47,494 bases of DNA from assembly GCF_036446775.1 (NCBI RefSeq), contig NZ_JAZFTO010000315.1:1-47494 (forward strand), written 5' to 3'. This document shows positions 1 through 47,494 of the stretch, piece after piece. Below the pieces are notes generated by a model, which made no database searches, was not told the DNA's origin, and saw nothing but the letters and a program-made list of their open reading frames with translations. Origin of the DNA: Candidatus Desulfatibia sp. GTDB taxonomy: Bacteria > Desulfobacterota > Desulfobacteria > Desulfobacterales > UBA11574. The position numbers were made by a program, and so were the translations under genes. How positions within the stretch are numbered: the first letter of the stretch is position 1; the number at the start of each line of letters is the position of its first letter.

Positions 1-195
1 ATGTTCCGTAAGGTCGGTGCCCGACTTTTCCCTTAAAACAGTCCATGAATATTCGGAAGGGATTTCTGCACCTTTTTCCTCGATCATCTTGAGGAACAAA
101 AGATAGGTCAACTGCTCGATGTAATCGCCGCAATCGATCCCGTCATGCCGCAACGTGTGGCAGAATCCCCAGAGTTTACCAACTATATCGGACAT
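1..195 (-). CDS. hsdM: Type I restriction-modification DNA methyltransferase subunit M, N-terminal fragment (gene runs off the window start)
   Basis: Not in the ORF track because it is edge-truncated. Reverse translation from ATG (195-193) gives MSDIVGKLWGFCHTLRHDGIDCGDYIEQLTYLLFLKMIEEKGAEIPSEYSWTVLREKSGTDLTEH. This is the typical HsdM N-terminal domain pattern (LW..C..LR....YIEQLTYLLFLK). The frame is open to position 1. Confidence 0.7.
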   Translation of the reverse strand, partial: MSDIVGKLWGFCHTLRHDGIDCGDYIEQLTYLLFLKMIEEKGAEIPSEYSWTVLREKSGTDLTEH

Positions 196-210
196 TTTTT
201 TAGCTCCAGA

Positions 211-486
211 TTAGGCGACTTGGTATGTTTTTCCAATGGGTTCGAATTCGCTTACATTTTCTTCAGAGAGTTTTTTTCGGATATCATCAAAACGGAAAAC
301 CGTCTCGGGTGTATACAAGCGCTCTCCGCAATGATGGCATACCTCTGCCATTACTCTCATGATAGCGGTATTTGATCCCCCTTTGAGCACTTTTTCCACT
401 TCCTTCTCGACGATTTCACCGCCACAGATGGGGCACTTTTCGAATAATGTCACTTTGTCCACCTTAATGGATTTAATTTTAATCAT
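211..486 (-). CDS. YgiT-type zinc-finger protein (MqsA-like antitoxin zinc-ribbon family)
   Basis: 91-aa ORF with two CxxC pairs (CPICGG ... CHHCGE). Size and layout fit the YgiT/MqsA N-terminal zinc ribbon. It ends 15 nt upstream of the hsdM start on the same strand. Confidence 0.65.
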   Translation of the reverse strand: MIKIKSIKVDKVTLFEKCPICGGEIVEKEVEKVLKGGSNTAIMRVMAEVCHHCGERLYTPETVFRFDDIRKKLSEENVSEFEPIGKTYQVA

Positions 487-579
487 AAGTCAACCAAAAG
501 ACATAATTCAGACCTCGTAAATAATGAAAGATTACGGGGAAAATTTTGTACAAAACGCTCCATTTCTAATCAAATAGTT

Positions 580-747
580 GGGTTCAAAGGTTCAATGTTC
601 AAAGGTTCAGAGGTTGATTCCTCATTTAATTACCCCTATGGAATCAATGGTATAGAAAAAAACGCGAAGCGATTAACCTCTCCGAGGCGTAGGATCGTGC
701 CTCTACGAGCCGGAGGCCTGAACGCTGAACCCTGAACCTCCTAACCC
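580..747. repeat. GGTTCA/TGAACC-array element (inverted arms around a ~100-bp centre)
   Basis: Left arm 580-617 is gggttcaaaggttcaatgttcaaaggttcagaggttga. Right arm 717-747 is cctgaacgctgaaccctgaacctcctaaccc, the complementary orientation. The same word family recurs at 27.1, 27.5, 28.8, 28.9 and 46.0 kb. Confidence 0.6.
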
Positions 748-836
748 AGACCGACCGGATGTCCAATTTTTTTGCAATTCCGCAGTATATAAAGGTCTAC
801 GGTCATTTTTATCTGATGAATGATGAGGTCTGAATT

Positions 837-1970
837 ATGTATAATTTACCATTGTCGTTTTACCTAAAATCTGCAATTGCTGATTGCGTCGCAGCCGCAA
901 AACGCTGGGGTTTAATAATAGTTGCAGTAGCAGTCTGTACTGTAGCGGCCTGCGTTACCACAGGCGATGTTGTTAAGGTTGAAATCGTTAAAGCGGACGC
1001 TTATAAAGATCTAAAGAAATCCGAGCGTACCGCCTTAGAGAAAATCCGGAAATCATCGGCAGCCAAAAAGGTCGATAGCAAGCTCAGCAATGTCATCGAT
1101 AAGACCCCCCAGCTTTCGGTGACCGAGTATCTTGAAAAGTATCCTGAAACCTCGGCCCGGGTTTCCAAAAATTACCGGGTAGGGGGATATGATGTCCTCA
1201 ATATTATGATCTACGAAGAAGAGGATCTTTCCAGAAAGGCCTTGCAGGTTTCAGCCGACGGCTTTATCACCTTTCCCTTGATCGGACGGCTAAAGGTCGA
1301 CAAACTGACGACGGCAGAAATCGGAAAGCTGATCGCAAACAAGCTGGCCCGGGAGCAATTCCTGCTGGACGCCCACGTTTCGGTTATGGTGGCCGATTAT
1401 AGAAGCAAGCGGGTTTTAGTTCTGGGAACCGTCAACAACCCGGGCAGTTATGCACTGCGGGCCCGCGAGCGGGTTCTGGATGCTCTTTCCAAAGCCGGCG
1501 GCCTCTGGCGGCGCACAGGGATTTCCGGTAAAAGCAGTGGCAGTGCCGGCAAAAAAGGCCTGATCATTCGCACACAGAACCCGGATACGCCCCAGGAGAG
1601 TAAGATAGTCATCAACATCGACCTGAAGGGGCTTTTGGAAGACGGCGATCAGATAGCGAACCTTTATATGCAGGACAAGGATGTTCTGTTCATCCCCGCG
1701 GCCGAGCATTTTTATATCATCGGCCAGGTAAGAGAGCCGGGATCATTTGCCCTTACAGACAGGGAAATCACCCTGGTGGAAGCCATCAGCAGGGCCGGAG
1801 GGTTCACACCCATTGCGGCACGCAACCGCACCAGGATTATCCGGGTAGAAGCGGGCGTTGAAAAGATCATCACCGTTAACGTAGACGCCATTACCGATGC
1901 CGGCAAAAAAATACAGGATGTCATCATTCAGCCCAACGATGTGATAGTAGTCCCCGAAAGTTTTTTCTAA
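837..1970 (+). CDS. Polysaccharide export outer-membrane protein (Wza-like: Poly_export + SLBB domains), probable lipoprotein
   Basis: 377 aa. N-terminal hydrophobic segment with Cys (AVCTVAAC). YRVGGYDVLNIMIY...FITFPLIGRLKVDKLTTAEIGKLIANKL matches the Poly_export signature. Two SLBB-like repeats follow (VLVLGTVNNPGSY..., FYIIGQVREPGSF...). Confidence 0.85.
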   Translation: MYNLPLSFYLKSAIADCVAAAKRWGLIIVAVAVCTVAACVTTGDVVKVEIVKADAYKDLKKSERTALEKIRKSSAAKKVDSKLSNVIDKTPQLSVTEYLEKYPETSARVSKNYRVGGYDVLNIMIYEEEDLSRKALQVSADGFITFPLIGRLKVDKLTTAEIGKLIANKLAREQFLLDAHVSVMVADYRSKRVLVLGTVNNPGSYALRARERVLDALSKAGGLWRRTGISGKSSGSAGKKGLIIRTQNPDTPQESKIVINIDLKGLLEDGDQIANLYMQDKDVLFIPAAEHFYIIGQVREPGSFALTDREITLVEAISRAGGFTPIAARNRTRIIRVEAGVEKIITVNVDAITDAGKKIQDVIIQPNDVIVVPESFF

Positions 1971-2133
1971 TTCGACAAAAAAATGACACCCACCCGTTAT
2001 GGATTGACATGATCTAAGTTTCTCCTTTTCTATTCCGCCTACCAAATATATTATTTAACCTATTAATATCAATATATTATTCAGTTATTACCGCCGGGCG
2101 GGTTCTCTGGCACAATATTTGAATATCAGTATT

Positions 2134-2339
2134 GATGAATTCGTAAAAAATCGAATTCATCCGATATTTGGTGTTTTCAGCCGTCGTAGCTACTTGGGCG
2201 AAGTCTGCTAGTACTTAGTGTTTTGCGTCGAATATATACTGATATACCAGTTCGTTAAATAGCCAAATACTAAACACCGTCAGACTTGGCCCAAGCAGCT
2301 GCCGACTTCGCCAAAGTAGCTTTAGCTACGACGGCTGAA
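2134..2339. repeat. Structured intergenic element: 10-bp-stem AATT hairpin followed by a long imperfect inverted repeat
   Basis: Hairpin gatgaattcg-taaaaaat-cgaattcatc (2134-2161). The inverted repeat has a perfect 17-nt core, ttcagccgtcgtagcta (2176-2192) against tagctacgacggctgaa (2323-2339), and imperfect pairing continues inward. The central loop holds ctgatataccag (2239-2250). Confidence 0.6.
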
Positions 2340-2457
2340 TTACTTACAACGGCTGAAAATACAAAATACTCTCAAAAAAAGTGGCGTTTTGCAAAGGCAT
2401 CTGACGGGATCTACGCGAGACCTTTGACAATCTGCGGGGCATTGCAAGTTAAAAAGA

Positions 2458-4791
2458 ATGGATCAACCAATAATTGAACAAATAGACCTCCGGGATTATC
2501 TGCGGGTTATTTTAAAACGCCGCTGGTCCATCATTACCGTATTTGCAATTATCGTGGTCAGCGTCACGATCCATACCTACACCGCCACACCCATCTATCA
2601 GGCTACCACCCGTCTGATCATCGACAAAGAAAATCCCAACGTAATGTCGATTCAGGAAGTTATGGCCGTGGACGCCTCGGGAACCGACTATTACCAGACC
2701 CAGTACAAAATCATCGAAAGCCGCAACGTTGCCCGGGCGGTCATCAAGCGTCTAAATCTGGACAAAAATGAAGAATTTGTCCCCAAACCCCGGGACAATT
2801 TTCTGGCCAACTTAAAACGTTCGGTGCAAAAGACCGCGGCCGCCTTTAAAAAGGCCGTGGTTGCCCTGTTGCGAACCCGTGAAGTCAGCAGTCCCCAGGC
2901 TCTGAAAGAATATGATTCGGATTACAATCTGGTATCCGCTTTTATCAGTAGAATAGAGGTCAAACCAATTCGCAACAGCCGTCTGGTGGATGTGGGCTTT
3001 GAAGCCAAAGATCCGGTACTGGCCGCCAAGATTACCAACACCCTGGCCCAAGCCTATATTGAACAGAATTTAGATACCAAACTCAAGGCGGTCAAAGGCG
3101 CGGTTCGCTGGCTTCACACCCGGATTGTGGCAGAACGGCAAAAGGTTGAAAAAGCCGAGCAGGCGCTGCTGGCCTATAAAACCAGGCACAGTATCGTTAC
3201 TGATTTTACCAGCGATGTTGAAAAGATTACGGCTCAGAAGCTGGCCCATCTTAATACGCAGATAGTGGAAGCCGAGTCGGTGCGTGTAGAGGCCGAGACA
3301 CGCTACAAACAGGCCCTGGCGTTGAAGGGAACGCCCGATATGCTCGACTCGATTCCCGAAGTGCTCAACAACAATCTGATCCAGCAGATCAAGTCCATGG
3401 AAGTGGAGCTTTACAAACGCACATCCGAACTTTCCAAGAAATACGGACAGAAACACCCCCAGATGGTGGCTATCCGGGCCGAACTTAAAACGCTCCAGAA
3501 AAGAAAAGGTTACGAGGTCAAGCGGGTAGTCAACTCGCTGAACAATGAATACCAGGTGGCCCGGGCCCGGGAAGAGTCCATGAAAGCGGCCCTGGCCAAA
3601 CAGAGAAAAGAATCTCTCGATCTGAACCAAAAGGCGATTGAATACGGCGTTTTGCAGCGGGAAGTCGAAAGTGCCCGGCAGATGTATCAACTGTTGATCA
3701 ACCGCTTTAAAGAGACCTCACTGACCGAGAGTATGAAAACCGGCAACATCCGGATTCTTGACCGGGCCGAAGTCTCCAAAAGTCCTGTCAAACCGCGCAA
3801 GCGACGCAATATTTTAATGGCGGTCCTCTTCGGTCTGGCCGCCGGCCTGGGACTGGCCTTCTTTCTTGAATATCTTGACAATACCATCAAAGATCCCGAA
3901 GACATTAAACGATATTTAAATATTCCGTATTTGGGGCCGGTACCGGTCATTGCCCCAAACGACAACCAGGACGAAGATGTCCCGCCGGAGATGGTGGTCC
4001 TGAACTCGCCTAAATCAACGGCCAGTGAAGCCTACCGGGGAATCCGGACCGGCATACTCTTTTCGTCGGCCGAATCCGAACCGCAAGTGATTATGGTTAC
4101 CAGCGCCGGTCCCCAGGAGGGCAAGACCATCACATCGTCTAACCTGGCCATTACCATGGCCCAGTCCGGCAACAAAGTCGTTTTGCTGGACTGTGACATG
4201 CGGCGGCCCAGGGTGCATAAGCTATTCGGCATTTCCCGTAATCGAGGGATGACCAACCTTCTGGTCGAAAAAACCGATTTAAAACTGACGGTTTTCAATA
4301 CTTCGATACCCAACCTGCATGTGATACCATCAGGTCCCATCCCGCCCAATCCTTCTGAAATCCTGGGTTCAAAGCGCATGGAGGAACTGATCGAAGTGCT
4401 GCGTAAAAATTTTACCCGTATTATTATCGATACCCCGCCGATTACGGCGGTCACCGACGCGACCTTGCTGGGAAAACTTTCAGACGGTGTGGTTTTGGTT
4501 GTACGTGCCAACAGAACGGTCAGGGATATGGCCAAAACCGGGCTGGAGCAGCTTAGGGCTGTGGGCGCCAAACTGCTGGGCGTAGTGTTAAACGGGGTCA
4601 GTATGGACCGGGGCAGTTACTATTATTATCAGTATTATTACTACTATGGAGATGAAGGCTATCAGGAGAAAAAGTCGAGTCGCAAGAAAAAAACAAAGAG
4701 CGCCAATGATGCAGATGCTAGACCCCAAAAATCGAAACTCCCTGCAGTCCGCTCTCAGGCGGACAGGGAATCTTCGGCTGTGGGGAATTGA
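2458..4791 (+). CDS. Polysaccharide co-polymerase / tyrosine autokinase (Wzc/BY-kinase family)
   Basis: 777 aa. N-terminal Wzz-type TM domain (DLRDYLRVILKRRWSII), a long coiled-coil periplasmic region and a second TM. P-loop kinase motifs: Walker A GPQEGKT, A' LLDCDMRRP, B IIIDTPP. C-terminal Tyr cluster YYYYQYYYYYGDEGY. Confidence 0.9.
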   Translation: MDQPIIEQIDLRDYLRVILKRRWSIITVFAIIVVSVTIHTYTATPIYQATTRLIIDKENPNVMSIQEVMAVDASGTDYYQTQYKIIESRNVARAVIKRLNLDKNEEFVPKPRDNFLANLKRSVQKTAAAFKKAVVALLRTREVSSPQALKEYDSDYNLVSAFISRIEVKPIRNSRLVDVGFEAKDPVLAAKITNTLAQAYIEQNLDTKLKAVKGAVRWLHTRIVAERQKVEKAEQALLAYKTRHSIVTDFTSDVEKITAQKLAHLNTQIVEAESVRVEAETRYKQALALKGTPDMLDSIPEVLNNNLIQQIKSMEVELYKRTSELSKKYGQKHPQMVAIRAELKTLQKRKGYEVKRVVNSLNNEYQVARAREESMKAALAKQRKESLDLNQKAIEYGVLQREVESARQMYQLLINRFKETSLTESMKTGNIRILDRAEVSKSPVKPRKRRNILMAVLFGLAAGLGLAFFLEYLDNTIKDPEDIKRYLNIPYLGPVPVIAPNDNQDEDVPPEMVVLNSPKSTASEAYRGIRTGILFSSAESEPQVIMVTSAGPQEGKTITSSNLAITMAQSGNKVVLLDCDMRRPRVHKLFGISRNRGMTNLLVEKTDLKLTVFNTSIPNLHVIPSGPIPPNPSEILGSKRMEELIEVLRKNFTRIIIDTPPITAVTDATLLGKLSDGVVLVVRANRTVRDMAKTGLEQLRAVGAKLLGVVLNGVSMDRGSYYYYQYYYYYGDEGYQEKKSSRKKKTKSANDADARPQKSKLPAVRSQADRESSAVGN

Positions 4792-4908
4792 AAAAAGTTA
4801 TTAGGGTTTATTTTTGGGGGTGGAATATAATCTTGGGCGGGGCGAAACAGCATGTTGTTCCCCGGCTCCTGCAATGACGAAGAGCCAGGGAACATACCCT
4901 TGAACTGA

Positions 4909-5097
4909 TTAGATTTCTTCAACTGTAATTGCGCCAGGCTCACAGACTTCAACACAACTTTCACAACCCAGGCACTCATCCGCATTAACCGGGACCGATT
5001 TATCGTTTTCCATTTCAAATACTTCAACCGGGCAGACATCAACACATTCTTCACAGCCTTCACACTTTTCTTCATCAACTGTAGGAACAAAAGCCAT
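4909..5097 (-). CDS. 2x[4Fe-4S] ferredoxin
   Basis: 62 aa with two CxxCxxCxxxCP-type motifs (CEGCEECVDVCP and CLGCESCVEVCEP). Confidence 0.9.
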   Translation of the reverse strand: MAFVPTVDEEKCEGCEECVDVCPVEVFEMENDKSVPVNADECLGCESCVEVCEPGAITVEEI

Positions 5098-5243
5098 TTA
5101 AAGAGCCTCCTTTTTTATAAAAATTAAGCCGCGGTGGCTTATCATCCACCTTAATGCCGTTATCGGAAAAATTCCTTATACCAATTGATACAGGGAGTCA
5201 AGCCTTCTTGTATTTTTTTATACTATTAAATTGCAAAAGGATT

Positions 5244-6236
5244 TTATAGCTCGACAATACCGATGAGCGTATTTTTTAATCTCACTCTTTCGGTCTCAAG
5301 TCCGGCCTGCAACGAGTTATCACCAACACAGCGGGGGAAAAAATCATAAGGTGTTTCCCCGGCGACTATATAGAGTTTAATCGCAACGTTCTCATCGCCT
5401 CCGCTTACCGCCGGCGCCTCAAACATACCGTCCGTTGATACGGGCCAGGTACTAGTCTGTAATGTATTAAGGCTTGTAAGAAAGCCATCCTGCCATTTTT
5501 CAACCTTTTCATCCCGGCTTGCATGCATCGGTATCGAATCAAAGTCTATTACCATTTCTATTTCTGGCGTTTTGTCGATCAATTCATCCAAAACAGACCG
5601 GCTGGTGGTAATAAACAATCCTGACGTTTCACGATCGTGTTGCATAAGTTTGGCCCAGGCTTTCAGCCGCTCTGCCGCCATATAAAGACCAGGATCATCA
5701 AATGGAAATTTTTCTTTTCCAGCCGTTTCCAGATGCAAAGACTCATCTTCACCTTTAAGATTCTTCATGAGATCTTGCTCCATGGCATCAAACAATTTCA
5801 GATCCTGGTTCAAGCCATTGTTTTGCAAATCGAATTCCTGGGCCATGTGAAGAAATAACCTGTCCCTGAAAATATCTTCGTCTTCTTTTTGCGATCGGTC
5901 GGGACTGCTTTTCTTTTTGATTTCAGCTCGGATTTGTGATGAAAAAGTTTCATCAAAAAAGGGGATTTTACCGCCCCAGGCTTTAAAAAAGTCCAAGGTA
6001 CTTCCCTGATGCTGGTTAGCCCAAGCGTTATAATCTTTCAAAATTGCCTCTAATTTATTTTCATCGCCGGCAATCGGCACCCTTAGGTCAATTATACCGC
6101 TATCAGCCCACATTTGAATCTCAGCCGGTATGTTGTGCCTTGACGGTTGATAAACAACCGTCTGTTTAAAACAGGCTGAAAGGGCCGCAGCTGCCGGCCC
6201 GGACACATATGTAAACGGAAAATATATCGGTTTCAT
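5244..6236 (-). CDS. Conserved hypothetical protein
   Basis: Long ORF. I prefer the start at MKPIYFPFTY (6236) over the ORF-track start (6269), which adds an Arg-rich leader. No recognisable motif. Confidence 0.55.
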   Translation of the reverse strand: MKPIYFPFTYVSGPAAAALSACFKQTVVYQPSRHNIPAEIQMWADSGIIDLRVPIAGDENKLEAILKDYNAWANQHQGSTLDFFKAWGGKIPFFDETFSSQIRAEIKKKSSPDRSQKEDEDIFRDRLFLHMAQEFDLQNNGLNQDLKLFDAMEQDLMKNLKGEDESLHLETAGKEKFPFDDPGLYMAAERLKAWAKLMQHDRETSGLFITTSRSVLDELIDKTPEIEMVIDFDSIPMHASRDEKVEKWQDGFLTSLNTLQTSTWPVSTDGMFEAPAVSGGDENVAIKLYIVAGETPYDFFPRCVGDNSLQAGLETERVRLKNTLIGIVEL

Positions 6237-6299
6237 TTTTCCACGGCCTCGTCTTCGGCAAATCCGCAAATCGCGTAGTCGTCAAATGAAAATTCCAAT

Positions 6300-6459
6300 A
6301 GTAAAAAGGTTCATATACCCCCGCCAAACTTCGGCGGGATAAAAAGGCGTAGTATTTTTTCAGGAACGAGGCCATACATGTAGTATGCCTAATGTCTGCA
6401 AAAATACTACAACCCGCCTGAGGCGGACAAGCGCAGTAGATGAGACTTTTTACGACGCC
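6300..6459. mobile_element. Small non-coding repeat element (copy 1) carrying a nested 84-bp insertion
   Basis: 6300-6354 and 6439-6459 match 19213-19288 almost base for base. Interval 6355-6438 is absent from the other copy. It is bounded by gcgtagta / gcgcagta and contains its own inverted repeat (gtagtattttt ... aaaaatactac). Confidence 0.6.
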
Positions 6460-7094
6460 GTCAGGTTTAGCTCAGAAGATAATATGCCTAAAATCTCCTT
6501 CCGAACCTGACTTTCACTCTTGGATGCATCTATCACCCTAAATCTCTCCGGCTCCAGGCGTGCAAGCTCAAGATAGCCTGATCTTACCTTTTCGTGAAAT
6601 GCTAGGGTCTCTTTTTCAAACCGACTTTCAATACCGGTTCTGGTACCGCTGTTAATCTGTTTCCAGGCACGGGCAAGGCCCTCATCTGGAGGAAGATCAA
6701 GCAGGATGGTTATATCAGGTTTTAAGTCTTTTAATATCAGTTTGTGTAAACCGCGGATTAACCCGATATCGAGCCCCCTGGCATAACCTTGATAAACAAC
6801 GGTAGCGTCGTAATAACGGTCGCACAGCACAGTCTTACCTGCCGACAGTAAAGGAAGAACGAATTGTTTAACATGCTGGGCGCGATCAGCGGTATACAAA
6901 AGGAGTTCCGTCATGGGGTCCATATCGCTGCTCTCAGGATCGAGCAGAAGCGCCCGTATCTGCTTTCCGATCCTGGTTCCCCCGGGTTCCCTGGTAGCCA
7001 CACATGCATGCCCCTTACTTTGAAGAAACTCTACAATATGTCTTACCTGGGTCGTTTTGCCCGAGCCCTCAATGCCCTCAAGCGTGATAAACAT
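6450..7094 (-). CDS. tmk: Thymidylate kinase
   Basis: MFITLEGIEGSGKTTQ P-loop, DRY..S..AYQ-like motif (CDRYYDATVVYQG), 214 aa. Confidence 0.95.
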   Translation of the reverse strand: MFITLEGIEGSGKTTQVRHIVEFLQSKGHACVATREPGGTRIGKQIRALLLDPESSDMDPMTELLLYTADRAQHVKQFVLPLLSAGKTVLCDRYYDATVVYQGYARGLDIGLIRGLHKLILKDLKPDITILLDLPPDEGLARAWKQINSGTRTGIESRFEKETLAFHEKVRSGYLELARLEPERFRVIDASKSESQVRKEILGILSSELNLTAS

Positions 7095-8047
7095 TATTTA
7101 TCCCTTTTCCCCACATAAAAATGACGGCCTAACAATCTGTGAAAGGATGTCCAGGTCTCATTTGAATCTTCTGAAGCGATGAAATCACGAATACCCTTAA
7201 CCTTGGAGTCCATCTCGTCAATATAATTGAGCAAAACAGCCTCGATTGTTTTGGGCGGCTCGGGTGAACCGAATTCTTGGGTTCCATGGTGGCTTACAAT
7301 CATGTGTTTGAGTAAAAGCTTCTGCTCTTGCGGAAAATCCTCGATTTTCGACAGTTTCTCTTCGATCATCTCCAGACCAATAACGATATGACCTAAGAAG
7401 CGGCCTTCGTCGGAATAGTCTATCTTGAGTTCATATTCCAATTCCCTTGTTTTGCCGATGTCATGAAGGATGGCGCCGGCTATCAGCAAATCCTTGTCAA
7501 TGCCGCTGTAATGTCCGGCAATATTGTCTGCCAAAGTTGCCATTGACAAGGTGTGTTCCAAAAGACCGCCGATATAAGCATGGTGCATCTTTTTAGCCGC
7601 CGGTGCGGTTTTGAATTGGCGGACAAACTCCTTGTCATCCCAAAACGCATCTAAAAGCGCTTTTAAGTAACCGTCTTTAAAAGAAGCCGTAACTTTTAGG
7701 AGACGCTGGAGCATGCTGTCGATATTACGCCGGGTAGTCGGCAAAAACTCTGACGGATCAAAATCTTCAGCAGAACATGCCTCCATATTTTTGATGACAA
7801 GTTGGGCGATACCTTTGTATTCATTAACACTGGCCTGGATACGTACAACATCACCGGAGGCCGGACCGGCAGCGATGCGATCTACATTGTCCCATACCAC
7901 GCCTTTAATGCTACCGGTTTTATCAGAGAGGGCCACATTTAAATAGTTGTTTCCATCTTTTTTCTGGGCAACGGCTTTCTGTGATAACACAAAAATATCA
8001 TCAACAAAATCCCCGGGCTTGAGATCATTTATAAATTGTTTTTTCAT
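7094..8047 (-). CDS. OB-fold + HD-domain 3'-5' exoribonuclease (YhaM family)
   Basis: 317 aa. N-terminal OB fold (GNNYLNVALSDKTGSIKGVVWDN). HD domain (HHAYIGGLLEHTLS ... ILHDIGK ... SHHG). Confidence 0.8.
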   Translation of the reverse strand: MKKQFINDLKPGDFVDDIFVLSQKAVAQKKDGNNYLNVALSDKTGSIKGVVWDNVDRIAAGPASGDVVRIQASVNEYKGIAQLVIKNMEACSAEDFDPSEFLPTTRRNIDSMLQRLLKVTASFKDGYLKALLDAFWDDKEFVRQFKTAPAAKKMHHAYIGGLLEHTLSMATLADNIAGHYSGIDKDLLIAGAILHDIGKTRELEYELKIDYSDEGRFLGHIVIGLEMIEEKLSKIEDFPQEQKLLLKHMIVSHHGTQEFGSPEPPKTIEAVLLNYIDEMDSKVKGIRDFIASEDSNETWTSFHRLLGRHFYVGKRDK

Positions 8048-8084
8048 GCCGTAATCCTTGATTGTCTCCTAAAAAGTTATAAAA

Positions 8085-8207
8085 GCGACCTTTTTACAAG
8101 AGTGTTTTGTATTTTGTGTTTAGTAATCTAGTACGCTGGTATATCAGCATATAGTTCAAACAAACACAAAACACTAAACACTAGATGCATTCGACCTTTT
8201 ACGAGTT
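8085..8207. repeat. Long hairpin element with heptamer-array arms, related to the 2.2-kb element
   Basis: Left arm gtgttttgtattttgtgtttagt (8102-8124). Right arm caaacaaacacaaaacactaaacact (8157-8182). The loop contains ctggtatatcag (8136-8147), which is the reverse complement of 2239-2250. It is flanked by direct repeats gcgacctttttacaag / tcgaccttttacgag. Confidence 0.6.
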
Positions 8208-8236
8208 CAACAATCCATAATTTAGCCTGCTTTGTC

Positions 8237-9016
8237 TCAAGCTTGGGTCTTCTTCTTGCCTATTTCCCACCCTTTTAATTCCTCCAGCAGGCTGTAATCT
8301 GTCATATCGCACTTAATCGGAGTAATGGAGATATAATTTTTATCCAGGGCGACCGCATCGAAATCGGGATTATCAAAAGAAGTTTGAGGAACGTGTCCGT
8401 GCCAATAATACGTGCGGTTGCGGGGATCGACCCTTTTCTCTAAATATTCGGTATACTCCTCGATGGCCTGTCTGTTTATGCGGATGCCGGCGATTTCTTC
8501 CATGGGCATATCAGGAATATTTACATTAAGAATAGTTCCAAAAGGCAGCCCGTTTTTAAACACATTTTCGGCCAGCTGTGCGATAAAACTAGCGGCTTCA
8601 TCGTAATCCATAAGTTCGTTTCCCTTTACCGAGACAGCAATTGCCGGCACTTTGTATATGGCCGCTTCCCTGGCAGCAGCAACGGTGCCGGAATAGTTGA
8701 TATTAATCCCTACGTTGGCCCCCAGATTGATCCCTGAAATCACCAGATCCGGTCTTTTATCAAGTATTTTTATCAGTCCCATTTTGATACAGTCGACCGG
8801 TGTTCCACTAACAGCATATCCCCACAGCCCGTCACTGACATAAATCTTTGTCTTTCGAAGCGGCTGATACAGGGTTATGCCATGCCCCACGGCACTCCGC
8901 TCTCTGTCAGGGGCTACTACGGTTACCGCGTGCCGCGGCGTAAATCTTTTATAAAGCGCCCACAGGCCTTCCGCATATATACCGTCATCGTTGGTCAAAA
9001 GTATATTCTTTGTCAT
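8237..9016 (-). CDS. surE: 5'/3'-nucleotidase SurE
   Basis: MTKNILLTNDDGIYAEGL N-terminus, GINLGANVG and YSGTVAAAREA motifs, 259 aa. Confidence 0.95.
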   Translation of the reverse strand: MTKNILLTNDDGIYAEGLWALYKRFTPRHAVTVVAPDRERSAVGHGITLYQPLRKTKIYVSDGLWGYAVSGTPVDCIKMGLIKILDKRPDLVISGINLGANVGININYSGTVAAAREAAIYKVPAIAVSVKGNELMDYDEAASFIAQLAENVFKNGLPFGTILNVNIPDMPMEEIAGIRINRQAIEEYTEYLEKRVDPRNRTYYWHGHVPQTSFDNPDFDAVALDKNYISITPIKCDMTDYSLLEELKGWEIGKKKTQA

Positions 9017-9253
9017 AATACTCTGATTGCGTTTATTTAAATAGCCGGTTAATAAACAAAAAAAGTGACCTGTTAACTTTTTGAAAATAAAAGTGATTGT
9101 CTGCGAAAATTATTCAATACATTAACTTACAATCTTTTGAAAGGAAATATTGCCCCAAGTACATCTTGACATTTTCCAATTAAATAGTTTTATACTTAAT
9201 ATTTTAATCGTATTCAAGCTGTTATTCGCTAAGTGGAACGGAAACTATATCAT

Positions 9254-11671
9254 ATGCCCTTTTGCTATTTTAGGCTCGGCCCCGGAACAAGTTCAGTTGA
9301 TTTACAGTTTGGTAATCTCCATAACACCGTTACACGATATTTTATTATTATTTTATTCCTTTTGGTTGTAATGCCCGGCTATGTCTTGTCAAATCCAGGT
9401 TTTCAATCGGTAAAAGATGACCCCAATCAACCGTGGCATATTAATGCCGACGAAATAAGCTACGATAAAAAATTGGATCAATATATTGCCAAAGGCAATG
9501 TAGCCATAACCAAAAATGGCAAAAGCCTTACGGCTGACTTTGTACGTTTCGATCAAAAAACCAGTAAGGTAGTGGCTGTCGGCCATGTGATTATGACCGT
9601 GGGCGACGATGTTTTAATCGGTAACAGAATGGAAATGGATCTTGAGACCGAGACCGGAACGGTTTATAATGGAACTATATTTCTTAAAGCCAACCATTAC
9701 TATATACGCGGCGACAAGATCCAAAAAACAGGACCGGATTCATATACCGCCGAGAAAGGTTGCTTGACAACATGTGACGGCGACCGGCCGGCCTGGAAGA
9801 TTACGGGAAAAAATGTTAAAGTCACCATAGAAGGATATGGTTATGCCACAAACGCAACGCTGTGGGCCCGGAATGTACCCGTGTTGTATTCGCCCTGGCT
9901 GATGTTCCCGGTCAAGCAAAAGCGCCAGACCGGTCTGCTGCCGCCCCAAATCGGATATTCAGATCGAAGATGGGAAGAATATAACCAACCTTTTTTCCTG
10001 GTCATAGACGACAGCAAAGATGCGACTTTCTATCTGCACCATATGGGTCGTCGCGGAGATAAAATCGGCCTGGAATACCGTTATATTCTGGACGAAAATT
10101 CAAAAGGAACCATCATGTACGATTATTTGAATGACCGCAAGGTCGATGGCGGCGACCCCATAGCGGATGCTGATTGGGGTTATTTCGGTGATAGTTCCCC
10201 GCGCCCCAATTCCGACCGTTACTGGTTCAGAATGAAGCATGATACGCTATTGCCCTTTGCATTCTCTGCCAAACTTGATATAGACTTTGTGAGCGATCAA
10301 GATTACCTTAAAGAATTTAAATACGGTTATACGGGGTTTGAAGAAACCAATGAATATTTTCTTAAAACCTTTGGCAGAGAACTTGATGCTTATAACGATG
10401 CCGTCAGGGCCAATAGGCTCAATTTGAATCGAAGCTGGTCTCAGTACAGCCTAAACGGTGGGCTGCACTGGTACGATAATGTCATCAACAGGCGCCAGAG
10501 GGATACGGACACAACCCAGCAGCAGCTGCCTTATGTCGGATTTAATGCATCCAAACAGCAGATCCTAACATCCTCTTTTTATTATGATCTTGCTTCTCAA
10601 TACAGATACTCATACAGTGAAGACGGCCAAAGAGACCACCGGGCGGAGGTCTATCCAAGATTCTATCTGCCATACAAGTTTAAAAACTATTTTAGCATCG
10701 AGCCCTCCTTGGGACTTAGGGAGACCATGTACCATTTTGATAAATACGAATACAGAGGCCCGACAAAAGAAGAAAACCTGTTCAGAGAAATGTATGATTT
10801 CAAGGTAGATCTATCTTCGGACATCTATAAAATATACAGCGGGATAGGAAAAAATATCGACAAAATCAAGCATGCGGTGAGGCCCCAGATCGTATATACT
10901 TATATACCTCATAAAGATCAGAGCGACTTTCCCAGTGGTGATCGTATTGGCAAACAGAGAGTGCTCTCGTATTCGCTTACAAACACGTTGACTTCAAAAT
11001 CTCTAATTCAAAAAAAAGAAGAAGGCATGCTTCCAGAAGCCGGCAATGGCCGGCAGCTTAATGAAGATGAAAATAGCCAGAAACTTCCTGAAGCCGGCAA
11101 TGATAGGCAGTTTCTTGAGATTGAAAATGACCGCCCGCCCGATTATTCTTATAATCAGTTCTTACGTTTCAGTCTTTCGCAAAGTTATGACATCAATGAA
11201 GCCAAAGAGGATAAGGATAAAAAACAGCCTTTTTCTGCAATATTCGGGGAAATCGATATTACCCCGGACAGTTATTATGCCATGCATGTCGATGCCACCC
11301 GGTCCCAGTACAACAGTTTCTGGGCAGCTTATAATGTTGCCGGGAATATATGGGATAAGCGCGGGGACAGTTTGTTTGTCGAACGCCGCTACAGACACAG
11401 CTCAAGCGATTCGATGTTTTATGATCTGAACGTGGTAATATCGGACAAACTCTCGGTATTCGCCGATTACGAACGTAATCGACATACTGCAAAGGATATT
11501 AGAAAGAATTTTGGGTTCCTGTACAAGCCACAGTGCTGGGCACTGGAAGCAAATTACACCCATGAGGGTAATGACCGCTCTTATATGTTTGTCATCAGCC
11601 TTTACGGGATTGGAGAATTTGCCCACAGTATAATGGGACGCAGACTTGAAAGCCCTTATTTATCAAAGTAA
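9254..11671 (+). CDS. lptD: LPS-assembly outer-membrane protein LptD (OstA family)
   Basis: About 805 aa. Hydrophobic signal segment (YFIIILFLLVVMPGYVLS), an OstA-like N-terminal domain (ADEISYDKKLDQYIAKGNVAITKNGKSLTADFVRFD) and a large beta-barrel rich in Y/F/W. The start was moved to the first ATG (9254); the ORF track begins at GTG 9233. The start is uncertain. Confidence 0.85.
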   Translation: MPFCYFRLGPGTSSVDLQFGNLHNTVTRYFIIILFLLVVMPGYVLSNPGFQSVKDDPNQPWHINADEISYDKKLDQYIAKGNVAITKNGKSLTADFVRFDQKTSKVVAVGHVIMTVGDDVLIGNRMEMDLETETGTVYNGTIFLKANHYYIRGDKIQKTGPDSYTAEKGCLTTCDGDRPAWKITGKNVKVTIEGYGYATNATLWARNVPVLYSPWLMFPVKQKRQTGLLPPQIGYSDRRWEEYNQPFFLVIDDSKDATFYLHHMGRRGDKIGLEYRYILDENSKGTIMYDYLNDRKVDGGDPIADADWGYFGDSSPRPNSDRYWFRMKHDTLLPFAFSAKLDIDFVSDQDYLKEFKYGYTGFEETNEYFLKTFGRELDAYNDAVRANRLNLNRSWSQYSLNGGLHWYDNVINRRQRDTDTTQQQLPYVGFNASKQQILTSSFYYDLASQYRYSYSEDGQRDHRAEVYPRFYLPYKFKNYFSIEPSLGLRETMYHFDKYEYRGPTKEENLFREMYDFKVDLSSDIYKIYSGIGKNIDKIKHAVRPQIVYTYIPHKDQSDFPSGDRIGKQRVLSYSLTNTLTSKSLIQKKEEGMLPEAGNGRQLNEDENSQKLPEAGNDRQFLEIENDRPPDYSYNQFLRFSLSQSYDINEAKEDKDKKQPFSAIFGEIDITPDSYYAMHVDATRSQYNSFWAAYNVAGNIWDKRGDSLFVERRYRHSSSDSMFYDLNVVISDKLSVFADYERNRHTAKDIRKNFGFLYKPQCWALEANYTHEGNDRSYMFVISLYGIGEFAHSIMGRRLESPYLSK

Positions 11672-11682
11672 ATCAAAATCAA

Positions 11683-12210
11683 ATGACAATAGAAAAACTA
11701 ACATATTTCTGGTATGTGCTGCACACCAAAAGCAGGTTCGAAAATGTAGTCCACGAAGGCCTCTTTAAAAAATCCATAGAGGTTTTTCTCCCGAAAATTA
11801 AGGTCCGAAGTAAACGCCGCGATCGTAAAGCTATGATCAGGGTGCCGCTTTTCCCCGGCTACCTGTTTGTGAAAACCGATCTTAGCCCCAATGAGCATAT
11901 TGAAATTGTGAAAACGGTCGGCGCCGTTCGTTTAATCGGCAACAAAGACGGCCCTATTTCAGTACCTCTGGACACGGTGGAATCTTTGCAGATTATGGTC
12001 CAGACGAATCATCCGGTCTCAACCGGAACCCGTTTTAGAAAAGGGAACATTGTGCTGGTGGTATCCGGCCCCTTTGCAGGCGTAACCGGAACTTTTGTTC
12101 GATACAAAGGCAAAGACCGAGTTGTGGTCATTATTGAAGCCCTCGGGCAATACGCCGGAGTGGAAGTGGATGAGGAAGATGTTGAAATACTACCAGAATT
12201 TTTGGTATAG
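11683..12210 (+). CDS. NusG-family transcription antitermination paralogue (RfaH/UpxY-like)
   Basis: 175 aa. NGN domain (WYVLHTKSRFENVV ... VPLFPGYLFVK). KOW motif (GNIVLVVSGPFAGVTGTFVRY). Confidence 0.8.
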   Translation: MTIEKLTYFWYVLHTKSRFENVVHEGLFKKSIEVFLPKIKVRSKRRDRKAMIRVPLFPGYLFVKTDLSPNEHIEIVKTVGAVRLIGNKDGPISVPLDTVESLQIMVQTNHPVSTGTRFRKGNIVLVVSGPFAGVTGTFVRYKGKDRVVVIIEALGQYAGVEVDEEDVEILPEFLV

Positions 12211-12391
12211 CCGGGGGCCAAATCGCCATCTTCAAAAGAGCTTGGTTTTTTAGTCTTGCAAGGCAGATCTATTTTTATGCGTATTTATCCCGAATTAAGC
12301 GGGGAAGTAGGCTAAAATTATGGAATTTTATCATTTAAATTATAATATCCGTTGACTTTATAAATTCAGTTAGTTACATACTATTTTGGTG

Positions 12392-12418
12392 TTGACTTAA
12401 TTTCAAGTCTTTTATAAT
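12392..12418 (+). promoter_or_regulatory. Putative sigma70-type promoter for the IHF gene
   Basis: TTGACT (12392-12397), 15-nt spacer, TATAAT (12413-12418). A related TTGACT...ttataaattcag copy lies 40 nt upstream. AAGGAGG RBS at 12436-12442. Pattern match only. Confidence 0.3.
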
Positions 12419-12446
12419 TCAGATGTTATTGTAAGAAGGAGGTTTT

Positions 12447-12722
12447 ATGAATAAGTTGGAGCTTATCTCCACCCTGAAAAACGAAGCGAACATCTCCAAA
12501 GCAGAAGCCGCTAAAGTGGTCCAGATCTTTTTCGATAACATGGCAGACGCCATGTCTCGGGGAGAGCGCGTTGAAATTCGCGGTCTTTGCAGCTTTTTCG
12601 TCAAAGATTATAAAAGCTATACAGGCAGAAATCCAAAGACCGGGGAGAAGGTTATCATCAAACCCAAGAAACTCCCTTTTTTCAAATCGGGGAAAGAACT
12701 GAAAAAACGCGTCGATAGTTAA
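12447..12722 (+). CDS. ihfB: Integration host factor beta-like subunit (HU/IHF family)
   Basis: 91 aa. ERVEIRGLCSFFVKDYKSYTGRNPKTGEKV...PFFKSGKELKKRV aligns with the IHF-beta arm and C-terminal pattern (GRNPKTG, F.KPGKEL). Confidence 0.8.
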   Translation: MNKLELISTLKNEANISKAEAAKVVQIFFDNMADAMSRGERVEIRGLCSFFVKDYKSYTGRNPKTGEKVIIKPKKLPFFKSGKELKKRVDS

Positions 12723-12726
12723 TTGA

Positions 12727-13791
12727 GTGCCTAGTTTTGAATCTATACCTCGATTTGAGTCGATCTTGGGCCAACAAAAGCCCATAAAGCTTTTAACTAC
12801 TCTTCTTCGACATGGGACCATACCCCACGCCCTTCTTTTTTCCGGGATAGATGGGATCGGCAAACAGTTGACGGCGATGGCTTTTGCCATGGCATGCAAC
12901 TGCCTGAACCCGGAGCCTGAACACCTTTGCGAAGGCGGGCATAGTTTCCATACGGCTCAGAATCGTCATGCTGAAACGAATCCCTGCGGCAACTGTAGAT
13001 CATGCCGGAAAATTCAATCCGGTAACCATCCGGATATCATTATCATTGAACCTTCCGGTCTTTTTATCAGGATTCGTCAGATTCGTGCTCTTTGCCGCAC
13101 GCTTGCCATGAAACCTTTAGAGGCCCGATTACGTGTGGTAATAATTTTAGATTCCCAGGCCATGAATCCTGCGGCAGGAAATGCCCTTCTCAAGGTACTG
13201 GAGGAACCTCCGGATCGAACAATTTTGATACTGACTGCCCGGCATCCATCTGATCTTTTCCCTACAATTGTATCACGCTGCCAGCATATCAGGTTCAACC
13301 CGATTACTCGAAAAAATATCATGACGATACTAATCGAAAAGGAGGGGGTACATCCCGACGACGCTGCAATTATAACGACCATGGCAAGCGGTAGTTTGTC
13401 CAAAGCGCTTTTTATGATCGGGTCCCAAAAGCGAACCAACTGGATACGTCAGAGGAAGTGGCTGATTGATGAAATCGATTCTTTAACTTCAAGACCAATC
13501 GGTTCATTGCTGGCATTTGCAGCCAGACTGTCAAAAAACAAGGAGATGCTGCCGGAATCCCTGGAGGTAATTACATCCTACTTCAGAGACCTGGTGGTCT
13601 GCAAATATTGCCCTGATAAAATAATCAACCGGGACTTGCAAAGCAAAATTCAGAAAGCATCACAAAAGATGACAACAGCCGCACTACTTTCAAAAATAAG
13701 CAGCATTCAGTCCGCACAGCGAGATATCCGGATAAACGCTAATCTAAGGCTGACGCTGGAAGTTCTCGTCATGCGGCTGGCAACCGTTTAA
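12727..13791 (+). CDS. holB: DNA polymerase III delta' subunit
   Basis: 354 aa with a GTG start. HALLFSGIDGIGK Walker-A-like motif, zinc module CGNCRSCRKIQSGNHPD, SRC motif (TIVSRCQHIRF). Confidence 0.85.
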   Translation: MPSFESIPRFESILGQQKPIKLLTTLLRHGTIPHALLFSGIDGIGKQLTAMAFAMACNCLNPEPEHLCEGGHSFHTAQNRHAETNPCGNCRSCRKIQSGNHPDIIIIEPSGLFIRIRQIRALCRTLAMKPLEARLRVVIILDSQAMNPAAGNALLKVLEEPPDRTILILTARHPSDLFPTIVSRCQHIRFNPITRKNIMTILIEKEGVHPDDAAIITTMASGSLSKALFMIGSQKRTNWIRQRKWLIDEIDSLTSRPIGSLLAFAARLSKNKEMLPESLEVITSYFRDLVVCKYCPDKIINRDLQSKIQKASQKMTTAALLSKISSIQSAQRDIRINANLRLTLEVLVMRLATV

Positions 13792-13803
13792 TCAGCTAAA
13801 CAT

Positions 13804-14604
13804 ATGAAAAAAGTAGTCGGAATAAAATTTAAGCCGGCCGGCAAAGTTTACGATTTTGACAGCGGTGCATTTGTACTGCATCGAGGTGACCATGTAATTG
13901 TGGAAACCGAACAGGGACTAGGTTTGGGAATTGTGGCAGCCCCCCCTGTGCCTGTTGATGAAAATCAGACTGGCAAACCGCTGAAACAGGTATTTCGTCT
14001 GGCAAGCCAAGCGGATTTTCGTCAAAGAGATAAAAATCTTGAGACCGAAAAACGGACCCATACTTACTGCCTGGAATGCATTAAAGAACTTGACCTTAAA
14101 ATGAACCTGTTTTCCGTCGAAAGCTCCTTTGATGCCGGCAAATTGACATTTTTTTTCACATCAGAGGGTCGTGTAGATTTCCGGCAGCTTGTTAAAATGT
14201 TGGTTAAAAAGCTGGGGGTCAGGATCGAGATGCGACAGGTGGGAATCCGCAACCAGGCCAAGATGTGCGGTGGTATCGGAAGATGCGGACGCGAAATTTG
14301 CTGCTCGGCATTCATGGAAAAATTCGGCCCGGTGTCCATTCGAATGGCAAAAGAGCAAGGGCTGTCATTAAACCCCACAAAAATCTCCGGACAGTGTGGT
14401 CGGCTGATGTGCTGCCTGACCTTTGAGTATGAAACCTACCAGACCCTCCGAACCCAATTACCCAAAATCGGTAAAACTATAACAACCAAAACCGGAAAAG
14501 GGAAAGTGATTCGCCACAATCCCATCTGCCATCGGATTGTCATCCGATTAGACGACGGTCAGGATGTTGAAATTGAATTAGATGAAATCGTAAAAGAAGA
14601 TTAG
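13804..14604 (+). CDS. PSP1 domain protein (YaaT/RicT-like)
   Basis: 266 aa. Cys-rich PSP1 C-terminal region (CGGIGRCGREICCSAF ... GQCGRLMCCLTFE). The classic holB-adjacent position fits. Confidence 0.85.
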   Translation: MKKVVGIKFKPAGKVYDFDSGAFVLHRGDHVIVETEQGLGLGIVAAPPVPVDENQTGKPLKQVFRLASQADFRQRDKNLETEKRTHTYCLECIKELDLKMNLFSVESSFDAGKLTFFFTSEGRVDFRQLVKMLVKKLGVRIEMRQVGIRNQAKMCGGIGRCGREICCSAFMEKFGPVSIRMAKEQGLSLNPTKISGQCGRLMCCLTFEYETYQTLRTQLPKIGKTITTKTGKGKVIRHNPICHRIVIRLDDGQDVEIELDEIVKED

Positions 14605-14615
14605 CAAGAGAAAAA

Positions 14616-16538
14616 ATGCCTAAGCCTTTTTATATAACAACACCGATCTACTATGTGAATGCAAGGCCCCATCTCGGGCATGCATTCACAACTATTGTGG
14701 CCGATGTTGCCTGCCGATTTCATTCCATGCACCGCAGAGAAACTTTTTTTCTAACCGGGACGGATGAACATGGAGACAAAGTCGTTCGTGCGGCCAAAAA
14801 AGAGAACCTTAGTCCCAGGATCTATGTCAACAAAATCAGCAAACTTTTTGAAGATCTCTGGCCCAATCTCAGCATTAAATACGACCATTTTATCCGCACC
14901 ACTGACAAATCGCATATTGCTGTTGTAGAACAGATACTGCAAAAAATCTATGATCAAGGCGACATTTATTTCAGCGAATATGAAGGACTTTACTGCTTTG
15001 GATGCGAGCGTTTCTACCTTGAGCGCGAGCTGGTCAACGCCGAGTGTCCTGACCATGAAACCATTCCTGAACTTATCAAAGAATCCAACTATTTCTTTAA
15101 AATGAGCCGCTATCAGGATTGGCTGATCGATTATATTAAAAATAATCCAGACTTTATACGTCCTGAACGTTATAAAAATGAAGTTCTGTCCTTTTTAAAG
15201 GAACCTCTGGAAGACCTCTGCATATCCAGGCCCAAAACTCGCCTCAAGTGGGGAATTACACTGCCTTTTGATAACAGTTACGTCACATACGTATGGTTCG
15301 ACGCCCTTTTAAATTACATTTCAGCCTTGGGATACCCTGACGGGGAACTATTTAAAAATTTCTGGTCCTCTGCCCAGCACCTTATCGCCAAAGACATCCT
15401 GAAACCCCATGGCATTTACTGGCCGATTATGCTCAAAGCCGCCGGCATTCCCGTATATAAACATTTGAATGTTCATGGATACTGGAATGTTGATCAAAGC
15501 AAGATGTCAAAAAGTATCGGGAATATTGTAGATCCCCTGCAGTTAACAAATATTTACGGCCTGGATGCCTTCAGGTTTTTTTTAATGCGCGAAATGGCTT
15601 TTGGGCTGGACTCCAATTTTTCCGAAGAAGCGCTGATACAACGCATTAATACGGACCTGGCCAATGATCTAGGCAATTTATTCAGTAGGGTTCTGGTAAT
15701 GGTTCATAAATACTTTTCCGGAGTAGTTCCCGAAATTGATGCCGTGGTTGAACAGGAGCTGCAGCCTGGTTTGGAACCGCATGCAATCCAGGCCATCGCC
15801 GACTTTGAAGAAGCCATGGAGTCGTTTGCCTTTCATCAAGCCCTGCGGGCCGTCTGGAAATTCATCAGCCGGATGAACAAATATATCGATGTCACCGCAC
15901 CTTGGGTGCTTGCAAAGAAAAAATCGAGCAGAAAACAGCTTGAGGTTGTTATCTATAATCTCTTAGAGGGCCTCAGGGTTATATCCGGCCTCATCTATCC
16001 TGTAATGCCGGATACGGCGGCAACCATGCAAAAGCATCTGGGCATGGACCCGCAAAAGCCGTTTTATTATCTTAATGACCTCAAATCCTGGAAAACCATA
16101 GCACCGGGCACAAACCTGCCGAAATCAATTACTCTTTTTCCAAGAATCGACCTCAAAAAAGAAAAACTTTCTTCAAAGGAGTTATCTGAATCAAGACCTG
16201 AAACACCTGCCATAAAGCCTGAGATTTCCATAGACACCTTCAACAAGATTGACCTTAGGGTAGCTACCGTAATTCAAGCTGAAGCGATCCCCCGGGCAAA
16301 AAAACTTCTCAAACTCGAAGTCGATCTTGGAGAAAAACGCATGATCGTGGCCGGCATTTCTGCCCACTACACGCCCGAAGAACTGGTGGGAAAACAGGTC
16401 ATCGTCGCTGCCAACTTAAAACCCGTCAAAATAATGGGCATCCTGTCCAACGGAATGCTGCTGGCGGCCGTAGATGATTTTAGCTGCACGGTTGCAACGA
16501 TGGACAAAAAAGTAAAACCGGGGACACAGCTAAGTTAG
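14616..16538 (+). CDS. metG: Methionine--tRNA ligase
   Basis: 640 aa. HLGH motif (PHLGHAFTT), KMSKS motif, C-terminal tRNA-binding (EMAP/Trbp111-like) domain (IDLRVATVIQAEAIP...KLLKLEVDLG). Confidence 0.95.
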   Translation: MPKPFYITTPIYYVNARPHLGHAFTTIVADVACRFHSMHRRETFFLTGTDEHGDKVVRAAKKENLSPRIYVNKISKLFEDLWPNLSIKYDHFIRTTDKSHIAVVEQILQKIYDQGDIYFSEYEGLYCFGCERFYLERELVNAECPDHETIPELIKESNYFFKMSRYQDWLIDYIKNNPDFIRPERYKNEVLSFLKEPLEDLCISRPKTRLKWGITLPFDNSYVTYVWFDALLNYISALGYPDGELFKNFWSSAQHLIAKDILKPHGIYWPIMLKAAGIPVYKHLNVHGYWNVDQSKMSKSIGNIVDPLQLTNIYGLDAFRFFLMREMAFGLDSNFSEEALIQRINTDLANDLGNLFSRVLVMVHKYFSGVVPEIDAVVEQELQPGLEPHAIQAIADFEEAMESFAFHQALRAVWKFISRMNKYIDVTAPWVLAKKKSSRKQLEVVIYNLLEGLRVISGLIYPVMPDTAATMQKHLGMDPQKPFYYLNDLKSWKTIAPGTNLPKSITLFPRIDLKKEKLSSKELSESRPETPAIKPEISIDTFNKIDLRVATVIQAEAIPRAKKLLKLEVDLGEKRMIVAGISAHYTPEELVGKQVIVAANLKPVKIMGILSNGMLLAAVDDFSCTVATMDKKVKPGTQLS

Positions 16539-16588
16539 GAAATTAGATTTTCGTTATTTATAAATTGAAAATAAAAAGGAGAATCATT

Positions 16589-17785
16589 ATGCCGGGTTTT
16601 GAAGTATTTGGTGACGAGGAGCGTAAAGAAGTCCGGGACGTTCTGGACTCCGGTGTCCTGTTCCGCTATGGTTTTGACCAGGCCCGTCAAGGTCACTGGA
16701 AGGCCAAAGCATTTGAACTCGAGCTGGCCAAACGTATCGGAGCCGAGCATTGCCACCTGTGTTCCAGCGGCACGGCAGCTCTCAGCATCGCGCTGGCGGC
16801 CTGCGGAGTTGGTGCCGGCGATGAAGTCATTGTGCCGCCCTTTACTTTTATAGCAACCATCGAAGCCGTCCTGAATGCCGGCGGGGTCCCTGTTTTTGCT
16901 GAAATAGACGAAACATTGTGCCTTGATCCTAAAAGCGTCAAAACCGTGATAACACCTCAGACTAAGGCCGTGATTCCCGTACATATGTGCGGGTCCATGG
17001 CACGGATCGATGAAATTAGTACTATTTGTAAGCAAAACGACCTTATTTTGATCGAGGATGCCTGCCAGTCGCTGGGCGCCACTTTTGAAGGCCGGGCGGC
17101 CGGTACGTTTGGTCATATGGGTTGTTTTTCATTTGACCCTGTTAAAACCATTACCTGTGGTGAAGGTGGCGCTGTTGTAACCAATGATAAAAAACTTTAT
17201 ATTGCTGCGGATGCTTACGCCGACCACGGCCATGACCATATCGGCAGCGACCGGGGCCTTGAGGGTCATCCTGTTTTGGGCGTAAACTTTCGTATCAGCG
17301 AACTGAATGCCGCCGTAGGAGTCGCTCAACTAAATAAACTCGATTTCATTTTAGATAAACAGCGCAAGCATAAGAAGATCATCAAGGATGCCCTGGCACA
17401 ATTTCCGAAGATTACTTTCAGAAAGATCCCGGATGAAAAAGGGGACTCGGCTACATTTCTTTCATTTTTTCTGCCGGACGAATCAATAACCCGGAAAGCA
17501 GCCGCTGCCTTTGGTCAGGCCGGTATAGATGCATGCTTCTACTGGTATGACAACAACTGGCATTATATCCGGCAGTGGGACCACTTTAAAAAGCTGAAGT
17601 CTCTGGCAAAGCTGCCGCTTAAACTGTTGGAGTCTTACCCGGACTATGAAGCGCTCAAACTTTCCCAGTCCGACGATATTATGCGCCGGACAATCTCCAT
17701 GCTGATTAAACTCTCCTGGACGGACGAAGAGCTGAGGCAGCGAACCGAAAAAATTGTTGCTGTCATAAAAAAATCAGGCCTATAA
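16589..17785 (+). CDS. DegT/DnrJ/EryC1/StrS-family PLP sugar aminotransferase (KdnA-like candidate)
   Basis: Start moved to ATG 16589, which follows an AAAGGAGA RBS. MPGFEVFGDEERKEV..., SSGTAALSIAL, VIVPPFTFIATIEAV, FSFDPVKTITCGEGGAV (catalytic Lys context). Confidence 0.85.
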   Translation: MPGFEVFGDEERKEVRDVLDSGVLFRYGFDQARQGHWKAKAFELELAKRIGAEHCHLCSSGTAALSIALAACGVGAGDEVIVPPFTFIATIEAVLNAGGVPVFAEIDETLCLDPKSVKTVITPQTKAVIPVHMCGSMARIDEISTICKQNDLILIEDACQSLGATFEGRAAGTFGHMGCFSFDPVKTITCGEGGAVVTNDKKLYIAADAYADHGHDHIGSDRGLEGHPVLGVNFRISELNAAVGVAQLNKLDFILDKQRKHKKIIKDALAQFPKITFRKIPDEKGDSATFLSFFLPDESITRKAAAAFGQAGIDACFYWYDNNWHYIRQWDHFKKLKSLAKLPLKLLESYPDYEALKLSQSDDIMRRTISMLIKLSWTDEELRQRTEKIVAVIKKSGL

Positions 17786-18018
17786 TTAAATGAGGAGTCG
17801 GTAAGTTTTTATTAAGTATTATCTGTCAGCGGAATGGATGATCTTTTTTTAAAGCGTGTGCTGTTTGAGTGTATTAGGGATCCGTTAGAAAGAACAGACG
17901 GATCTCGCAATTGTTTCATAGCAAATGATTGACCATCGTAAAGCAAACCTGTTGTTTTTTGTGATAAAAGCCTCTGTTCTTTTTTACGAGCCCTTATACA
18001 CGAGTTCACACGGTTTAA

Positions 18019-19172
<1,154 letters not shown>

Positions 19173-19173
<1 letters not shown>

Positions 19174-19288
19174 ATGAATTCGCAAAAAGTCGAATTCAAC
19201 TATAGATGGCTAAGTAAAAAGGTTCATATACCCCCGCCAAACCTCGGCGGGATAAAAAGGCGTAGTAGATGGGACTTTTTACGACGCC
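19173..19288. mobile_element. Small non-coding repeat element (copy 2, no nested insertion) with inverted termini
   Basis: Begins with hairpin gatgaattcg-caaaaagt-cgaattcaac. 19213-19288 matches 6300-6354 plus 6439-6459. The termini tcgcaaaaagtcg (19180-19192) and gactttttacga (19273-19284) are inverted copies of one motif. Confidence 0.6.
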
Positions 19289-19324
19289 ATCAATATTATT
19301 TTTCGTACGAAGGAACATGCCAGA

Positions 19325-24774
<5,450 letters not shown>

Positions 24775-24829
24775 TCATTTTTAATAGCCCCGCTTTAAGC
24801 GGGACGTCATATAAAATCGCGAAGCGATT

Positions 24830-25681
24830 CTATTCGTATATTTTCTTAAATTCTTCAATCGTCTTTTGAACCTCATTCAGATCCTTTTCAGCGTCCTGCT
24901 CCGATCTTTGAGAAGCATCCGGCAAATAGATCGATTTAAGATGATCAATGTCAAAAAGATCCTCAGAAAAAGCTGGTTTCGTTTCGATGTTTTGGACCCT
25001 AATTTCGCGCACCAAAATGTCATCGCGGTAAAATTCAACCCGCATCGGATACCACATTTTATTCAATAGCTGCCAATCAAGGTAGCGAACTTCCAGGGCG
25101 TCTTCACGGTTTGCGGCAGTTTTGCCGGTTAATATCCAGCGTAAGGGCCTGAATGTATCTTTAGTCAGCCATATCTGAGGAACCGTTTCATCCGGATATT
25201 GGGCCCCCAGCACATAGACGGGTCGTCCTTGAAAACGTCCCAGGCTTGAAACATCTACATCCACTCCATGGAGGTACAATTTGTCTTCAAGCAGTATCCT
25301 GGAGTTGTAAAGAAAAATATCCTTATACCGGTCATAGAGGGCTTCAGATGCAGCGACAGCCTTACCGTCAATAACCGTTAAGGCCTCACCCTTTGACAAC
25401 ACATGAATCCTTTGAACGCTTTCAGAAATAATATCCGAGCGGAAAGTTTCCGGAAAGATATACTTTAAGGTTTCATTAAACTCCAGGCCGCCTTGACGGC
25501 TATTATCATAAAGGATAAGCTTTTGAGAAATCAAAAGTCTTTTTGATTTACCTAAATTTTGGAACATTAACTCCAGTAGGTGGGAGCCCTGGAGTACATA
25601 GGCCTCAGCCTGCGGATAAACATAGGTAAAGATTACAATGACTACAAAAAATAAAGGGATTTTTTTAAAGTGTTTTTGCAT
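24830..25681 (-). CDS. Secreted hypothetical protein (LolA/RseB-like fold suspected)
   Basis: 283 aa. Clear signal peptide (KKIPLFFVVIVIFTYVYPQAEA) and a beta-rich body. The function assignment is weak. Confidence 0.5.
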   Translation of the reverse strand: MQKHFKKIPLFFVVIVIFTYVYPQAEAYVLQGSHLLELMFQNLGKSKRLLISQKLILYDNSRQGGLEFNETLKYIFPETFRSDIISESVQRIHVLSKGEALTVIDGKAVAASEALYDRYKDIFLYNSRILLEDKLYLHGVDVDVSSLGRFQGRPVYVLGAQYPDETVPQIWLTKDTFRPLRWILTGKTAANREDALEVRYLDWQLLNKMWYPMRVEFYRDDILVREIRVQNIETKPAFSEDLFDIDHLKSIYLPDASQRSEQDAEKDLNEVQKTIEEFKKIYE

Positions 25682-25754
25682 ATGGTAGCTGTTGGATTCA
25701 GGATATACAGCTCCTGCATCATGGATCTTTTATCAGAATCATTCCAATTTTAGG

Positions 25755-27083
<1,329 letters not shown>

Positions 27084-27130
27084 CTATCCAATTTTCTCGT
27101 GACAAATTTGTCCGGGTGGCAAATCACTAG

Positions 27131-27576
27131 GCGTTCACAGGTTCAGAGTTCACCGTTCAGGGTTACCTTTCGTAAGCGTTCACAGGTTCGGGGTTCAGAA
27201 GTTCAGCCTGCGACGAGCTCAGCCGAGTCGGGTTGCTTTTTCGTTGTTAACCTTTACTAATTAGCCCCGAACCTCTTGGCACGACGTAGCTTCAGCGCAG
27301 GCGGCTGAACCTATGAACCCTTTAGATGAGCCTGCTCATCCTGGATTTGCTTCTTCAACCCGAAATCACGAGTAAATTTGGCCTTCTTTGTCAGTCCCTA
27401 GACCTTGCGAGTTAACTCCCAGGCCAACTGCCATGCCTCAATATCTTCAAATTTAGGGGGGTATGACATATGCTCCCCTCGTTCTATTCTCATACCTTCT
27501 CTATTCAGAACTCTCAATTAACGGTTCAAATTTCTGAACCTTTGAACCCTGAACCTCTGAACCTGTGAACGGTTAC
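27131..27576. repeat. GGTTCA/TGAACC-array composite element carrying a gene remnant
   Basis: Left arms gcgttcacaggttcagagttcaccgttcagggttacc (27131-27167) and gcgttcacaggttcggggttcagaagttcagcc (27175-27208). Inner complementary arm ggctgaacctatgaaccc (27303-27320). Outer arm ggttcaaatttctgaacctttgaaccctgaacctctgaacctgtgaacggttac (27523-27576). Confidence 0.6.
27321..27469 (-). pseudogene. Remnant of a four-helix-bundle protein gene (23S rRNA intervening-sequence protein family)
   Basis: Reverse translation from ATG 27469 gives MSYPPKFEDIEAWQLAWELTRKV*GLTKKAKFTRDFGLKKQIQDEQAHLK. The FEDL.(V/A)WQ.A..L and (F)GL..QI pattern fits that family. It has an in-frame TAG at 27400-27398 and is truncated to about one third of normal length. 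Confidence 0.5.
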
Positions 27577-27603
27577 ATATTATATAGAAATTTCCTGTTG
27601 TTA

Positions 27604-27626
27604 GAGCGGCTCTGCCGCTTTTTATA
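27604..27626 (+). terminator. Terminator-like hairpin with T-tract, no obvious upstream plus-strand gene
   Basis: agcggc-tct-gccgct followed by ttttta. An alternative pairing ctgccgc...gcggcag overlaps it. Confidence 0.25.
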
Positions 27627-27650
27627 GAATCGCGGCAGCAATTGTGTAAC

Positions 27651-27678
27651 TTGACAAATCGGCGATAAATGTTACTCT
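27651..27678 (+). promoter_or_regulatory. Putative promoter for the 27735 ORF
   Basis: TTGACA (27651-27656), 16-nt spacer, TACTCT (27673-27678). Pattern match only. Confidence 0.25.
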
Positions 27679-27734
27679 GCTGATTATCTTATGTCAAGCA
27701 CCGCGCCTGTCTTAGACAAGTTATAAGGGTTATT

Positions 27735-28148
27735 ATGCAAAATACTGATTTATATTCCAATACCCATCTAGTCGTGGCGGCAATCCGGGTTCTTACCCAC
27801 CAGAAAAAAGCACCCCCTTCTATCGACGAGGTTTGCCAAGCCTTATCCTTTTCCTTGGAACAAGGAAATTTCATATGCAATAAACTGAAAGAAACGGGCA
27901 TCATAGAGGTAGTTGAAGGTGCATATGGAACCAGGCTCTTTATAAAGAACCACTTAAAGATAGAAGACATCCCCAAAGGCGATAAAGTAAGCACCCTGGA
28001 AGAAGAGCTTAAGAAATTCCAGAACTCCAAAAAGAATTTTACTAAAAAAATAGAGTCTTTCCAGGCAAAACAGGCAAAAAAGCAAAAAACTCTTTTCGCC
28101 GAACTGGAAAAAAAACTCAAACAAGAAACTGATAAGAAGAAGAGCTAA
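27735..28148 (+). CDS. Hypothetical protein, small globular N-terminal domain plus Lys-rich coiled-coil tail
   Basis: 137 aa. The N-terminal ~70 aa look winged-helix-like. The C-terminus is KKFQNSKKNFTKKIESFQAKQAKKQK...KKKS. No family recognised. Confidence 0.5.
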   Translation: MQNTDLYSNTHLVVAAIRVLTHQKKAPPSIDEVCQALSFSLEQGNFICNKLKETGIIEVVEGAYGTRLFIKNHLKIEDIPKGDKVSTLEEELKKFQNSKKNFTKKIESFQAKQAKKQKTLFAELEKKLKQETDKKKS

Positions 28149-28193
28149 CGCGGCTAAACCGGAAAGTGCCTATTGTCCCGGATTTCTCATGGT

Positions 28194-28631
28194 CTAAGAC
28201 TTGTGTGTTCCGGTGATAGTTACCTCAATGCTCCTGGTCCGCGCGCGGTTGTCGTGGTTGATGGCTACCACCTGCTGCCAGGTCCCCAGTTTCAGTTGTC
28301 CGTTCCTGATCGGCAATGTAATGGACGGACCCAGCAGGGCGGCCTGAACATGACTGTGTCCGTTACCGTCATGCCACGCCTTTTCATGTTCGTACTCCAT
28401 GCCGGGCGGGGCCAGTCTGTTTACGGCCTGTTTCAGATCTTCCACCACCCCGGGCTCGAATTCAATGGTGGTTATAGATCCGGTGGAACCTATTATTGTA
28501 GCACAAAGAGAGCCGTTTTCAATATTAACCTCTTTTATCAAGCGACCGAGCTTTGGTGTAATGTCGTAAATGTCCGGCCCGGTTTTCAATCTAACTTCTA
28601 TGGATTCAAAAAACATTGATCCCGGTTTCAT
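28194..28631 (-). CDS. yjbQ: YjbQ/UPF0047 family protein (secondary thiamine-phosphate synthase-type fold)
   Basis: 145 aa. DITPKL...GSLCATIIGSTGSITTIEFEPGVVEDL...HDGNGHSHVQAALLGPS matches the UPF0047 signature. GGAGGA RBS before ATG 28631. Confidence 0.85.
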   Translation of the reverse strand: MKPGSMFFESIEVRLKTGPDIYDITPKLGRLIKEVNIENGSLCATIIGSTGSITTIEFEPGVVEDLKQAVNRLAPPGMEYEHEKAWHDGNGHSHVQAALLGPSITLPIRNGQLKLGTWQQVVAINHDNRARTRSIEVTITGTHKS

Positions 28632-28767
28632 AATTATCCTCCATACATTCTGATATACCAGCCCGTCTAAAGCCGGCTTTTATTGACAGGCTAAACCTGA
28701 TTTACAAGATGCTATTTTTTAAACATATCCAGTCCATCCTGTATATCCTGTCAAATGCCTTTTGTAT

Positions 28768-28974
28768 GCGTTCACAGGTTCAGCGTTCAACGTTCAGGGT
28801 TACCTTTCTGTTGGGTTCACAGAATCAGAGTTCACCACTGCCCGACCGACGGCAGGCGAGGTTTAGGGTTGTCTTTTTCATGCGTTCACAGGTTTCCCGC
28901 CACTGGTGGGATTTAACGTTGTCTTTATTCGTTGAACCTCTGAACCCTGAACCTTTGAACCCGTGAACGGTTAC
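28768..28974. repeat. GGTTCA/TGAACC-array element, close copy of the 27.1/27.5-kb arms
   Basis: gcgttcacaggttcagcgttcaacgttcagggttacctttc (28768-28808) is nearly identical to 27131-27171. gttgaacctctgaaccctgaacctttgaacccgtgaacggttac (28931-28974) is nearly identical to 27535-27576. Confidence 0.65.
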
Positions 28975-28980
28975 TGCCTT

Positions 28981-30990
28981 TTAGAGAAGGTTTAAGTTCC
29001 AATTCCAAAGTCCGGGCCTTTTTTTCATTTTCACTCCCCTGGGTAAGGGTTCAATCAGATGTACAAACAGACTGTAACCTGCTTTCATTAATAAATCCTG
29101 CTGGGCCCTGATGTCCAGTTCCCAGTTGGGGAACATCCAATAGTCTGAACCATATTGTCGAACCCAGGCTTGCTCGCCCTTGGGGCTGGTAAACGGTTGC
29201 TTGGTTTTCAAATTTTCCACAAGTGTGCGCGATACGCATAAAGGCCAGTTGCCGGCTGTAACGATACCTACCGGCAGGGGGCTGTGCTTGGGCAGTAATA
29301 AATAATCTTCCCGTCCCAGTTCCGGACTGACGATGACCCCGTTAAATCCCAGAGATACCAGGCTGCTAACCGCGAGAGGATTGGTGATATTGCAAAACGG
29401 ACCGGCCCAGAGATTTAAACCTTTGGCCCCGGTAAAAAGCGCTATCTGCCAGGGGGAATTAAGGACAAAATTCCGTCCCCCCTTTTTAAGGACAAAATCG
29501 ACAACCCCCTTTATTTTGGTCTCAGCTTCAGGCCAGATTACAGGCGGCAACCACCACCAAAGTTTGGACACAAGGCCCCTTTGTATCCCTGCCGGGTTTT
29601 TGATCGGCAGCCAGGTCCCGGTTCGTCCCCGGAGCTTTTTGTTGCCAATCTTTCGGTATACCTTTAGTTCAAAAGCTAAGGATCGTTTTCTGGATCTTTG
29701 CGGCAGCCTGGCACAAAAATTTGAAGCATCTACCTGCGACTTTGGAATTTTGTCAAGCTCACCTTCAAGCGCCGTCAACATATTCTCAAGCGTTTTATCG
29801 CGTCTGTCCGTTAAAAATACCGGAGTCCCCGTGGCGGGACTTTTTTTTGAAACAATTTTTAAAAACAGACGCCCTTTTTTAGGAATGAACCTGCGGACCC
29901 TGCTTTTGCCGTGCCACGGCTCATCCTCATAACCGATGCGCAGGGTATCGCCGCATAAAAGTTCCTCTCTGGCAACAATAAACGGTTTTTCTCTCGTCCC
30001 TTTTACGTTTCCAACAAGCAACCCGGAGCCGGTTTGTACGTCGACTTTGACCGGACTTTGAGGTCTTTGCGGCAAAAAATTATAATGGGTTCCAGTACGC
30101 CCTAAAGCCCCGGCAAGGAGTTGCAGAGCCTCTTTTTTCATTTTAGGATCGCTGCCCTGATCCCTTAACATCCGGTAGGCCTGAACCGTATTAAAAACAT
30201 AATGGGGACCTTTTTTGCGGCCTTCAATCTTCCAGGCCCGCACCTGCGGAATGGACAAAAGAATTTTGACCAGCACATCTACGCTGAGATCCTGGCAGGA
30301 AAAAAATTTGGCGGTCTGCTTGTTGTGCGAATAAAGCCGGCGGCAGGGCTGAACGCATCTGCCCCTAAGGCCGCTCTTTCCGCCCAGATAGCTGCTCCAG
30401 TAGCACCTTCCGGAAATCCCGTAACACAGGGCCCCGTGGATAAATACTTCCAGATCCAACCCCTTTGGACAGGCCAGGGCCAGGGCCTTTATCTCGTCTA
30501 TGGAAAGCTCCCTGGGGATAACGATACGGTCCACATCAAGCTTTTTGCGCACAAGTTTCAAAGCTGCATTAAAGCTTACATTGGCAAGTGTCGATAAATG
30601 CAGCCGGCCGGCATAACCTGTTTGCCCGGCCAGCTGCACAAGGGACAGGTCCTGGATGATTATAGCTTCGGGCTTCACCCGCTTTTTCAATTGTTCCAAA
30701 AATCGACCGGCATGATCCAGATCATCGGGCTTTAACAGTGAGTTTAATGCCACATGGACCTTAATCCCTTTGTCACGTGCCATCTGCGCCAGGGATACCA
30801 GTTCCTCGAGTGAAAAGTTCTTAGCTTCCATGCGGGCCGAAAAGTGCTTCAGTCCCAAATATACGGCGTCGGCCCCGGCCGCCATGGCTGCCAGAAAGGA
30901 TGCTTTATTTCCAACCGGTGCCAGAATGGACGGTTTTAGGGATGGCTCTGTTGCTCGCTTCATACAGGTATTATATTGACTTTTATTCAT
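28981..30990 (-). CDS. U32-family peptidase-like protein (long form with C-terminal extension)
   Basis: 669 aa. ILAPVGNKASFLAAMAAGADAVYLG..FSAR, EVFIHGALCYGISGRCYWSSYLGGKSGLRGRCVQPCR (U32 Cys-rich signature). Confidence 0.85.
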   Translation of the reverse strand: MNKSQYNTCMKRATEPSLKPSILAPVGNKASFLAAMAAGADAVYLGLKHFSARMEAKNFSLEELVSLAQMARDKGIKVHVALNSLLKPDDLDHAGRFLEQLKKRVKPEAIIIQDLSLVQLAGQTGYAGRLHLSTLANVSFNAALKLVRKKLDVDRIVIPRELSIDEIKALALACPKGLDLEVFIHGALCYGISGRCYWSSYLGGKSGLRGRCVQPCRRLYSHNKQTAKFFSCQDLSVDVLVKILLSIPQVRAWKIEGRKKGPHYVFNTVQAYRMLRDQGSDPKMKKEALQLLAGALGRTGTHYNFLPQRPQSPVKVDVQTGSGLLVGNVKGTREKPFIVAREELLCGDTLRIGYEDEPWHGKSRVRRFIPKKGRLFLKIVSKKSPATGTPVFLTDRRDKTLENMLTALEGELDKIPKSQVDASNFCARLPQRSRKRSLAFELKVYRKIGNKKLRGRTGTWLPIKNPAGIQRGLVSKLWWWLPPVIWPEAETKIKGVVDFVLKKGGRNFVLNSPWQIALFTGAKGLNLWAGPFCNITNPLAVSSLVSLGFNGVIVSPELGREDYLLLPKHSPLPVGIVTAGNWPLCVSRTLVENLKTKQPFTSPKGEQAWVRQYGSDYWMFPNWELDIRAQQDLLMKAGYSLFVHLIEPLPRGVKMKKRPGLWNWNLNLL

Positions 30991-31073
30991 CGAATTTATA
31001 TTTATATATAATGTATTTACGAATATTGCAAAGATGGAATAAGTATCCGGCGCACATAATATGAGGGAACCAA

Positions 31074-31499
31074 ATGCCTGTAAAGAAAAGTCCGACAGAC
31101 CGAAGACGTTTCATCTCAATGGTGTCCGGGATGCTTTCCGGTCTCCTGCTGACAAAACCGGGAAGTGTGCGGGCCACAAAATCAGAAATTAAACAATTCC
31201 TGGCAAATATTGAGACTGACTTGCTGGTAAGATCCAAACCCTCAAAGCACCCTGCCGTCACTTGGGAACATTATGGAGACGGAATCCGTCTTTACAAAAA
31301 GAACCAGGTAAAAAATATTCCATTTTGCGCCACGAACCGGGTTGGCAAGACCATCTGGGAACACTGTAACGGCATAAATACTCCCTGGGAGATCTCCGCA
31401 TTTGTTCATCAGAAATATCTTGTCCCCCGCCAACAGGCCTATGCTGAATGCCTTGCTTTCATAGCTGCCCTAAAAACAAAAGAAGCGGTCCTACTGTAA
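31074..31499 (+). CDS. PqqD/RRE-like protein with an N-terminal twin-arginine (Tat) signal peptide
   Basis: 141 aa. SPTDRRRFISMVSGMLSGLLLTKPGSVRA-TK has the RR-x-F-I motif, a mild hydrophobic core and a V-R-A cleavage-type site. The C-terminal ~85 aa have the PqqD layout: beta strands VTWEHYGDGIRLY, then NRVGKTIWEHCNGINTPWEISAFVHQKY....AYAECLAFIAALKTKEAV. Confidence 0.7.
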   Translation: MPVKKSPTDRRRFISMVSGMLSGLLLTKPGSVRATKSEIKQFLANIETDLLVRSKPSKHPAVTWEHYGDGIRLYKKNQVKNIPFCATNRVGKTIWEHCNGINTPWEISAFVHQKYLVPRQQAYAECLAFIAALKTKEAVLL

Positions 31500-31503
31500 G
31501 ACC

Positions 31504-31788
31504 ATGAACGCTGCCCAACGATATATAAAAAATAACAACATCGTTTTCAGAGAAGAGGATGACGGTGCTTTTTTGTTTGATCCGGATTCAGGCAATTTGA
31601 AATACTTGAACAACTCCGCCAAAGAGACCTTTTTGATAATAGACGGTCAAAATGATTTAAACCAGATAGCCAATCGCCTGCTGGAACTATACCCTGATGA
31701 GGACGCCGAACAGGTCCGGAATGATGTGGAAAGTTTCCTGCTGGAACTTTTGTCGAATAGCTTTGTCTTCCATACGGGAAGCAATTAA
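31504..31788 (+). CDS. PqqD-family peptide chaperone (RiPP recognition element)
   Basis: 94 aa. IVFREEDDGAFLFDPDSGNLKYLNNSAKETFLIIDGQNDLNQIANRLLELYPDEDAEQVRNDVESFLLELLSNSFV is a textbook PqqD pattern. It starts 4 nt after the previous stop. Confidence 0.8.
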   Translation: MNAAQRYIKNNNIVFREEDDGAFLFDPDSGNLKYLNNSAKETFLIIDGQNDLNQIANRLLELYPDEDAEQVRNDVESFLLELLSNSFVFHTGSN

Positions 31789-31800
31789 CCCGAGAGACCT

Positions 31801-32889
31801 TTGAAAAAGGAATTTATGGCTAATCAGGAAATAAGCTACCCGCTGACAAGCCTTTATCTTTATCTCACCGATCGCTGTAATCTAAGATGCTCCCACTGTT
31901 GGATCTCGCCCGCATTTTCACAGCTTCAGCAAAACGGCATCCCCTTGGATCCTCTGAAAAAGACAATATCAGATGCCGGAGCATTGGGCCTTAACAGTGT
32001 CAAGCTGACCGGCGGAGAACCGCTTTTATACCGGCAACTGGATGAACTACTCACATTTTTGAAATCAAAAGAATTAACCATTTATATCGAAACAAACGGG
32101 ACCCTGATAGATCAAAAGATGATCAAATCTTTCCAGGCTGCCGGGGTGGAGCAGATTTCCGTCAGCCTGGATGCAGCCACGGAAGAAATTCACAATAAAA
32201 TTAGAGGAATTAAAGGCAGCTATGCTCGCACCTTGCAAGGCCTGCACGATCTTTCCCATAGCGGCTTGCAATTCCAAATTATCATGACTCTCCAGCGCAA
32301 AAACCTCAATGAGATACCGGGTATGGTGCAATTAAGCGAAAAGTTGGGGGCCTGTTCTTTAAAAATAAATCATCTGCTTCCTTGCGGGAGAGGAAAAGAG
32401 GCTTTTGATAAAAAAGAAAATCTGGAATTGGAAGAATTAATCCAACTTTACCGATTAGTACAAGAAAAATGGTTGCGACCGGGCACCATGGAAGTTGATT
32501 TCGATCTTCCAGTGGCGTTAAGGTCTATTGAAGATATCAAACGCAGAGGACTCAATGAATGCCGCATTCTGAATATTCTGGGGATTCTCGCCAACGGAGA
32601 CTTTTCCATCTGCGGCATCGGCCAGACGGTTGAAGAATTGCGCATGGGAAATCTCTCGCACGATTCGGTCGGCAGTGTCTGGCAAAACAATCCTATTCTA
32701 AACGAGCTGCGCCAATCCCTAACCAGCAAGCTTGAAGGAGCCTGCGGAGGCTGTATTTTTAAGTTTCAGTGCCTGGGAGGCTGCCGGGCTAATGCTTACT
32801 CTCTTACCAAGGATCTGCATGCACCGTATTTTTTGTGCCAACAATACTATGAATCCGGACTATTCCCATCATCAAGATATATCAAATGA
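31801..32889 (+). CDS. Radical SAM / SPASM-domain peptide-modifying enzyme (no. 1)
   Basis: CNLRCSHCW (CxxxCxxC). SPASM motifs C...GDFSIC (Gx4C) and CGGCIFKFQCLGGC (Cx2Cx5Cx3C) plus a trailing Cys (FLC). The start is either TTG 31801 or ATG 31816. Confidence 0.9.
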   Translation: MKKEFMANQEISYPLTSLYLYLTDRCNLRCSHCWISPAFSQLQQNGIPLDPLKKTISDAGALGLNSVKLTGGEPLLYRQLDELLTFLKSKELTIYIETNGTLIDQKMIKSFQAAGVEQISVSLDAATEEIHNKIRGIKGSYARTLQGLHDLSHSGLQFQIIMTLQRKNLNEIPGMVQLSEKLGACSLKINHLLPCGRGKEAFDKKENLELEELIQLYRLVQEKWLRPGTMEVDFDLPVALRSIEDIKRRGLNECRILNILGILANGDFSICGIGQTVEELRMGNLSHDSVGSVWQNNPILNELRQSLTSKLEGACGGCIFKFQCLGGCRANAYSLTKDLHAPYFLCQQYYESGLFPSSRYIK

Positions 32890-32892
32890 GAC

Positions 32893-33804
32893 ATGGAACT
32901 AACTATAAACCTGGCCGGAACAAAGATTGATATAATCTTTGCAGGCCGGTCAAATAATGCCATACCTCTGTGTAACCACTACTTCAGGAATTTTATTCAT
33001 CCTAACAGGGGAGAAAGCGCCGCAGTCAAAATAAGTGTCTTAGAAAAAGCAACCGGCAGGTTGCCGGTTCAGGAAACAAACGGGGAACCGATTTTTGAAC
33101 AGCTGCTGTCCACCCCGGATGTGGTCCAATGGCTTAGGGAAGTCCCGCCGTACAGAAAGGATTTCCTCATCGATGAAACCACCATCTGTTCATTTTGCAT
33201 GAACGGACTGCTGCTCTTTAGCCCTGAAACTGCGATTGGACATATCTACCTTTTAAAACCAGGACCCCGGGTGTTCCGACCACTCCACCGGCTGTTATGG
33301 ATTTATTTTGCCCAGGTTCTGGGAGAAAAAAGGGCCTGTTTTGTACATGCCGCGGCATTGACCAGAAAAGCAGGCGGCCACCTTTTTTTTGGAGACTCCG
33401 GGGCCGGTAAAAGTACCCTGGCCGGCGCCTGCGGGCGCGACACCGTAATATCGGATGACAGTCCTGTTTTCCGCAAGCGCAATGGCAAATATCACGTATT
33501 CCCTTCCCCTTATCATCAGATGGGCCGGCTTAAAATTCTTAATAAGGAAACTCCTGACATATGTGCTGAAGTGAAAGGGTTATATTTTCTGGTCAAAGAT
33601 GACAACCTCTCTATTAACAAAATCTCAAAGAAAAAAGCCGTCTCCATGATCATAAACCGCTATATTCTTTTTTTCCCCTATCTTTCACCCCGGGCCAAAA
33701 GGTTGCTATTTGACCTTTTTCTTGAAGCATGCCATAATTTACATACTAATTATCTTCATTATTTGCCAGGCCGGGACGTGTGGAGTGTTATTGCCGACGG
33801 CTAA
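32893..33804 (+). CDS. HPr-kinase-like P-loop protein (HprK-related kinase family)
   Basis: 303 aa. CFVHAAALTRKAGGHLFFGDSGAGKSTLAGACGRDTVISDDSPVF mirrors the HprK core (VH...G.GVL..G.SG.GKS....L...G..L.(A/S)DD). The ATG is 3 nt after the rSAM stop. Confidence 0.75.
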   Translation: MELTINLAGTKIDIIFAGRSNNAIPLCNHYFRNFIHPNRGESAAVKISVLEKATGRLPVQETNGEPIFEQLLSTPDVVQWLREVPPYRKDFLIDETTICSFCMNGLLLFSPETAIGHIYLLKPGPRVFRPLHRLLWIYFAQVLGEKRACFVHAAALTRKAGGHLFFGDSGAGKSTLAGACGRDTVISDDSPVFRKRNGKYHVFPSPYHQMGRLKILNKETPDICAEVKGLYFLVKDDNLSINKISKKKAVSMIINRYILFFPYLSPRAKRLLFDLFLEACHNLHTNYLHYLPGRDVWSVIADG

Positions 33805-33818
33805 AACTGGAGGATGAA

Positions 33819-34217
33819 ATGACAGGCTCAAAAGAAGATAAGCAAACCACCCGGATTCCATATGAACCTCCCCGGCTATTAGATCTGGGCGGAGGGGTTG
33901 CCTATGCTAAAAGAGGAAAAGGAGGAAAAGGAGGTTGCAAGCCTGGTGGTAGCCCGGCGGGCAGGAAATGCAAACCAGGCCAATCGGCTACGGGCAGCCA
34001 ATGCAAACCAGGAGGTACGGCGGGCAGCAAATGCCAATCAGGAGGTGCGGCAGCAGGCGGCGATTGTAGGCCGGGAGGTACGGCAGCAGGTGGGAACTGT
34101 AGGACTGGAACTACGGCGGCAGGTGGGAAATGTCAGCCTGGTGGAACCGCAGGTTCGAAATGCCAAAGTGGAAGTACGGCCGGTGGCAGGTGTCGAACTG
34201 GCGCCACTGTGGGATAA
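33819..34217 (+). CDS. Candidate RiPP precursor peptide, 132 aa: RRE-binding leader plus nine Cys-containing repeat modules
   Basis: GGAGGA (33809-33814), then ATG 33819. Sequence: MTGSKEDKQTTRIPYEPPRLLDLGGGVAYAKRGKGGKGG-CKPGGSPAGRK-CKPGQSATGSQ-CKPGGTAGSK-CQSGGAAAGGD-CRPGGTAAGGN-CRTGTTAAGGK-CQPGGTAGSK-CQSGSTAGGR-CRTGATVG. Leader residues 15-24 fit YxxPxLxxxG. The ORF-track start (GTG 33780) overlaps the upstream gene and is rejected. Confidence 0.65.
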   Translation: MTGSKEDKQTTRIPYEPPRLLDLGGGVAYAKRGKGGKGGCKPGGSPAGRKCKPGQSATGSQCKPGGTAGSKCQSGGAAAGGDCRPGGTAAGGNCRTGTTAAGGKCQPGGTAGSKCQSGSTAGGRCRTGATVG

Positions 34218-34248
34218 TAATAGATAAGATGAAACCTTTGCAAAGGTC

Positions 34249-35415
34249 TCAGAATATAAACGCCCGGTACAAATCGTTACTTACTAAGCTGATAATCTCC
34301 GCAGCCCTTCTGAAGTAACCTGATCTTTTGCCGGACCATGATTTATCTTGGATTATCTGAGCCATTACCTCGTCTTTGGGAAAAACAGTCTCTTTGATAA
34401 ATTTGAGTTTATTACCTGTTCCCTCTAAATTGCAAAGCCACAAGAGATAACAAAGTTCTTCCGAAGAAAAACCCCGGATCTTCAAACGCAGGATATGTTT
34501 TTCCAGGATGCTCAGCCTGTTGATTCCCAGCTCCTGCTTGACCTGCAAGGGTACTTGCAGGTCAAAAATTCTCTCCACCAAAATCAGGGCATAAAGTACA
34601 ATTCTCTCCTGTTGCCAGAATCGGGCTCGTTCTACGACTTCTCCCCATCCGCCGGGGATGCCGGCTAATTCCAGCAGGCATTCATGCAGATCCACCAGCC
34701 AGATCAGCCGGGAATAGCTGTGCTTCAGGGCATGAGCGGCCAAAGCTACAACATTGTCAAAAGGGTCCGGAAGTAAGAGACTATCCTGTTGCTCAAAGAA
34801 GGGTACGGCCCTTTCCCACATGGGGGTAAGGTCGGCCGGAAAGATATACCGCCTATTATGAATGCGGTCCAGATTCAAGATATGGATGTGAATGTCAACT
34901 ATAAAATCACCCTTGTAAAGGATATCCGGATAGGCGGGATTGGTCGCATAGTAACCGGCTTGCCCTAACAATTGTTTAAAACCTTCTTTATGGTCCGGTT
35001 TGACCATAAAGTCCGCATCACCCAGAGGCCTGAGCCCTATGTCGCCGTACATTCTGGTAAGGGCTAAGCCCTGCAGGGCCATAACCGTAAATCCGGCCTG
35101 TTCCAGCTTGTCCGCAAGTGCCCTGGCGTTGGCAATAACTGCCAGGGTATATTCTTTGGTCTGATTATATCTGTTTTCGAGACGTTTTAAGGCCGTTTTC
35201 GAAACAGCATCACAGAGGTCCAGATCTCTCAGGTGGTAATAAAAAAATCCGGCAACCCCGTCCAGTTCCGCCAGCGCCGCTAAATTGTCCCAGGGAACAT
35301 CCTGCTTAACAAAGTGCCGCACATAATCCTTCTCAGCCCGCTTAAGATGCCGCCTCGATACGCAGCGAATAAATTTAACAATCTCCCACCAGCCTACCAT
35401 CATATATCCTCTCAA
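34249..35415 (-). CDS. Uncharacterised nucleotidyltransferase family protein (NTP_transf_5-like)
   Basis: 388 aa. GLRPLGDADFMVKPDH (G..D.D nucleotidyltransferase-type motif) and AAHALKHSYSRLIWLVDL helical domain. This family commonly accompanies HprK-like and PqqD genes. Confidence 0.65.
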   Translation of the reverse strand: MRGYMMVGWWEIVKFIRCVSRRHLKRAEKDYVRHFVKQDVPWDNLAALAELDGVAGFFYYHLRDLDLCDAVSKTALKRLENRYNQTKEYTLAVIANARALADKLEQAGFTVMALQGLALTRMYGDIGLRPLGDADFMVKPDHKEGFKQLLGQAGYYATNPAYPDILYKGDFIVDIHIHILNLDRIHNRRYIFPADLTPMWERAVPFFEQQDSLLLPDPFDNVVALAAHALKHSYSRLIWLVDLHECLLELAGIPGGWGEVVERARFWQQERIVLYALILVERIFDLQVPLQVKQELGINRLSILEKHILRLKIRGFSSEELCYLLWLCNLEGTGNKLKFIKETVFPKDEVMAQIIQDKSWSGKRSGYFRRAAEIISLVSNDLYRAFIF

Positions 35416-35433
35416 AAAGTGAGACCTTTGATC

Positions 35434-36528
35434 TTAGCCGGGAAGTCGTCCTCCTGCTTTTAAAAACCGTTTTAGACAGGCATCGGGACTTGGATGATTT
35501 TCATTTCCCAGAATCAAATATGCCAGGGCCGGACAGTTCCCCGTACAATAGTCGATATATTCGCAGCCTTTGCAAAATTCAAAATCGCTCAAAGGAATAT
35601 TGTAGCGTCCTCTCAATCGCTTAAGCTCCGGATGTTTTTGCCAAACCGTTTTGAGATCATCCCGATTGATGCGCCCCAATTCAATATGGCTCATCTGAAT
35701 GCACGGCACCAGTACTCCGTCAGCCCGCACGGCCATCGTATTCATCGGTCCGCCGCAAGCTGAAAGATATCCTCCCTCAAAGTCATCTTTTTCTCCGGTC
35801 CGCCGGGCCTCTTCCATCATATTCCAACTACCGGCCTCGGCTAAGGGGCCTGCGGTGGCGCTGATTCTTCCGTTGTATTTTTCACTTAAGTTTAAAAGCT
35901 CCTCCATCGCCATACTACGCTCTTCAACCGTAAGTTGGACCTGTTCGGCATTCCGGCGGCAAAGTCCCATATATGACGCCGCATTGGTAGAAAAATCATC
36001 AAGTCCGATATCTTCCAGCAGCAGACGGGCAATTCTATCCAACTCTCTGACATTTTTTCTGTGAATGGTAACCCTTACGGATACAGAGACACCGTGTCTT
36101 TGCAAGCACTTGATGCCCTCGATTGCTTTGAAGAAATTCCCCCGGCCCCGAAAAGCGTCATGGGTCAGCGGTATGGAGCCGTCGATGGAGACTTGAACGC
36201 CGTCGCAGCGCCCGGTCGAAGCTAAAAAAGCGGCCGTTTCATCCGCAATCAACGTGCCGTTACTTAATATATCGAACCGCATCCGGTTGCTGACAATCCC
36301 TGCTACAATTTGCCTCAAATCCTCCCGATAAAAAGGCTCTCCGCCCTGAAGAGTCACATGCAGGACCGCGCATCGATTCAACTCCTCGAAAAACTTGAGC
36401 CATTCTTCAGCGGGCAGGTCCCGGCCCACATCGCCCGCTCCGGAAAAATGGCTGCAATACTTACATCGCAGATTACACCTGTTTGTTATAGCCAGGTCCA
36501 GTGCTCTTGGCGTCTTCATTATCTTCAT
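35434..36528 (-). CDS. Radical SAM / SPASM-domain peptide-modifying enzyme (no. 2)
   Basis: 364 aa. CNLRCKYC (CxxxCxxC), GGEP motif. SPASM motifs CGGPMNTMAVRADGVLVPC (Gx4C) and CKGCEYIDYCTGNC (Cx2Cx5Cx3C) plus a distal Cys (PDAC). Confidence 0.9.
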   Translation of the reverse strand: MKIMKTPRALDLAITNRCNLRCKYCSHFSGAGDVGRDLPAEEWLKFFEELNRCAVLHVTLQGGEPFYREDLRQIVAGIVSNRMRFDILSNGTLIADETAAFLASTGRCDGVQVSIDGSIPLTHDAFRGRGNFFKAIEGIKCLQRHGVSVSVRVTIHRKNVRELDRIARLLLEDIGLDDFSTNAASYMGLCRRNAEQVQLTVEERSMAMEELLNLSEKYNGRISATAGPLAEAGSWNMMEEARRTGEKDDFEGGYLSACGGPMNTMAVRADGVLVPCIQMSHIELGRINRDDLKTVWQKHPELKRLRGRYNIPLSDFEFCKGCEYIDYCTGNCPALAYLILGNENHPSPDACLKRFLKAGGRLPG

Positions 36529-36540
36529 AAAATATTCGGG

Positions 36541-37929
36541 TTAGAATGATGAAAAAGATACTCGCTTGGCCGGTTCAGGACTTGATACTTCCGCCTTTTC
36601 CAGTTGGGGCAGGACCGTAATAATGCCGACCATAAACCAGAAAGGCTCCATAATGCGGACAATTATAAATGTGTTGGCCCCGAGGGCGTGAAACAGAAGA
36701 CCGGTGAGACCGGCCAGAAAACCGATGGTCAGTCCTTGAAGATAAGGAGTTTTAAGTTCCTTTAAATTAATAATTGCTAATTTAAAGATAGAATATAAAA
36801 GATAGATAAATGCCGTTAATCCGATAACACCCGTCTCCACCAGCACCCTCGGAAACTGCGCATCTAAGAACCTGTATCCGGTAACGCCGTATCCGAACAC
36901 AGGATGTTTGGTCCAGTCACGCAATGCATCTTGCCAGCTCCTTAACCTGGCCGAGGTGGAAGTGTCCAACCTCACATCACCTACAGTAACTTGCTGGCCA
37001 GGATGTTCGCGTTGCGTAAAAGTAAAACTGATTCTCTCTTTAACCGTCGAGGGAAGCAAAAGGGGGCTTAATGCTAAAAAAAGAAGCATTAGGCCGACAA
37101 TTATAACCCTCTTTTCAGACATCAGACCTAAAACCAGGCACGCGGGGATGAACGCCAGATAAGAAGCTCTGGACTGCGTAAAAAGCAAAGGGGGTATAAT
37201 GGCAACTATCAGAACGGCAAGCAACTGCTTTGACAACAATTTTTCAACCTTTGAAAACAATCCTGCGGTAATTGCCCCTATAAATACAAGGTATCCTCCC
37301 ATAGTGTTGGGTTCGCCGACTTCACCTTCAAACGGCGCAGAGACTCTGCCTCCGCCAGGAATCTGCAGCATCCCGATGATCGATACCACAAAACCTGTAA
37401 GCAACAAACATATCAAAAATCGATTTGCCTGCTTCAGGTTTGCAACATGATTGACTATCATAAAAAAGACGATCATGTATTCAAAATATTTTACAACAAA
37501 GAAAAAACCGGTTGTGGGAGATACTCTGCCGGCCATGATGCCGAATCCGGTTGATATAATGCATGCCAACATATAAAAAAGAATGGGCTTATTCAATGGC
37601 GTTTTCAAAACCAGCCCCAGCTCCTTGTGAACCGCGGTTTTGGCAAACCAACTGAAACCGATAACAACCAGCAGAAAGTCTTCCAGCCGCACAGTTACAC
37701 CTCTTCCGAGAGAGGCCCCCTCGGTCGTACCTACCATGATTTCAGGCGACAGCAGCATGGAAAAAATTAAGATATACAAGCCCCACTCTATGTTGATAAA
37801 GGCCACAGCAAAGATTATCAAAGCTATTAGGCCCTGAAATAGTAGGGGGGAATACATATATTGTGATGAAAGAAAGCCCAAAAAAAGGGCAACAGCCAGA
37901 AATGATATGGTCAATAAAAAGGATCGCAC
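36541..37929 (-). CDS. O-antigen ligase / Wzy_C-family polytopic membrane protein
   Basis: About 10-12 predicted TM helices. Wzy_C-type segment LLFTQSRASYLAF and periplasmic loop ...ARLRSWQDALRDWTKHPVFGYGVTGY. The ORF track extends to 38046 and overlaps the upstream gene by 115 nt. I prefer GTG 37929, 2 nt after the upstream stop; ATG 37857 is an alternative. Confidence 0.75.
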   Translation of the reverse strand: MRSFLLTISFLAVALFLGFLSSQYMYSPLLFQGLIALIIFAVAFINIEWGLYILIFSMLLSPEIMVGTTEGASLGRGVTVRLEDFLLVVIGFSWFAKTAVHKELGLVLKTPLNKPILFYMLACIISTGFGIMAGRVSPTTGFFFVVKYFEYMIVFFMIVNHVANLKQANRFLICLLLTGFVVSIIGMLQIPGGGRVSAPFEGEVGEPNTMGGYLVFIGAITAGLFSKVEKLLSKQLLAVLIVAIIPPLLFTQSRASYLAFIPACLVLGLMSEKRVIIVGLMLLFLALSPLLLPSTVKERISFTFTQREHPGQQVTVGDVRLDTSTSARLRSWQDALRDWTKHPVFGYGVTGYRFLDAQFPRVLVETGVIGLTAFIYLLYSIFKLAIINLKELKTPYLQGLTIGFLAGLTGLLFHALGANTFIIVRIMEPFWFMVGIITVLPQLEKAEVSSPEPAKRVSFSSF

Positions 37930-37931
37930 AA

Positions 37932-40220
37932 TTAAAATATATCTTGCCAGAATATTCCTAACACCAGCAAAGCCAGCGTTATGATGAGTACTACTATGGT
38001 CAAGGGTTTTATTTGAAACGCAGGCGGCAAATGTTCTTGAAACCATCTTGTTATGGAACTGCTTTGTTTATCTTCTATATCTTCTTCCGACCCATAATAA
38101 TACTGAGTATGATACTTGAAATAATCAGGACCGGCCTCCGCCTTCACGTTGTTTAAGACGACACCCCATACATTGGCATTGATATTGTCCAGGGTCGTTT
38201 TAGCGCGTTTCAATACCCCCCGGCCAATTTTTCCCACTGTGTAGACCATGACAACACCGTCTACATGCGGTCCGATTTCGGTGGCATCAACTACAGGCAA
38301 AATCGGGGGGGAATCTATAATGATGATATCATAGCTTTGATAAGCCTTCTGTAAAAGTTCAACAAACCGTTTTGAACGTAAGATTTCAGCCGGGTTGGGC
38401 GGTTTTGTTCCGGCAGTGATGATATTAAGGTTGTCCAGCCCCGGGGTTTTCAGAATTTCCTCTAATTCAAAATCTCCCAGCATGATATCTGTAATGGTAT
38501 TTATGATATCTTTATACTGATAGTTTCCCAGAACGCAATCCGTCAAACCGGGTCCTTTTTCCAATCCAAAAATCTTATGGATTACAGGTTTGCGCAAATC
38601 CGCCTCCAACAGCAGTACTCTGCTGCCCGCTTGAGCCATACTGAGCGCCAGGTTGACCGCGTTAAAGGTTTTTCCTTCTCGCACAAAAGAGCTGGTAATC
38701 AGAAACGATTTTCCTTGTTTGTCCAGACTCATAAACTCAATGTTCGATCTGAGAGTGCGGAAGGCTTCCGCGGATAAGGACTTGGGATCATAGTGAGTAA
38801 CCAATTCCCGTTCTCTTCCTGTTTCTAAAACCTGTTGACTATCACGGCTCTTGCCCGTCTCCACTTTCCCCATAAAAGGTATAACTCCCAGGACCGGAAC
38901 CTGTAGTAAATTCTCCACATCCTCTATGGTCCCCATGGAAGTATCAAACACCTCAGCGCCAAAAGCAAAAACAAACCCTACGATCAAACCCATAATAATG
39001 CCCGTAAAGATAATCATCATTTTAGAAGAGACATTGAAAGGAGCCGCAGGCACCAAAGCCGGTTTAACAATGACAACCTCCTCCACTTTGCCAGACTCCT
39101 TAATCAGGGTCTCCTGGTGTTTGGTTTTCAATTGGGAATATAAAGATTCCTGTAGTTGCACCTCTCTTTGCATTCTGACCAGCTTCAGAGCCTTTTCCGG
39201 AAGGCTCCGGCTCTCTTTCCTCAAACGATTCAGCTTTGTTAAAAGATCAGCTTCGCGTTTTGCTAAAATACTTGAAAAGGCCTCAAGCTCTTTTCTTATC
39301 TCAAGAATTATGGCTTGAATCTGATCATTTACCCCGACTACCTGCGGATGCTCTTTAGTAAAGTCAATCAGCAGGGTTTCCCTCTTTAAAAGCAAATCGC
39401 TCAGTTTGACCCTCAATGCATGTATAGGAGAATCTTTGTCCGGGGCAATCAAGGTTCTATTAAATTTTTCCGGAGACAAATCAGTCTTTTCTGCGATCAG
39501 TTTTAATAGCGATACAACTTCATTTTTTTGTTTTTTTGCCTTCTCATGCTCTAATTCAACATCGTACAACCGATTTAACGTATTGCTGGTTTGAGCATCC
39601 ATGGATATCAAGGCATAGCCTTCCTTAAAGGCCCGGAGTTCATCCTCTGCCTGTTGTAGGAGATTTGAGGTCAACTGCAGCTGCTTTTCGATAAAGGCCT
39701 TGGTTTCGAATGTCTTCCTGTTTTTCTCCTGGATATTGTAATTCCTATATGCTCTGGTAACAGCGTTTGCTACAAGTGCCGCTTCCTGGGCATCTCTCGA
39801 TATTACTCTGATATTAATGATATTGGTACCAGGCTCCTGTTCCGCTTTTATTAAAGCCTTCAGACGCTGGACCTTGGCCAAAAGGGATTTGGAATTGCGA
39901 ATCTTTTCAGCGGAAATATTCTTAGGAATCCAATCTAACTCCTTTGCTGTTTGTGACAGTACCGGGAAACTGGTAATAATATAAGCATGCGTAATCAGAT
40001 TTTCCGATTCCTCAAAAAATCCACCCATAAAAAAGTCCGCCATGGTTTTGGTGCGTTCGATTTTAATGGCGGCACTGGCTTCATATAAAGGAACGGGCTC
40101 ATTCAATTTTGCAAAGCCATAGCTGAAGACCCCGGCCAAAAAAGTCAGCAGTACAATAATGGTCTTTCTCTTTCTGATGATCCGCCAGTAATCTCTCAGA
40201 TCGACGTCATATTGAGCCAT
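37932..40220 (-). CDS. Polysaccharide co-polymerase / tyrosine autokinase (second Wzc-like protein) with an extra C-terminal TM segment
   Basis: 762 aa. DLRDYWRIIRKRKTII Wzz-type N-terminus, coiled-coil periplasmic domain. Kinase motifs: Walker A SSFVREGKT, A' LLEADLRKP, B IIIDSPP. Tyr cluster YFKYHTQYYYGSEED, then LTIVVLIITLALLVLGIFW. Confidence 0.85.
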   Translation of the reverse strand: MAQYDVDLRDYWRIIRKRKTIIVLLTFLAGVFSYGFAKLNEPVPLYEASAAIKIERTKTMADFFMGGFFEESENLITHAYIITSFPVLSQTAKELDWIPKNISAEKIRNSKSLLAKVQRLKALIKAEQEPGTNIINIRVISRDAQEAALVANAVTRAYRNYNIQEKNRKTFETKAFIEKQLQLTSNLLQQAEDELRAFKEGYALISMDAQTSNTLNRLYDVELEHEKAKKQKNEVVSLLKLIAEKTDLSPEKFNRTLIAPDKDSPIHALRVKLSDLLLKRETLLIDFTKEHPQVVGVNDQIQAIILEIRKELEAFSSILAKREADLLTKLNRLRKESRSLPEKALKLVRMQREVQLQESLYSQLKTKHQETLIKESGKVEEVVIVKPALVPAAPFNVSSKMMIIFTGIIMGLIVGFVFAFGAEVFDTSMGTIEDVENLLQVPVLGVIPFMGKVETGKSRDSQQVLETGRERELVTHYDPKSLSAEAFRTLRSNIEFMSLDKQGKSFLITSSFVREGKTFNAVNLALSMAQAGSRVLLLEADLRKPVIHKIFGLEKGPGLTDCVLGNYQYKDIINTITDIMLGDFELEEILKTPGLDNLNIITAGTKPPNPAEILRSKRFVELLQKAYQSYDIIIIDSPPILPVVDATEIGPHVDGVVMVYTVGKIGRGVLKRAKTTLDNINANVWGVVLNNVKAEAGPDYFKYHTQYYYGSEEDIEDKQSSSITRWFQEHLPPAFQIKPLTIVVLIITLALLVLGIFWQDIF

Positions 40221-40234
40221 TGCCGAAAACCTTC

Positions 40235-40503
40235 CTAATTGAGCTAAAACTCAATTAGGTGTTATCCGTTATTTGTTATTAGTTATTGGTTTTAAGTGAA
40301 AGATAAACAGAATTATACCCTAATCGAGCCAAAATTCGATTAGGCGTCTGTGGTCAGCTGTCCGTAGTCAGTGGTTTTACAGGTTCTTAGGGCCTCTTTT
40401 TGTGTTTCACCTGTAGTTGAAATATAATCTCGCTTCTTAAAGCTTAGCAACGGACGACGGACAAAGGACAACGGACACCCAATTGAGCGTTATCGCTCAA
40501 TTG
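40235..40503. repeat. Composite structured intergenic element: three AATT-stem hairpins interleaved with heptamer arrays
   Basis: Hairpins: ctaattgag-ctaaaa-ctcaattag (40235-40258), ctaatcga-gccaaaat-tcgattag (40320-40343), caattgagcg-ttat-cgctcaattg (40480-40503). Arrays: gttatcc/gttattt/gttatta/gttattg (40261-40288), gtctgtg/gtcagct/gtccgta/gtcagtg (40346-40373) and the complementary-type acggacg/acggaca/aaggaca/acggaca (40450-40477). Confidence 0.6.
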
Positions 40504-40508
40504 AAATA

Positions 40509-42680
40509 CTATTTTGTCAATATATCAGCAGCACTGTCAAAGCCTTTAATGATGGTAGTAGGCATAAGGATAAGTTCCATAAAGGGCTTAATTCGCTTAA
40601 CAAACAGGTTTGCATCACCGATAAAACTTCGCGGTACAAACACCAGATCTCCGTTTGTCAGGGCAACATTCTGGGTCTGGTCGCCTTCCTCCATAAGTTT
40701 TTTAAGATCAGCAGAAATGACCTCGGGTCTGGTGGGGTCCCCCCTGATAATCTTGGTACTGTCCTCATGCGCGAATACGGTAACGCCCCCGGCCTGTGAA
40801 ACGACATCCAGCAGGCGCATCTCTGAACCGCTAAAAGCATATACGCCCGGCTTGCCCACTTCACCAAAGATATACACCCGATTGTCCTCTTTGGTAATAA
40901 GGGGAATATAAATTACATCACCGCTATCCAGCACCACATCCTGGCCGGTTTCACCCCGTAAAATAGCATTGAACAGGTTCAATTTTAATACCTGCCCTTT
41001 CTTGCGGCGCAAACCTACTTCAGCCAGATTGGCGTCTTGATGCAAGCTAACGTTCTGGGAAAATATTTCCACGATTGTAGTCCGGCCGGTCAGATAGTTT
41101 TTACCTCCGCCGGTTCTGCCAGCCCAGGCCGCTCCCGGCCCTAAAACTGTTACGAATTTGCTTTTATATTCCTTGACTATAACGTCCACCCGGGGATTTC
41201 TTATATACTTGACAAGCCTGCCGGTTATAATATCATCCACCTGCGAGGCGGTAAATCCGTTGACATAAAGATTGTCCACCATGTTAAACGAAATTTTGCC
41301 CGCAGGCCTAACCGTTATTAGTTCTCTGGTCGCAGTAGGTCCTTTCCACAAAGTTATTTCAATAACATCGCCGGGCCCGATTTTATACTCCGGAACCCCG
41401 GATACAGTTGTAAAGACACTGTTTTCTTCAAGTTCGGCAGAAATCGAAGGAAGTTCCGGAGCGGCAACTTTCTGTGCTTGGCGGACTCTCGATGAAACGA
41501 CACCCTTTTCTTTTCCCAGCCAGATTTTGATGCCCTCTCCAAAGCCGGCAGCACAGATATCATCGCGCCCGTCTTTATCTAAATCGGCGATCTCGATTCC
41601 ATAGAAGATACCTTTGGATGGGAACCGCCCTTTGATGGGCGTCCAGGAATCTGATCCTGCGTTTTTCCAGGCCTTGATCCCCTTAGAATTTACGGAACCG
41701 GCCAGAAGATCCATCAGACCGTCTCCATCCAGGTCAACAGCAAGGGCTTGCCAGAAGCTGTCGTTTTCTTCCAGACTCGATGTGCCGATGAAGTCTCCGC
41801 GTCCATCTCCTATAAAAATCTGAACACCTTTTCTGTAAGAGCCGGCTAATAAATCCAGCTTGCCGTCAGCGTTAACGTCTCCAACGCTCAGACCATAAAA
41901 ACTGCCTTTACGTACCGGTAAAGTCGACGACCAGCCCCCGGTACCGTCTCCGAGCCAGACCTTCAAAGCGCCATAGCTGCCCCAGCCGGCTCCCGCCAGG
42001 TCCAAAAACCCGTCTTGATCAAAATCAGCCAACGCTACATCCATGAAAATCCCTGTAACCGTAGGACCCGACTCCATAAGCCAGGCGCCTTTTCCATCTC
42101 CCAGCCAGACCTGAATACCGCCTTGGGTATCCGAGGTCGCATTGGCGGCAATGATATCCATATGTCCATCCCCATTAACATCAGCCGTCTCCACGCCCTC
42201 GTAGTTATTTATTTCGACAGGGTTGATACCTCTGAGCCACCTGCGCTCGGACTGATTCAACCACACCATAATTCCCGAGGCTTCTCTTTGAACGGACAGC
42301 ACGATATCCTTAAGTCCGTCTTCATCGAAATCCGCCACGGCAACGGATCTAACATCCCCTTTGAACGGCAGGTATTGAGGTGCAGACATATTACCGGAGC
42401 CGTCCCCATACCAGATAGCTACAGTCCCGGGGAATGTACTCCCTCCGACGATATCCGGATTACCATCGTTGTCCAGATCAGATACGGCCACCGCCCGGTA
42501 TTTTCCTGATGTGGCCAGGTCGCCGGCTTTGGCCCATTGAGCCGGTTGTTCTTGGCCTATATCTTGAGCACACCCAATAGTTAATATAAGCCCCAGCAAT
42601 CCCACATGAAACAGCAGAATTTTATAAAGGGACCTTCCAGTTTTATTAAAGTTCCTTTTCCACATTTTATAGATATACAA
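40509..42680 (-). CDS. Lipoprotein fusing a seven-repeat FG-GAP/VCBS beta-propeller to a Wza-type polysaccharide export module (Poly_export + SLBB)
   Basis: 723 aa. Signal plus Cys (LGLILTIGCAQD). Seven D-x-(D/N)-x-D-G-x-x-D repeats (DLDNDGNPD, DFDEDGLKD, DVNGDGHMD, DFDQDGFLD, DVNADGKLD, DLDGDGLMD, DLDKDGRDD). Then YKIGPGDVIEITLW (Poly_export signature) and two SLBB-like units (FVTVLG..., VYIFGEVGKPGVY...). Confidence 0.8.
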   Translation of the reverse strand: MYIYKMWKRNFNKTGRSLYKILLFHVGLLGLILTIGCAQDIGQEQPAQWAKAGDLATSGKYRAVAVSDLDNDGNPDIVGGSTFPGTVAIWYGDGSGNMSAPQYLPFKGDVRSVAVADFDEDGLKDIVLSVQREASGIMVWLNQSERRWLRGINPVEINNYEGVETADVNGDGHMDIIAANATSDTQGGIQVWLGDGKGAWLMESGPTVTGIFMDVALADFDQDGFLDLAGAGWGSYGALKVWLGDGTGGWSSTLPVRKGSFYGLSVGDVNADGKLDLLAGSYRKGVQIFIGDGRGDFIGTSSLEENDSFWQALAVDLDGDGLMDLLAGSVNSKGIKAWKNAGSDSWTPIKGRFPSKGIFYGIEIADLDKDGRDDICAAGFGEGIKIWLGKEKGVVSSRVRQAQKVAAPELPSISAELEENSVFTTVSGVPEYKIGPGDVIEITLWKGPTATRELITVRPAGKISFNMVDNLYVNGFTASQVDDIITGRLVKYIRNPRVDVIVKEYKSKFVTVLGPGAAWAGRTGGGKNYLTGRTTIVEIFSQNVSLHQDANLAEVGLRRKKGQVLKLNLFNAILRGETGQDVVLDSGDVIYIPLITKEDNRVYIFGEVGKPGVYAFSGSEMRLLDVVSQAGGVTVFAHEDSTKIIRGDPTRPEVISADLKKLMEEGDQTQNVALTNGDLVFVPRSFIGDANLFVKRIKPFMELILMPTTIIKGFDSAADILTK

Positions 42681-42754
42681 AATAGTTGTCGATATTCTTT
42701 CGATTAACGCTTAACAAATAATTTTCAATTGCGCATTATTGCTCAAGTGGTTTA

Positions 42755-42810
42755 AGTATCGAGTATCGAGCATCAAGCATCAAGTATCGAGCATCAAGTA
42801 TCAAGTATCA
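42755..42810. repeat. Eight in-phase heptamer repeats AG(T/C)ATC(G/A)
   Basis: agtatcg agtatcg agcatca agcatca agtatcg agcatca agtatca agtatca. The last unit overlaps the stop codon of the ExeA-like gene. The array lies upstream of the FG-GAP/Wza gene. Confidence 0.8.
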
Positions 42811-43605
42811 TTCCAGATCCTCTATGGCATGCTTGACAATCTTCTTGTCGATAACCCGGACTTTCATCATCATACCGATCAGCAGGCTGCGTTCGCATAC
42901 GTTGTTTATCCTGAGCGGTATTCCTGCGGCGTAATTATAAACCGATTTGACCGCCTCTTTTGAAAAGATGCCCCGTACAGCCCCGGCCTTTTCGAGGCGA
43001 AATAATATATAGCGTATCGTATCTTGAAGATCCATGGGACTCAAATCGTATTTAATCGCAATTCTTTCTTTCAGGGGCTTAAGATTAGCAATCTTTTCTT
43101 TTAACGGAAGCTGTCCTATTAAGATCAAAGTAACCAGAAATTGGTTGTCAGATTGTAAATTGAGCAGCATTCTCAGTTCTTCAAAACTGGATGGATCCTT
43201 AATAAGATGGGCCTCATCAATAATCAGGACGGTAATTAAGTTCTGCTGAAAATTTTTTGAAAGCCTTTTCTTAAGCCGTTCTAACAGAATGGTTTTGGAA
43301 TCTTCATCAGCTGTTTCTTCCATTGCCAGCAAAATGGCCCGTAAGAAATCGACGGAGTTTAAATCCGGATTGACGATGGTTGTAACTTCAAAACGATCTT
43401 TTGAGAGGTGGTTTATTAATACCTGACTGACCGTGGTTTTCCCGGAGCCTACTTCACCTGTCAGCATAGCGGCCCCTTTACGGTGTTCAACAGCGTATAA
43501 TAGACGAATAAGCGCCTCTTCGTGTGGATTCGATTTAAAAAATAAGTTGCGGTCAGGAACATTTTTAAAGGGTTCTTCTTTGAAATTCCAATATTCTAAA
43601 TACAT
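42808..43605 (-). CDS. ExeA/GspA-like AAA ATPase (AAA_22-type)
   Basis: 265 aa. MYLEYWNFKEEPFKNVPD (ExeA-type N-terminus), Walker A GEVGSGKTT, Walker B VLIIDEAH. Confidence 0.8.
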   Translation of the reverse strand: MYLEYWNFKEEPFKNVPDRNLFFKSNPHEEALIRLLYAVEHRKGAAMLTGEVGSGKTTVSQVLINHLSKDRFEVTTIVNPDLNSVDFLRAILLAMEETADEDSKTILLERLKKRLSKNFQQNLITVLIIDEAHLIKDPSSFEELRMLLNLQSDNQFLVTLILIGQLPLKEKIANLKPLKERIAIKYDLSPMDLQDTIRYILFRLEKAGAVRGIFSKEAVKSVYNYAAGIPLRINNVCERSLLIGMMMKVRVIDKKIVKHAIEDLE

Positions 43606-43674
43606 TAAAATTCGCCCTTGAAGTAGTTTTCTATTTGTTAGAATTATCCATCTTGTGGCAGAAATTTTATATTA

Positions 43675-43754
43675 ATCACGAAAACACGAAAGATGGAAAG
43701 CACGAAATTTAAATTTAATTTACAAATGTTTTTCGTGTTTTCGAGATTTCGTGA
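43675..43754. repeat. Inverted pair of octamer arrays (CACGAAAN)
   Basis: atcacgaaaacacgaaagatggaaagcacgaaat (43675-43708) against gtttttcgtgttttcgagatttcgtgat (43727-43754). It lies between the HD-GYP/SPOR gene stop and the ExeA-like gene start. Confidence 0.7.
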
Positions 43755-43771
43755 TAATTTTTTCTTCCGGG

Positions 43772-45886
43772 TTAGCGCTCGACTATTTTACTTTCAATAC
43801 CGTCTGCGAGCAAATCAGCATATTGGTCTTCAGCACCCTTGTGAGTGTAAAAAGCCCCTACGTATAAGTAAAATATGTTATTTGATCCTTTAACCACATA
43901 AGGCGAAAAACCCTCTTTCGAAATCAGCTTAATTTGGTCATTTACCGTCGTTTCAGATCGATAGGTGCCGATCAATGTTGCATATTTGGTCTTTTTTATT
44001 GCCGCCCCTTTTAACTTGCTTGCTTTTATTACCTTCCCGGCCTGTTTGACATTATCGAAATAACCCGTGAAGATCCGGTACCATACACCTTTATCCCCCA
44101 GATCAACCTTCACCCAGTACGGCGATAAACCTTTTTCTCGATAAATTGCAAGGGTTTTATCAGCTTTTTGACGGCTGCGAAAAGCGTCAAGTCTTATTGA
44201 ATACGGGTATAACCGTTTTGTCGATACGCTCTCCATTCCGTATTTACTGGATGTTTCCAATGATTCTTTGTCAGGTAGCGGACCAATAGAGATGGATTCT
44301 CGTTCTTTATTAAAAACCGATTCCTCGGAAGTAACGGCTCCTGTCACGGAACTTTTTGGGGTAGCCTTTCCCACAATTGCCTTATTGCTGCTCCTAAGGT
44401 CTTTCGAATCAGGTATTTGAGAAGCAGCCGGCTTTTGTTGAGCAACTTCTTTCTGCACTTCACTCTTATTTATCGACGGCAGGGAGATATCTACAGGTTC
44501 TTTTAAAAGAGTACTACCCGGTTTCGTTTTCATTACAGACGTTTGCAATTTGCCTGCATCTAAAGGTTTTGAATCTTTGTTTCCAAGTTGGATGATCAGG
44601 CCTGTAGCCAGTAAGGCTATCCCCCCGATTAGCAGGACAGCTTTAAACCAGCCGACTTTTTGTTCCCGGCCCGTTCGTTCTTCCTTTTCTTGCATCTCAG
44701 GAGAGAACTCATCAGCACTAAACGTAGCCTCCTCTTGCATAGAATGAAGGTCATCACTTTTTTGCACACGCTCTGCCCGGGCCCGTGTTTTACTGTCAGG
44801 ACCCTCAGAGGGTGACTGCAACTCTTCATCAGAAACAGAATCAACAATGTACAATAGCTGATCATCGGGAAGGTTTATGATGCGTTCCGTCAAAACTCGC
44901 CTTTGCTGGGAATCAAATACAATCTGAACCCTGGGCCTCATAGGTTGATCAGGATAAGTCTCTATCACTTTGCAGACGGCGTTTGAGTTCAGCTTGACAT
45001 AGCTATGTAATGGAAAGATTGAAAAGATATTTAAAAGGGCTTTAAGATGCTTTCGCTGAAAAAGATTTTTACCTGTCTTGATGATCTCTTTTACGGCAAT
45101 AAAATGGAGAAATTTTTCCCTTTGCGGCCTGGAATGAATGAGAGCCTCGTACATATCGACAAGCCCGATGATTTGTGCATACTCGTGAATCTCATCACCT
45201 TTTAAACCTTGCGGATATCCGGATCCATCCAGCCTTTCATTTACTTGAGCGGCACACTCTGCCAAATAGGGATAATCATCCCCAAAAGCCTTCAAAATCT
45301 TGTAGGAATAATTGGAACGTTCCTTGAAAATTTTGAATTCAGCCTCGCTCAGTTTCTGTTGTTTATAAATAAGCTTTTCGGGAATAATGGCCATGCCTAT
45401 ATCGTGCAGCAGGCCCGCCATACCGATCTCAACCTGCCTGTCTTTGCTCAAGCCAAGATTATCCGCCATCTTAATGGCGTAAATGGCCACATTGACGTTG
45501 TTGAGAATAACATATTTAAGGGGATCATCAAGGTGAAGGGCTTCGATAAAAAGGGAGTCTTGAAAAGATTGCATTTCAACCATTTCCCGAATGATTTGAA
45601 AACCCGGATCAAGTGAAAACATCTTGCGCCGTTTGACGGCTTCAAAAGCCTGCTTCAGATAAGCGGCTGACTTTTCATAAAGGACTTTCCCGCTCACACC
45701 GATCTGGTCTTTATCAGAAGCTTTTTTTTCAGAAACGACCTTATCCGCGGAAAGCGCTTTCTTTTGTTCAGCAGCAAGTTTTCGGAAACTTAATCGAGAA
45801 TTGCCTTTAGATTCGTCCCTTTTCTTTTTGGGGATTGGCTTGGTTGAACTGATATTATCGTTATTTATGTCACTGAATTTCACCAT
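43772..45886 (-). CDS. Membrane protein: degenerate HD-GYP domain, single TM, low-complexity linker, two SPOR domains
   Basis: 704 aa. LLHDIGMA and ...NERLDGSGYPQGL (HD-GYP). TM helix WFKAVLLIGGIALLATGLIIQL. Two C-terminal SPOR-like units (YSIRLDAFRSRQKADKTLAIYREKGLSPYWVKVDLGDKGVWYRIFTGYF and YATLIGTYRSETTVNDQIKLISKEGFSPYVVKG..IFYLYVGAF). Confidence 0.75.
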   Translation of the reverse strand: MVKFSDINNDNISSTKPIPKKKRDESKGNSRLSFRKLAAEQKKALSADKVVSEKKASDKDQIGVSGKVLYEKSAAYLKQAFEAVKRRKMFSLDPGFQIIREMVEMQSFQDSLFIEALHLDDPLKYVILNNVNVAIYAIKMADNLGLSKDRQVEIGMAGLLHDIGMAIIPEKLIYKQQKLSEAEFKIFKERSNYSYKILKAFGDDYPYLAECAAQVNERLDGSGYPQGLKGDEIHEYAQIIGLVDMYEALIHSRPQREKFLHFIAVKEIIKTGKNLFQRKHLKALLNIFSIFPLHSYVKLNSNAVCKVIETYPDQPMRPRVQIVFDSQQRRVLTERIINLPDDQLLYIVDSVSDEELQSPSEGPDSKTRARAERVQKSDDLHSMQEEATFSADEFSPEMQEKEERTGREQKVGWFKAVLLIGGIALLATGLIIQLGNKDSKPLDAGKLQTSVMKTKPGSTLLKEPVDISLPSINKSEVQKEVAQQKPAASQIPDSKDLRSSNKAIVGKATPKSSVTGAVTSEESVFNKERESISIGPLPDKESLETSSKYGMESVSTKRLYPYSIRLDAFRSRQKADKTLAIYREKGLSPYWVKVDLGDKGVWYRIFTGYFDNVKQAGKVIKASKLKGAAIKKTKYATLIGTYRSETTVNDQIKLISKEGFSPYVVKGSNNIFYLYVGAFYTHKGAEDQYADLLADGIESKIVER

Positions 45887-45985
45887 GGAAGTTATCCTGA
45901 TGACTAATAATTAAGAAACTATTTTATATATAATTTATCTATCTTGTATGTCAATAATAATTAAACGCAATATATAGTGTTATAA

Positions 45986-46083
45986 GGTTCAAGGTTCTGC
46001 GTTCCGGGTTTTGCGTTGAACCTCTGAACCCTGAACTTTTGAACCTCTCAACCCTAAACATTTCAACCTCTGAACGCTGTAAC
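45986..46083. repeat. GGTTCA/TGAACC-array element (compact copy)
   Basis: ggttcaaggttctgcgttccgggttttgc, then gttgaacctctgaaccctgaacttttgaacctctcaaccctaaacatttcaacctctgaacgctgtaac. Confidence 0.6.
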
Positions 46084-46109
46084 TTACGACGTCTATACAT
46101 AGATCTAGA

Positions 46110-47270
46110 TTAGTTGTTTTTCCTATCCAAAGAACGGCCGCGTCTTTCCAGAATCGTGATTAATAAAACCAAAATAGTTGCCTGAGCTATCAATAATAGG
46201 GCATCCACAGGCCTTGCGTTGCGAAGAACAACCGCACTGGCTCCCAGACAGAGACTCATCAAATAGATAAAAAGAACACTTTTCCTCTGTCCACCTAAAA
46301 CAACGGCCAGTCTGTGATGGAGGTGGTCTTTGCCCACATAATCAAGCCACTGCCGAAAATTGGCCACTTTACCTGATATGATGCGATCCACCGTGATATA
46401 CACCATATCGAAAATCAAGACCCAAAATATCAGAAGTGGCGATGCCAGCGCCTTTACAGGACTACCTGTCGCCCACTCGCCATAGACCGCCACACTCGCT
46501 AAAATAAAACCGATAACGGTACTGCCCCCATCTCCCAGAAAAATGGCGGCTCTGCCTTTTTTTAATAAGTTATACGGCAAAAATCCGATGCAGCTCCCCA
46601 TCATGGCTACGGCAACCCAGCCTAAAAATGGTTGTTGAGTCTGAAATGCGACTATTCCCAAAAAAAAAGCAATGATAACGCCCAATCCGGCAGCCATACC
46701 ATCCATACCATCAAAAAAATTCATGGCATTGGTGATTCCGATAAGCCAGAAAAGGGTTAATGCTACGTTGCCCACCTGTGAAAAGATACCCAGGTAGTCG
46801 GGAATAACGCGCAGAACAACTCCAAAGCTCATTACCAGCACTGCGCATAAAATTTGGGCCACAAGTTTGATTTTGGCGGAGATTTCTTTGAAGTCATCCA
46901 CGACCCCAATAACAAAGAGCAGACACGACGCTGTCAGGATCGCCCCAAGCTTGGGGGAATAAATGCCGTTTATCATGATGGCCGCCAAAAAAGCACTGAA
47001 AACAGCCGCACCTCCCAGCAGGGGCGTAGCTTCCTGATGAATTTTTCTGGCATCCGGCCGGTCAAGGATGCCCAGCCGGTGGGAAAGCCATATAGCCGGC
47101 GGTGTCAGGCAAAAAGAGAGTGTAAATGATATGAAAAGCACATAGGCCCACCTCCATCCCATATAAATAAAGACTTTGCGACTTTGCGGTATTAGAAGAA
47201 CAACATTCAATATCAATACAGGAATGTAACTGCGCCACCATATTCCCCTGACATTATTTATGCTGCTCAC
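46110..47270 (-). CDS. Polyprenyl-phosphate sugar-1-phosphate transferase (MraY/WecA family, glycosyltransferase family 4)
   Basis: 386 aa with a GTG start, about 10-11 TM helices. NAMNFFDGMDGMAAG and VVDDFKE motifs are typical of WecA/WbpL-type initiating transferases. Confidence 0.85.
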   Translation of the reverse strand: MSSINNVRGIWWRSYIPVLILNVVLLIPQSRKVFIYMGWRWAYVLFISFTLSFCLTPPAIWLSHRLGILDRPDARKIHQEATPLLGGAAVFSAFLAAIMINGIYSPKLGAILTASCLLFVIGVVDDFKEISAKIKLVAQILCAVLVMSFGVVLRVIPDYLGIFSQVGNVALTLFWLIGITNAMNFFDGMDGMAAGLGVIIAFFLGIVAFQTQQPFLGWVAVAMMGSCIGFLPYNLLKKGRAAIFLGDGGSTVIGFILASVAVYGEWATGSPVKALASPLLIFWVLIFDMVYITVDRIISGKVANFRQWLDYVGKDHLHHRLAVVLGGQRKSVLFIYLMSLCLGASAVVLRNARPVDALLLIAQATILVLLITILERRGRSLDRKNN

Positions 47271-47494
47271 TTTTTTCCTCCTTGGATGTGGTAATCAGCT
47301 CCTTTATCACCCGATTAACATCTTCTTCAGTAAGGGATGGATATATAGGAATGGATAAAGACTCCTTCCAAGCCTTTTCTGTTCGAGGAAATCCCTTCAA
47401 GCCTAAATACTGATGAAGGGGCCGGTAAACCGGCCTGGCACACCCGATCCCTTCTCCCTTAAGTTTTCTAATCCAGGAACTGGAATCGGTTCCC
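47254..47494 (-). CDS. DegT/DnrJ/EryC1/StrS-family aminotransferase, C-terminal fragment (start lies beyond the window end)
   Basis: Not in the ORF track. Reverse translation gives ...GTDSSSWIRKLKGEGIGCARPVYRPLHQYLGLKGFPRTEKAWKESLSIPIYPSLTEEDVNRVIKELITTSKEEKSEQHK*. This is the characteristic C-terminal pattern (GIG....Y.P.H......FP..E......LS(L/I)P..P.LT.EDV..V). The stop at 47256-47254 overlaps the WecA-like GTG by 17 nt. Confidence 0.7.
   Translation of the reverse strand, partial: GTDSSSWIRKLKGEGIGCARPVYRPLHQYLGLKGFPRTEKAWKESLSIPIYPSLTEEDVNRVIKELITTSKEEKSEQHK

Follow-up and report, generated by a model that had tools for sequence, protein, structure and literature searches.

A rearranged SynChlorMet-like gene cluster with a predicted twin-arginine-signal RRE protein and a cysteine-repeat precursor in Candidatus Desulfatibia

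Results

Organization of the locus

The window analysed here is the 47,494-nt stretch of contig NZ_JAZFTO010000315.1 from Candidatus Desulfatibia sp. It holds a cluster of seven genes, five on the plus strand converging on two on the minus strand. The plus-strand genes encode an RRE protein of the PqqD fold with a Tat signal (31074..31499, 141 aa), a second, cytoplasmic PqqD/RRE protein (31504..31788, 94 aa), an ScmF-like radical SAM/SPASM enzyme (31801..32889, 362 aa), an ScmC-like P-loop protein of the HPr-kinase fold (32893..33804, 303 aa) and an ScmA-like precursor peptide (33819..34217, 132 aa). The minus-strand genes encode an NTP_transf_5 nucleotidyltransferase-fold enzyme (34249..35415, 388 aa) and the radical SAM/SPASM enzyme ScmE (35434..36528, 364 aa). 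An ORF check confirmed genes, spacing and motifs. The gaps between the plus-strand genes are 4, 12, 3 and 14 nt, matching the 3–14-nt packing given in an earlier sequence-only reading, whose label of a RiPP-like cluster and whose protein labels (Tat-PqqD, PqqD, two radical SAM/SPASM enzymes, HprK-like, NTP_transf_5 and Cys-repeat precursor) all hold. The palindrome TGAAACCTTTGCAAAGGTCTCA (34230..34251), located where the peptide and NTP_transf_5 genes converge, is a possible bidirectional terminator hairpin; it fits a terminator at the consensus level only, and terminator-like sites in the region do not exceed shuffled expectation.

The cluster is placed inside an exopolysaccharide locus. A 12-nt gap separates scmE from the gene directly upstream, which has the same orientation and encodes a Wzy_C (O-antigen-ligase-like) membrane protein (36541..38046, minus strand; Pfam Wzy_C 43 bits, with weak PEP_O_lig_1 and TfpM matches); this gene is preceded by a Wzc-type chain-length determinant/tyrosine autokinase found by profile search (37932..40220, minus strand). 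Further upstream of Wzc are a Poly_export/SLBB gene (40509-42680), a pepcterm_ATPase-like gene (42808-43605) and a WecA-like gene (46110-47270). The exopolysaccharide operon holding Wzc runs on downstream into scmE and the NTP_transf_5 gene, and the order Wzc-WzyC-ScmE also occurs in Ca. Desulfatibia vada (L036). A WecA-like phosphoglycosyl transferase adjoins the cassette in L002-L006, L008, L013, L023, L045 and L048, and in L007, L014, L017, L032, L034, L035 and L036 there are Wzc, export or ATPase genes no more than 10 kb away. The cluster is probably co-transcribed with the exopolysaccharide genes and evolutionarily linked to them.

The radical SAM/SPASM enzymes and the family assignment

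The SynChlorMet (SCM) cassette is defined in NCBIfam/TIGRFAMs by TIGR04248-TIGR04252, comprising the ScmA precursor, ScmC, the PqqD-like ScmD and the radical SAM/SPASM proteins ScmE and ScmF; it is known from this bioinformatic definition only. In the window, ScmE matches TIGR04250 end to end with 616.6 bits (cutoff 400). The ScmF-like enzyme has TIGR04251 ScmF as its best match, at 329.9 bits (cutoff 400), and the ScmD-, ScmC- and ScmA-like proteins also score below their cutoffs, so that ScmE alone passes. Judged by these profiles, the cluster is a divergent, rearranged subtype of the SCM cassette. As ScmE lies above the SCM cutoff, the earlier label of an orphan cluster fails.

Both enzymes match the Pfam Radical_SAM and SPASM models and carry the CxxxCxxC site (C26/30/33 and C18/22/25 in the two proteins) and seven C-terminal SPASM cysteines including CxxCx5CxxxC; mapping of these positions bears out what had been read from the sequence. 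The nearest solved structures of the pair are the peptide maturases SkfB, PqqE, CteB and SuiB, specifically SkfB and PqqE for ScmE, and PqqE, SkfB and CteB for the ScmF-like enzyme. The PapB, StsB, SkfB and AlbA models give 68-114 bits against cutoffs of 300-850. The ScmF-like enzyme, which starts at TTG with an alternative ATG five codons downstream, scores 124-169 bits with AhbD/NirJ-type models, as good as with the peptide-maturase models; therefore one of the two enzymes may carry out something other than thioether formation. Its orthologues score 418-560 bits in window-type loci (defined below), versus about 260-300 for canonical ScmF.

The sequence-only reading had named GeoRSP and HprK-related kinase A/B as families of overlapping gene content. 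A PqqD protein, radical SAM/SPASM enzymes and an HprK-like protein are indeed shared with them, and GeoRSP (TIGR04302/04303) likewise pairs PqqD with radical SAM/SPASM and is without an assigned substrate. However, all window proteins score far under the GeoRSP cutoffs: GeoRSP_rSAM gives 137 and 119 bits (cutoff 400) and geo_PqqD 23 (cutoff 100). HprK_rel_B gives 20 bits (cutoff 200). The second PqqD reaches 33.4 bits with ScmD (cutoff 100) and 28.8 with PqqD_rel_X (cutoff 35), and for both radical SAM enzymes and this protein the SCM models score higher than the GeoRSP and HprK-related ones. For the HprK-like protein, both sets of models are near noise. The curated cutoffs refute membership in a GeoRSP, HPr-rel-A or HprK-related A/B system, to which we give hardly any credence.

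The two RRE proteins

The N-terminus of the first PqqD protein is DRRRFISMVSGMLSGLLLTKPGSVRA, with residues 1-34 predicted as a twin-arginine signal comprising RRRF, a weakly hydrophobic h-region and VRA, and with the RRE domain at residues 55-141. The RR pair is invariant in an alignment of 41 family sequences reaching down to 25% identity, and all full-length representatives carry RRxF, the h-region and AxA. Both PqqD proteins exceed the Pfam PqqD cutoff of 23.4 (31.6 bits for the Tat-RRE, 44 bits for the second), and the gene position of the second is kept in all window-type loci. The AF2 model of the Tat-RRE has pLDDT > 90 over residues 55-141. Over this region its best PDB match is the leader-bound lasso RRE TbiB1 (5v1u/5v1v; TM 0.79-0.81), with TM 0.69 to PqqD (5sxy). 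TbiB1 binds a YxxPxL leader, and the same motif is present in the window precursor. Known RREs such as TbiB1 and PqqD are cytoplasmic and without signal peptide; in contrast, the Tat-RRE has a Tat signal of ~35 residues followed by a conserved helical linker of ~20 residues. No precedent for a Tat-exported RRE was found in a literature search.

The kinase-like and nucleotidyltransferase proteins

The HprK-like protein alone gives weak matches (TIGR04249, 17 bits; cutoff 125). Its family profile aligns with the HPr kinase structures 2qmh/1jb1 at E = 1.2e-4 over 70 residues, its P-loop (GxxGxGKS) is GDSGAGKS at 167-174, H152, G172, K173, D188 and D189 are invariant, and homologues carry PF27840 ScmC. 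It is a putative peptide Ser/Thr kinase. The NTP_transf_5 enzyme (PF14907, 149.8 bits) probably starts at 35403, by comparison with a homologue of 384 aa that is 97% identical. It has orthologues in more than 120 clusters, with D133, D135, D174, H176 and H178 invariant and the DxD...D triad intact; the AF2 model (pLDDT 90.8) finds the O-nucleotidyltransferases ANT(2'')-Ia and LnuA as its best PDB matches.

The precursor peptide

A GGAGGA ribosome-binding site precedes the ATG of the 132-aa ORF at a distance of 6 nt. The encoded peptide has the leader MTGSKEDKQTTRIPYEPPRLLDLGGGVAYA, followed by a short KRGKGGKGG spacer and a core of nine C-x-x-G-x-[S/T/A]-[A/P]-x-x-x-(x) repeats, whose nine cysteines are 10-11 residues apart. 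Ser, Thr, Ala and Gly abound in the core, which contains no F/W/Y/H and has a net charge of +11; the C-terminal residue is Gly. There are 32 database homologues (E-values down to 7e-24, far above chance), which share the leader YEPPRL…GGGVAYA and 4-9 repeats of C-x-x-G-x-[S/T/A]-[A/P], with Y15, P18 and the Cys/Gly columns invariant. All 196 repeat units (100%) have Gly at +3, and 91% have Ala or Pro at +6. The precursor gene adjoins the enzymes in L001, L002/3, L006, L008, L013, L017 and L045-L049; a lack of conservation of the ORF beside homologous clusters had been named as a possible point of refutation, but the ORF is conserved there, always with the same enzymes adjacent. The precursor aligns with the ScmA-like peptides of canonical cassettes at an hhalign probability of 97.9% (E = 6e-13), and those small peptides themselves give 27-28 bits with TIGR04252 ScmA (cutoff 35). 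By ribosome-binding site, homologues, repeats and synteny, the ORF appears to be a genuine precursor, a divergent and longer relative of the ScmA-like peptides. A defined precursor beside such enzymes had been expected to be new information; it is only partly so, because NCBIfam already holds the TIGR04252 model for SCM.

Comparison with canonical SCM cassettes

We fetched 33 ScmE-orthologous loci at 56-92% identity. The canonical order is ScmD-ScmE-ScmF-small Cys peptide-ScmC-S26, and canonical members pass the curated cutoffs; the window-type subtype comprises eight distinct loci. Both versions have the ScmE orthologue, two radical SAM/SPASM enzymes, PqqD-type RRE(s), an HprK-fold ScmC-type protein, NTP_transf_5, a precursor with a Y/W-x-x-P-x-L leader and C-x-x-G-x-x-A repeats, and linkage to polysaccharide genes. 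In contrast, the window genes are split into two convergent operons, and the precursor has roughly double the length (nine repeats versus typically 3-5 Cys), is cationic and is almost devoid of hydrophobic residues. Between window-type and canonical cores, the hydrophobic fraction is 6.7% versus 12.5% (p = 0.002) and the charge +4 versus -1 (p = 3e-5). Other window-type loci have a third PqqD (ScmD) adjoining ScmE, which is missing from the window cluster.

The S26 peptidase occurs in 15 canonical loci but is missing from all eight window-type loci, and the Tat-RRE has the opposite distribution. An ABC exporter is near 10 canonical loci versus one window-type locus, L001. It should be mentioned that L001 also has a second set of ScmC and peptide. 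Within the window, a scan covered the small genes of the cluster and every ORF of 150 aa or more lying outside annotated genes; among these, neither a lasso cyclase nor an ABC exporter, a peptidase or a sulfatase was found. The lack of exporter and peptidase noted from the sequence is real and sets the subtype apart, and the same scan agrees with the noted lack of a lasso cyclase. What is new is the architecture, in which the S26 peptidase, and mostly the exporter, is gone and a Tat-signal RRE is present instead.

Discussion

We consider it reasonably probable (about 60%) that the locus encodes a rearranged SCM pathway of the RiPP type, acting on the 132-aa ScmA-like precursor and including export by Tat hitch-hiking. 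The proposed route is built only on family assignments, motifs and modelled folds, from which we infer all of the reactions and the transport. Since a literature search for SynChlorMet, and for ScmA with radical SAM, turned up no experimental work on any SCM cassette, SCM chemistry in general is inferred as well.

A PqqD-fold RRE would bind the leader at Y-E-P-P-R-L, as suggested by the modelled fold and by YxxPxL binding in TbiB1. ScmE and the ScmF-like enzyme would then modify all nine C-x-x-G-x-[S/T/A]-[A/P] units, most likely by a thioether that links each Cys sulfur to a carbon, in the backbone or a side chain, of the same repeat, as in sactipeptides and ranthipeptides; aromatic C-C cross-links are impossible because the core has no aromatic residue. 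The ScmC-like kinase may phosphorylate core Ser/Thr, after which NTP_transf_5 would attach a nucleotidyl or glycosyl group. Both decorations are modelled on the lasso-peptide pair PsmK/PsmN, in which Ser is phosphorylated by the kinase and the phosphate receives a hexose from the NTase-like enzyme (PMC9266682). Because the soluble S26 leader peptidase is absent, and the ABC exporter is absent in all but one locus, the Tat-RRE is proposed as the carrier, taking the bound, very hydrophilic and cationic product over the membrane as a Tat hitch-hiker. Leader removal would take place at the conserved GGGVAYA (AxA-type) junction, and cleavage at AYA by an S26-type enzyme or LepB is our conjecture.

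Alternatively, the twin-arginine signal may bring the RRE into the periplasm for some task other than peptide export. In such an SCM-type pathway, an unlinked transporter might export the peptide, and the RRE might hold the peptide's leader and present it to a periplasmic or membrane enzyme, for example the adjacent Wzy_C-family ligase, or it might be a leader sink or immunity factor. Its predicted final location outside the cytoplasm and the Wzy_C gene next to scmE are consistent with this, and a separate cytoplasmic PqqD (two in other loci) can serve the radical SAM enzymes. However, no alternative exporter was found in seven of the eight window-type loci, and the Wzy_C adjacency is confined to this locus and L036, not extending to the other window-type loci; we regard such a role as a minor possibility. 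The polysaccharide linkage also raises the idea that the peptide helps to build up the exopolysaccharide matrix and is not a free natural product, with a modified, phosphorylated, polycationic repeat peptide joining or priming the glycan from WecA/Wzy_C/Wzc. The position of scmE and NTP_transf_5 after Wzc and Wzy_C, the glycan genes near many other cassettes, the Ser/Thr-rich cationic core and the hexose transfer by PsmN-type enzymes would all suit a peptide-glycan conjugate. This is unlikely, as L046/47 have no glycan genes nearby, the conserved core set has no glycosyltransferase, and the linkage may stem from common regulation or from island structure, not from a shared chemistry.

Two further explanations concern the chemistry itself. 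The cysteines might stay free thiols in a secreted metal-binding or redox-active peptide, with the radical SAM enzymes making other changes such as epimerisation; nine single cysteines in a flexible Gly-rich chain fit this, and typical Tat substrates are cofactor-loaded proteins. The 10-11-residue spacing is nevertheless unlike the CxC/CxxC clusters of known metal-binding peptides, and the conservation of Gly(+3) and Ala/Pro(+6) relative to each Cys points to an enzyme recognition unit, making free thiols quite improbable. That the SPASM enzymes serve a non-peptide function, as sulfatase maturase or tetrapyrrole/cofactor enzymes, with the small ORF incidental, finds some basis in the AhbD/NirJ-type scores and in anSME as a distant PDB match (33 bits). 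All these scores are far under cutoff, no sulfatase or tetrapyrrole genes occur among the scanned window ORFs, and two RREs and a conserved YxxPxL-leader peptide always accompany the enzymes. We judge it extremely improbable.

The favoured SCM-type pathway with Tat hitch-hiking shares features with several known systems. Thioether RiPPs (the ranthipeptides PapB/freyrasin, CteB/thermocellin and SCIFF, and the sactipeptides of SkfB and AlbA) likewise combine RRE-dependent radical SAM/SPASM enzymes bearing auxiliary clusters with Cys-rich precursors, and the nearest solved structures include SkfB and CteB; in freyrasin, each copy of a repeated Cys motif closes its own small ring. The window system differs in always pairing two maturases and in repeats that conserve Gly and Ala/Pro, not Asp, Asn or Thr. 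The PsmK/PsmN (pseudomycoidin) and PadeK (paeninodin) clusters also have an HprK-like kinase, an NTP_transf_5-type enzyme, a PqqD-type RRE and a YxxPxL leader. However, the window cluster has no lasso cyclase or B2 protease, its class-defining maturases are radical SAM enzymes, and its peptide ends in Gly, not Ser. Tat hitch-hikers such as the hydrogenase small/large subunits and PaoABC have the signal on one partner and co-export the signal-less one in complex with it (PMC4273604, PMC10924467). The twin-arginine signal is on one partner only here as well, but the known cargoes are folded cofactor enzymes, whereas the cargo proposed by this analogy would be a modified peptide held by its leader.

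Gene organization and family assignment

The cluster at 31074–36528 consists of five plus-strand genes, separated by intergenic gaps of only 4, 12, 3 and 14 nt, and two minus-strand genes that face them, so the packed, convergent layout described in the sequence-only reading is borne out. The plus-strand genes encode a PqqD/RRE protein with a predicted Tat signal (Tat-RRE, 31074..31499), a 94-aa PqqD (31504..31788), a ScmF-like radical SAM (rSAM)/SPASM protein (31801..32889), a 303-aa ScmC-like protein (32893..33804) and a 132-aa peptide (33819..34217). The minus-strand genes encode a 388-aa NTP_transf_5 protein (34249..35415) and the ScmE rSAM/SPASM protein (35434..36528). A Pfam scan places PqqD in each small protein, Radical_SAM and SPASM in each of the two 360-odd-residue proteins, and NTP_transf_5 in the 388-aa protein (149.8 bits). 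Both rSAM proteins carry CxxxCxxC and a seven-Cys SPASM pattern that includes CxxCx5CxxxC, as had been claimed. Rfam and tRNA scans of the whole window were empty, and promoter and terminator scans of the region returned site counts equal to the shuffled expectation. A sigma-70-like site at 33710–33738(+) (TTGACC, 17 nt, TG-CATAAT; 10/12 matches), within the 3' end of the ScmC-like gene and ~80 nt 5' of the precursor ATG, may act as an internal promoter raising precursor expression; sites of this kind are no more numerous in the region than expected by chance.

Family membership was judged against curated bit cutoffs for the SynChlorMet (SCM) cassette (ScmE TIGR04250, 400; ScmF TIGR04251, 400; ScmD TIGR04248, 100; ScmC TIGR04249, 125; ScmA TIGR04252, 35). 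The minus-strand rSAM passes TIGR04250, "SynChlorMet cassette radical SAM/SPASM protein ScmE", with 616.6 bits, and the match runs end to end, from residues 6–363 to model positions 1–358. The other components are more distant. The plus-strand rSAM has ScmF as its top NCBIfam match, also end to end, at 329.9 bits and thus below cutoff; the canonical ScmF proteins of two comparison loci, L026 and L035, score 582–620 bits against the same model. ScmD is the top match of the 94-aa PqqD (33.4 bits, below cutoff), and the Tat-RRE has no match to the ScmD model. The ScmC-like protein reaches 17.1 bits against TIGR04249, its matches to ScmC and HprK_rel_B having E values of only ~1e-3. It is 14–20% identical to canonical ScmC proteins, with which it has the invariant His, the P-loop and the DD pair in common, and PF27840 (ScmC) is found in its close homologues. 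The window peptide does not match the ScmA model at E ≤ 0.01.

Several other families were weighed. The sequence-only reading had regarded the cluster as an orphan and noted an overlap in gene content with the GeoRSP and HprK-related kinase A/B systems, for which curated cutoffs also exist (GeoRSP rSAM TIGR04303, 400; GeoRSP PqqD TIGR04302, 100; HprK_rel_A TIGR04352 and HprK_rel_B TIGR04355, 200; PqqD_rel_X TIGR04353, 35). All of these models fall short: the two rSAMs score 137 and 119 bits against the GeoRSP rSAM model, the GeoRSP PqqD model gives 23.4 bits, HprK_rel_B gives 20.1 bits, HprK_rel_A gives no match, and PqqD_rel_X gives 28.8 bits. With ScmE above its cutoff and the GeoRSP and HprK-A/B models far below theirs, the locus is related to SCM and not to GeoRSP, and it is no orphan. 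A role in anti-phage defence is rejected, as PADLOC returned only generic rSAM-core similarity to viperins. Sulfatase maturation, which the earlier reading had named as an example of a function that would overturn it, is likewise rejected, because anSME is only a distant match and no sulfatase occurs among the window ORFs scanned. Neither a lasso cyclase (Asn-synthetase-like, C) nor a transglutaminase-like protease B2 was found among these ORFs, in agreement with the earlier reading, and the cluster has only the RRE fold and a YxxPxL leader in common with lasso peptides. Against the sequence models of ranthipeptide and sactipeptide maturases, the window rSAMs score below all cutoffs (PapB 83 and 68 vs 340 bits; StsB 94–114 vs 625; SkfB 81–83 vs 300).

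We put the probability that the locus encodes an SCM-family RiPP pathway with the 132-aa ORF as its substrate at about 0.85. The locus is a variant of a catalogued, experimentally uncharacterised system and is not categorically new. The SCM cassette has been catalogued in TIGRFAMs/NCBIfam for more than a decade, and our literature search found no experimental work on it, the Scm acronyms leading only to unrelated fields. The window holds a clean, complete and compact version of the cassette with an unusually long, nine-repeat substrate, and such a compact substrate-enzyme set is a good handle on the actual reactions of ScmE and ScmF.

A conserved, repetitive precursor peptide

The precursor gene starts at 33819, with a GGAGGA site 6 nt before it. 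The 132-aa peptide contains nine Cys at a spacing of 10–11 residues, in a core composed only of G, A, T, C, S, K, P, R, Q, D, N and V, and the DNA beneath the repeats shows a 30/33-nt periodicity (TRF). We found 32 database homologues, none of them named, with the leader consensus MTxSKDxxxxTRIPYEPPRLFDLGGGVAYA, in which Y15 and P18 are invariant and E16, L20, D22, L23, the GGG, A28 and A30 nearly so. The homologues have 4–9 Cys repeats, the window peptide being the maximum. Across 196 repeat units, Gly at +3 is present in 100% and Ala or Pro at +6 in 91%; of 163 intervals between Cys, 156 measure 10 or 11 residues. Together with the synteny of the enzymes in other loci, this conservation of leader and repeats supports the view that the cluster is RiPP-like and has a real precursor. 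One homologue, P0006 (L050 10001–10354; leader NEYVAPMLLSLGGGGVAYA), has no SCM enzymes within reach on its 14.6-kb contig; it could be an orphan copy, or the substrate of a cluster further away.

Small peptides beside canonical ScmF genes have a [Y/W]-x-x-P-x-L leader and C-x-x-G-x-x-A units, as in the window peptide, and three of them come near the ScmA model (27–28 bits against the cutoff of 35). When the profile of the window peptide family was compared with that of the canonical-locus peptides, leader and core were aligned with 97.9% probability (E = 6e-13). This profile homology identifies the window ORF, at the sequence level, as a divergent and expanded ScmA. A defined precursor beside such an enzyme set had been expected to be new information. 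The precursor is indeed real and conserved, but its novelty is limited by the earlier proposal of an SCM precursor (TIGR04252, ScmA) by database curators.

Two architectures of the SCM cassette

A genome scan with ScmE found 33 orthologous loci (56–92% identity) in Desulfobacterota, Nitrospirota, Chlorobium, Omnitrophota, Victivallales, Saganbacteria and one Methanotrichaceae archaeon. Their architectures were read from all six-frame ORFs of the fetched loci, searched with the window proteins and the peptide HMM. About 25 loci have the canonical order ScmD-ScmE-ScmF-small Cys peptide(s)-ScmC-S26, after which NTP_transf_5 and an ABC exporter usually come. Representatives score above the curated cutoffs (ScmC 171–312, ScmD 109, ScmF 582–620 bits). 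The S26 protein contains SMNP and GDN boxes but lacks a membrane segment, NTP_transf_5 scores 151–229 bits, and the ABC exporter was confirmed. NTP_transf_5 and an exporter of ~600 aa are regular members of canonical cassettes (for example, L030 16348–17601; L011 12619–13695; L035 14948–16252 and 16451–18307). The scans returned no Scm-named NCBIfam model for the NTP_transf_5 protein of the window or for the canonical S26-like proteins. Some canonical loci contain four or five tandem ScmA-like precursor genes (L011 7761–9011; L018 9083–12272; L019 4832–9161), with additional ScmC copies interleaved in L018 and L019, which suggests diversification of precursor and kinase.

In the window-type order, Tat-PqqD, PqqD, ScmF-like, ScmC-like and peptide genes converge on NTP_transf_5 and ScmE, with ScmD added in some loci. 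This order was found in the window and in L001, L006, L008, L017, L045, L046/47 and L048/49, all of which have the peptide gene, so the ORF is conserved beside homologous clusters, as the sequence-only reading required of a true precursor. L013 and L002/3 are hybrids. The window departs from the canonical layout of co-oriented ScmD-ScmE-ScmF-ScmA-ScmC with a soluble S26, which reflects the canonical loci of this analysis and is not a curated rule, in being two convergent operons with no S26. In sister window-type loci a third PqqD adjoins ScmE and scores 72–96 bits against the ScmD of L026; this gene is missing from the window. No window-type locus has an S26 peptidase, and no canonical locus has a Tat-RRE. 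Among window-type loci an ABC exporter occurs only in L001, which also has a second ScmC and peptide set. ScmE is equally conserved in both architectures. Orthologues of the ScmF-like protein score 418–560 bits to the window protein, and canonical ScmF proteins ~260–300 bits.

Predicted chemistry of the modifying enzymes

Since single-sequence PDB searches with the ScmC-like and NTP_transf_5 proteins gave nothing useful, folds were assigned by family profile for the former and by AF2 model for the latter. A 14-member ScmC/ScmC-like profile matches HPr kinase/phosphorylase (2qmh, 1jb1) over 70 residues with E = 1.2e-4; its ABC-transporter matches cover only 25 residues of the P-loop. His152, G172, K173 and D188-D189 are invariant, an arrangement that we take to resemble the HprK active site. 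NTP_transf_5, present in >120 orthologous clusters with D133, D135, D174, H176 and H178 invariant, has an AF2 model of pLDDT 90.8, and its nearest solved folds are ANT(2'')-Ia and LnuA, both O-nucleotidyltransferases. In lasso clusters, PsmK phosphorylates Ser and PsmN then adds a hexose onto the phosphate (PMC9266682), and the window cluster has the same pairing of kinase and NTP_transf_5. We consider the chances about even that the two enzymes decorate the peptide.

The nearest solved structures of the two rSAMs are the peptide maturases SkfB, PqqE, CteB and SuiB. The peptide core contains no aromatic residues, so aromatic cross-links of the streptide or PQQ type are impossible, and Cys-based thioethers are an economical guess that might equally well prove right or wrong. 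The NCBIfam scores of the ScmF-like protein against AhbD/NirJ models are similar to those against peptide maturases, and the chemistry is thus not decided by sequence alone.

A Tat-signal RRE and possible export of the peptide

The N-terminus of the Tat-RRE, DRRRFISMVSGMLSGLLLTKPGSVRA, has an S/T-R-R-x-F-L-K-type motif, a moderately hydrophobic h-region, with no 19-residue stretch reaching a Kyte-Doolittle hydropathy of 1.6, and an AxA site, and is predicted to be a Tat signal. In every homologue from the fetched loci, [S/G]-R-R-x-F-[I/V] is accompanied by a segment of weak hydrophobicity and an AxA-like site. As a word-indexed search reached close relatives only, an exhaustive representative profile search was used; at 50% clustering it yielded 209 representatives, of which 55 fall below 1e-10. 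Among the full-length representatives checked, a single one, with RRMF followed by Ser, departs from the RRxF-type pattern used; the other sequences that lack the motif are N-terminally truncated. In an alignment of 41 sequences, down to 25% identity, the sole invariant columns are R10, R11, P56 and N88.

In the AF2 model the signal is disordered, a helical linker follows, and residues 55–141 form a confidently modelled domain, the top PDB matches being the leader-bound lasso RRE TbiB1 (TM 0.79–0.81), lasso B1 (6jx3) and PqqD. Lasso leaders carry YxxPxL, the motif that is invariant in the window precursor family. The linker (31170–31235, residues 33–54) that connects the signal peptide to the RRE domain is conserved; close homologues show no variation at E47, L50, L51, S54 and P56, and P56 is invariant throughout the family. 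To our knowledge, it has no counterpart in known RREs. The literature search found no paper joining Tat signals with PqqD/RRE, and the RRE-Finder paper and a 2025 RRE paper make no mention of SCM, HPr or Tat. A signal-bearing RRE is genuinely unexpected.

None of the loci combines the Tat-RRE with S26, and only one has both the Tat-RRE and an ABC exporter. Window-type cores also differ significantly from the cores of peptides beside canonical cassettes, with lower hydrophobicity and a more cationic character. Tat is not known to accept small unstructured cargo unless it is hydrophilic, and both the exclusivity of Tat-RRE and S26 and the hydrophilic, cationic cores would be expected if the RRE ferried the peptide via Tat. 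We infer such hitch-hiker export only tentatively and regard it as rather unlikely on balance. In this mechanism, the Tat-RRE would take hold of the leader once cross-linking and phospho-decoration of the peptide were complete, and the peptide would pass through the Tat translocon with it, so that the RRE stood in for the peptidase and exporter of canonical cassettes. Cleavage at the AxA junction would free the polycationic peptide in the periplasm, where the co-transcribed exopolysaccharide machinery might incorporate or glycosylate it. The full combination, in which an RRE has been turned into a Tat export vehicle and the peptide is a ribosomal component of the extracellular matrix and not a diffusible antibiotic, is less probable still. 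If confirmed, the replacement of peptidase and exporter by an RRE would represent a new RiPP secretion route, with a cargo of a class new to Tat. The twin-arginine RRE in place of peptidase and exporter, and the link to a matrix or glycoconjugate, are two testable ideas from this subtype, both as proposals only.

Exopolysaccharide context and possible exchange of the cassette

Wzc and Wzy_C-family genes precede scmE and NTP_transf_5 on their strand, and 12 nt separate scmE from the gene before it; further upstream are genes for a Poly_export/SLBB protein, a PEP-CTERM-type ATPase-like protein and a WecA-like transferase. A WecA-like gene directly adjoins the cassette in at least 10 other loci, and Wzc, export or ATPase genes occur within 10 kb in seven further loci. 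By rough estimate, with no formal test, this linkage is far above that of a random 20-kb window. The repeated linkage suggests a matrix or glycoconjugate role rather than the usual antimicrobial one.

In the nearest relative, Ca. Desulfatibia vada (L031, L036), the flanks at window positions 28987–30927 (U32 peptidase) and 35437–40255 (Wzc, Wzy_C and the 5' part of scmE) match at 84–91% DNA identity. The window interior, 30928–35436, has no DNA match there, and in its place is a canonical-style ScmE-PqqD-ScmF-ScmC-peptide-S26-methyltransferase-ABC-NTP_transf_5 set with a PRMT-like methyltransferase. With similar flanks and a replaced interior, the two versions resemble cassettes that can be exchanged at a single chromosomal site, if the two contigs over which the D. 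vada locus is split are taken to be adjacent. The 3' part of scmE is only 72.6% identical, and a recombination junction appears to lie within this gene.

Other genes of the window may be mentioned. A 1254-aa protein at 19325–23089(+) has glutamine-amidotransferase and SIS (GlmS-like) domains in its middle only, with ~330 N-terminal and ~500 C-terminal residues lacking a Pfam match. At the opposite window end, 837–4791(+) encodes a second pair of Poly_export/SLBB and Wzc-type tyrosine-kinase proteins, so at least two polysaccharide export sets lie within 47 kb. A 723-aa protein at 40509–42680(-) has five FG-GAP repeats fused to a Poly_export/SLBB (Wza-like) module, an unusual combination. Inside the polysaccharide locus, a 704-aa protein at 43772–45886(-) joins an HD_5 (HD-GYP-type) domain to a C-terminal SPOR peptidoglycan-binding domain.

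Follow-up and report, generated by a model that had tools for sequence, protein, structure and literature searches.

The closest structural relatives of Tat-PqqD, the protein considered here, are the lasso-peptide B1 proteins TbiB1 (5V1U/5V1V) and TfuB1 (6JX3), which have the same winged helix of three strands and three helices and are its best matches in the PDB. Lasso B1 proteins recognise the leader motif Y-x-x-P-x-L-x-x-x-G, and this motif is also found in the precursors of the Tat-PqqD cassettes. Compared with lasso B1, Tat-PqqD has two additions, a twin-arginine signal and a conserved helix at residues 35-55. The lasso PqqD models of NCBIfam give about 17 bits with Tat-PqqD against cut-offs of 70-80 (17.2 against 80 for NF033536). 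A lasso system was rejected, as neither an Asn-synthetase-like cyclase nor a B2 transglutaminase-like protease occurs in the cassette or in 10 related loci.

The cassette itself resembles SynChlorMet (TIGR04248-TIGR04251): its ScmE exceeds the equivalog cut-off, and ScmF-, ScmD- and ScmC-like genes are present. Unlike SynChlorMet, it is split into two convergent units and includes an NTP_transf_5 gene and Tat-PqqD; compared with collinear sister SynChlorMet cassettes, it lacks their ABC exporter and S24/S26-like peptidase. In the TIGRFAM description of the SynChlorMet cassette the precursor is reportedly not identified. A literature search on SynChlorMet returned no paper, the matches to ScmC, ScmD, ScmE and ScmF being unrelated acronyms. 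The HPr-rel-A system (TIGR04352, TIGR04353, PF14907) is also reflected here, in that its trio of HprK-like P-loop protein, PqqD and NTP_transf_5 recurs; ScmD gives 28.8 bits with TIGR04353 and ScmC matches TIGR04352 and TIGR04355 weakly, all below the cut-offs. Two radical SAM/SPASM enzymes and Tat-PqqD set the present cassette apart from HPr-rel-A.

All known RREs are, to our knowledge, cytoplasmic and are viewed as cytoplasmic adaptors, and the export of RiPPs is ascribed to dedicated transporters. We found no paper linking Tat to an RRE, to PqqD or to a RiPP. The bufferins, which are MNIO-modified RiPPs, were recently shown to carry a Sec signal on the precursor; they reach the periplasm by the general pathway and receive their final cut from signal peptidase (PMC11626156). 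The route proposed below for the Tat-PqqD cassette is similar, in that a cytoplasmically modified RiPP would enter the periplasm by general export with no dedicated transporter; it differs in that the precursor is signal-less and the Tat-type signal is borne by a separate RRE protein. Tat hitchhiking is exemplified by the small and large hydrogenase subunits HybO-HybC and by DmsA-DmsB. In this mode the signal is on one partner and the complex is pre-assembled in the cytoplasm; export of such heterodimers is established (PMC10924467). By analogy, the precursor would travel as the passenger of Tat-PqqD. The known passengers are folded, bear cofactors and stay bound, whereas the one proposed here, a modified peptide, would be bound through its leader and set free afterwards.

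The features of the locus are collected in Table 1. The window, i.e., the whole stretch of DNA that was analysed, comprises 47,494 nucleotides.

Table 1. Coordinates of the Tat-PqqD gene, its parts and the surrounding genes in the window
Feature	Position	Strand	Basis and remarks
U32-family protein (UbiU/TrhP-like)	28981..30990	-	PF01136 6.5e-52; divergent from Tat-PqqD
Shine-Dalgarno-like GAGGG	31063..31067	+	6 nt 5' of the Tat-PqqD ATG; read from the sequence
Tat-PqqD gene	31074..31499	+	141 aa; signal-bearing RRE/PqqD-fold protein; ORF list and Pfam PqqD
Predicted Tat signal peptide, residues 1-34	31074..31175	+	n-region, RRRFI, h-region F13-T27, c-region KPGSVRA
Twin-arginine core R10-R11-R12-F13-I14	31101..31115	+	column conservation, 39 diverse relatives
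Extra conserved helix, residues 35-55	31176..31238	+	motif IK.FL..IE.D.L..S.P; ahead of the RRE domain
RRE/PqqD winged-helix domain, residues 56-141	31239..31496	+	AlphaFold2, Foldseek, profile search
PqqD without signal, ScmD clade	31504..31788	+	Pfam PqqD 2.8e-11; 4 nt after the Tat-PqqD stop
Radical SAM/SPASM enzyme, ScmF-like	31816..32889	+	Radical_SAM and SPASM domains; start as on orthologous contigs
ScmC / HprK-related P-loop protein	32893..33804	+	weak TIGR04249, TIGR04355; orthologues with PF27840 ScmC
Precursor peptide, 132 aa	33819..34217	+	leader ..IPYEPPRLLDLGGGVAYA, then 9-Cys core
NTP_transf_5 nucleotidyltransferase-like	34249..35415	-	PF14907 E 1.3e-43; convergent with precursor
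Radical SAM/SPASM enzyme ScmE	35434..36528	-	TIGR04250 616.6 bits, cut-off 400
Wzy_C (O-antigen-ligase-like) polytopic membrane protein	36541..38046	-	PF04932 4.5e-11; weak TIGR03097, TfpM

The Tat-PqqD gene is a constant member of a variant form of the SynChlorMet radical-SAM cassette. Its order (Tat-PqqD, PqqD, ScmF, ScmC and a Cys-repeat precursor, with NTP_transf_5 and ScmE convergent on the opposite strand) is conserved at 26-33% identity despite unrelated flanks, and NTP_transf_5 is found in 8 of the 11 Tat-PqqD cassettes. Since ScmF (329.9 bits with TIGR04251, cut-off 400), ScmD (E 3.9e-8, 33.4 bits with TIGR04248, cut-off 100) and ScmC (17.1 bits, cut-off 125, with orthologues that match PF27840) all remain under the equivalog cut-offs, the cassette represents a divergent SynChlorMet sub-type. 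By our own HMMs, ScmD belongs to a clade distinct from Tat-PqqD, and its translation begins without a signal, as the initial annotation had stated. The same annotation put Tat-PqqD at the head of the cluster, a description that needs qualifying: ScmE and NTP_transf_5 belong to the cluster from the other strand, and the divergent U32-family gene, which also adjoins in the related loci L004, L012, L097 and L030 (in L097 a PqqD gene overlaps the U32 start), may be a member. Wzy_C is encoded on the strand of ScmE, 12 nt upstream of that gene; its ORF shares 115 nt with the preceding gene, so that the real start codon probably lies further downstream. A promoter and terminator scan of positions 30850-34400 gave counts equal to the shuffle expectation.

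The precursor combines a leader motif, PYEPPxLxxLGxGxAxA, with a hydrophilic core of nine Cys residues spaced 10-11 residues apart, rich in Gly, Ala, Thr, Ser and Lys (also described as Ser/Thr/Ala/Pro-rich), with a GRAVY of -0.75 and a net charge of +15. The A-x-A at the end of the leader occurs in 9 of 10 Tat-PqqD cassettes versus none of 4 sister cassettes. The precursors match no Pfam or NCBIfam family, and neither collection has a model that covers the Tat-PqqD clade. The precursor has no hydrophobic N-terminus, in agreement with the earlier view that it lacks a signal peptide.

Examination of the N-terminus of Tat-PqqD, whose ORF translation is identical to the sequence quoted in the initial annotation, shows the three regions of a Tat signal. 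The n-region has a net charge of +4. Residues 10-14 (RRRFI) match the TatP motif RR.[FGAVML][LITMVF], and the longer segment T-D-R-R-R-F-I-S agrees with the Tat consensus S/T-R-R-x-F-L-K. The uncharged h-region, F13-T27, extends over 15 residues with a mean Kyte-Doolittle hydropathy of 1.77, and the best 19-residue segment scores only 1.12, where a transmembrane helix usually needs 1.6. The c-region contains the basic residues K28 and R33 and ends in V-R-A, with T-K beyond the site, so that the h-region, the basic c-region residue and the A-x-A-type site all correspond to the Tat type. These statistics bear out the RR motif, weakly hydrophobic h-region and VRA site originally reported. Of the window's 60 mechanical ORFs of 100 aa or more, only Tat-PqqD has an N-terminus of this type. 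AlphaFold2 draws residues 8-25 as a helix of low pLDDT. Cleavage is predicted after A34. The cleavage site has no Cys nearby, and a lipoprotein signal was rejected on that ground.

Two curated HMMs for Tat signals, TIGR01409 and PF10518, do not reach threshold with Tat-PqqD. The scans also covered 40-residue N-termini of seven orthologues; one close orthologue attains 12.7 bits, with a cut-off of 16.7. Within the family, TIGR01409 (TAT_signal_seq) reports 4 of 39 members at E<=10, the best with an E of 0.0032. Pfam scans of the larger ORFs found no tat genes within the 47-kb window, and a host Tat system is therefore assumed. Export of Tat-PqqD would be expected to depend on TatABC and on the RR pair.

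Conservation of the signal was assessed by searching a Tat-PqqD profile against 1.84 billion representatives, which yielded 55 at E<=1e-10; a further protein search with a profile from the diverse alignment added only three proteins. The Tat motif is present in 45 of the 66 hits of at least 120 aa, compared to 3 of 84 short ordinary PqqDs, and several long hits that lack it have their first residue within the h-region, which points to wrongly called starts. In 39 diverse full-length relatives (25-48% identity), the only invariant columns are R10, R11, P56 and N88. The initial annotation had named loss of the RR region in orthologues as grounds for refuting its proposal; this is not what the family shows, the pair being kept in all 39. 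F13 is found in 32 of them, and L, I or M occupies position 14 in 35. In every member the RR lies at position 5-15 and is followed by an uncharged stretch of 15-25 residues (median 18, median hydropathy 1.38) with a basic residue no more than 8 residues after it. Position -1 is Ala in 21 of 38 members, and -3 is taken by small or aliphatic residues. RRxFI[SC], the h-region and [AV]xA followed by TK are retained throughout the close orthologues and in two orthologues from Desulfobacterales MAGs (52-53% identity). Beyond about 50% identity the sequence of the h-region drifts, with RR unchanged. Judged by these sequence features, the N-terminus is a genuine Tat-type signal, conserved in the family. 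For a signal that is cleaved off, residues 10-55 are unusually well conserved between close orthologues, so this N-terminal segment may do more than targeting.

Downstream of the signal, the PqqD-like fold claimed for the ORF is confirmed. Pfam PqqD (PF05402) matches residues 87-137 (E 2e-7, 31.6 bits, cut-off 23.4), as it does 12 of 13 close homologues. AlphaFold2 predicts, with pLDDT above 90, strands at 62-67, 70-75 and 82-87 and helices at 89-96, 104-115 and 119-135, all of them within residues 62-135. The top Foldseek matches in the PDB, TbiB1 (5v1u/5v1v; 0.77-0.79) and TfuB1 (6jx3), together have TM-scores on target of 0.77-0.80, versus 0.67 for PqqD (5sxy), and the family profile finds the same two proteins among PDB sequences (TfuB1, 7.5e-7; TbiB1, 1.1e-6). 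Both of these matched structures are complexes with leader peptides. By this likeness, the RRE of Tat-PqqD may bind the leader in the cassette; ScmD is the other candidate for that role. The extra helix, drawn by AlphaFold2 at residues 32-53, is well conserved (E47 in 30 of 39, D/E49 in 33 and L51 in 29) and is absent from ordinary PqqD proteins, whose matches to the profile begin only near position 55.

The metagenome scan for related loci was anchored on ScmE, and the export genes of the loci were compared. Tat-PqqD and the module of ABC exporter plus S24/S26-type peptidase are mutually exclusive: an ABC exporter and/or such a peptidase is found in all 5 informative sister cassettes without Tat-PqqD and in none of the 11 Tat-PqqD cassettes. 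The Fisher p for this swap is 2e-4, or 0.005 with three truncated loci taken as negatives, over 16 loci that are phylogenetically non-independent and include several short contigs, past whose ends an exporter could sit. L009 and L030 illustrate the exchange, as they share the precursor type, a PRMT-like methyltransferase and NTP_transf_5, with S26 and ABC genes in L030 and Tat-PqqD instead in L009. In the sister cassette L029, the second PqqD, which has no signal, is a possible orthologue of Tat-PqqD: its best score is with the Tat-PqqD HMM, but at only 17.6 bits, versus 10.5 and 13.5 with the other two HMMs. Our own HMMs detected no sister-type ABC exporter or S24/S26-like peptidase in the 47-kb window, in line with the earlier observation that the cluster has no transporter, and the export genes that Pfam identified among the larger ORFs are for polysaccharide export only.

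The initial annotation also suggested, as an alternative to co-export, that the peptide is presented to periplasmic enzymes such as the adjacent Wzy_C-like protein. Wzy_C adjoins 4 of the 11 Tat-PqqD cassettes, in two gene orders, versus none of 8 sister cassettes (Fisher p = 0.10). The association thus recurs but is not universal, and Wzy_C was rejected as an obligatory partner, being missing from 7 of the 11. Presentation to Wzy_C is compatible with co-export and not an alternative to it.

The reading we prefer, at slightly less than even confidence, is that Tat-PqqD binds the leader of the modified precursor in the cytoplasm and carries the peptide through Tat as a hitchhiker. This co-export of the leader-bound peptide was the central proposal of the initial annotation; it gains from the exporter and peptidase swap and remains a hypothesis. 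The precursor would be modified in the cytoplasm by ScmE and ScmF, with the signal-less PqqD as guide, and possibly further by the HprK-like ScmC and NTP_transf_5. Tat-PqqD would hold the leader of the product, and its signal would direct the folded complex to TatBC, the signal-less peptide crossing the membrane as a hitchhiker. Tat is said, after Richter et al. 2007, to tolerate hydrophilic, glycine-rich cargo. In the periplasm, signal peptidase I would cut the Tat signal after A34, and the leader may be cut at the conserved A-x-A by signal peptidase I or by another peptidase. Signal peptidase I normally requires a membrane-embedded h-region beside its site; the precursor leader has none beside the A-x-A, which counts against this enzyme for the leader. 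In some lineages, a Wzy_C-like membrane enzyme would then act on the core. In this scheme the Tat dependence, the leader binding by Tat-PqqD, the co-export, both cleavage sites and any Wzy_C step are inferred.

Several other readings of the same data can be weighed against this one. That the start was mis-called, with initiation at M16 or downstream and the RR region untranslated, is scarcely credible and was rejected. Two metagenomic homologues are indeed annotated at 126 aa with the N-terminus MVSGML, and several representatives begin within the h-region; against this, the residues upstream of M16 are conserved as amino acids down to 25% identity with RR invariant, GAGGG precedes the ATG at 31074, independent gene callers picked this same start on four orthologous contigs, and in most loci they called the long form that includes RR. 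The N-terminus could alternatively stay uncleaved and, once inserted through Tat or Sec, serve as an anchor that would hold the RRE on the outer side of the membrane or dock it to a membrane partner. The unusual conservation of the h-region and following residues among close orthologues would suit such an anchor, as would the predicted helix over residues 8-25 and a small-xxx-small pattern, S18-G19-x-x-S22-G23 (G19 in 27 of 39, G23 in 28). The uncharged stretch is nevertheless short, at 15 residues here and a median of 18 in the family, a hydropathy of 1.6 over 19 residues is reached by only 4 of 39 members, and the residues at -1 and -3 suit a cleavage site. The drift of the h-region past about 50% identity with RR fixed is also the behaviour of a signal peptide, and we regard an anchor as decidedly unlikely.

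Tat-PqqD could also simply be the RRE of ScmE, since two radical SAM enzymes share the cluster with no more than two PqqD proteins; the ScmE-associated PqqD3 clade is missing from the window. It would then be an ordinary cytoplasmic RRE, its N-terminus either having no function or serving as a Sec signal or as a helix for interactions in the cytoplasm, and the failure of the curated Tat HMMs to detect the protein would fit. However, neither a functionless segment nor a Sec signal explains an RR pair invariant in 39 diverse members, and the basic residues of the c-region and of position +2 speak against Sec. Tat-PqqD is moreover retained in clusters where ScmE has a third PqqD of its own, free or fused to it, and an exported partner would be a poor dedicated RRE for radical SAM enzymes, which are cytoplasmic. 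On balance, a purely cytoplasmic role is unlikely. Somewhat unlikely, too, is that Tat-PqqD is exported alone for a role in the periplasm, where it might be a receptor for the leader or peptide, an adaptor of Wzy_C or a binder of a non-precursor ligand, with the peptide staying inside or leaving by an unlinked route. The conserved Tat signal would be accounted for, the extra helix could be a new interaction surface, and the neighbouring Wzy_C, in one case directly upstream in the same orientation, could be the partner. Yet most cassettes lack Wzy_C, a periplasmic RRE would lack a ligand if the peptide did not arrive there with its leader, the precursor itself being signal-less, and the absence of the ABC/S26 module exactly where Tat-PqqD occurs would be left unexplained.

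Carriage of the leader-bound peptide by Tat-PqqD can be extended, more tentatively and with some doubt, to a scheme in which an RRE with its own signal would be specialised for carrying a RiPP through Tat. General signal peptidase would trim both the signal of the carrier and the A-x-A end of the leader, Tat-PqqD by itself would take over the function of the ABC/S24-S26 module of sister clusters, and the Cys-repeat, Gly/Ser/Thr-rich peptide would be fed to envelope enzymes (such as a Wzy_C-type ligase or O-oligosaccharyltransferase). The carrier hypothesis is directly testable with standard Tat reporters. If it is true, an RRE clade with its own Tat signal would constitute a third RiPP export route, used where a cluster has no exporter and leader peptidase, and a chaperone would double as an export carrier. 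Transporter-less RiPP clusters would then be read differently in genome mining, and synthetic biology would gain a compact means of delivering cytoplasmically modified peptides to the periplasm. The SynChlorMet cassette, for its part, would acquire a family of candidate precursors, with the cell envelope as the place where they probably end up.

The N-terminus of the 141-residue Tat-PqqD, MPVKKSPTDRRRFISMVSGMLSGLLLTKPGSVRATKSEIK, is identical to the sequence quoted in the initial annotation, and the twin-arginine motif, weakly hydrophobic h-region and VRA site described there are all present. The n-region carries a net charge of +4, RRRFI matches the TatP motif RR.[FGAVML][LITMVF], the uncharged stretch spans the 15 residues F13-T27, and the c-region holds K28 and R33 before a predicted V-R-A/T-K site. 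Tat-PqqD alone shows this combination among the window's 60 mechanical ORFs of 100 aa or more. Against this, curated Tat-signal HMMs hardly detect the family: they gave no match to the window protein, one orthologue scored 12.7 bits (cut-off 16.7), and TIGR01409 was reported in 4 of 39 family members.

Conservation bears on the possibility, raised beforehand, that the RR region is missing from orthologues; it is kept in them. Ten full-length close homologues (48-97% identity) retain RRxFI[SC], the h-region and a site of the form [AVL]-x-A/[TQ]-K, and two orthologues from Desulfobacterales MAGs (52-53% identity) likewise keep the motif, h-region and cleavage-type site. When 1.84 billion cluster representatives were searched with a profile, 209 relatives scored E<=1e-3, of which 55 reached E<=1e-10. 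The TatP motif was N-terminal in 45 of the 66 matches of at least 120 aa, compared with 3 of 84 short ordinary PqqD proteins from the same search; several of the long motif-less matches begin within the h-region, pointing to mis-called starts. R10, R11, P56 and N88 are the only invariant columns when 39 full-length members, 25-48% identical to the window protein, are aligned; F13 is kept in 32 and L/I/M at position 14 in 35. In each of the 39, RR falls at position 5-15 and an uncharged stretch of 15-25 residues (median length 18; hydropathy, median 1.38) is followed within 8 residues by a basic residue, and Ala occupies position -1 of the predicted cleavage site in 21 of 38. Below about 50% identity the h-region sequence varies while RR-x-F stays constant, which is the behaviour expected of a real targeting signal. 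We consider it very probable that this N-terminus is a functional Tat signal.

The remainder of the protein has the PqqD-like fold previously claimed for it, on which Pfam (PqqD, 31.6 bits; cut-off 23.4), AlphaFold2 and Foldseek agree, and both HMM and fold place it in the PqqD/RRE superfamily. The AlphaFold2 model (39-sequence alignment; mean pLDDT 85) is low over the first 40 residues (53-65) and exceeds 90 in strands 62-67, 70-75 and 82-87 and helices 89-96, 104-115 and 119-135. Among PDB entries, Foldseek ranks the lasso-peptide RREs TbiB1 (5v1u, 5v1v) and TfuB1 (6jx3) highest, each solved together with its leader peptide, and PqqD next; the family profile also matches TfuB1 (7.5e-7) and TbiB1 (1.1e-6) by sequence. 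Although these are the nearest structural neighbours, their cyclase and B2 protease are missing from this cluster and lasso models score far under their cut-offs, so that assignment as a lasso B1 protein was rejected. Between the predicted cleavage site and the RRE domain, residues 35-55 form a conserved helix that ordinary PqqD proteins lack; in close orthologues residues 10-55 are better conserved than the RRE domain itself. No Pfam or NCBIfam model covers the clade, one member of which is named "PqqD family protein" at NCBI.

Features of the window
Feature	Position (nt)	Strand	Evidence or description
Polysaccharide export set	837-4791	+	Poly_export/SLBB and Wzz-GNVR-AAA_31 kinase
U32-family protein, 669 aa	28981-30990	-	UbiU/TrhP-like matches
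Tat-PqqD	31074-31499	+	ORF, Pfam PqqD match
Helix 35-55 of Tat-PqqD	31176-31238	+	motif IK.FL..IE.D.L..S.P
PqqD, ScmD clade, signal-less	31504-31788	+	Pfam/NCBIfam matches
Radical SAM/SPASM, ScmF-like	31816-32889	+	TIGR04251 330 bits, cut-off 400
ScmC / HprK-like P-loop protein	32893-33804	+	PF27840 matches in orthologues
Promoter-like site	33710-33738	+	TTGACC-17-CATAAT, upstream TG, 10/12 matches
Precursor, 132 aa	33819-34217	+	translation, orthologous precursors
NTP_transf_5	34249-35415	-	domain match
ScmE	35434-36528	-	TIGR04250 617 bits, cut-off 400
Wzy_C ORF	36541-38046	-
GNVR/Wzz kinase gene	37932-40220	-
Polysaccharide export set	37932-42680	-	Poly_export/SLBB and Wzz-GNVR-AAA_31 kinase

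The surrounding cluster is a divergent sub-type of the SynChlorMet (SCM) cassette, in which ScmE alone passes an equivalog cut-off. NTP_transf_5 and ScmE are convergent with the five genes from Tat-PqqD to the precursor, and the second PqqD carries no signal, as had been stated. The promoter-like site falls within the last part of ScmC, some 80 nt ahead of the start of the precursor gene, and may be due to chance, since regional site counts equal the shuffle expectation. Upstream of ScmE by 12 nt, on the same strand, are the Wzy_C and GNVR/Wzz tyrosine-kinase-type genes, part of an exopolysaccharide locus. The Wzy_C ORF shares 115 nt with the 3' end of the kinase gene; its orthologues have 456-460 aa, so its start is probably about 40 codons further downstream. 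The two polysaccharide export sets are separate, and in the second a Poly_export protein of 723 aa is fused with FG-GAP repeats. The U32 gene, divergent from Tat-PqqD, also adjoins the cassette in the related loci L004, L012, L030 and L097 (1982-4239 (-) in the last); its start codon is overlapped by a PqqD gene in L097, a hint that the peptide may be a substrate of the U32 protein. A search of the window found no tat genes.

Every cassette encodes a small precursor protein, none of which matches a Pfam or NCBIfam model. This family is a candidate substrate of SynChlorMet cassettes, for which the TIGRFAM description reportedly names no precursor. The leader reads [IL]PYEPPxLxxLGxGxAxA in the window and in L008, L012-L016, L096 and L097. 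Its Y-E-P-P-R-L-L-D-L-G segment matches Y-x-x-P-x-L-x-x-x-G, the motif bound by lasso B1 RREs, which agrees with the structural neighbours of Tat-PqqD. The core has a Cys each 10-11 residues or so in a Gly/Ala/Ser/Thr/Pro context (repeat C-x-P/S/T-G-x-S/T-A-x-G-x-x); that of the window has nine Cys, 31% Gly, a GRAVY of -0.75 and a net charge of +15. All precursors examined lack a hydrophobic N-terminus, consistent with the earlier view that the precursor has no signal peptide.

The core gene order recurs around Tat-PqqD members of only 26-33% identity whose flanks are otherwise unrelated (L008, L009, L012-L016, L096-L098), and in most related loci Tat-PqqD and the following PqqD are spaced by 2-4 nt or overlap. 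A metagenome scan anchored on ScmE, with all loci scored by HMMs built from cassette proteins, also recovered sister cassettes without Tat-PqqD, collinear throughout in the order PqqD-ScmE-ScmF-(PqqD)-precursor-ScmC. A small CxxCxxCC-type protein (PF03692/YkgJ-like), absent from the window, is conserved in several cassettes of both types (L013, 15846-16592; L015, about 3000-3850 (+); L016, 1585-2109 (-); L028, 3780-4340).

An ABC exporter and/or S24/S26-like peptidase is encoded in none of the 11 Tat-PqqD cassettes with at least 5 kb of sequence, in line with the earlier statement that the cluster has no transporter, whereas it is found in all 5 informative sister loci; Tat-PqqD and this module are thus mutually exclusive among the loci compared. 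Fisher's p is 2e-4, or 0.005 when three further sister loci that end right after ScmF are counted as negatives, the loci being phylogenetically non-independent and some contigs short. L022 has an exporter of about 600 aa (ABC_membrane and ABC_tran), L027 and L028 an S24/S26-type peptidase described as soluble, and L029 and L030 both; Pfam supports these assignments except for the L030 peptidase, which matches only our purpose-built S26-like HMM. The cleanest pair is L009 and L030, whose precursors are clear homologues and which both carry a PRMT-like methyltransferase and NTP_transf_5. In L030 an S26-like gene lies between precursor and methyltransferase and an ABC gene beside NTP_transf_5, whereas L009 lacks both and has Tat-PqqD beside NTP_transf_5. 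The leader ends in A-x-A in 9 of 10 Tat-PqqD cassettes and 0 of 4 sister cassettes; sister leaders (L022, L027-L030) read YE[KT]P... and terminate in MGA, MGV, LGI or AKG.

The best-supported reading of these comparisons is that Tat-PqqD would serve as the export module of its cassettes. Radical SAM enzymes need the cytoplasm; ScmE and ScmF would modify the precursor there, with ScmD serving as RRE and ScmC and NTP_transf_5 possibly adding modifications. Tat-PqqD would then bind the leader, and Tat would export the complex with the peptide as a signal-less passenger. The core is hydrophilic and Gly-rich, a kind of cargo that Richter et al. (2007) reportedly found Tat to tolerate. Signal peptidase would cut the Tat signal after A34; since the leader closes with a conserved A-x-A, the same or a similar enzyme may free the core. 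Export of a signal-less partner is an established principle for heterodimeric Tat substrates (PMC10924467). What the sequences themselves show is the anatomy and conservation of the signal, the fold, the place of the gene in the cassette and the mutual exclusion, from which transport, leader binding and cleavage are inferred. Wzy_C is the upstream neighbour of ScmE in the window, in L012 and in L096, and in L098 it immediately precedes Tat-PqqD; such adjacency is seen in 4 of 11 Tat-PqqD cassettes and in none of the 8 sister cassettes (Fisher p = 0.10). O-oligosaccharyltransferases occur among Wzy_C-domain proteins, and the window protein weakly matches the O-linking oligosaccharyltransferase TfpM (E 7.5e-5). 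The association points to a further step in the periplasm of some lineages, which we regard as speculative.

Tat-PqqD might instead be exported alone and act in the periplasm, which we judge possible but improbable. A reading in which it serves ScmE as an ordinary cytoplasmic RRE, its N-terminus being something other than a Tat signal, is unlikely. Purpose-built HMMs divide the PqqDs into three clades (Tat-PqqD; ScmD, beside ScmF; and a third beside or fused to ScmE), and the lack of the third in the window lends that reading some weight. The invariant RR contradicts it, however, as does the coexistence of the third PqqD with Tat-PqqD in L008, L009, L012, L013 and L096, which indicates that Tat-PqqD is not merely the RRE of one enzyme. 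An uncleaved anchor is likewise doubtful: the highest 19-residue hydropathy of the window protein is 1.12, below the 1.6 usual for a membrane helix, and only 4 of the 39 family members reach the transmembrane threshold. A mis-called start codon is very improbable; the ATG follows a GAGGG Shine-Dalgarno sequence at a spacing of 6 nt, and on four contigs with a 97%-identical orthologue gene callers chose this start too.

Among RiPPs exported through a general pathway, the bufferins come closest as a precedent: their precursor carries a Sec signal, and the authors present them as the first example from a native producer (PMC11626156). Our literature searches returned nothing linking Tat to RREs, PqqD or RiPP export. 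An RRE with its own Tat signal is a real, conserved and previously undescribed variant, and the sequence comparisons suggest that Tat-PqqD may substitute for the exporter and peptidase module in its cassettes.

Follow-up and report, generated by a model that had tools for sequence, protein, structure and literature searches.

A putative ScmA-type cysteine-repeat precursor peptide in a divergent SynChlorMet cassette among Wzy-type glycan genes of Candidatus Desulfatibia sp.

Freyrasin-type ranthipeptides (PapA/PapB) carry a Y-x-x-P-x-L-type leader followed by a tandem short Cys motif, C-x3-D, in which Asp is the acceptor. RRE-dependent radical SAM (rSAM)/SPASM enzymes act iteratively on a multi-Cys substrate in PapA/PapB, QhpC/QhpD and SCIFF/CteB, and to our knowledge every multi-Cys repeat SPASM substrate characterised so far, in the freyrasin/PapB, QhpC/QhpD and SCIFF/CteB systems, forms thioethers. 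The SynChlorMet (Scm) cassette, whose name points to strains of Syntrophobacter, Chlorobium and Methanocella, is catalogued through curated TIGRFAMs/NCBIfam models, and no experimental characterisation of any SynChlorMet/Scm system was found in the literature. The linear polyphosphorylated peptides (LPP) of Bacillota (Popov et al., Nat Commun 2026, PMC13381572) are encoded in capsule loci by clusters of PqqD, a TIGR02228 signal peptidase (SpI), an HprK-like kinase and NTP_transf_5; LppK polyphosphorylates core Ser3, and the role of these peptides was called unknown by the same authors. The motif [Y/W]xxPx[L/V/I] is a generic recognition motif of discrete PqqD-type RREs and is also found in the non-lasso LPP peptides (PMC13381572). 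In pseudomycoidin, the phosphorylated peptide serves as the acceptor to which PsmN attaches hexoses (PMC6993621). Beyond these two papers, nothing relevant was found in the literature on Tat signals with RREs or on HprK with rSAM enzymes.

The locus described here lies in a window of 47,494 nucleotides, the whole stretch of DNA that was analysed. The genes of its putative modification cluster are as follows.

31074..31499, + strand: PqqD1, a PqqD-family RRE-like protein of 141 aa with an N-terminal Tat-like signal (DRRRFISMVSGMLSGLLLTKPGSVRA); Pfam PqqD, E 2e-7, residues 87-137
31504..31788, + strand: PqqD2, a discrete ScmD-like RRE of 94 aa; Pfam PqqD, E 2.8e-11; syntenic in related loci
31801..32889, + strand: ScmF-like radical SAM/SPASM enzyme; TIGR04251, Pfam Radical_SAM and SPASM
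32893..33804, + strand: ScmC-like P-loop kinase with PEPCK/HPr-kinase fold, 303 aa; AF2 and Foldseek
33819..34217, + strand: putative ScmA-type precursor peptide gene, 132 aa plus stop
34249..35415, - strand: PF14907 (NTP_transf_5) nucleotidyltransferase-fold enzyme; Pfam E 1.3e-43; syntenic in related loci
35434..36528, - strand: radical SAM/SPASM enzyme ScmE; TIGR04250, full SPASM motif

The relationship of this cluster to the SynChlorMet cassette was evident from matches to the curated models. ScmE, which is 67-76% identical in related loci, matched TIGR04250 over its full length with 616.6 bits (E 1.2e-185; cut-off 400), and the ScmF-like enzyme matched TIGR04251 best by a wide margin, with 329.9 bits and thus under the cut-off of 400. 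The best NCBIfam match of PqqD2, which is presumed to be the leader-binding chaperone for the rSAM enzymes, was ScmD TIGR04248, below its cut-off (33.4 versus 100 bits), and the kinase scored 17.1 bits against ScmC TIGR04249 (cut-off 125). In bona fide cassettes, verified as the contexts of precursors P0197 and P0246, the enzymes passed the curated cut-offs, with scores of 549 for ScmE, 524 for ScmF, 175-194 for ScmC and about 100 bits for ScmD. The assignment of the kinase was nevertheless consistent with PF27840 (ScmC), which was precomputed in its orthologs (86-95% identity) and in nearly all of the at least 120 homologs listed. A PDB search with the kinase sequence returned noise only, whereas its AF2 model (pLDDT 87.4, pTM 0.90) retrieved ATP-PEPCK (E ~1e-7) and HPr kinase/phosphatase 1knx (E 1.5e-4) from the PDB with Foldseek; a P-loop, G167..K173, and D188-D189 were invariant in 54 homologs. 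The kinase lacks the N-terminal signal-peptidase domain of canonical ScmC.

In both rSAM enzymes, C-x12-G-x4-C ... C-x2-C-x5-C-x3-C ... C, that is, a full SPASM motif, could be read and no RRE is fused; the ScmF-like enzyme has CNLRCSHC near its N-terminus together with the full SPASM Cys motif. By ortholog calls, the ScmF-like gene may start at ATG 31816 instead. Among the nearest solved relatives of the two enzymes were SkfB and CteB, which are thioether synthases, as well as PqqE, SuiB and anSME; both enzymes scored far below the cut-offs of the thioether-synthase models PapB, AlbA, SkfB and StsB (PapB, 83 versus 340; SkfB, 81-83 versus 300; StsB, 94-114 versus 625 bits). The PF14907 enzyme carries a GDAD (D-x-D) motif. 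In PqqD1, RR-x-F followed by a hydrophobic stretch was found in 21/21 homologs examined; Pfam TAT_signal matched no PqqD1 homolog, so the Tat-like signal is assigned by its motif pattern. The order PqqD1-PqqD2-ScmF-ScmC-precursor with convergent NTase-ScmE recurred in essentially every locus with enough flank, and this conserved linkage bears out the proposal of the sequence-only reading that the peptide belongs with the PqqD and rSAM/SPASM genes. Clusters with ScmE only (L015) and with ScmF only (L002) also exist. No SpI, CPBP protease or ABC exporter homolog was detected in the window by tblastn. A U32 peptidase gene at 28981-30990, beside PqqD1, was considered as the leader peptidase and rejected, its association with the cluster not being conserved outside orthologs.

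The precursor gene and its surroundings were divided as follows.

33710..33738, + strand: promoter-like site, TTGACC, 17 nt, TG-CATAAT; consensus scan, 10/12 matches
33809..33813, + strand: ribosome-binding site GGAGG, 5 nt 5' of the ATG; read from the sequence
33819..33908, + strand: leader, residues 1-30; alignment conservation, codon-position differences and AF2
33861-33890, + strand: predicted RRE-binding motif YEPPRLLDLG, residues 15-24, within the leader
33900-33908, + strand: conserved leader end GGGVAYA, AxA-like, within the leader
33909..33935, + strand: lineage-specific linker KRGKGGKGG
33936..34214, + strand: core, residues 40-132, nine C-x-x-G-x-x-(A/P)-x(3-4) modules; module statistics
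34230..34251, no strand: palindromic hairpin where the precursor and NTP-transferase genes converge; sequence read

Translation of 33819-34217 exactly matched the peptide described in the sequence-only reading, and the features claimed for it were largely recovered: an ATG at 33819, preceded by GGAGG (33809-33813), 14 nt past the upstream stop (TAA, 33802-33804); YEPPRLLDLG at residues 15-24; Cys at residues 40, 51, 62, 72, 83, 94, 105, 115 and 125, with spacings of 11, 11, 10, 11, 11, 11, 10 and 10; C-x-P-G in five modules; K, R or Q beside every Cys; and a core free of aromatic residues (G27 A13 T10 C9 S8 K7 P6 R5 Q5 D1 N1 V1). The module formula that had been proposed, C-(K/Q/R)-(P/S/T)-G-x-(S/T/A)-(P/A/T)-(A/T/G)-G-x-x, held overall except that position 9 is S in two 10-residue modules and that V takes the place of A/P in the last. 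The first module begins CKPGGSP, with a conserved [S/T]-P. None of 1,000,000 random placements of nine Cys in the 93-residue core gave only 10/11 spacings, and for G to stand at C+3 in every one of the nine modules the probability is about 4e-5. Tandem Repeats Finder returned a 30-bp (3.1 copies) and a 33-bp repeat (2.8 copies), in agreement with the tandem repetition noted before, and a 9-bp repeat (2.9 copies, 33909-33934) that codes for the KRGKGGKGG linker. A six-frame regex search revealed no second precursor in the window. The promoter-like site, which lies within the 3' end of the kinase gene and precedes the precursor ATG by about 80 nt, is only suggestive as a precursor promoter because the number of such sites in the consensus scan was not above that in shuffled controls. 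The hairpin is a possible bidirectional terminator; terminator-like sites were not distinguished statistically from shuffled controls.

Comparison of related loci indicated that the small gene is real. Thirty-two close homologs of the precursor were identified. The 33819-34217 frame alone was stop-free across the gene in all orthologs; the ORF was intact in orthologs with eight or nine modules and in 25/28 metagenomic relatives (two others were cut by contig ends and one was aberrant). Frame-disrupting variation, which the sequence-only reading had set against a real gene, was seen in no intact locus, while repeat number varied between lineages, as it had thought possible, from 4 to 9 modules across related loci. 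In more than 40 related loci the reading frame is maintained, with purifying selection acting on it. In pairwise comparisons of 10 loci, leader differences at codon positions 1/2/3 numbered 173/70/475 and the codon differences were 376 synonymous versus 164 non-synonymous; the leader is thus under strong purifying selection in the 33819-34217 frame. Between close strains, changes fell at module x positions only and left C, G(+3) and A/P(+6) untouched, with 15-17 non-synonymous versus 7 synonymous codon differences. These findings show a gene whose frame is conserved and whose non-scaffold positions evolve fast. G at C+3 was present in 100% of the modules of the 32 close homologs and 93% of those of 129 representatives, and A/P at C+6 in 93% and 78%, respectively. 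The KRGKGGKGG linker was missing in five relatives (L017-L019, L024 and L025). AF2 gave the peptide an overall pLDDT of 46, moderate confidence in the leader motif only and no fold; a folded solenoid or antifreeze-like repeat protein was rejected on that ground.

In the family alignment Y15 and P18 were invariant and E16, L20, D22, L23, G24-26, A28 and A30 were conserved at 90% or more. The four residues of Y-x-x-P-x-L-x3-G in the leader (Y15, P18, L20 and G24) all fall in these classes, and Y-x-x-P-x-L is the best-conserved part of the precursor family. The leader motif claimed in the sequence-only reading therefore fits, although its description as lasso-type was misleading, the motif not being specific to lasso peptides. 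Among the sizeable ORFs of the window, all surveyed with Pfam, there was no Asn-synthetase-like lasso cyclase and no B2 transglutaminase-like peptidase, which led us to reject a lasso peptide; furthermore, no macrolactam Asp/Glu occurs at core positions 7-9, the sole acidic residue, D82, being far from a plausible core start.

Profile comparison places the peptide in the superfamily of ScmA-type precursors, as a divergent member: by hhalign, its profile (A1) matched that of bona fide cassette precursors (A4) with 98.2% probability (E 4e-14) over 92 columns including the leader. The peptide matched no Pfam or NCBIfam family even at E<=10, nor, at the same threshold, TIGR04252 SCM_precur_ScmA (cut-off 35 bits), which gave weak matches in 15/33 close homologs (best E 1.9e-4), all below its cut-off. 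P0246 and P0197, which lie in bona fide cassettes, were also missed by TIGR04252, so the model appears to be narrow. The core, which the sequence-only reading did not recognise as a described RiPP class, is thus not entirely new, an ScmA precursor model being already catalogued; no experimental paper on the system was found. At E<=1e-3, the family comprised 674 cluster representatives.

Taken as a whole, the locus is best explained, with a probability that we put at about 0.72, by an ScmA-type RiPP precursor that is docked by an RRE, modified iteratively by rSAM enzymes, further modified by the kinase and NTase, freed of its leader and exported. In such a pathway the leader motif YEPPRL(L/F)DLG would be bound by a discrete PqqD-family RRE, through which the core, itself disordered, would become accessible to ScmE and the ScmF-like enzyme; these would iterate, modifying each C-x-x-G-x-x-A/P module once. 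Most likely, the product would have one Cys-derived thioether per module, of sactionine or ranthionine type. Thioether formation is probable, judging from the invariant Cys and from enzyme-class precedent; no conserved thioether acceptor (Asp, Asn or Thr) was found in the modules, in which Gly (+3) and Ala/Pro (+6) are the only conserved partners. The PEPCK/HprK-fold kinase would phosphorylate Ser or Thr, the best candidate being Ser45 in the [S/T]-P of the first module, and the PF14907 enzyme would build on the phosphate (phospho-sugar) in the manner of the pseudomycoidin/LPP kinase and NTP-transferase pair. By this analogy, the idea of the sequence-only reading that Ser and Thr are kinase or NTP-transferase targets is plausible; the proposal of Ser45 itself is weakened by a C-x-N-G-N subfamily in which the kinase is kept and the first-module Ser is missing. 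The leader would be cut near the conserved V-A-Y-A, and the product would be exported from the cytoplasm, perhaps in complex with the Tat-signal PqqD1, and then act with the Wzy/Wzc/Wza machinery.

Other explanations of the same observations were weighed against this reading. That the ORF is spurious, arising from a stop-free tandem repeat, or encodes an unmodified Cys/Gly-rich low-complexity protein of metal-binding or structural function, could be argued from the tandem repetition of the DNA, from a second long ORF open in another frame (33898-34227), which gene callers picked in orthologs, and from the distant members L011 and L012, which have no rSAM/SPASM gene, and hence no nearby maturase, within 8 kb. 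However, that alternative frame was broken in all orthologs examined, by two stops in the close strains and three in the 86% lineage, whereas strong purifying selection acts on the leader in the precursor frame; the gene holds a fixed position after a ScmC-like gene in more than 40 loci, and the peptide has no signal peptide, predicted fold or CxxC-type metal motif. Selection, frame and synteny thus largely refute a non-RiPP origin, which we consider very improbable.

Alternatively, the same precursor could undergo another radical chemistry: Cys oxidation to formylglycine, epimerisation, C-C or C-O links, or formation of an aldehyde that condenses with a neighbouring Lys. This is unlikely, even though the solved relatives of the ScmF-like enzyme include anSME (4k37, E 3.9e-7), each Cys is flanked by K, Q or R, the module has no conserved acceptor side chain for a thioether, and the small residue at C+2, often P or A, partly resembles C-x-P/A-x-R. 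The anSME motif C-x-P-x-R raised in the sequence-only reading does not apply, as the window modules carry G, Q, T, S or A at C+4; since R at C+4 occurs in 0/9 modules (and is rare in the family), an anSME substrate was rejected. Moreover, the anSME family model was outside the best 25 matches of either enzyme, the strongest peptide-maturase relatives are of sacti/ranthi and PqqE type, and the characterised multi-Cys repeat SPASM substrates that we know of all form thioethers. A precursor serving as scaffold or multi-core, in which modified modules are excised as several small products or a cofactor-like molecule (cf. PQQ, mycofactocin, cyanobactin), appears distinctly unlikely. Freely variable module number (4 to 9), the K, R or Q beside each Cys, which could mark cleavage sites, and the presence of the cofactor enzymes PqqE and MftC-type among the nearest rSAM relatives would suit it. 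However, the modules of one peptide differ at x positions, so that excised products would be heterogeneous; the two end modules stand apart by P at C+6, pointing to one product with fixed termini; the window-type cluster has no conserved protease; and in canonical cassettes a lone leader peptidase domain is accompanied by an ABC exporter, as is typical of whole-peptide export.

The glycan genes that adjoin the cluster were annotated as follows.

36541..38046, - strand: Wzy_C (O-antigen-ligase-like) membrane protein; stop 12 nt before the ScmE start
37932-40220: Wzc; Pfam context
40509-42680: Wza/FG-GAP; Pfam context
42808-43605: XrtA-type ATPase; Pfam context
46110..47270, - strand: WecA-like initiating phosphoglycosyl transferase (Glycos_transf_4)
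47296-47487: DegT fragment, adjoining the WecA-like gene

Because 12 nt separate the Wzy_C stop from the ScmE start, ScmE, Wzy_C, Wzc, Wza/FG-GAP and the XrtA-type ATPase probably form one operon. The order ScmE-WzyC-Wzc-Wza was also found in the distant locus L041, the WecA-like protein of the window is 55.5% identical to a GT4 gene product encoded directly before PqqD1 in L010, and the cluster was repeatedly embedded in WecA/DegT/Wzy/Wzc/Wza glycan genes. A peptide phosphorylated and rSAM-stapled in the cytoplasm might reach the periplasm on the Tat-signal PqqD1, bound to it by the leader, and there be O-glycosylated by the presumably co-transcribed WecA/DegT/Wzy_C/Wzc/Wza glycan pathway, or act as its primer, anchor or regulator; we regard this periplasmic role as doubtful. 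If true, the product would be a ribosomally made peptide belonging to an exopolysaccharide system, and the LPP/paeninodin-type kinase and NTP-transferase module would gain a function.

The ScmA-type Cys-repeat peptides are a large family for which a report of experimental chemistry or function was not found; they are often missed or called in the wrong frame by current gene callers, and the curated precursor model misses them too. The locus joins the rSAM/SPASM enzymes of the SynChlorMet cassette with kinase, NTP-transferase and signal peptidase machinery of LPP/paeninodin type; it and its relatives are repeatedly found in physical linkage with a Wzy-type glycan pathway and a Tat-signal RRE. 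The system thus offers an experimental handle on the role of such phospho(glyco)peptides and may reveal a new radical reaction that targets Cys within the minimal motif C-x-x-G-x-x-A.

Compared with freyrasin-type systems, the window precursor has the same Y-x-x-P-x-L-type leader and a tandem short Cys motif, whereas its modules lack a conserved acidic or amide acceptor such as the Asp of freyrasin, the PapB model remains far under its cut-off, and two rSAM enzymes stand beside a kinase and an NTP transferase. In paeninodin/pseudomycoidin (PMC6993621), a leader [Y/W]xxP motif is bound by a discrete PqqD-type B1 protein, Ser is phosphorylated by an HprK-like kinase and a PsmN-type NTP transferase is needed for hexose addition; in place of the lasso cyclase, B2 peptidase and macrolactam Asp/Glu, the window has radical SAM enzymes. 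The LPP clusters share with the window a discrete YxxP-recognising PqqD RRE, an HprK-like kinase and NTP_transf_5, PF14907 being the Pfam family of the window enzyme and of the LPP NTP transferase alike, and both kinds of cluster lie within polysaccharide loci with a tyrosine autokinase; the TIGR02228 archaeal-type signal peptidase and MsbA-like exporter of LPP clusters recur in canonical SCM cassettes. In contrast, radical SAM enzymes, of which the window has two, are not mentioned in the LPP clusters as described (PMC13381572), LPP cores are not Cys repeats, LPP occur in Bacillota as opposed to Desulfobacterota-type MAGs, the window cluster has no SpI, and of the LPP leader consensus YxxPxVLxHQxIxFETxxS only the YxxPxL part is common to the window peptide. 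With respect to the canonical SynChlorMet cassette, the window ScmF, ScmD and ScmC fall under their cut-offs and the peptide is missed by TIGR04252; the gene order is rearranged, with the precursor after the kinase and NTase-ScmE convergent; ScmC of L013, L015 and L016 has an N-terminal archaeal-type signal peptidase I domain that the window kinase lacks; canonical cassettes include an ABC exporter, which the window does not; and the window has an extra PqqD with a Tat-like signal, nine modules versus the usual 5-6, and a setting among Wzy/Wzc/Wza genes. Nevertheless, ScmE passes its cut-off, the other three proteins find their best matches in ScmF, ScmD and ScmC, PF14907 accompanies both the window locus and canonical cassettes, and the precursors follow a common plan, a K/P-Y-E-x-P-x-L leader and then C-x-x-G-x-x-A repeats. 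The locus is a divergent form of the catalogued, chemically uncharacterised SynChlorMet cassette.

The open reading frame at 33819-34217 encodes MTGSKEDKQTTRIPYEPPRLLDLGGGVAYAKRGKGGKGG followed by nine Cys-initiated modules, and the elements around its start and at its leader-core junction are as follows:

33802-33804, + strand, TAA stop of the upstream gene, read from sequence
33809-33813, + strand, GGAGG, read from sequence
33819-34217, + strand, precursor gene, 132 aa, ATG at 33819
33909-33935, + strand, KRGKGGKGG linker between leader and core

Every sequence feature listed in the sequence-only reading was found at its assigned coordinates, and the Cys positions and spacings, the five C-x-P-G modules, the K/Q/R flanks and the absence of aromatic residues were all reproduced. 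Tandem Repeats Finder identified 30-bp and 33-bp repeats in the core DNA, as anticipated, and 2.9 copies of a 9-bp repeat, AAAGGAGGA, encoding the linker. The Cys periodicity was far above chance (all spacings 10 or 11 in 0 of 1,000,000 random Cys placements). The linker reads KGKKGGKGG in 95%-identity strains; the L017, L024 and L025 lineages lack it and have AHAASAAC or AHAASTAC in its place. A conserved V-A-Y-A, resembling an AxA site, closes the leader. AF2 predicted disorder everywhere in the peptide outside the leader motif, consistent with a substrate role.

Four lines of evidence establish that this ORF is a gene; it was correctly flagged as a precursor. A database search identified 32 small proteins (73-135 aa) that all contained the leader RIPYEPPRLFDLGGGVAYA and a variable number of C-x-x-G-x-x-A/P modules. 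Leader differences among ten loci numbered 173, 70 and 475 at codon positions 1, 2 and 3, respectively; of the codon differences, 376 were synonymous and 164 non-synonymous. The closest relatives, with kinase genes 86-95% identical to that of the window, had escaped the protein database, as automated annotation took another frame or split the ORF. In the precursor frame, which was the sole stop-free frame in each of these loci, L020, L021 and L023 encode an intact peptide of 132 aa with 9 Cys and L017-L019 one of 116 aa with 8 Cys. A metagenome scan revealed 28 further loci: 25 retain an intact ORF, two have it truncated at a contig end and one is aberrant. Thus frame-disrupting variation among orthologs, which the sequence-only reading had itself proposed as a refutation, was looked for with an outcome in favor of a gene, and the predicted variation in repeat number was evident from Cys counts of 4 to 9 in the metagenomic loci. 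In the aberrant locus (L050, 2497-2574), a frameshift or deletion after the leader eliminated the Cys core, through either pseudogene formation or faulty assembly; the neighboring ScmF-like gene was also split.

Comparison of the window with L020, L021 and L023 revealed nucleotide differences of 6.5-7.3% in the precursor gene versus 2.4% in the adjacent kinase gene, an approximately three times faster evolution of the former. These changes were mostly non-synonymous and confined to x positions, with Cys, Gly (C+3) and Ala/Pro (C+6) constant; diversifying selection or gene conversion between repeat units may account for the non-synonymous excess. In the orthologs, public annotation of the precursor region was either out of frame, with an ORF of 107 aa, or split (L020 7012-7335, L021 2425-2748, L023 1770-2093 and L017 10888-11419), and consequently the true peptide is missing from protein databases. 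The same decoy ORF is present in the window (33898-34227, + strand, 109 aa), and ScmA-type peptides are probably under-counted in general.

Searching 1.84 billion cluster representatives with a profile yielded 674 proteins at E<=1e-3. Almost all were peptides 60-120 aa long, with a (K/P)-Y-E-x-P-x-L leader and repeats placing a Cys every 10-11 residues. Gly occurred at C+3 in 93% of family modules and Ala or Pro at C+6 in 78%; the modal module number was 5-6, which places the nine of the window peptide at the upper end of the distribution. The NCBIfam model for SynChlorMet cassette protein ScmA (TIGR04252, 49 positions) was matched weakly by distant and close relatives (<=24.5 bits versus a cut-off of 35) and not at all by the window peptide. 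It was also missed by the precursors of L013 and L016, which lie beside enzymes passing the curated ScmE, ScmF, ScmC and ScmD cut-offs. These precursors aligned with the window subfamily in register over leader and modules (hhalign probability 98.2%, E 4e-14), which identifies the window peptide, by sequence comparison, as a divergent ScmA-type precursor. The earlier label of a lasso-type leader should be corrected, as should the claim of an unrecognized RiPP class, since SynChlorMet is already catalogued.

A sister subfamily (L008 7334-7618, L009 2275-2655, L010 9974-10252, L045-L049 and L051) has the same leader and enzyme set, with C-x-N-G-N-(K/x) modules, long poly-Gly runs and no conserved first-module Ser-Pro. 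Two distant family members with the leader KYEKPxLIxFDL, P0113 (L011 8001-8546, adjoined by a second small ORF) and P0112 (L012 8001-8273), had no rSAM/SPASM, PqqD or ScmC genes within 8 kb and may be orphan or trans-served precursors.

The gene arrangement around the precursor recurred in essentially all related loci that had sufficient flanking sequence:

31074-31499, + strand, PqqD1, first in + strand order
31504-31788, + strand, PqqD2, second in order
31801-32889, + strand, rSAM/SPASM enzyme, ScmF-like (best match ScmF, 330 bits versus a cut-off of 400)
32893-33804, + strand, P-loop protein, 303 aa, directly before the precursor
34249-35415, - strand, PF14907 NTP_transf_5 enzyme, convergent on the precursor
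35434-36528, - strand, ScmE (617 bits versus a cut-off of 400)

Both rSAM proteins carry full SPASM Cys motifs and begin directly with the CxxxCxxC motif, indicating no fused RRE in either. The P-loop protein gave a confident model (pLDDT 87, pTM 0.90) that matched ATP-dependent PEPCK (E about 1e-7) and HPr kinase/phosphatase (E 1.5e-4), so that its earlier description as HprK-like holds at the superfamily level; its homologs carry Pfam PF27840 (ScmC). A signal peptidase I (SpI) domain, CPBP protease or ABC exporter was not detected in the window by tblastn. Three other lineages do have a CPBP (Rce1-like) intramembrane protease, downstream of ScmE on the - strand (L001 11479-12123, L026 14112-14753 and L036 9918-10559), which is a candidate for leader peptidase or immunity protein.

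PqqD1 is a PqqD-domain, RRE-like protein bearing a twin-arginine (Tat)-like signal pattern, with (S/G)-R-R-x-F-(I/V/L) near its N-terminus and then a stretch of about 18 hydrophobic residues that finishes in small ones (DRRRFISMVSGMLSGLLLTKPGSVRA in the window). PqqD1 homologs occur in L001, L006-L008, L010, L017, L020, L025, L026, L029, L030, L033, L036, L038-L041, L043, L050 and L051, and the RR-x-F motif and hydrophobic stretch were present in 21/21 homologs examined. The Pfam TAT_signal model did not match PqqD1, and no precedent for a Tat signal on an RRE-like protein was found in the literature. An apparently exported RRE is out of the ordinary and suggests that the bound peptide is carried out as a hitch-hiker.

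Only 12 nt separate the ScmE start from the stop of the preceding Wzy_C gene. Further upstream in the direction of transcription are genes for a Wzc-type tyrosine autokinase, Wza/FG-GAP exporter, XrtA-type ATPase, HD/SPOR protein, WecA-like GT4 and DegT fragment:

36541-43605, - strand, Wzy_C, Wzc-type tyrosine autokinase, Wza exporter with FG-GAP domain and ATPase, in a single string with ScmE and the NTP transferase
46110-47270, - strand, WecA-like GT4, at the far end of the same gene string
47296-47487, - strand, DegT fragment, beside the GT4

The order ScmE-WzyC-Wzc-Wza also occurs in L041 (6490-12186), whose kinase is only 47% identical to that of the window. In contrast with the far-end position of the GT4/DegT set in the window, a WbqC-PIG-L-DegT-GT4 set is directly upstream of PqqD1 in other loci (L002 1108-4804, L010 3556-7106, L026 2222-6385, L036 179-2456 and L046 876-4413), and in L030 and L043 GT4 by itself occupies the contig edge. 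This set suggests a dedicated amino-sugar/undecaprenyl-phosphate glycan, and the persistence of glycan-gene linkage through rearrangement argues for functional coupling of the precursor cluster to a glycan pathway. The window ATPase scored 199 bits, below cut-off, on the XrtA/PEP-CTERM-associated ATPase model (TIGR03015), and no exosortase was found in the window. A second, separate polysaccharide-export pair, a Wza-like protein (Poly_export and SLBB domains) and a Wzz/GNVR tyrosine-kinase-type protein, is encoded at the left end (837-4791, + strand).

Beyond the precursor's identity, conservation pattern, enzyme families and synteny, which are matters of observation, a pathway may be proposed in which the leader docks on a PqqD protein and ScmE and the ScmF-like enzyme work iteratively, module by module. 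The most likely reaction, by analogy, would be thioether formation, given that Cys is the invariant nucleophile and that SkfB and CteB are among the nearest characterized relatives; against this, the modules lack any conserved acceptor side chain. Clusters with ScmE only or ScmF only likewise qualify the two-enzyme scheme. The kinase and PF14907 enzyme would add phosphate or a phospho-sugar, perhaps on the conserved first-module [S/T]-P, with the caveat that the C-x-N-G-N subfamily has no first-module Ser.

The window cluster is a new form of the SynChlorMet (SCM) system, a class catalogued bioinformatically for which no experimental work was found in the literature. Its features worth attention are the Tat-signal RRE, the glycan-gene linkage and kinship to the machinery of linear polyphosphorylated peptides (LPP). 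In LPP clusters of Bacillota, a PqqD RRE binds a YxxP leader, the leader peptidase is an SpI (TIGR02228), an HprK-like kinase polyphosphorylates core Ser3, and the gene set, within capsule loci, also has NTP_transf_5 and an MsbA-like pump (PMC13381572). A homologous NTP transferase is required for hexose addition to phosphorylated peptide in pseudomycoidin (PMC6993621). In bona fide SCM cassettes, ScmC is about 500 aa and joins an N-terminal archaeal-type SpI domain (TIGR02228, E 1e-9 to 6e-11) and the kinase domain in one chain (L013 11217-12698, L015 8918-10405 and L016 7678-9222), a pairing that mirrors LppS plus LppK. A stand-alone SpI without kinase was noted in L014 (10914-11549) and an SpI-like segment at the start of the NTP_transf_5 gene in L001 (about 5491-5829, - strand). 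With their ABC exporter and PF14907 enzyme, these cassettes share the LPP gene set (PqqD RRE, SpI, HprK-like kinase, NTP_transf_5 and exporter). Since radical SAM enzymes are unmentioned in the LPP paper (PMC13381572), SCM cassettes look, by analogy, like LPP-type machinery to which two rSAM/SPASM enzymes and a Cys-repeat core are added.

Follow-up and report, generated by a model that had tools for sequence, protein, structure and literature searches.

The window analysed here, the whole 47,494-nucleotide stretch of contig NZ_JAZFTO010000315.1 from Candidatus Desulfatibia sp., carries on its minus strand the gene series DegT (partial)-WecA-HD-GYP/SPOR-AAA_22-FG-GAP/Wza-Wzc-Wzy_C-radical SAM/SPASM-NTP_transf_5. 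The first member, the 3′ part of a DegT-type sugar aminotransferase gene (47254..47493; phmmer match to the DegT of locus L045), is cut by the window end and overlaps the start of the gene for a WecA-like polyprenyl-phosphate HexNAc-1-P transferase (46110..47270; Pfam Glycos_transf_4 5.9e-35; TIGR02380 at 1.7e-34, under the family cutoff); the same DegT-WecA order occurs in loci L128, L129 and L131. These genes are followed by those for an HD-GYP (HD_5) and SPOR protein (43772..45886; Pfam HD_5 7.6e-25, SPOR 6.3e-11), for an AAA_22 ATPase closest to the XrtA/PEP-CTERM-associated ATPase family (42808..43605; TIGR03015, 199 bits and so under the cutoff of 324.5), and for a Wza-type outer-membrane polysaccharide exporter joined to an FG-GAP beta-propeller (40509..42680; Pfam FG-GAP_3, Poly_export and SLBB), a fusion that is kept in relatives. 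A 288-nt spacer between the Wza and Wzc genes (40221..40508, minus strand) contains three palindromic units of about 26 nt and promoter-like hexamers, and a Wzc-Wzy_C-ScmE-NTP_transf_5 sub-operon may start there; metagenome contigs break and depth jumps at this spot.

Downstream of the spacer lie the genes for a Wzc-type polysaccharide co-polymerase/BY-kinase (37932..40220; Pfam Wzz, GNVR and AAA_31; TIGR01007 170 bits, over the cutoff) with the C-terminal Tyr cluster YFKYHTQYYYG, and for a Wzy_C-domain membrane protein of 462 aa (36541..37929; Pfam Wzy_C 4.5e-11). They are followed by the gene for ScmE, the radical SAM/SPASM maturase of the SynChlorMet (SCM) cassette (35434..36528; TIGR04250, 616.6 bits vs a cutoff of 400), in which the CxxxCxxC motif and the SPASM cysteines are present, and by the final gene of the operon, encoding an NTP_transf_5 nucleotidyltransferase-fold enzyme with a GDAD metal-binding motif (34249..35415; PF14907 1.3e-43). 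The original prediction had correctly described this order, on which open reading frames and domains agree, as well as the same-strand run upstream of it (FG-GAP/Wza, ExeA-like, HD-GYP/SPOR and WecA-like genes) and gaps of about 2, 12 and 18 nt. Two nucleotides lie between the Wzc stop and the Wzy_C GTG at 37929, a start supported by the equal length of the called homologues, and 12 nt between the Wzy_C stop at 36541 and the ScmE ATG at 36528. From the ScmE stop at 35434 the distance is 18 nt to the NTP_transf_5 TTG at 35415, or 30 nt if the alternative ATG at 35403, with GAGAGGA 5′ of it, is used. No terminator fits into these three gaps; the upstream junctions of the chain are wider (288, 127, 166 and 223 nt). 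The metatranscriptome of a related strain yielded only short contigs, matching ScmE and Wzc. Since the order Wzy_C-ScmE-NTP_transf_5 was found again in L111 and L129, with Wzy_C proteins 96% and 75% identical to that of the window, the juxtaposition is not due to chance; the Wzy_C-ScmE pair occurs further in L033/L048, L042-L044, L047, L049 and L076.

The rest of the cassette converges on this operon from the plus strand. It consists of a PqqD/RRE protein behind a twin-arginine (Tat) signal peptide (31074..31499; Pfam PqqD 2e-7), a ScmD-like PqqD/RRE leader-binding protein (31504..31788; Pfam PqqD 2.8e-11; TIGR04248 33 bits), a divergent ScmF-like second radical SAM/SPASM maturase (31801..32889; TIGR04251 as top match with 329.9 bits, yet under the cutoff of 400), a ScmC-like HprK-related kinase (32893..33804) and a precursor peptide (33819..34217). 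In the Tat signal peptide (DRRRFISMVSGMLSGLLL...VRA) the motif RR-x-F-[IV] is kept in six of six homologues. The kinase shows the Walker A motif GDSGAGKST and weak matches to TIGR04249 and TIGR04355, and Pfam ScmC PF27840 was found in the corresponding L045 and L129 proteins, to which it is 55% and 86% identical. The precursor combines the leader IPYEPPRLLDLGGGVAYA with a Cys/Gly/Ser/Thr core of nine units C-x-x-G-x-[ST]-[AP]-x-G-x(1-2); among the repeats of ten precursors, Cys0 is conserved in 65/65, Gly+3 in 64/65, Ser/Thr+5 in 38/65 and Ala/Pro+6 in 56/65. Ranthipeptide and sactipeptide systems (PapB, StsB, AlbA, QhpD-like) likewise pair radical SAM/SPASM enzymes with an RRE, and their substrate too is a repeated core rich in regularly spaced Cys; ScmE and ScmF differ from those maturases in reaching only 83-113 bits vs cutoffs of 340-850, and cross-linking in the window is predicted. 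The precursor and NTP_transf_5 genes converge on a 31-nt spacer, in which a weak hairpin (34230..34251; dG -11.4 kcal/mol, z -1.4) is a possible bidirectional terminator.

The SCM cassette is defined computationally only (TIGRFAMs/NCBIfam ScmC TIGR04249/PF27840, ScmD TIGR04248, ScmE TIGR04250, ScmF TIGR04251), and a literature search found no paper on it. The window shares with it a ScmE that is a full equivalog match, two PqqE-like radical SAM/SPASM enzymes, a PqqD protein and an HprK-related protein, whereas its ScmF, ScmD and ScmC fall under the family cutoffs. The canonical order is ScmD-ScmE-ScmF-precursor-ScmC; the window cassette is instead split into two convergent units, with ScmE and NTP_transf_5 joined to the EPS operon. 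Usual members of SCM loci are ScmC, NTP_transf_5, an S26-like peptidase and an ABC exporter. The cassette of the window is a divergent "type 2" variant, which adds the Tat-signal PqqD and does without the exporter and peptidase of most other loci. Type 2 is represented by eight loci (the window, L003, L005, L010, L014, L045, L111 and L129); WecA/EPS genes adjoin the cassette in all eight, and of the seven whose flanks are usable, six have neither exporter nor S26 peptidase.

On its other side the cassette is bordered by a U32 peptidase-family gene (28981..30990, minus strand; Pfam Peptidase_U32), the conserved right-hand flank of the insertion site. This gene also borders the cassette in L028, L042-44, L049 and L129, and comes directly after Wzy_C in L055. 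What lies between Wzy_C and U32 differs among related genomes: nothing, a cassette of type 1 or type 2, or a lone NTP_transf_5 gene. L129 shares 64-80% identity with the window in the EPS genes and U32, and in the cassette genes 94% (ScmE), 91% (NTP_transf_5), 87% (ScmF), 86% (ScmC) and 86% (ScmD); between the window and L049, which has a type-1 cassette, the EPS genes are 79-94% identical and the cassette genes other than ScmE only 23-38%. Judged from these site contents and identities, the SCM cassette is a swappable module, horizontally exchanged at a fixed site, though homologous recombination alone can account for swapping between the conserved flanks.

Glycan or EPS neighbours, either WecA-DegT-PIG-L-WbqC-GT4 blocks or Wza/Wzc modules, were found at 13-14 of 32 species-level ScmE loci, the remainder lying in unrelated contexts, and in 5/5 long metagenome contigs looked up; as a control, they were found at none of eight non-ScmE radical SAM loci. 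WecA-type genes are few per genome, so that the direct adjacency of WecA and cassette in 6/32 species-level loci is far above chance. Counting Desulfobacterota, Omnitrophota and Chlorobium together, SCM genes stand next to WecA blocks or Wza/Wzc modules in at least eight distinct gene orders, and in L077, L082 and L096 the same EPS module is flanked by non-orthologous HprK-like/PqqD/radical SAM genes. The loci with an adjacent Wzy_C are L076 and ones in which ScmE shares about 74% identity or more with that of the window. The general idea of a RiPP-like system tied to glycan/EPS genes thus stands above chance, given the 13-14 loci, the eight type-2 loci and the gene orders, and a functional peptide-glycan link is likely. 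The stricter expectation that the radical SAM/nucleotidyltransferase pair always travels with Wzy_C/Wzc did not hold, as type-2 loci L003, L005, L010 and L045 have WecA and no Wzy_C in the 2.4-10 kb of flank on that side. Homologous clusters in unrelated contexts make up about half of the total.

That half speaks for a reading without any biochemical link: the product of the cassette would be a free RiPP secreted, for instance, as a signal, antibiotic or metal binder, and conserved flanks at the end of a surface-polysaccharide locus, a hot spot of recombination, would simply have made it easy for the cassette to settle there. Since these loci manage without a glycan neighbour, the cassette can work alone, and its link to glycan genes may be incidental or a matter of regulation; in the flanks of 14 such loci a glycosyltransferase enrichment was looked for and not found. 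The exporter and S26-type peptidase that type-1 cassettes possess, the varying state of the site and the discordant identities point the same way. We nevertheless consider this reading rather unlikely in view of the number and spread of the gene orders, the WecA adjacency, the exporter-less type-2 variant always found beside glycan genes, and the occurrence of NTP_transf_5 and HprK-like/PqqD genes beside further, unrelated copies of this EPS module.

As part of the explanation that we tentatively prefer, a conserved operon of the Wzx/Wzy type for EPS assembly and export, DegT-WecA-HD-GYP/SPOR-ATPase-FG-GAP/Wza-Wzc-Wzy_C, has its 3′ end in this region, and an SCM cassette has been grafted onto it. 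As in Wza-Wzc-Wzy systems of the E. coli group 1 type, the operon has a WecA-type initiating transferase, Wza (with Poly_export/SLBB), a Tyr-cluster Wzc BY-kinase and a Wzy_C protein; unlike there, Wzx, Wzb and further glycosyltransferases are absent from the window operon. The top NCBIfam matches of ATPase, exporter and kinase are XrtA-associated families, as in XrtA/PEP-CTERM EPS loci, but XrtA-family cutoffs are missed and the window has no exosortase. From capsule and XrtA loci alike it differs by the N-terminal FG-GAP propeller of Wza and by the built-in HD-GYP/SPOR protein and ExeA-like ATPase.

The original prediction, which called the Wzy_C protein O-antigen-ligase-like, held that the peptide may be an acceptor or primer for the polysaccharide of the locus. 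Spelled out, this model makes the protein a PglL/PilO- or WaaL-type ligase that would move an undecaprenyl-PP-linked, WecA-initiated glycan onto Ser/Thr of the peptide; if so, the exported cross-linked peptide would give a peptide-anchored EPS or a glycopeptide. The Wzy_C domain is shared with PglL/PilO/TfpM and WaaL, the protein has a weak TfpM O-oligosaccharyltransferase match and a PEP_O_lig_1 match, and its sole solved relative is the ligase WaaL (7TPG), top match by sequence as well as fold. The low-complexity core repeats with their conserved [ST]-[AP] dipeptide look like an acceptor, the Tat-signal RRE implies that a leader-bearing peptide enters the periplasm, ScmE comes straight after Wzy_C in many relatives, and the window operon lacks a Wzx flippase and any glycosyltransferase besides WecA. 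The AlphaFold2 model (AF2; pTM 0.79), however, also matches the SEDS polymerases RodA/FtsW, next after 7TPG, so that neither sequence nor fold tells ligase from polymerase, and family-specific models fail (TfpM 21.9 bits vs a cutoff of 600). A reciprocal scan from Wzy_C found Wzc upstream in 40/41 loci; typical loci have a Wzx flippase (confirmed in L082) and GT4 glycosyltransferases downstream, with no peptide genes, and orthologous operons free of SCM genes (L055, L130) have Wzy_C too. Because of this canonical position after Wza-Wzc and of the SCM-free operons, the protein is most likely an EPS repeat-unit polymerase rather than a dedicated peptide O-glycosylase. The type-2 loci with WecA and no Wzy_C weigh further against a ligase role, which we regard as improbable.

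NTP_transf_5 is found in most SCM loci with enough flank and is a regular member of the cassette, not an EPS gene. Like the SCM cassettes, it recurs near glycan genes, occurring in 11/29 loci of at least 10 kb in the reciprocal scan from Wzy_C. A dissenting reading makes it an EPS-pathway enzyme that puts a nucleotide- or phospho-linked group on the polysaccharide or its lipid-linked precursor, recruited secondarily by SCM cassettes, with ScmE as the sole foreign gene of the operon. In Desulfonema limicola, DegT-WecA-HD-Wza-Wzc-Wzy_C is followed by NTP_transf_5 with no radical SAM, kinase or precursor gene, which means that the enzyme may act on polysaccharide and not on peptide. The gene is also immediately upstream of Wza in L077, L079, L082, L087, L109 and L123, and ANT(2'')-Ia (5kqj/5cfs/4xje), the closest solved fold to the AF2 model of the enzyme (pLDDT 93), acts on a sugar hydroxyl. 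We hold this to be quite doubtful, since SCM loci devoid of EPS genes carry NTP_transf_5 too (L008, L013, L024, L026, L027), an HprK-like kinase accompanies it, just as happens in lasso-peptide clusters, and its identity to the L129 enzyme exceeds that of the EPS genes, which indicates that it moves with the cassette.

For the peptide-glycan mechanism, ScmC and NTP_transf_5 would offer, by analogy, a better precedent. In the lasso peptide pseudomycoidin, PsmK phosphorylates Ser and PsmN is required for hexose addition on the phosphate (PMC6993621). The PsmK/PsmN systems and PadeK (pseudomycoidin, paeninodin) combine an HprK-like kinase, an "uncharacterised nucleotidyltransferase" and a PqqD-type RRE, as the window does. 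The window nucleotidyltransferase has a DxD motif and its model matches 5cfs/4xje, templates also reported for PsmN, a likeness at the level of structural templates. Lasso systems differ in that the window has no lasso cyclase or protease, that two radical SAM/SPASM enzymes mature a multi-Cys repeat peptide, and that the genes lie in an EPS locus of a Gram-negative host. A peptide-sugar conjugate is no more than possible.

Altogether, the best explanation, to which we give somewhat less than an even chance, is an EPS operon co-expressed with an SCM cassette, in which Wzy_C is the polymerase, ScmC and NTP_transf_5 tailor the peptide and the Tat-RRE serves export. Read-through from Wzc and Wzy_C would bring about expression of ScmE and NTP_transf_5, and peptide maturation would thus be turned on along with EPS production. 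In the cytoplasm, ScmD would offer the precursor to ScmE and ScmF, which would cross-link the Cys of every C-x-x-G-x-[ST]-[AP] unit; ScmC would phosphorylate Ser/Thr of the peptide, and NTP_transf_5 would put a sugar or nucleotide on the phosphate or hydroxyl, like PsmK/PsmN, with a sugar donor that the neighbouring DegT/WecA-type pathway may provide. The Tat-signal RRE would take over from the ABC exporter and S26 peptidase that ordinary SCM cassettes have; carried by it, the modified peptide would reach the periplasm or cell surface and finally come to lie in or on the EPS matrix.

The ORF listing and the Pfam and NCBIfam scans showed that all the minus-strand genes named in the original prediction are present. 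Read in the direction of transcription, they encode a WecA-like protein (Glycos_transf_4; 46110-47270), the start of which is overlapped by a partial DegT gene at the window edge, a protein with HD-GYP and SPOR domains (43772-45886), an AAA_22 ATPase whose nearest relative is the XrtA-associated ATPase (42808-43605), a Wza protein (Poly_export/SLBB) fused to an FG-GAP propeller (40509-42680), a Wzc protein (Wzz/GNVR/AAA_31) with a tyrosine cluster at its C-terminus (37932-40220), a Wzy_C protein, a radical SAM/SPASM protein (ScmE, 35434-36528) and an NTP_transf_5 protein (the NTase, 34249-35415). The Wzy_C ORF begins at 38046 at its longest, and a GTG start at 37929, 2 nt after the Wzc stop, gives a protein of 462 aa, as long as the called homologues. 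The gaps of 2, 12 and 18 nt proposed for the last three junctions were measured as such, the last one extending to 30 nt with the alternative start ATG 35403, which has GAGAGGA in front. Truly tight spacing is limited to Wzc-Wzy_C-ScmE-NTase, the spacers further upstream being of 223, 166, 127 and 288 nt. A search for a terminator between the convergent operons revealed one weak hairpin only. In metatranscriptomes, ScmE words were shared with a single run (X25). Its contigs are short, match stretches of ScmE and Wzc at 90-95% identity and depart from the window sequence ahead of the ScmE start; they do not bear on read-through.

The 288-nt spacer between Wza and Wzc (40221-40508) contains promoter-like hexamers and three palindromic units of about 26 nt, at 40478-40503, 40317-40343 and 40233-40258, of the type CCTAATTGAGC...GCTCAATTAGG, with no further copies within the window. 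Metagenome contig depth rises 5-20 fold at this spacer, where many contigs end, features that suggest either an array of operators or a dispersed repeat of the REP type. The N-terminal FG-GAP/VCBS beta-propeller of Wza, of about 400 aa, is retained as a fusion in every close relative, Desulfonema limicola among them. After its tyrosine cluster, Wzc ends in a hydrophobic tail, PLTIVVLIITLALLVLGIFWQDIF (37932-38050), the codons of which overlap the extra 5′ part of the Wzy_C ORF in its longest form. The plus strand encodes a second Wza and Wzc pair at 837-4791, separate from the main operon, so that at least two polysaccharide export machines are encoded within 47 kb. A DegT-like aminotransferase, an Fe-alcohol dehydrogenase and a 1254-aa GlmS/SIS-like fusion protein are grouped at 16565-23089; in D. 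limicola (locus L131), an SIS protein and an Fe-alcohol dehydrogenase adjoin the corresponding EPS operon and a Wzx flippase.

The radical SAM/SPASM protein was identified as ScmE of the SynChlorMet (SCM) peptide-maturation cassette (TIGR04250, 616.6 bits, above the trusted cutoff of 400). The remaining members of this divergent cassette are encoded on the plus strand: a PqqD/RRE domain preceded by a twin-arginine signal (31074-31499), a ScmD-like PqqD (31504-31788), a ScmF-like radical SAM/SPASM protein (31801-32889), an HprK-like P-loop kinase with the Walker A motif GDSGAGKST as ScmC counterpart (32893-33804) and a precursor peptide (33819-34217). The ScmF equivalog TIGR04251 scored 329.9 bits, under its cutoff of 400, and was by far the best match, with a full-length alignment; scores were also below cutoff for ScmD (TIGR04248, 33.4 bits vs 100) and ScmC (TIGR04249, 17.1 bits vs 125), and the kinase counterparts of loci L045 and L129 (55% and 86% identical, respectively) carry the precomputed Pfam ScmC assignment PF27840. 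Rather than the co-directional, contiguous order ScmD-ScmE-ScmF(-ScmC), ScmE lies on the opposite strand and converges with ScmD, ScmF and ScmC, a split layout also found in L003, L005, L014, L045 and L129. The precursor core consists of nine units of C-x-x-G-x-[ST]-[AP]-x-G-x(1-2), and among ten precursors from different loci the repeat conserves Cys0 (65/65), Gly+3 (64/65), Ser/Thr+5 (38/65) and Ala/Pro+6 (56/65). NTP_transf_5, ScmC, an S26-type peptidase and an ABC exporter are regular members of SCM neighbourhoods. Cassettes with the Tat-signal PqqD, hereafter type 2, mostly have neither an ABC exporter nor an S26-like peptidase, in contrast with the ordinary type 1, and the motif RR-x-F-[IV] was kept in all six Tat-PqqD homologues read; from these sequences, leader-dependent Tat hitch-hiking of the RiPP precursor appears possible.

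To place the cassette in context, one genome per species was sampled, which yielded 33 loci with a ScmE relative (56-92% identity), 32 of them usable; they were mostly from Desulfobacterota, and also from Chlorobium, Nitrospirae, Omnitrophota, Methanotrichaceae, Victivallales and Saganbacteria. Neighbours were labelled by phmmer with window proteins and Pfam-annotated seeds. Glycan or EPS-export genes were found in the available flanks of 13-14 of the 32 loci, with WecA directly beside the cassette in six (L001, L002, L003, L005, L010 and L020) and Wzc present in five, and were found in none of eight control loci anchored on unrelated radical SAM/SPASM genes (L034-L041). The link was seen in all five long metagenome contigs, selected by length alone, where the cassette lies beside either HD-GYP-ATPase-Wza-Wzc-Wzy_C-ScmE... 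or GT4-AsnB-WbqC-PIG-L-DegT-WecA. At least eight distinct gene orders join SCM to glycan genes: WecA to ScmD, WecA to Tat-PqqD, WecA to ScmE, NTase converging on WecA, Wzy_C to ScmE, HD-GYP to ScmD, Wzc to ScmD, and a mixed order in Omnitrophota (L020). We considered that glycosyltransferases might have been missed by the phmmer seeds in the 14 unlabelled loci, but scanning 109 flanking ORFs with Pfam gave no glycosyltransferase enrichment, the families present being TPR, methyltransferase and GNAT; these loci are therefore truly unlinked. Since linked and unlinked loci both exist, the glycan link is real but facultative. Among type-2 loci (the window, L003, L005, L010, L014, L045, L111 and L129), WecA or EPS genes adjoin the cassette in 8/8. 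The general idea of a tie to glycan genes is supported, but the radical SAM/NTase pair does not always travel with Wzy_C/Wzc genes: L003, L005, L010 and L045 carry WecA and lack Wzy_C within the 2.4-10 kb available on that side.

The WbqC-PIG-L-DegT-WecA block beside SCM always occurs with two membrane proteins, a conserved one of 474-488 aa and one of 111 aa (L045 4269-6104; L046 19284-20750; L003). The larger one was weighed as a possible hidden Wzy; it has no Pfam match and shows a PHP-like INDHDR motif. Both proteins are candidates for a missing transferase or ligase.

Comparison of related loci revealed that the cassette is exchanged at a fixed site between Wzy_C and a U32 peptidase-family gene. 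The EPS genes and U32 of the window and L129 are 64-80% identical, and their cassette genes are 94% (ScmE), 91% (NTase), 87% (ScmF), 86% (ScmC and ScmD), 76% (Tat-PqqD) and 64% (precursor) identical. For L049, the EPS genes and U32 are 79-94% identical to those of the window, and the cassette is of type 1, with ScmE at 79% and the other genes at 23-38%; by its EPS genes L049 is closer to the window than L129 is, yet it carries the opposite cassette type. Five states of the site were observed. It is empty in L055 (WecA-HD-GYP-ATPase-Wza-Wzc-Wzy_C-U32), and L130 also has no SCM gene after Wzy_C, but U32 was not seen there. It holds type 1 in L042-44, L047, L049 and Candidatus Desulfatibia vada (L033/L028), with the U32 flank except in L047, whose contig ends first, and type 2 in the window, L111 and L129. 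The NTase alone is present in L131, followed by RecC instead of U32, and the NTase plus a convergent partial cassette in L128, where the contig end precedes any U32. A PRMT_C-type methyltransferase occurs in type-1 cassettes at the same site (L042 14348-15517; L044; L049; L087), and the window cassette has none. Both Ca. Desulfatibia vada contigs break within ScmE, the N-terminal part being 92% and the C-terminal part 72% identical to the window, which has the appearance of an assembly break where the conserved part of the cassette meets the swapped part. The cassette behaves like a variable region of a surface-structure locus. The swapping fits a surface-exposed product, and recombination through the conserved flanks alone can also explain it. 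In view of the recurrence of the glycan link and its consistency in type-2 loci, we regard it as unlikely that the peptide cassette and the EPS have no biochemical link.

The original prediction implied a possible ligase role for the Wzy_C protein, joining the EPS glycan to the cross-linked peptide. A reciprocal scan identified 80 metagenome loci encoding Wzy_C relatives (33-96% identity). Wzc is immediately upstream of Wzy_C in 40 of the 41 loci with enough sequence, with Wza before Wzc, a position that is canonical for a Wzy polymerase; GT4 genes follow Wzy_C in many homologous loci. A Wzx flippase and repeat-unit glycosyltransferases are absent from the window operon and present after Wzy_C in more distant loci such as L082, where a Wzx-type flippase (Polysacc_synt) is the next gene. 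Orthologous operons devoid of peptide genes exist in L055 and in the complete 7.2-Mb Desulfobacterales genome L130. A 67-sequence Wzy_C profile had WaaL (7TPG, E = 1.4e-5) as its sole PDB match, and the AF2 model (pTM 0.79) resembled WaaL (TM 0.58/0.65) and then RodA/FtsW (TM 0.4-0.5); sequence and predicted fold do not separate a ligase from a polymerase, and PDB searches with single sequences of Wzy_C, NTase and kinase gave nothing useful. The Wzy_C domain itself is present, whereas O-oligosaccharyltransferase models are not matched (TfpM NF058641, 21.9 bits vs a cutoff of 600), and the gene for this multi-span Wzy_C/GT-C-like protein accompanies those of a PCP (Wzc) and an OPX (Wza). The system differs from the XrtA/PEP-CTERM EPS system, whose cutoffs were not reached (TIGR03015, 199 vs 324.5; TIGR03027, 136 vs 180; TIGR03018, 129 vs 231), and the window ORFs scanned include no exosortase. 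The Wzc-adjacent position, the SCM-free orthologous operons and the oligosaccharyltransferase scores make the EPS polymerase the most likely identity of Wzy_C. Since the gene described as ligase-like is simply the operon's usual candidate for the polymerase, the ligase mechanism is not to be taken at face value and appears quite improbable.

Of the 29 Wzy_C loci that span 10 kb or more, 11 carry an NTP_transf_5 gene, which frequently sits immediately before Wza, and several of these loci have non-orthologous peptide-type genes beside it: a ScmC-like kinase, PqqD and radical SAM/SPASM protein in L082, an HprK_rel_A-like kinase in L077, a radical SAM/SPASM fragment in L096, and a signal-peptidase-NTase fusion plus ABC in L109. 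NTP_transf_5 is therefore a recurring bridge between peptide systems and EPS modules. In cultured Desulfonema limicola (CP061799.1) it stands alone after DegT-WecA-HD-Wza-Wzc-Wzy_C, an arrangement in keeping with an EPS-modifying enzyme, but its regular presence in SCM neighbourhoods makes the radical SAM/NTase pair part of the peptide system and not of the EPS genes, and we consider the EPS-modifying role hardly probable. The window NTase (PF14907; model pLDDT 93) has a GDAD metal motif and ANT(2'')-Ia structures as best matches (5kqj, 5cfs, 4xje); ANT(2'') templates are also those reported for PsmN, a likeness that consists of common remote PDB templates only. Like the PsmK/PsmN pair, the HprK-like kinase (GDSGAGKST) and the DxD NTase (GDAD) are encoded with an RRE. 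In the lasso peptide pseudomycoidin, the C-terminal Ser is phosphorylated by HprK-like PsmK, and the addition of one or two hexoses to the Ser phosphate requires PsmN (PMC6993621). Because of this precedent, ScmC and NTP_transf_5 would, by analogy, be the best-precedented route to a sugar-bearing peptide.

The explanation that we tentatively prefer, giving it somewhat less than an even chance, starts with read-through from Wzc and Wzy_C, by which ScmE and the NTase would be expressed. ScmD would guide ScmE and ScmF, every Cys unit being cross-linked in the cytoplasm; ScmC would phosphorylate Ser/Thr, and NTP_transf_5 would add a sugar or a nucleotide, with donors from the adjacent sugar pathway. 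The Tat-signal RRE would then export the peptide, replacing the ABC/peptidase pair, and the modified peptide would be deposited in or on the EPS. A bolder proposal, rather improbable at present, is that in SCM systems, at least of type 2, the cross-linked tandem-repeat peptide is phospho-glycosylated or joined directly to the Wzy-dependent polysaccharide as primer, cap or anchor after Tat-RRE hitch-hiking, giving a bacterial RiPP-glycan conjugate, a "proteoglycan-like" EPS, whose peptide module is swapped among strains like serotype-specific capsule genes.

The SCM family was already known, by computational prediction only, and the EPS machine is ordinary. The family is a large one: no fewer than 3318 ScmE-like proteins reach E ≤ 1e-60. 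An exact-protein look-up returned no record of the ScmE of the window. Literature searches found no paper mentioning SynChlorMet or Scm genes and none combining radical SAM/SPASM/PqqD with exopolysaccharide, and the sole mention of PF14907 was in an unrelated phosphonate paper. What is new is the split cassette variant with a Tat-RRE and without exporter, the fusion of the type-2 cassette to an EPS operon with exchange at a fixed site, and the more general co-occurrence of Wza-Wzc-Wzy modules with genes for PF14907, HprK-like and PqqD proteins. Our data add to the family a recognisable precursor family built of tandem C-x-x-G-x-[ST]-[AP] units, a regular set of genes with the HprK-like kinase and the NTP_transf_5 enzyme among them, and a physical link, repeated but facultative, to pathways for undecaprenyl-phosphate sugars and to Wza/Wzc/Wzy export machines. 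If this link is regulatory only, the locus remains a clear example of a peptide cassette that acts as the swappable variable part of an EPS gene cluster. If the link is biochemical, RiPP chemistry would be joined to the assembly of surface polysaccharides, and the PF14907 enzymes found in many EPS loci would gain a function.
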